Source: a virus
Taxonomy: Duplodnaviria > Heunggongvirae > Uroviricota > Caudoviricetes
Strand: one strand, 5' to 3'
DNA: 16,979 nt
IMG/VR virus record: IMGVR_UViG_2713896771_000020
Location: 1-16,979 of that record
A program made the translations under genes and the position numbers. Shown piece by piece: positions 1 through 16,979 of the stretch. How positions within the stretch are numbered: the stretch's first letter is position 1; each line of letters starts with the position of its first letter. The notes under the pieces are model-generated. The model saw only the letters and a program-made list of their open reading frames with translations. It ran no database searches and had not been told where the DNA came from.

Positions 1-309
1 CTAGTACTCAGGAAGATTTTCTAAATTATCCTTAGATGTACCATTGGCTCTAGTTGTAATGTAATCAATGTTGTTAACACGGTCTTTAACCACTTTTTGA
101 CCCTTCTTCCACTTACCGTCATCACCTATGAAAATGGTGTAAAACGTATAACCACTATCGATCTTATTCACTACCCACTGCCGTGTTTCTGATACCCCTC
201 CCCCAACAGTATCCCCCTTATCAACATGCACATACACATGGGTAATGTGAGTGTGCTTGTCGTTATATCGGACTTTAGAAATAAGGTAATCAGCCCATTT
301 ATCAATCAT
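1..309 (-). CDS. Hypothetical cargo protein, possibly DUF3892-like; ATG at 307-309 preferred, alternative TTG start at 361-363
   Basis: Complete ORF with stop at 1-3. GGTGG Shine-Dalgarno-like sequence just upstream of the ATG at 309. Motifs HTHITHV ... SGYTFYT ... NLENLPEY recalled as resembling DUF3892, tentative. About 35% GC by eye, well below the neighbouring terL. Confidence 0.45.
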   Translation of the reverse strand: MIDKWADYLISKVRYNDKHTHITHVYVHVDKGDTVGGGVSETRQWVVNKIDSGYTFYTIFIGDDGKWKKGQKVVKDRVNNIDYITTRANGTSKDNLENLPEY

Positions 310-458
310 ATTCCACCATAAGTTTGAACAGGAAAAGTCCTGCAATACTCTTATAAACAACAAAGCAGCGGCTTCCTACCCCACGATGGTAATATAGTGA
401 TCTAGAGCAATTTATATTTCCGATAACATCGACACAACTCCACATTTACACTCTATTC

Positions 459-2120
459 TCAAATTCCATTAAATAAAGCCAACCGTTCTTTGTGGCTGTC
501 GCTCATATCGAATGCAAATTCCTCATGCTCTGCCTGGAATGTGCCAAACGCCATCAGCGCCGCAACGCTCGGGTCTATCTTGTTGGATGATTTTTTCTTG
601 TTCGGCTTGATATTGGCGTTTGCGTCACTCTGCATCACAACATTACTCATTGACCAGGCCAGCACCGGATCACCACTATGCACAATCACCTTCCGGTTAA
701 CAAAAACCTCGAACGATTTCGCCGCCGGACTGAAACGAAGGTATGTTTGCGGGAACGGCTCCACCTCAAATCCTGCCCCCTGTAGCTGCGTCCTCAGGTG
801 TGTGGCGTTCCATGTATCGAAGCCCACCAGCCTGATATTGAAATTCTCTGCATCCGCCATGATGTCATCACGGATACGGTCATAATCAATGCAGTCACCC
901 GGTGTTGTGCGTATCCAGCCCGCCTTTACCCACTGGCGATAGATGGCGCGGTTTTTATTGGCGGGGTTCTGTAGCTGAAATTCCGGCAGATAGTGACGGG
1001 AAACCAGCATAATCTTTTTACCGACCGGAAAGGCATAGCACACGCTGGAAATATCGCTGGTTGATGATAAGTCCAGCCCCGCGTAGCACTCCTGCCCGTA
1101 TAAATCCGCCTCCGCGAACGTTCCGGCGCACTCCGCCCATGCACCGTTACCCATCCACGGCGTAGCCCCCTGACACCAGATATTGAATCGCTTGGTGAGC
1201 ATTTCCACCCACTGCGACGGAATACCCCGCGCTTTCTGGATGGTTGATGCCAGTTTTTCACGATCGACGGAAACATCGATATTGGGATTCGCCTTTATCC
1301 ACATCGCCGGATCGTCAACCTCGCTTTCATCATCCAGCTCGTAAATCAGCACGAACATGGATTCGTTCACCTCTTCACCATCCAGTATCTGGCAGCAATA
1401 GTCGTAGTGTTGTTTACAGGCTGAAACAACGTTGCTCCCCGATGTGGTGATGGCAAATAACAGCCCCTCCGGACGCGCCCCCATTCCCAGCTCAAGCGCG
1501 GAATAAACCCCGTTGTCAGGATGCAGGTGATATTCATCCACAATGGCAAGACTCGGGTTTGTACCTTCAATGGTTGCCGCTTTTGCTGCCAGTGGCTTTA
1601 ACAGGCTGTTGGTTTTCGGGTGTATCACCTTGTGTGCCTGAATATTTACCCGCTTTCGCAACGGTCGGGATAAAAGGCACATCTGACGCGCATCATCAAA
1701 CACGATCCGCGCCTGATCACGACTCACGGCGGCGGTGTAAATATCCTGCTGCCCGTTTTCCATAACCAGAAACCAGTTAGCCAGGATAGCGGCGACCGTG
1801 GATTTGGCATTTTTTCGCGGCACTTCAATGAATGCGCTGGTGTATTTGCGCCGTCCGGTGGCCTTAACCTTAAAGCCCAGGATGCACGCAAAGGCGAACT
1901 GCTGCCACGGCTCCAGCTCAATGGGGCTACCGCGCATTGCGCCTTTTACGTGCGGACACACCCTGGAAAAGGCAATAAACCGCTCCACGACCTCCGGATC
2001 GAACGTGTAAAGGGGGTTTTCAAGGTCAGAAAAATACCGTTTAACGGCCTGTTTCAGTCGTTTACAGGCCGTAATTTTGCCGTTTTTTACGCCTTCTGCG
2101 TACTCATGCCAGGCGGTCAA
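459..2120 (-). CDS. terL: Terminase large subunit
   Basis: 553-aa ORF with an ATPase P-loop region (EVPRKNAKST) and overall terminase-like length and layout. TTG start at 2118-2120 preceded by GAGGA, overlapping the terS stop by 17 nt. Confidence 0.85.
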   Translation of the reverse strand: MTAWHEYAEGVKNGKITACKRLKQAVKRYFSDLENPLYTFDPEVVERFIAFSRVCPHVKGAMRGSPIELEPWQQFAFACILGFKVKATGRRKYTSAFIEVPRKNAKSTVAAILANWFLVMENGQQDIYTAAVSRDQARIVFDDARQMCLLSRPLRKRVNIQAHKVIHPKTNSLLKPLAAKAATIEGTNPSLAIVDEYHLHPDNGVYSALELGMGARPEGLLFAITTSGSNVVSACKQHYDYCCQILDGEEVNESMFVLIYELDDESEVDDPAMWIKANPNIDVSVDREKLASTIQKARGIPSQWVEMLTKRFNIWCQGATPWMGNGAWAECAGTFAEADLYGQECYAGLDLSSTSDISSVCYAFPVGKKIMLVSRHYLPEFQLQNPANKNRAIYRQWVKAGWIRTTPGDCIDYDRIRDDIMADAENFNIRLVGFDTWNATHLRTQLQGAGFEVEPFPQTYLRFSPAAKSFEVFVNRKVIVHSGDPVLAWSMSNVVMQSDANANIKPNKKKSSNKIDPSVAALMAFGTFQAEHEEFAFDMSDSHKERLALFNGI

Positions 2121-2460
2121 GCTCGTCCTCTTCCTCTGTTTCCGGTGGATTTCTGCGGCGACTTACCGGGTCAAAACCCAGCAAAGAAGCCATTTTGATC
2201 ATTATTCTTTCAGCGTCAGCCTTTGCGCTCAGGGCGGGGTTTCTGCTCTCGCTGCCCTGACTGTTAACAATGCTGAACCCGCGCGTGGCAAGGTCTTCGA
2301 CGGCTTTGCGGTATATGGAGTAGTTAACGCAATACAGCTCCAGATTGCTCCAGTCGGCGGGGGTAAGGTCTTCCCGTCCGGAAAGCTGGCGCGATTTTTC
2401 CTTCCACTGCCTGACCGCGATTTCATCCAGGTAAGCGGGGGCTTTTGGTGGTCTTGCCAT
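2104..2460 (-). CDS. terS: Terminase small subunit (P27-like family)
   Basis: Start at ATG 2458-2460 (MARPPKAPAYLDE...). Size and motifs (LELYCVNYSIYRKA ... NPAL ... FGFDPVSRRR) typical of P27-type small terminases. Sits immediately upstream of and overlapping terL. Confidence 0.8.
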   Translation of the reverse strand: MARPPKAPAYLDEIAVRQWKEKSRQLSGREDLTPADWSNLELYCVNYSIYRKAVEDLATRGFSIVNSQGSESRNPALSAKADAERIMIKMASLLGFDPVSRRRNPPETEEEDELDRLA

Positions 2461-2582
2461 GTTCTTTTTTCGCCCAATTATTTTCAAAAAAATTCCCGTG
2501 CACAAAAATTTGAGGAGGCGTTCGGTGCCCGGCGGGGTCGGGTTTGTCCTGAAAACGCCCCCCACCCCGCCATACAGCCTCA

Positions 2583-2765
2583 TCAGCGATTGCGGAAACA
2601 TTCCATAACCTCGCGGTCACGGTCGGTTAATCGCTTCGCTGTGATGCGTTCTGCGCGTCCTGACGCTTTATCTTTATGCCCTGTTTCCTGTGTCTTCCAT
2701 GCGTCACGCTGCCTTATAAGTCCACGGATAAGGCGGTTTTGTTCCCGCTCATTCATCAGCGTCAT
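2583..2765 (-). CDS. Questionable small basic ORF (60 aa) in the HNH-terS spacer
   Basis: ATG at 2763-2765 and in-frame ORF, but no convincing Shine-Dalgarno and it overlaps the HNH 3' end. It may be non-coding and part of a cos or regulatory region. Confidence 0.2.
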   Translation of the reverse strand: MTLMNEREQNRLIRGLIRQRDAWKTQETGHKDKASGRAERITAKRLTDRDREVMECFRNR

Positions 2766-3189
2766 ACATCCAGTTATTGCGGTTAGCGGCCCGTTCTTCA
2801 TCTTCACGAAATCCACCTGCGGCACGCTTGCTTTTTGTTGCCGGATCAAGCCATTTCGTTTTCTGGTTATGACACGCCTGACACAATGGCTGATGGTTCC
2901 ATTCGGGCCAGAAGAGAACATCATCGCCGCCATCGATGGGGATAATGTGATCCACCACCACGGCGGGCGTATATATCCCCTTCTCAAGGCATCGCACGCA
3001 TAACGGGTTTTTACTCAGATACATGGCGCGGTATTTGTCCCACTGTCTGGAGTACCCACGCGCGCGGCGGTGTCCTCGTCTGGCATCCTCTGCACGCCAT
3101 GCCGCCCGCCTGTGCTCCTCACACTTACCGGACTTAACGCGCCTGTTACAGCCTGGTTCTGTACATCGTCTTAATGGTTGCCACGGCAT
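2749..3189 (-). CDS. HNH endonuclease (terminase-associated)
   Basis: Cys pairs and HNH core: CNRRVKSGKC ... CVRC ... VDHIIP ... WNHQPLCQACHNQKT. Located directly upstream of terS, as in HK97-like cos packaging modules. Confidence 0.9.
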   Translation of the reverse strand: MPWQPLRRCTEPGCNRRVKSGKCEEHRRAAWRAEDARRGHRRARGYSRQWDKYRAMYLSKNPLCVRCLEKGIYTPAVVVDHIIPIDGGDDVLFWPEWNHQPLCQACHNQKTKWLDPATKSKRAAGGFREDEERAANRNNWMYDADE

Positions 3190-3482
3190 CAGTACACCCC
3201 CACATCACGGTAAGCCGTCCAGAGTGCGCCTATCGTCATGGGTACGCGCGTTTTTGCGTTATCCGCGACAATCTGGCGATTTTCATACAGGTGAGCGATA
3301 AACATCATGCAGCCAATCTTTATGGCTGGCGTGAACTCCAGCCCGTCATCAAAGCGCCTGCCTATGTGTATCTGGCACGCCTCAAGCGATGCGGCAATGT
3401 ATCCGCTGATTAACTGGTCTTCATCGTCGCCATCGATGCGGCAATGGAGTTTCACTTCTTCCAGGGTGATAAGTTCTGTCAT
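3189..3482 (-). CDS. Head-tail connector protein (gp6-like)
   Basis: 97-aa protein MTELITLEEVKLHCRIDGDDEDQLI..., matching the characteristic N-terminus of gp6-type connectors. ATGA start/stop overlap with the upstream gene. Confidence 0.7.
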   Translation of the reverse strand: MTELITLEEVKLHCRIDGDDEDQLISGYIAASLEACQIHIGRRFDDGLEFTPAIKIGCMMFIAHLYENRQIVADNAKTRVPMTIGALWTAYRDVGVY

Positions 3483-3817
3483 TTTTCCGCGCCCTCACGA
3501 CAAAGAATTTCAAGGCGTGTCCTGGCGGCATCTGGCAGCGGTTGCCCGATGATATTCAGTACACGCCCCGCCAGCGGCCCCGTATTGACCTTTATCCGAC
3601 TGGTGGCGTTGATGTCCTTCCGGTAGCGTATCCATATCCTTACAGTTCCAGTCGCCAGCTCTGCACCTGATGAAATGGCCTCCTTGCTGCTGATCATGTT
3701 CACGCTTGCCCAGAGTGTGTGACCGTCCAGCCACGTTTCGAGTATTTCACCCGTCATGGCTCTGGTCTGTTTCAGGGTCTGAATCGTTACCCTGTCACGC
3801 AGTCGCCCTATGTTCAT
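3479..3817 (-). CDS. Head closure / head-tail adaptor protein
   Basis: MNIGRLRDRVTIQ ... TLWASV ... IRYRKDI ... pattern of head-closure proteins. ATG at 3815-3817 overlaps the portal stop (ATGA coupling). An upstream in-frame ATG at 3857-3859 is less likely. Confidence 0.65.
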   Translation of the reverse strand: MNIGRLRDRVTIQTLKQTRAMTGEILETWLDGHTLWASVNMISSKEAISSGAELATGTVRIWIRYRKDINATSRIKVNTGPLAGRVLNIIGQPLPDAARTRLEILCREGAEK

Positions 3818-5025
3818 TCCGGTTTTTCTCCCTCGCTGATTTTTACTTCCTGTTTCCATGCCTGGCTGAACTCATCACCACCATCACGCGGTGACAGTCC
3901 TTCACGTTCGCGGGCTTCGTTCGGACACATAACGCCGGATTTGATGCCGCGCTCATAGGTGGCAAAGCGTTCGCCAGGTGTGGCCCGTAACAGGTCCGCG
4001 CTGTCAAACTCCACCTGATACCGGATACCAGGTACAGGCGAGGCCACCAGCAGGGCGTTTTTTATCTGCTGCTCAAAGTTCGCCAGCCACGGGCGCATCG
4101 TCATGGTGAGAAATGCGCGGCTTGCCTCGCTGAAATTGCTGTAGGTGCTGTTGCTGTATTCCTGCAAAAAAATCGGCGAGACGTTGAACATTCTGGCGAT
4201 GTCTTCAATGGTGAAGCGACGGGAGGCCAGCCATTCAGCATCCTGATTACTCATGCCCAGCTGCTGATAGCTCATACCCCCTTCAAGGATGGGCGTTTTT
4301 CCGGCGTTTCTGGCCCCTTTGTAGCGTTCCAGTGCGGCTAATGCCTGTTTGCCCTTCACGCCGTCCAGCCATTCGCCTGACGTGATAACCCCTGCCGCCA
4401 TCATGCCATCACGCATCACGCTCGCGCCGTGGCGTTGTTGGGCCAGCCCAAGCCCCAGCGATTCGCGGCAGATGGTTACAGGTGAGCGCCCCATAAAACC
4501 GTCATCCGTGGAGTAACGAAGGTGGAGAACCTCCCACGGTAAATAGTTGCGGGTGTTTCCGGTGTAAGCGTCAGTGATGCAGTAGCGCCAGTTGTGTTCT
4601 CCTGTCTGCTCCATGTTCACCGACTGCGGCGGGTAAGGATGCAAAGCCGCCGGAAAACCATCACGCCCCCACTGAATCACCGCGTAAGCATTACCGTTTA
4701 ACAGGCAGTGGCGGATCATCATTCGCTTAAACTGGTAGGGAGTCTGCCACGCGTTCGGGCGCTCGTTGAGGATGTGATCGACCGGATGAGAATCAAGCCA
4801 CTCGCGGGCCTCCTTCCCCTTCTCATTGCGTACCAGGTACAGGTAACACGGCATGGTAGCCACCGCCTCAGAGATGACCGTCACGGCGTTCATGACGGCG
4901 GGCAGTGATTCCGCTGTCCCCGATGATACGTACTCACCCGCCCCCGTGTTCGATGTGCCAGCCAGCGCCATAAACTCATCAAGCGTCATGCTGCGCTGCT
5001 CTTTTTTTCTTCTGAAAGGCCACAT
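3814..5025 (-). CDS. Portal protein (HK97 family)
   Basis: 403-aa ORF with size and composition of HK97-type portals. GGGGG Shine-Dalgarno 6 nt upstream of ATG 5023-5025. Flanked by protease and adaptor genes. Confidence 0.85.
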   Translation of the reverse strand: MWPFRRKKEQRSMTLDEFMALAGTSNTGAGEYVSSGTAESLPAVMNAVTVISEAVATMPCYLYLVRNEKGKEAREWLDSHPVDHILNERPNAWQTPYQFKRMMIRHCLLNGNAYAVIQWGRDGFPAALHPYPPQSVNMEQTGEHNWRYCITDAYTGNTRNYLPWEVLHLRYSTDDGFMGRSPVTICRESLGLGLAQQRHGASVMRDGMMAAGVITSGEWLDGVKGKQALAALERYKGARNAGKTPILEGGMSYQQLGMSNQDAEWLASRRFTIEDIARMFNVSPIFLQEYSNSTYSNFSEASRAFLTMTMRPWLANFEQQIKNALLVASPVPGIRYQVEFDSADLLRATPGERFATYERGIKSGVMCPNEAREREGLSPRDGGDEFSQAWKQEVKISEGEKPE

Positions 5026-5026
5026 A

Positions 5027-5599
5027 TCACACCCCCGCTAAATCCGCCCACCAGCGGCGATTATCCGCACGCGGCATTTTTTCGGGGTGCTGCTCGTACA
5101 GGGAGCGGCGGGCCAGCTCCACGCCGGAATCAGGGTAAGCCGGTACGGATGTGACGGTAATTTCGTACAGTTCCGCAACCAGCACGGTGCGCACGCATGG
5201 ATCTGTTGTGGTATCCCATACATCCTTACGGGAACGAAAGCCAAAGCTCATGCCGGATATATCACCACGCTTAACCAGTTCGATAACGTCGCGCCCTGTA
5301 CTGGTATCCGGTGGGGTCAGTTCAAAGCGTAACCCTGTTTCATCCTCTTCCAGTTTCAGCGTGCCGGAACGGGTGCGCCCCAGTAACATACTGTGGTCAT
5401 GCTCATACAGGCCGCGAACGTCATTACCCGCCGCAAGCCATTCAGTAAACGCCCCCCGCTGGAATTTTTCGTAAAACTCACCCCATAACAGTTCTGAAAG
5501 CTTATCCCAGCGAACAACGTAGCCTGTAAGCGTGTTGCTGCCGCTGGTGGTGATTTCCGATGACCGGATTTCCATACTCTTCATAATTTTTTCACCCAT
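5027..5599 (-). CDS. Prohead maturation protease (HK97 family)
   Basis: 190-aa ORF; motif LYEHDHSMLLGRTRSGTL typical of HK97-type prohead proteases. Start among ATGs at 5597, 5582 or 5573 is uncertain. Confidence 0.8.
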   Translation of the reverse strand: MGEKIMKSMEIRSSEITTSGSNTLTGYVVRWDKLSELLWGEFYEKFQRGAFTEWLAAGNDVRGLYEHDHSMLLGRTRSGTLKLEEDETGLRFELTPPDTSTGRDVIELVKRGDISGMSFGFRSRKDVWDTTTDPCVRTVLVAELYEITVTSVPAYPDSGVELARRSLYEQHPEKMPRADNRRWWADLAGV

Positions 5600-5608
5600 A
5601 AAACACTA

Positions 5609-5628
5609 AAGGGGCTTTTAAGCCCCTT
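5609..5628 (-). terminator. Hairpin immediately after the major capsid gene (partial terminator or attenuator)
   Basis: 8-bp stem AAGGGGCT/AGCCCCTT with a 4-nt loop, followed on the minus strand by GUGUUUUAUGG. Lies between the capsid stop (5639) and the protease start. Confidence 0.5.
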
Positions 5629-5638
5629 CTGTATGCTG

Positions 5639-6796
5639 TTAATCGTCGTCCTGTGGCAGTTCCAGAATCTTGATCGCGTTCGAATCCACCACGCCACCGC
5701 CTAAATATTTCTGCGTGAAAATTTTGATGAAGCCCGGCTCTGTGAGGTTGTCCGGTCTGGTGCGAACACCTGTTTCGTGATCAACAATGTAGTAACCGCG
5801 TTTGAAGTCACCCAGGGCAATAACGTTATCAGGCATAAACTCCAGATATTCGACCGGAAGGCCCAGCAACGTATCAGGATCACCCGCCTGTAAACGGTCG
5901 CGCCAGATATAATCACCGTTCGCGTTCTTCACCTTCTGGAGTTTTGCCGCCGTCGTGGAGTTAACCACCCAGACCGCGTTTTTGCGGTATTTTTTACGTA
6001 ATGCAAATTTCAGGTCGATCAGCGGGTCCGCAGATGTCCACGCCAGAGATTCGGAAGGTTTAATTACCTGTAACGTACCAAAATCACGCTCTTTGTCGTT
6101 CTTCTCTGCACGGGGTACGGATAAAAAGCCTTTTGCTTTTTTGTCACCATCGCCCACAACCAGATCGCTTTCTTCGGTTTCCGTGAAGGTGTCGCCAATC
6201 TCACCCGTCAGCCATGAAAGGATGTCCACATCGGAAAAATCCACGATTTCCTGTGTGGTGCGCGGGTACGCATAGACCGGATACAGCTTAATGCTCACCT
6301 CGTTAATCTGCGGGGTGCTGGTCTGTTCGCGTGCCTTACCCTCTTCACCGTGGTTAACGGTCGCACCGCCAGCGGAAACAAGCTGCTTAAACTCGTTGCT
6401 GCTGATTTTCTTCACGGTACAGATGCGGCGCATGGTGGATTCATCCGCCAGCATTCGCATGATTTCGGTGTTCAGTTCAGGGATAACGGTATAACCACCA
6501 TCAGCGGGAACGCCTGTACTTAATGCGCGGGTTTCACCTGTCAGAATGTAGTTGCGGAGTTCTGCGGGGTCAGTGGTCTGACTGCTTTTACCTGGCTTGC
6601 TGCGCTCTTCGTCTGCAATGGCTTCAAGGCGGGAAATGTCTTTATCGAGGGATTCAGCTTTAGCGCGTAATTCGTCAAATGTTGCGCCCTCAGCATCGTT
6701 AAGACTGCGGTTTTCTTTTTCCGCGTTCTCCAGCATGTCGCGCATCTGATTTTTAATGGCGGTTTTCTGCTGGCGTAATTCGATTATTCTCGGCAT
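5639..6796 (-). CDS. Major capsid protein, HK97 fold, with N-terminal scaffold-like (delta) domain
   Basis: 385-aa ORF. N-terminal ~100 aa is charged and coiled-coil-like (ELRQQKTAIKNQMRDMLENAEKENRSL...), followed by a capsid-like body. Adjacent prohead protease. Confidence 0.88.
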   Translation of the reverse strand: MPRIIELRQQKTAIKNQMRDMLENAEKENRSLNDAEGATFDELRAKAESLDKDISRLEAIADEERSKPGKSSQTTDPAELRNYILTGETRALSTGVPADGGYTVIPELNTEIMRMLADESTMRRICTVKKISSNEFKQLVSAGGATVNHGEEGKAREQTSTPQINEVSIKLYPVYAYPRTTQEIVDFSDVDILSWLTGEIGDTFTETEESDLVVGDGDKKAKGFLSVPRAEKNDKERDFGTLQVIKPSESLAWTSADPLIDLKFALRKKYRKNAVWVVNSTTAAKLQKVKNANGDYIWRDRLQAGDPDTLLGLPVEYLEFMPDNVIALGDFKRGYYIVDHETGVRTRPDNLTEPGFIKIFTQKYLGGGVVDSNAIKILELPQDDD

Positions 6797-7050
6797 AAAA
6801 AAAGTCCTGGGGTTAAGTAAGGAACTCCAGGACGCGGCAAAAACTCAACCGTTTTTCATAAGGAAATCAGCAATCGCACCGATCGTTTTCCCGCCTGGTA
6901 ATGAATATTGGCGAGAACATTAACAGGCGGAAAAGTGGCCCCAGCGTCCTGGCACCACGGGCGAGAATAATCATGATTCAGTTCGGGTAAAATATGCCGA
7001 TCCTGTCAGTGAACAACGTGGAACAACCGCGAACAAATAATTTACAAAAA
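6797..7050 (-). promoter_or_regulatory. Leader and promoter region of the capsid/packaging operon
   Basis: 254-bp non-coding gap. Three 10-bp-phased TTGTTC repeats (7011-7036) lie upstream of a candidate -10 TATTTT (~6989-6994). Hairpin 6804-6833 followed by T7 abuts the capsid ATG. Confidence 0.5.
7011..7036 (-). repeat. Three direct repeats GAACAA (TTGTTC on the minus strand) at exact 10-bp spacing
   Basis: Plus strand reads GAACAAcgtgGAACAAccgcGAACAA at 7011-7016, 7021-7026 and 7031-7036. Confidence 0.9.
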
Positions 7051-7055
7051 ATGAC

Positions 7056-7083
7056 AAAAAGCCGGATTGCTCCGGCTGTATGC
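7056..7083 (-). terminator. Rho-independent terminator
   Basis: Stem GCCGGA/TCCGGC (7061-7066 and 7071-7076) with loop TTGC, followed on the minus strand by TTTTTGTCATTTTTT. Near-identical copy at 7408-7434. Confidence 0.75.
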
Positions 7084-7087
7084 GTGC

Positions 7088-7312
7088 TCAGTCCCTGATC
7101 CCTTTCAGAAATTCTATCAATGCATCTATCTGTTCAGGATTTACCGCCAGCATTTCACCGGACAGAGCACATCTCACAAAACCATGCTGATCCTTTTCAA
7201 TCAGTGCGCCCGTCTCCAGGAATGCGCGGTAATCATTGATGCTCATCGTCTCCATGTTGTCAGCATGGTATTTATCACGCTGTTTTAATATCTCATCAAA
7301 TTTCATCGGCAT
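7088..7312 (-). CDS. Hypothetical 74-aa protein in a moron-like cassette
   Basis: ATG at 7310-7312 with AGAGGA Shine-Dalgarno 8 nt upstream (MPMKFDEILKQRDKYH...). Bracketed by two near-identical intrinsic terminators. Confidence 0.55.
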   Translation of the reverse strand: MPMKFDEILKQRDKYHADNMETMSINDYRAFLETGALIEKDQHGFVRCALSGEMLAVNPEQIDALIEFLKGIRD

Positions 7313-7407
7313 TGTTTTTTCCTCTGTTGTGTCTGTTTGTTTCAGATAGTAACTATGCCTGACCGTGACGAAAACCCGGTAATGCGCCATACCGTTTCAA
7401 CTGGTGC

Positions 7408-7434
7408 AAAAAAAGCCGGATTTCTCCGGCTGTG
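7408..7434 (-). terminator. Rho-independent terminator (second copy of the same element)
   Basis: Stem GCCGGA/TCCGGC (7415-7420 and 7425-7430) with loop TTTC, followed on the minus strand by T7. Immediately after the stop of the 7438-7710 gene. Confidence 0.8.
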
Positions 7435-7437
7435 TGA

Positions 7438-7710
7438 TTAGCTGTCCTGGTAATTTCGCCATATTTCATCACCAGCACCATCCATACCCATTTCGGCATA
7501 AGTGCGATCGACCGCCTTTTTCAGGTCTCCGTAATTATCCGGCGGCTCCGGTGGCCTCTGTGCCTTCCTGGAACATTCCAGCCGTCGCATCGTAACCTGA
7601 TGCCGTTCCTTGTCTGTCTCCACCAGCAGCATGACTTCACCCCATCGCGCCGACGCCCTCCGGTAAAAGCCTTTTGCCTCGAGTTCCTCCGCTATGCGGT
7701 CATGTACCAT
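7438..7710 (-). CDS. Hypothetical 90-aa protein
   Basis: ATG at 7708-7710 with GAGGGGG Shine-Dalgarno, just downstream of the ssb stop. The longer ORF-track start overlaps ssb out of frame and is rejected. Confidence 0.5.
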   Translation of the reverse strand: MVHDRIAEELEAKGFYRRASARWGEVMLLVETDKERHQVTMRRLECSRKAQRPPEPPDNYGDLKKAVDRTYAEMGMDGAGDEIWRNYQDS

Positions 7711-7720
7711 CGTCACCCCC

Positions 7721-8131
7721 TCAGAACGGAATATCATCACCGTAGGGGTCATCGTCTCCCGCTGGTGGCTGATTACCCTGTGTGCCTGTGGTTTTGCGTC
7801 TGTTCCCGCCAGGACGTGCCGCACGGGCACTGATTACGCTGTCTGCAATAACCTGATACCCCTGCCGTGTTTCCCCGTTCTGTCCGGTCCACTGGCTTAC
7901 CTGCATCGTGCCGGATACGCTGGCAACATCGCCTTTTTGATGTTTAGCCAGGAAATCGGCCTGTTTGCCAAATGCGATAACCGATAACCATAACGTCGCC
8001 TGTCCGTCATGTGCCTGGCTGCATGGCAACGATACCGCCATACGCGCCAGAGTCATCGGTGTGCCCTTGCTGCTCTGTTTTACCAGCGGGTCGTCCACCA
8101 GGCGCCCGTAAGCTGCAATTTGTGCTGTCAT
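7721..8131 (-). CDS. ssb: Single-stranded DNA-binding protein with acidic C-terminal tip
   Basis: 136-aa ORF with SSB-like core (TLWLSVIAFGKQADFLAKHQKGDVASVSGTMQVSQW), Gly-rich linker and C-terminal DDDPYGDDIPF, the conserved SSB tail. GAGGTGG Shine-Dalgarno. Confidence 0.8.
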   Translation of the reverse strand: MTAQIAAYGRLVDDPLVKQSSKGTPMTLARMAVSLPCSQAHDGQATLWLSVIAFGKQADFLAKHQKGDVASVSGTMQVSQWTGQNGETRQGYQVIADSVISARAARPGGNRRKTTGTQGNQPPAGDDDPYGDDIPF

Positions 8132-8140
8132 ATTGCCACC

Positions 8141-8446
8141 TCAGTGAAGCGATCCGGCGTTGTTCTTTTTCATCTCTTCCATCATTTTTTCAGTGAGCAT
8201 TACGCACTGAAAACCCATGTTTTTGATGTCTACGGGTTTCATGCCTTTGTCAGTGGATATCACAGGCAGAATATCCTGATACACATCGCGGTCAGGGTAA
8301 CTAAGCACACAAAGCGCCCATGATGCCACGGGTGAGGATCCTTCGTCTGTTTCAACCCACCAGCCTGGTGTAGCTGCGCTTATTTGCAGAATCGTGATCA
8401 GTCCGTTGTGCTTGTAAAGTTTTTCACCAAATTTTGGTTCGCTCAT
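8141..8446 (-). CDS. Hypothetical 101-aa protein
   Basis: ATG 8444-8446 with GGAGAGGTGG Shine-Dalgarno. ATGA overlap with the upstream gene. No recognisable motif. Confidence 0.5.
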   Translation of the reverse strand: MSEPKFGEKLYKHNGLITILQISAATPGWWVETDEGSSPVASWALCVLSYPDRDVYQDILPVISTDKGMKPVDIKNMGFQCVMLTEKMMEEMKKNNAGSLH

Positions 8447-8694
8447 GATTCCACCTCTCCGGTTTTAACGTTGATGGTTGTTACCTGTTCCGCTTCGGCA
8501 ATCTCCCGTTCTGTCAGCGTGGCAAAGTTTGCCGCCGCCGTGGTCATGAATGCGCTTATCAGGTCGGGATGTTCCTTCGCGTATCCTTCCCGCGTGTGGC
8601 GGTCTATCGTTCTGATTGCCACCTTTAAGGTGTGCTCAGTCATGTCTAACGCTTTATATTTTGGCTCTGTTCTGTCTCTGCGTTTTTGGGTCAT
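8443..8694 (-). CDS. Hypothetical 83-aa protein (start uncertain: 8694, 8724 or 8643)
   Basis: In-frame ORF translationally coupled to the downstream gene. Its upstream region overlaps the iteron array. Confidence 0.4.
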   Translation of the reverse strand: MTQKRRDRTEPKYKALDMTEHTLKVAIRTIDRHTREGYAKEHPDLISAFMTTAAANFATLTEREIAEAEQVTTINVKTGEVES

Positions 8695-8703
8695 TTCTCG
8701 CAA

Positions 8704-8897
8704 CCTCTCACTTTTTCGCCTCACTTTTTCAAGCGTCTCACTTCGTCGCAGCTGGGATTTTCGGTTTTTCTATGTGTGTGTTTCATAAGTATTTTTTTAC
8801 CCCTCACTTTTGAGGATGTATACAGGTCGAAAAGTGAGGGAGAGCAGGCTAATTTTGGCCCTCTTTCTATCCACCTCGCTTTTGCTCCTCACTTTTA
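8704..8897. repeat. Iteron array, putative replication origin of the island
   Basis: CTCACTTTT-type repeats at 8707, 8720, 8737 (degenerate), 8803, 8874 (degenerate) and 8888, plus one inverted copy AAAAGTGAG at 8830-8838. Adjacent AT-rich tract 8783-8800. Lies immediately 3' of the replicase gene. Confidence 0.65.
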
Positions 8898-10295
8898 TAG
8901 CGGCGCTACATCATCCCCATCGATACGAATAACCCCATCTTTTTCCAGCTTGTACAGCCAGCGCCGGAAGTTTTTCATTTCATACCCCAGCTTTTTCATG
9001 TCATCACGTAACAGCGGGATCGTGCACTTGTCGCCGTTCTGTGTGCGTGAACGGATGCACCCCCATAAAGCGGTATGGTTTTCCGTCTTGTTCCCGGCCT
9101 CCTCGATGCGCTCCAGTTCAACAGGAGGGCGCGGATCATCCACCACCACCAGCGACGTGATTAATTCACCGTCAGCGTCGGTAAAAAGCTCCACCACGCG
9201 TAAGTCATATGCGGCTTCTTTGAGTTCCTCCGCGTCCTTCATTTTGGTGCATGAGATAACCAGCGCTTCGCTTCCTGCGTCCTCCCTGCGTATCCGGTAT
9301 TCAGCATCCAGCGAAGCACGAAATGCACTGGAACCGCGCGCGCCTTTCGTCTCATCCTTGCCGGAATGGTGAACCACCAGCACCGTGGCCCCTGTGCGTC
9401 GTTTCAGTTCGTCACAACCACGGATAAACGCCCCCATATCACGGGAATCATTTTCATCATTCCCACCAAAGCAACGCGCCAGCGTATCCAGAATAATCAT
9501 GCGAACAGGTTTACCCGTTTCCCGCTCCACCTGACGGGCAGCGATAACCATTTCATCAACATCAAGCGGGGCAGCCGGAAAGATGGGGCGGTTTACCAGA
9601 TACAGATTTTTCACCTGCTCATCGTGCACAACCTCCCAGGCTTTTACACGACGCGGAACACCTATACCGCCTTCACCAACCACATAGAGAACCGCACCAT
9701 GCGCAACCCTGCGGCCTCCCCACTGGCGACCAGTGGCAACATGGCACGCCCACGATCCGGCAAGGAATGATTTATAGGACCCGCTAGCCCCGTATATGCT
9801 GCATAGCGATACCGCCGGAATAATCCCCTTAACCACGTAATCCAGTTGCGTGTCGTATCCGGTAGATCCAACGCTCATCGGTAGCGTGGTTTTTCGCTGG
9901 TGGTTTTTTTCTTCCGCCGGCTCTTTCCCACGCACCCGTTCCAGGTATTCGCGCCAGTTCTCCCGCATATGGCTGTGCATCCCTTCGGGGTAATAATTCG
10001 CATCAGTTACACCCGCCGCCGCCAGCTTGTGCGCAATGGCATTAATATTTGATGGCCTGATGTGGCCTGCCTTGTACAGCCGGACACAATAGCGCCCCTC
10101 GTCGATGATTCTCAGGTCTGCCAGTTCATCCAGTTGATCATCAGCCAGCACAACGGGAGGCACATTATCGCCAGCCAGTCGCCCGTCCTGTTCCTGCCAC
10201 TGTTTCGCATGTGCCCAGGCATCACTACCCGCAAAAATAATGACTTCGGTCATCTTGTCGTAAGGCTGTTTTTTTAAGTTCGGTGCGCTTTTCAT
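8895..10295 (-). CDS. Primase/replicase-type replication initiator with RecA-like (RepA/AAA_25-type) ATPase domain
   Basis: 466-aa ORF. P-loop-like YGASGSYKS, Walker B MIILDTL, and VVHHSGKD motif typical of RepA-like helicase loaders. ATGA coupling to the upstream gene. Confidence 0.75.
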   Translation of the reverse strand: MKSAPNLKKQPYDKMTEVIIFAGSDAWAHAKQWQEQDGRLAGDNVPPVVLADDQLDELADLRIIDEGRYCVRLYKAGHIRPSNINAIAHKLAAAGVTDANYYPEGMHSHMRENWREYLERVRGKEPAEEKNHQRKTTLPMSVGSTGYDTQLDYVVKGIIPAVSLCSIYGASGSYKSFLAGSWACHVATGRQWGGRRVAHGAVLYVVGEGGIGVPRRVKAWEVVHDEQVKNLYLVNRPIFPAAPLDVDEMVIAARQVERETGKPVRMIILDTLARCFGGNDENDSRDMGAFIRGCDELKRRTGATVLVVHHSGKDETKGARGSSAFRASLDAEYRIRREDAGSEALVISCTKMKDAEELKEAAYDLRVVELFTDADGELITSLVVVDDPRPPVELERIEEAGNKTENHTALWGCIRSRTQNGDKCTIPLLRDDMKKLGYEMKNFRRWLYKLEKDGVIRIDGDDVAPL

Positions 10296-10591
10296 TTCTT
10301 GCCCCTGAATACGTTAAGCATCTTTTTTATTTCCTGAATATTGGCGCGTGCTTTCTCCCTGCTGGTTGGTTTACTGCGGGGCGCTGCCTGTACCAGAGAA
10401 AAATCACGCCGGAACTGATAAACAGGCATCACGCAGTCATATTCGTAGCCTTCACGGCGGTAGGTAATGCGTCGCTCTTCTACACCTTTAATCGTTACGG
10501 TGCCGCCGTACTGGTCGCGGTAAATATCGCCGCGCGTAAATTTAGGGTGAGTGTTGCCACTGGCAGTTAAGCCAGAATATTTAAGTTTCAT
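10292..10591 (-). CDS. Hypothetical 99-aa protein
   Basis: ATG 10589-10591; intact ORF in the same operon directly upstream of the replicase. Confidence 0.5.
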   Translation of the reverse strand: MKLKYSGLTASGNTHPKFTRGDIYRDQYGGTVTIKGVEERRITYRREGYEYDCVMPVYQFRRDFSLVQAAPRSKPTSREKARANIQEIKKMLNVFRGKK

Positions 10592-10596
10592 TATTT

Positions 10597-10830
10597 TTAT
10601 TCTCCGGTGTGCTGTTCTTTATATCTGTCGTGCAATATATCTATTTCTTGCAGTTCCATTATTACAGGATCAAGAAGCGTTATTAATGCCGTGGCAATTC
10701 TTGATTTTTGTTTGTCGCGTTCATTGTCGCCAAGTGTTTCAAGCCATATGCGCAATATTTCCAGCATGTTTTCACTGTGAGAAAGTGCAAGAAATGCGCG
10801 GTCTATTGTTTGGTGGTAAATATCACGCAT
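10597..10830 (-). CDS. Hypothetical 77-aa protein, AT-rich gene
   Basis: ATG 10828-10830 with GAGGA Shine-Dalgarno. Local GC visibly lower than flanking genes. Confidence 0.5.
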   Translation of the reverse strand: MRDIYHQTIDRAFLALSHSENMLEILRIWLETLGDNERDKQKSRIATALITLLDPVIMELQEIDILHDRYKEQHTGE

Positions 10831-11272
10831 GGCTTACATCCTCAGGAAATTTTCTTCTATAACGCGCCTCTGCCACATATTCCGCATAATCGGCGGCGAT
10901 ATTCAGTACATCAAGCCCCGTTGATTTATATTCTCTCGTGGAAAGTAAGAAAAAAGCCGCTCTAATAAGTTCTGGCATTGACGAAAGCGCATCAGCCGCA
11001 TCATCAGGAACGCCGGAAAATTCCTGTTTCAGGGAATTAAAACGATCATCACGCATAACCCCCCCCCCATTTTCACAATCAGCAACAAGAATATTTTTAG
11101 CGTCATTCAGCGACCGCGTTGCGGTGTATCGGATACATTCCAGGGCGAATAGTGTGTATTCTTCCCTTTCTTCCTTTTGTGCAAGCTCTGCTGTGCATTC
11201 AATATCAATAAGCGCGTGCATCAGCGTAGTGAGTGCGGCGGCGGCTGCGTCCGGTGTGGTTTTATTGCACAT
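10823..11272 (-). CDS. Hypothetical 149-aa protein containing a G10 homopolymer tract
   Basis: ATG 11270-11272 with GGAGGGG Shine-Dalgarno. The coding strand carries GGGGGGGGGG (plus-strand C10 at 11059-11068) encoding ENGGGV. Confidence 0.5.
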   Translation of the reverse strand: MCNKTTPDAAAAALTTLMHALIDIECTAELAQKEEREEYTLFALECIRYTATRSLNDAKNILVADCENGGGVMRDDRFNSLKQEFSGVPDDAADALSSMPELIRAAFFLLSTREYKSTGLDVLNIAADYAEYVAEARYRRKFPEDVSHA

Positions 11273-11492
11273 GTACCCCTCCGCATTTTTTTTCGTTAGA
11301 AATAAGCGTTCTTCTTTCCTGTTCATCGATCAGGAATACGCAGACCTCACCGCTAAGGCGTTTAAGTAAGCCGATGATTGCCCCTGATTCGCTGTCGGTC
11401 ATCATGCCTGGGTAATCCTCTGCCAGTGCGCAAATAACTTCGATTTGGTGGGCGCGTTCTACTGCCTGTTGTAGTGTGATTTCCTGGCTCAT
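11262..11492 (-). CDS. Hypothetical 76-aa acidic protein
   Basis: ATG 11490-11492 overlapping the stop of the upstream gene (ATGA). No recognisable motif. Confidence 0.5.
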   Translation of the reverse strand: MSQEITLQQAVERAHQIEVICALAEDYPGMMTDSESGAIIGLLKRLSGEVCVFLIDEQERRTLISNEKKCGGVHVQ

Positions 11493-11689
11493 AAGCCTAC
11501 CCCCTGACGAATACGGGCAGCGAATACCATCACGCAGCCAGCCGGGGATTGCAGGCGTGCTTCCTGTTCGCTGGTGGCCTCAATGGTAATCACGCGCGGT
11601 TGTGCAGTGCTCAGGGCGATAAAACGCCAAATGTATTTATTCAGGTTGTGCGAGTCCCGCCCTTGCGGGTGTGTGGTATGATTTCTCAT
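11489..11689 (-). CDS. Hypothetical 66-aa protein, first gene of the leftward early operon
   Basis: ATG 11687-11689 with GAGGT Shine-Dalgarno (MRNHTTHPQGRDSHNLNKYIWRF...). The ORF-track 381-aa extension upstream is non-coding promoter sequence. Confidence 0.5.
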   Translation of the reverse strand: MRNHTTHPQGRDSHNLNKYIWRFIALSTAQPRVITIEATSEQEARLQSPAGCVMVFAARIRQGVGL

Positions 11690-11885
11690 AGCTACCTCGA
11701 TACTCTCGTTATCGTTGGTGGTTAGAAGCCCCGTTACTGCTCCTACAGTGCGGGGTTTCGTCGTTTCTGCACCTTGCATTAACAAGGTGTAAGTAACTTT
11801 ATTTATAGGTGGCTTACATGTCAATGCTTTTATGTAAGACTTTTTATGTGTATATTGTCTTACACTTTCATTGAGAGGATTACAG
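11690..11885. promoter_or_regulatory. Divergent promoter/operator switch region
   Basis: Minus-strand promoter: perfect -35 TTGACA (11819-11824), 17-nt spacer, -10 TAAAGT (11796-11801). Plus-strand candidate -10 TATATT (11851-11856). Inverted repeats CTTACAT/ATGTAAG (11814-11820 and 11833-11839), TGTAAGAC/GTCTTACA (11834-11841 and 11858-11865), CACCTTG-N6-CAAGGTG (11770-11789). Confidence 0.6.
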
Positions 11886-12191
11886 ATGGCTACAGGTTCA
11901 AAAAACGCAAAATCACAATCACTGACAGCTCGGATCCCGCATGATGTTATTGAAGGCATGGAATCCGTAAAACTGGACGGTGAAAGCAACGCCGGATTCA
12001 TAGTAACCGCCATGCGCGGTGAAATCGCCCGCCGCCAGGCAGAAGGAAGCGGAGAAAACCTCCTGATTTCTTCGCTCAATGCACTGGCGCAGGTGGAAAA
12101 ACTCGGAATCAAAGCCGCCGAGGAGATCGGGCAGCTCGTCACTGTCGCACGTGAAGAACTCCAGCGCCGCAAGACTAAAGAACCAGAGTAA
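11886..12191 (+). CDS. Small ribbon-helix-helix-like DNA-binding protein, candidate island repressor
   Basis: ATG 11886 with GAGAGGA Shine-Dalgarno. N-terminal beta-strand/helix pattern SLTARIPHDVIEGMESVKLDGESNAGFIVTAMRGEIARRQ resembles Arc/CopG-type folds. Divergent from the early operon. Confidence 0.5.
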   Translation: MATGSKNAKSQSLTARIPHDVIEGMESVKLDGESNAGFIVTAMRGEIARRQAEGSGENLLISSLNALAQVEKLGIKAAEEIGQLVTVAREELQRRKTKEPE

Positions 12192-12248
12192 TCACCATCA
12201 GCGCCGTGGTGTAAGGTATTACGGCGCATTGCTATGCAGGACAACACA

Positions 12249-12422
12249 ATGACCGATAAAGAATTGACCAAAACATTATCACCGGCACGGAAAAGACGGC
12301 GCAGAAAGATAGAGCATGAATCAGAAAGATTCGCGCCATGTGCTTTTGCCCTTGAGCAATTCCTTAAAGAGTACAGGGAAAAGCGCTCATTGCAGGTATG
12401 GCAACGAACTGAACCAGACTGA
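12249..12422 (+). CDS. Hypothetical 57-aa basic protein
   Basis: ATG 12249 with AGGA Shine-Dalgarno 7 nt upstream (MTDKELTKTLSPARKRRRRK...). Second gene of the short plus-strand operon. Confidence 0.4.
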   Translation: MTDKELTKTLSPARKRRRRKIEHESERFAPCAFALEQFLKEYREKRSLQVWQRTEPD

Positions 12423-12517
12423 TTGCATTGCCCACCAGCCTGATAGCGGCTATCATCCCCGTGCTTATGTTTGGGATCACATACACAAACGGCGCAGCGG
12501 GTTATCTGTTCAGAAAG

Positions 12518-12545
12518 GCGGCTCCATTTCGGGGCCGCTTTTTTT
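12518..12545 (+). terminator. Rho-independent terminator of the plus-strand regulator operon
   Basis: 8-bp stem GCGGCTCC/GGGGCCGC with one G-U pair and loop ATTTC, followed by T7. A second AU-rich hairpin CTGAAAAAC/GTTTTTCAG lies at 12550-12579. Confidence 0.7.
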
Positions 12546-12691
12546 ATACCTGAAAAACCCCAATTTTGTTGTTTTTCAGTTTCACCAGGGCGAACGAATC
12601 CCCGCCCACGTTCTGGCGTATATTCAATCTTCATGGTTATGGCTCTGTGTTCAGATGATTGATGTGTGGCGGCTGCGTGCCGCCAGCGTGA

Positions 12692-12880
12692 TTAATGAAC
12701 TGCCTTGCAGCTATCCTTCCAGGCCAGAACCTCGGATAAAGACCAGCCAACGGAACGACCGCCAAGTTTACGACGTGATGGGAATTGTCCGGCCTTTTCC
12801 AGGCGGTAGCGGCATGAGCGGCTAAGGCCTGTTAGCTTTTCGCATTCTTTTTCACGTATAAACCGATCAGTGCTTAACAC
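12692..12880 (-). CDS. alpA: AlpA-family (excisionase-like) transcriptional regulator
   Basis: 62-aa protein; core LTGLSRSCRYRLEKAGQFPSRRKLGGRSVGWSLSEVLAWKDS matches the AlpA/Xis-like winged-helix signature. GTG start with GGGGG Shine-Dalgarno. Immediately downstream of int in the same orientation. Confidence 0.85.
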   Translation of the reverse strand: MLSTDRFIREKECEKLTGLSRSCRYRLEKAGQFPSRRKLGGRSVGWSLSEVLAWKDSCKAVH

Positions 12881-13163
12881 TATTGCCCCCTTTCGTTTCT
12901 TAAAGAGTTATTTCGTGTTCTATTGCGTTGGGATGTGTCTGATTGTGTCAGGATGATTCAGAGTTGGCAAATGTTGAGGCCGTATGGTTTACAGAAAGAG
13001 GAATAATCAGGATAAAATCATTTAAATTCATGTTAATACAAAGGCATAAAATATTGTTTCATGCCTTTTTTCTCGCTATTTAAAGAGTGATTCGCTAGTG
13101 TATAAAAAACCAGTAACACATTAAAAATCAGCTACTTATAAATCTGTACACTTTTTCGCCTCT

Positions 13164-13208
13164 TGTTCGTAGTTGTTCCGCATTGTTGCTCATTGTTGCA
13201 CGTTGTAT
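13164..13208 (+). repeat. Four to five direct repeats TTGTT(C/G) at 10-bp spacing
   Basis: TTGTTC at 13164 and 13174, TTGTTG at 13184 and 13194, degenerate TTGTAT at 13203. Same motif and phasing as the arrays at 7011-7036 and 14539-14574. Confidence 0.85.
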
Positions 13209-13221
13209 CTGTTCGCATATC

Positions 13222-13237
13222 CAGTATGCGCATACTG
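13222..13237. promoter_or_regulatory. Perfect 16-bp palindrome CAGTATGCGCATACTG
   Basis: Exact dyad symmetry directly adjacent to the repeat array, in the int-alpA intergenic region. No flanking U-run, so a protein site is more likely than a terminator. Confidence 0.5.
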
Positions 13238-13254
13238 AAAAAATACGAAAAAAA

Positions 13255-14484
13255 TTATTTTCTTCTGGCTACTGGTAGCGTGGTTACGTTTTCATGTGTT
13301 CCCGCCAGTATCCCTAACCGCTCCATCCACATATCCAGCACATTGCGTTTAGCATCCAGATAACGGGAATGATTATAAACTCGCTGCATTCCTGGCATCT
13401 GGTGGCCTGTAAGCTGCTCCACGACATGCGGATCAACGCCTAAATCGTTCAGCATGGTTGTAAAGGTGCGCCGGATGTCATGCAGTGACCAGTGAGGATG
13501 ATTAAGCCTCCTGTGCGCTAATCTTCCATACTGCGATACGCTGGCCTCCTGTTTCACTTCCCCCAGCAATAAGCCCGTGTGCCTGTTCTGCTCCACCAGC
13601 TGCGTGACGAACGGCAGGATCGCTTCCGGTATGGGCCGGAATATTGCGACCTTCGTTTTGCTGTGCTCCTTCGGAACGGTCCATAGCATTTCCGTAAAAT
13701 CCCACTCCCCGATCTCCGATAGCCTCAGTTCTACCGTCCTGGCTCCGAAGACAATCAGGAGGCGGATTAACGCGACGTAGTAAGGGGAAAATATTTTTTT
13801 GTCCAGTGCCTGCAATAATTCGCCAAGTTCTTTGTTACTTAAGACACGTTCGCTTATATCCGGTTTTTTCCCAACGTCCGCCACGTTCAGATCGTCCAGA
13901 ACGTTGCTGATTGCATAGCGCCGCCTACGGCAGAACTTAAGCGCCTGTTTGCACGCCTGTAGCACGAATCCGGCAGTAACAGGCGTTCGCTTTGCCACCT
14001 GGTCAAAACAGGCCAGCCAGTGCCGTAGCTCGCATTTATCCAGCGGCATAGCACCAATCTGCTGTATTACGTGATTATTAAGTCGCCTTTTCAGGGCGAT
14101 ATAATCCACGCGGTTTTCCTTTACGTAATACTCAAGCCAGTAGGTGAGCGCATCGCCAACCGTTACGGGCTTTAACGCTTCCTGTACGGTGTAATTCATC
14201 TCATGACGTGGATTTTTCCCCTCAGCCAGCCATGTGCGACACTGTGCGGCTTTTTCCCTGGCTGCTTTCAGGCTCAGATCAGGATAACTTCCCAGCTTAA
14301 TGCGTTCGGGTCGTGTCTCCCTTCCCGTTCCGGCCCTGTATGTGAAATACCAGGTCAATTTCCCTGATGTTAAATATTTCACGCTCAGGTTTCCGCCATC
14401 ACTATAAAACGTGTTTTTCTCCGCTGGCTTACCATGAAGTTTCCTTAGCAAGGTATCGCTCAGTTTGTTCATTGCTCTGCTCAC
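13255..14484 (-). CDS. int: Tyrosine site-specific integrase (P4-like family)
   Basis: 409-aa ORF; C-terminal catalytic region with HDIRRTF ... LTGHQ ... RVYNHSRY (R, H-x-x-R, Y). GTG start 14482-14484 with AGAGGGGG Shine-Dalgarno; alternative ATG at 14472. Adjacent to the insertion junction. Confidence 0.9.
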   Translation of the reverse strand: MSRAMNKLSDTLLRKLHGKPAEKNTFYSDGGNLSVKYLTSGKLTWYFTYRAGTGRETRPERIKLGSYPDLSLKAAREKAAQCRTWLAEGKNPRHEMNYTVQEALKPVTVGDALTYWLEYYVKENRVDYIALKRRLNNHVIQQIGAMPLDKCELRHWLACFDQVAKRTPVTAGFVLQACKQALKFCRRRRYAISNVLDDLNVADVGKKPDISERVLSNKELGELLQALDKKIFSPYYVALIRLLIVFGARTVELRLSEIGEWDFTEMLWTVPKEHSKTKVAIFRPIPEAILPFVTQLVEQNRHTGLLLGEVKQEASVSQYGRLAHRRLNHPHWSLHDIRRTFTTMLNDLGVDPHVVEQLTGHQMPGMQRVYNHSRYLDAKRNVLDMWMERLGILAGTHENVTTLPVARRK

Positions 14485-14507
14485 GTTTTACCCCCTCTTT
14501 ACGAAAA

Positions 14508-14531
14508 AGTGACTACACCAGTGACTACACC
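14508..14531. repeat. Perfect tandem 12-bp direct repeat AGTGACTACACC x2 in the int promoter region
   Basis: Copies at 14508-14519 and 14520-14531, about 25 bp upstream of the int start codon. Confidence 0.9.
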
Positions 14532-14538
14532 GATCGTT

Positions 14539-14574
14539 GCACAAAGGGCTACAACGTGAAACAAGCTGGAACAA
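14539..14574 (-). repeat. Four 10-bp-phased TTGT repeats upstream of int
   Basis: Plus strand has ACAA at 14541, 14551, 14561 and 14571. Minus strand reads TTGTTC, TTGTTT, TTGTAG, TTGTGC at exact 10-bp intervals. Confidence 0.8.
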
Positions 14575-14660
14575 GGAAAATCACAAATCTGTTGATAATC
14601 AAAAACATAATGCACAGCCTGAAACATTATGAAACAGCAAAAAACACTAAATGATAAAAT

Positions 14661-15566
14661 GCTGTTATTCTTAACCCGCTGGTGCAACACATGGTCCGCT
14701 GGCGAGTGCCGCGTGTACTGGCGGTGTCGATTTTGATGACCATCATCGTGATGGCGATGGTGTTGCTATTAGCTTATCTGGGTTCCGCGCTCAACGAGTT
14801 GACGCGGACGTTACCGCAATATCGCAACTCTATTATGACGCCGCTGCAAGCTCTTGAGCCGTTGTTGCAACGCGTAGGGATTGACGTCTCAGTTGACCAG
14901 CTGGCGCATTACATTGATCCGAACGCGGCGATGACGTTGCTCACCAACTTATTGACGCAGTTATCTAATGCCATGTCATCAATATTTTTATTGCTGCTGA
15001 CGGTGCTGTTTATGCTGCTCGAAGTGCCACAATTGCCCGGAAAATTTCAGCAAATGATGGCGCGTCCGGTTGAAGGGATGGCGGCGATTCAACGTGCAAT
15101 TGACAGTGTTTCTCATTATCTGGTGCTGAAAACAGCCATCAGCATCATCACCGGCCTGGTCGCCTGGGCGATGCTCGCCGCACTCGATGTTCGCTTCGCT
15201 TTTGTCTGGGGATTGCTGGCCTTTGCGCTTAATTACATCCCTAATATTGGTTCAGTTCTCGCGGCAATCCCCCCTATCGCTCAGGTACTGGTGTTTAATG
15301 GCTTCTACGAAGCGTTGCTGGTGCTGGCGGGATATCTGCTGATTAATCTGGTCTTCGGCAATATTCTGGAGCCGCGCATCATGGGACGTGGGCTGGGGCT
15401 TTCCACATTGGTGGTATTTTTGTCGTTGATTTTTTGGGGATGGTTGTTAGGACCGGTGGGTATGCTGCTTTCCGTGCCGTTAACAATTATTGTCAAAATT
15501 GCGCTTGAACAAACAGCGGGAGGTCAAAGCATCGCCGTTCTGTTAAGCGATCTCAATAAAGAGTGG
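14661..15566 (+). pseudogene. tqsA: 5'-truncated tqsA (AI-2 exporter, AI-2E family), disrupted by the island
   Basis: Translation from 14661 reads [22 protein letters not shown]... through the conserved AI-2E transporter body. An in-frame stop at 14652-14654 and AT-rich island DNA lie immediately upstream, so the N-terminal transmembrane segment and promoter are absent. 3' limit set by the expected stop near 15564, which is TGG in this sequence. Confidence 0.7.
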
Positions 15567-15584
15567 CGGCCTCCGCAGAGGCCG
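15567..15584. terminator. Convergent intergenic hairpin between tqsA and pntB
   Basis: 7-bp stem CGGCCTC/GAGGCCG with loop CGCA, between the expected tqsA end and the pntB stop at 15591. No strong U-run. Confidence 0.4.
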
Positions 15585-15590
15585 TCAGGG

Positions 15591-16979
<1,389 letters not shown>

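Follow-up and report, generated by a model that had tools for sequence, protein, structure and literature searches.

The window analysed here, a stretch of 16,979 nt from a viral record assigned to the Caudoviricetes, contains the E. coli gene tqsA without its 5' part, directly preceded by AT-rich DNA that adjoins an integrase gene. This arrangement raises the questions of what kind of boundary lies within tqsA, what kind of element reaches it from the left, and what becomes of TqsA and of the export of autoinducer-2 (AI-2). As detailed below, positions 14485-14700 very likely represent attR, the right junction of an integrated satellite of ~15 kb of the capsid-forming PICI (cf-PICI) type. The insertion site is already published, and the finding is known in substance: tqsA is on the list of E. 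coli genes that Bobay et al. 2013 gave as disrupted through prophage integration (PMC3603311), and Mageeney et al. 2020 proposed that it is a new case of regulated gene integrity, with a supplement that includes the TIGER-mapped islands Eco282.16.tqsA, Eco33.11.tqsA and Eco557.15.tqsA, which disrupt the UPF0118 domain (PMC7192596). By their description, those islands (11-16 kb) resemble the present one in the gene targeted, the species and the disruption of the AI-2E (UPF0118) protein; neither of the two studies covers att-site anatomy, satellite classification or the decay of the gene halves. The present analysis adds modestly to them, namely the exact core, the layout of the arms, the identity of the satellite, signs of decay in the split gene and a pair of sister integrases. 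This added detail is useful rather than surprising, and the finding is real and tidy but ordinary.

The core and the host side of the junction comprise the following features.

14652-14657 (+): TGA TAA, two stops in the tqsA frame as seen by translation, directly 5' of the host sequence
14660-14668 (+): core TGCTGTTAT, 9 bp, identical in attR, attL and the empty attB, containing the crossover
14661-15566 (+): 3' fragment of tqsA, codons 44-344, the RefSeq equivalent of which is labelled 'missing N-terminus'; the frame runs to 16058
15591-16979 (-): pntB, identified from the annotation of matching loci, a host gene confirming the chromosomal context

Positions 14300-15700 were compared by megablast with 5,426 complete E. 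coli genomes, 5,423 of which matched. In most of these, island-free homology begins at query base 361, corresponding to window position 14660, and the two stops lie just to the left, in agreement with a preliminary description that had host tqsA starting abruptly at ~14,661 after an in-frame stop. In K-12, tqsA is intact (344 codons) and adjoins pntB. When the sequences were compared base by base, the identity between the window and K-12 extended leftward as far as 14660, and the identity between the left junction of carriers and K-12 extended rightward through the T equivalent to 14668. Alignment to the island-free tqsA-pntB locus, which had been suggested for defining the att core, thus yields the 9-bp TGCTGTTAT as the duplicated segment. 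It occurs once in the window and corresponds to codons I43-A44-V45-I46 of the 344-codon gene, placing the junction inside tqsA as had been claimed. A 201-bp probe spanning the K-12 site found the empty site unbroken in 5,170 of the 5,423 genomes. Among the ~253 genomes without an intact site, 247 have the tqsA island junction; these are the genomes (247/5,426) in which the integrase side matched as well, giving the same junction.

Because the first position of the window already falls within the island, it is only through relatives that the left junction can be described. We sampled 13 carriers, comprising O26, O103:H2, O121 and O145:H28 strains and several untyped human, animal and wastewater isolates. 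In each of them the 5' part of tqsA, which the preliminary description had expected at a left junction outside the window, lies 14.3-15.9 kb leftward of the junction, the islands are 14.3-15.9 kb long, and attL and attR share the same 9-bp core (13/13). At attL, the first 46 residues of TqsA are fused to YNL(L/F)HITR followed by a stop. The host tqsA alleles differ from that of K-12 by 0-17 nt, and the replication gene varies among the sampled islands, being a RepA-type helicase or a primase. The presence of one core across such differing hosts and island variants implies either repeated use of the same site or a spread of the island through various backgrounds. The junction showed no tRNA, tmRNA or Rfam family; together with the identical core in 13 of 13 carriers, this upholds the earlier view that an internal site of a coding gene is targeted rather than a tRNA. 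The closest complete genome is that of strain JB2, with 98.5% identity over 492-16979. In sum of its parts, the junction combines a neighbouring tyrosine recombinase having catalytic and arm-binding domains, a common short core, empty sites, and repeats occurring in two arms.

The genes to the left of the junction reveal the nature of the element.

459-6796 (-): packaging and capsid module (capsid, protease, portal, head completion, connector, HNH, TerS and TerL), eight proteins assigned by Pfam
12692-12880 (-): alpA-family regulator or putative excision factor (Pfam Phage_AlpA, 5e-18)
13255-14484 (-): tyrosine integrase of 409 aa with a GTG start and a P4-type N-terminal arm-binding domain, from Pfam

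The integrase gene (51% GC) matched Arm-DNA-bind_3 (1.5e-18) and Phage_integrase (2.9e-16), and a tyrosine recombinase is annotated in all related loci. In the packaging module, Pfam assigned the major capsid protein, prohead protease, portal, head completion protein, gp6-like connector, HNH protein, and small and large terminase subunits; other minus-strand ORFs of the window encode an AAA_25 RepA-type helicase, an SSB and a PerC-family protein. No tail or lysis gene was annotated in the 13 full islands or detected among the tested ORFs of the window, and no record in the phage database carries an integrase more than 50% identical to this one. Proteobacterial cf-PICIs have a characteristic gene order, with EcCIEDL933 as the prototype (bioRxiv 10.1101/2022.09.08.507074). 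The relatives of the present element, at 14.3-15.9 kb with int, alpA and replication genes, fit the size and modules of such elements (10-15 kb), and the order capsid, protease, portal and connectors followed by HNH-TerS-TerL is also that of cf-PICIs. Likened by its published description, EcCIEDL933 shares the size of ~15 kb, the arrangement of int-alpA-rep and then capsid-protease-portal-connectors-HNH-TerS-TerL, and the lack of tail genes. Judged by gene content, we are dealing with a tail-less cf-PICI-type satellite rather than with a full prophage. The preliminary description spoke of 'lysogeny' and 'induction'; for a satellite both would need a helper phage, and the state is better read as helper-dependent satellite carriage.

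Between the integrase gene and the core lies an AT-rich arm, which contains all of the repeats named in the preliminary description where they had been placed.

14485-14659 (no strand): integrase-proximal attachment arm (P arm) of attR, 175 nt, 37% GC
14508-14531 (+): two tandem 12-mers AGTGACTACACC, starting at 14508 and 14520, candidate arm-type integrase sites
14557-14573 (+): pair TGAAACA-N3-TGGAACA with a 10-bp period, candidate site for an accessory protein (excision factor or AlpA)
14620-14636 (+): second pair, TGAAACA-N3-TGAAACA, which includes the second copy of AACATWATG

The GC content of the arm (37% over 14485-14659) compares with 51% in the tqsA fragment. Its sequence is identical in the window and the related loci L001 and L003. 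The two copies of AGTGACTACACC lie 152 and 140 bp left of the core. TGAAACA occurs at 14557, 14620 and 14630, TGGAACA at 14567, and AACATWATG starts at 14604 (14604-14612) and 14623. Exact TGRAACA-N3-TGRAACA was found at 14557-14573 and 14620-14636 only, and none of 200 shuffled sequences reached the observed count. The latter pair falls in a 37-nt internal repeat of 14551-14587 (70% identity), constituting a degenerate second copy. The tandem 12-mer alone was not significant as a loose pattern. It gains meaning, nevertheless, because it belongs to a 76-nt module, composed of the two 12-mers, then GNTCGNTGCAC, then TGAAACA-N3-TGGAACA, which recurs in the opposite arm (P' arm) in the same orientation with 78% identity. 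In the P arm the module starts ~150 bp to the left of the core, and in the P' arm ~70 bp to the right, so that the TGAAACA-N3-TGGAACA pair is present in the P' arm as well.

RAACAA-N4-RAACAA direct repeats with a 10-bp period gave 6 matches against 0.56 expected, a number reached in 0 of 200 shuffles, and RAACAA clusters in noncoding control regions, i.e., 7011-7036 (+) upstream of the capsid operon, 13163-13198 (-) between int and alpA, and 14557-14574 (+) in the arm. They form a candidate operator that an island regulator such as AlpA would bind; such an operator, if real, would link excision to the control of late genes. The window shows no enrichment of the IHF consensus (10 matches with one mismatch, 14.5 being expected). 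One-mismatch IHF sites lie at 14585-14597 and 14597-14609 in the P arm, and the IHF match YAANNNNTTGATW is found in the P' arm of most sampled islands, with one mismatch in L010, L011, L015 and L016; this P'-arm site is suggestive only.

The integrase has a close relative that uses a different target. A scan for the integrase that covered 185,579 species genomes detected a single locus, a Shigella flexneri element adjoining roxA with a 91% identical integrase and no tqsA nearby; the same scan gave no evidence for tqsA targeting outside E. coli. Within E. coli, the phoQ/roxA-type junction was present in 600 of 5,426 genomes and is commoner than the tqsA type. The core of this type is the 10-bp AAATATGTCC, which begins inside the stop codon of phoQ; occupied and empty sites compared with each other showed phoQ to be intact. 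The description of the phoQ type, with its AAATATGTCC core and the 91%-identical integrase, refers to the following positions.

L004, 2829-3000: phoQ-type site
L005, 8081-8090 and 19172-19181: phoQ-type sites
L006, 601-610: phoQ-type site

The sister PICIs in L004 and L005 resemble the tqsA island in the integrase (91%), in the P and P' arms (~95%, the P arm of the phoQ/roxA sister island being ~95% identical to that in the window) and in having the same alpA and replication genes. They differ in the packaging module as annotated in L005, which lists the small terminase, major capsid and head decoration proteins only, with no TerL, portal, protease or HNH annotated.

When attP was reconstructed for both types, the two sequences were ~95% identical except in two places. 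The first is a discrete segment of 33 nt, consisting of the presumed 7-bp overlap and the next 26 nt. The second is the 5' bases of the 12-mers, which read AGTG in the tqsA type (AAATG or AAGTG in the first P'-arm copy) and ATTA in the phoQ type (ATTG in the first P'-arm copy), the sister island having ATTAACTACACC as the 12-mers of its P arm, and TTGACTACACC plus ATTAACTACACC as those of its P' arm. The two integrases differ at 40 amino-acid positions, 22 of which lie within residues 1-100, i.e., the arm-binding domain. The 12-mers thus co-vary with the N-terminal domain of the integrase, which is the best evidence here for assigning them to the integrase. From this co-variation and the repeats themselves, we infer that the 12-mers are arm-type sites of the integrase and that the RAACAA/TGRAACA repeats bind an island regulator or excision factor, plausibly AlpA. 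The phoQ-type attP has a perfect inverted repeat, TGATAAAA-TATGTCC-TTTTATCA; by analogy, the alignment with this repeat suggests that the 7-bp overlap of the tqsA type is probably TGCTGTT. We also noticed that the 8-mer TACTTCAC, present in the P' arm of L001 close to the core, also stands in the host flank at phoQ; this homology was dismissed as a chance match because it is not kept in other tqsA islands, which have TATTTCAC, TATTTCGC or TATCCCGC. As two integrases of 91% identity, one targeting tqsA and the other the phoQ stop, they form a natural pair and possibly a small model of how site choice is re-programmed.

The layout resembles attP of lambda and P4 in that a short core lies between arms, sites for the N-terminal domain of Int are repeated, sites for the excision factor are directly repeated, and int adjoins. 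Unlike in lambda and P4, whose att sequences are unrelated to these, the sites are assigned here from repeats and co-variation. The following mechanism may be proposed on this basis. The P4-type integrase would recombine attP of the island with attB in tqsA at the shared 9-bp TGCTGTTAT, codons 43-46. The AT-rich arm between int and the core would act as the recombination scaffold, with the tandem AGTGACTACACC copies bound by the N-terminal arm-binding domain of the integrase and the two TGRAACA-N3-TGRAACA pairs bound by an accessory protein or excision factor, perhaps AlpA; the int promoter probably lies in the arm as well. Comparison shows that integration puts the tqsA promoter and the first 46 codons, followed by 8 island codons, at the island's left end, and leaves promoter-less codons 44-344 beside pntB.

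What, then, happens to TqsA? In the cryo-EM structure of the protein, helix H1 covers residues 7-29 and H2 residues 31-57, and H1-H1 contacts hold the pentamer together (PMC9475539; PDB 7NB6). The 3' fragment in the window lacks H1 and half of H2 and has two in-frame stops upstream, and no promoter-like site was found on either strand by a scan of 14300-14900. Both halves of tqsA are called pseudogene fragments by RefSeq/PGAP in every carrier examined. On account of the missing helices, the stops and the lack of a promoter-like site, there is a strong inference that TqsA is non-functional while the island is integrated; the protein would be lost during carriage, no replacement N-terminus being supplied by the island. 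A weak internal start, GTG at 14682 or ATG at 14691, might conceivably still serve the 3' fragment. Loss of AI-2 export overall, as the preliminary description had it, does not follow, since E. coli has three other proteins of the AI-2E family, YdiK, YhhT and PerM (PMC9475539); these paralogues may mask an export phenotype.

Excision could in principle restore the gene. When the island was excised in silico, an uninterrupted tqsA frame was obtained in 11 of 13 carriers (in L014 on the basis of 60 nt of the 5' part), and the resulting protein was identical to that of K-12 in 6 carriers and altered by missense changes only in 5. Elsewhere the gene halves carry lesions. The 3' fragment of carrier L007, strain PRO_A-1474-6M-A_ESBL, has the nonsense change S298*; in carrier L012 (1-453), strain SW070917, an IS1 is inserted in the 5' fragment; and in the window itself the stop codon of tqsA has changed from TGA to TGG (15564-15566), so that the frame gains 164 codons and runs antisense to pntB as far as 16058. 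None of the 5,423 complete E. coli genomes contained the exact 61-mer with the latter change, and TGA stands in the two carriers closest to the window. The change reflects either a sequencing error or a private mutation that arose in a gene already split. Counting these, 3 of 14 elements have damage that excision would not repair, and 11 of 14 give an unbroken frame with a normal stop. Precise excision would thus rebuild tqsA in most carriers, the restored gene of the window strain still having no stop codon.

These data bear on a reading in which the island is a reversible switch, kept because its regulated excision restores AI-2 export, i.e., regulated gene integrity or active lysogeny. It is attractive in several respects: Mageeney et al. 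2020 (PMC7192596) had put tqsA forward as a candidate, the same site appears to be used recurrently in many lineages with inactivation predicted at a fixed position, and the frame is restorable in 11 of 13 carriers. Cases such as phi10403S in comK of Listeria, sigK, spsM and mlrA are alike in that an element with a tyrosine or serine integrase interrupts a conserved gene at one fixed position inside it, and the gene is regained upon excision. They differ from the tqsA island, for which there is no sign of regulated non-lytic excision and for which some carriers have secondary lesions in the gene halves. The three carriers with unrepairable damage (S298*, IS1 and the stop loss in the window) speak against a switch, and excision of PICIs is linked to helper-phage induction through AlpA, after which the excising cell is normally lost (PMC6092414; bioRxiv 10.1101/2022.09.08.507074). 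Moreover, the 91%-identical sister integrase uses the non-disruptive site at the phoQ stop, so that gene disruption is not a feature of the clade. We therefore regard the switch as unlikely. A version in which the satellite silences TqsA and AlpA-driven excision, triggered by a helper phage or another signal, rebuilds tqsA in at least a fraction of the surviving cells is unlikely as well. If such a switch did operate, it would tie AI-2 export and the behaviour of biofilms to phage pressure. The damage to the gene halves, in a small sample composed of carriers only, leans towards relaxed selection after disruption over a maintained switch.

The sister integrase also invites the idea that tqsA is a secondary, off-target site, the true site being elsewhere, for instance at phoQ/roxA, and the disruption accidental. 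Bobay et al. proposed that sparsely occupied intragenic sites may be secondary (PMC3603311), and an integrase 91% identical to that of the window, with nearly identical arms, resides at the phoQ stop in 600 of 5,426 genomes. However, the tqsA-type attP has its own core matching attB in tqsA over 9 bp, and a discrete segment of 33 nt as well as the arm 12-mers set it apart from the phoQ type; 13 of 13 sampled islands of the tqsA type reside at tqsA, and the tqsA island junction accounts for 247 of the 253 genomes that lack an intact site. These points show that a distinct attP/int variant has tqsA as its primary site, and an off-target origin is highly improbable. This variant may descend from a phoQ-type ancestor.

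Many elements inserting in coding genes supply a substitute gene end. The integration would accordingly be harmless if the island provided tqsA with a new 5' end and a promoter, so that working TqsA were still made, and an open frame at 14472-14654 does cross the arm in the frame of tqsA. The two stops part this frame from tqsA, however, and its product (…RKSDYTSDYTDRCTKGYNVKQAGTRK…) is hydrophilic, unlike the hydrophobic residues 1-43 of TqsA; the absence of a promoter-like site from 14300-14900 and the pseudogene calls by PGAP for both halves in all sampled carriers point the same way, leaving very little probability for intact function. An assembly artefact or a single chance rearrangement in place of site-specific recombination, which might be considered given that attL is absent from the window, has a negligible probability: the identical junction recurs in 247 complete genomes that are independent of one another, accompanied by a matching attL and a direct repeat of 9 bp.

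The reading that we favour, an integrated cf-PICI-type satellite at its primary site in tqsA, means that ~4.6% of complete E. coli genomes carry the satellite and hence a split tqsA, including Shiga-toxin-producing lineages of O26, O103, O121 and O145. The split gene could affect AI-2 handling and biofilm traits in the carrier strains. In essence the preliminary description of the junction was right, save that the element is a satellite instead of a phage and that the effect on AI-2 export is a predicted one.

Some minor observations concern the annotation and the cargo of the island. RefSeq lists a 60-aa 'hypothetical protein' (WP_001332680.1) at 14472-14654 (+), which lies wholly in the arm and overlaps the start of the integrase gene on the opposite strand; this ORF is probably a spurious call. 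The PerC-family transcriptional activator at 7438-7830 (-) matched Pfam with 8.4e-44 and is possibly relevant in Shiga-toxin-producing hosts. PADLOC gave no match for the left-end cargo ORF or for three unannotated ORFs of the island. For positions 1-491, no complete E. coli genome matches at this locus, the best-matching islands aligning from 492; this segment (39% GC) appears as AT-rich left-end cargo, with a partial minus-strand ORF at 1-363 that carries a DUF3892 domain.
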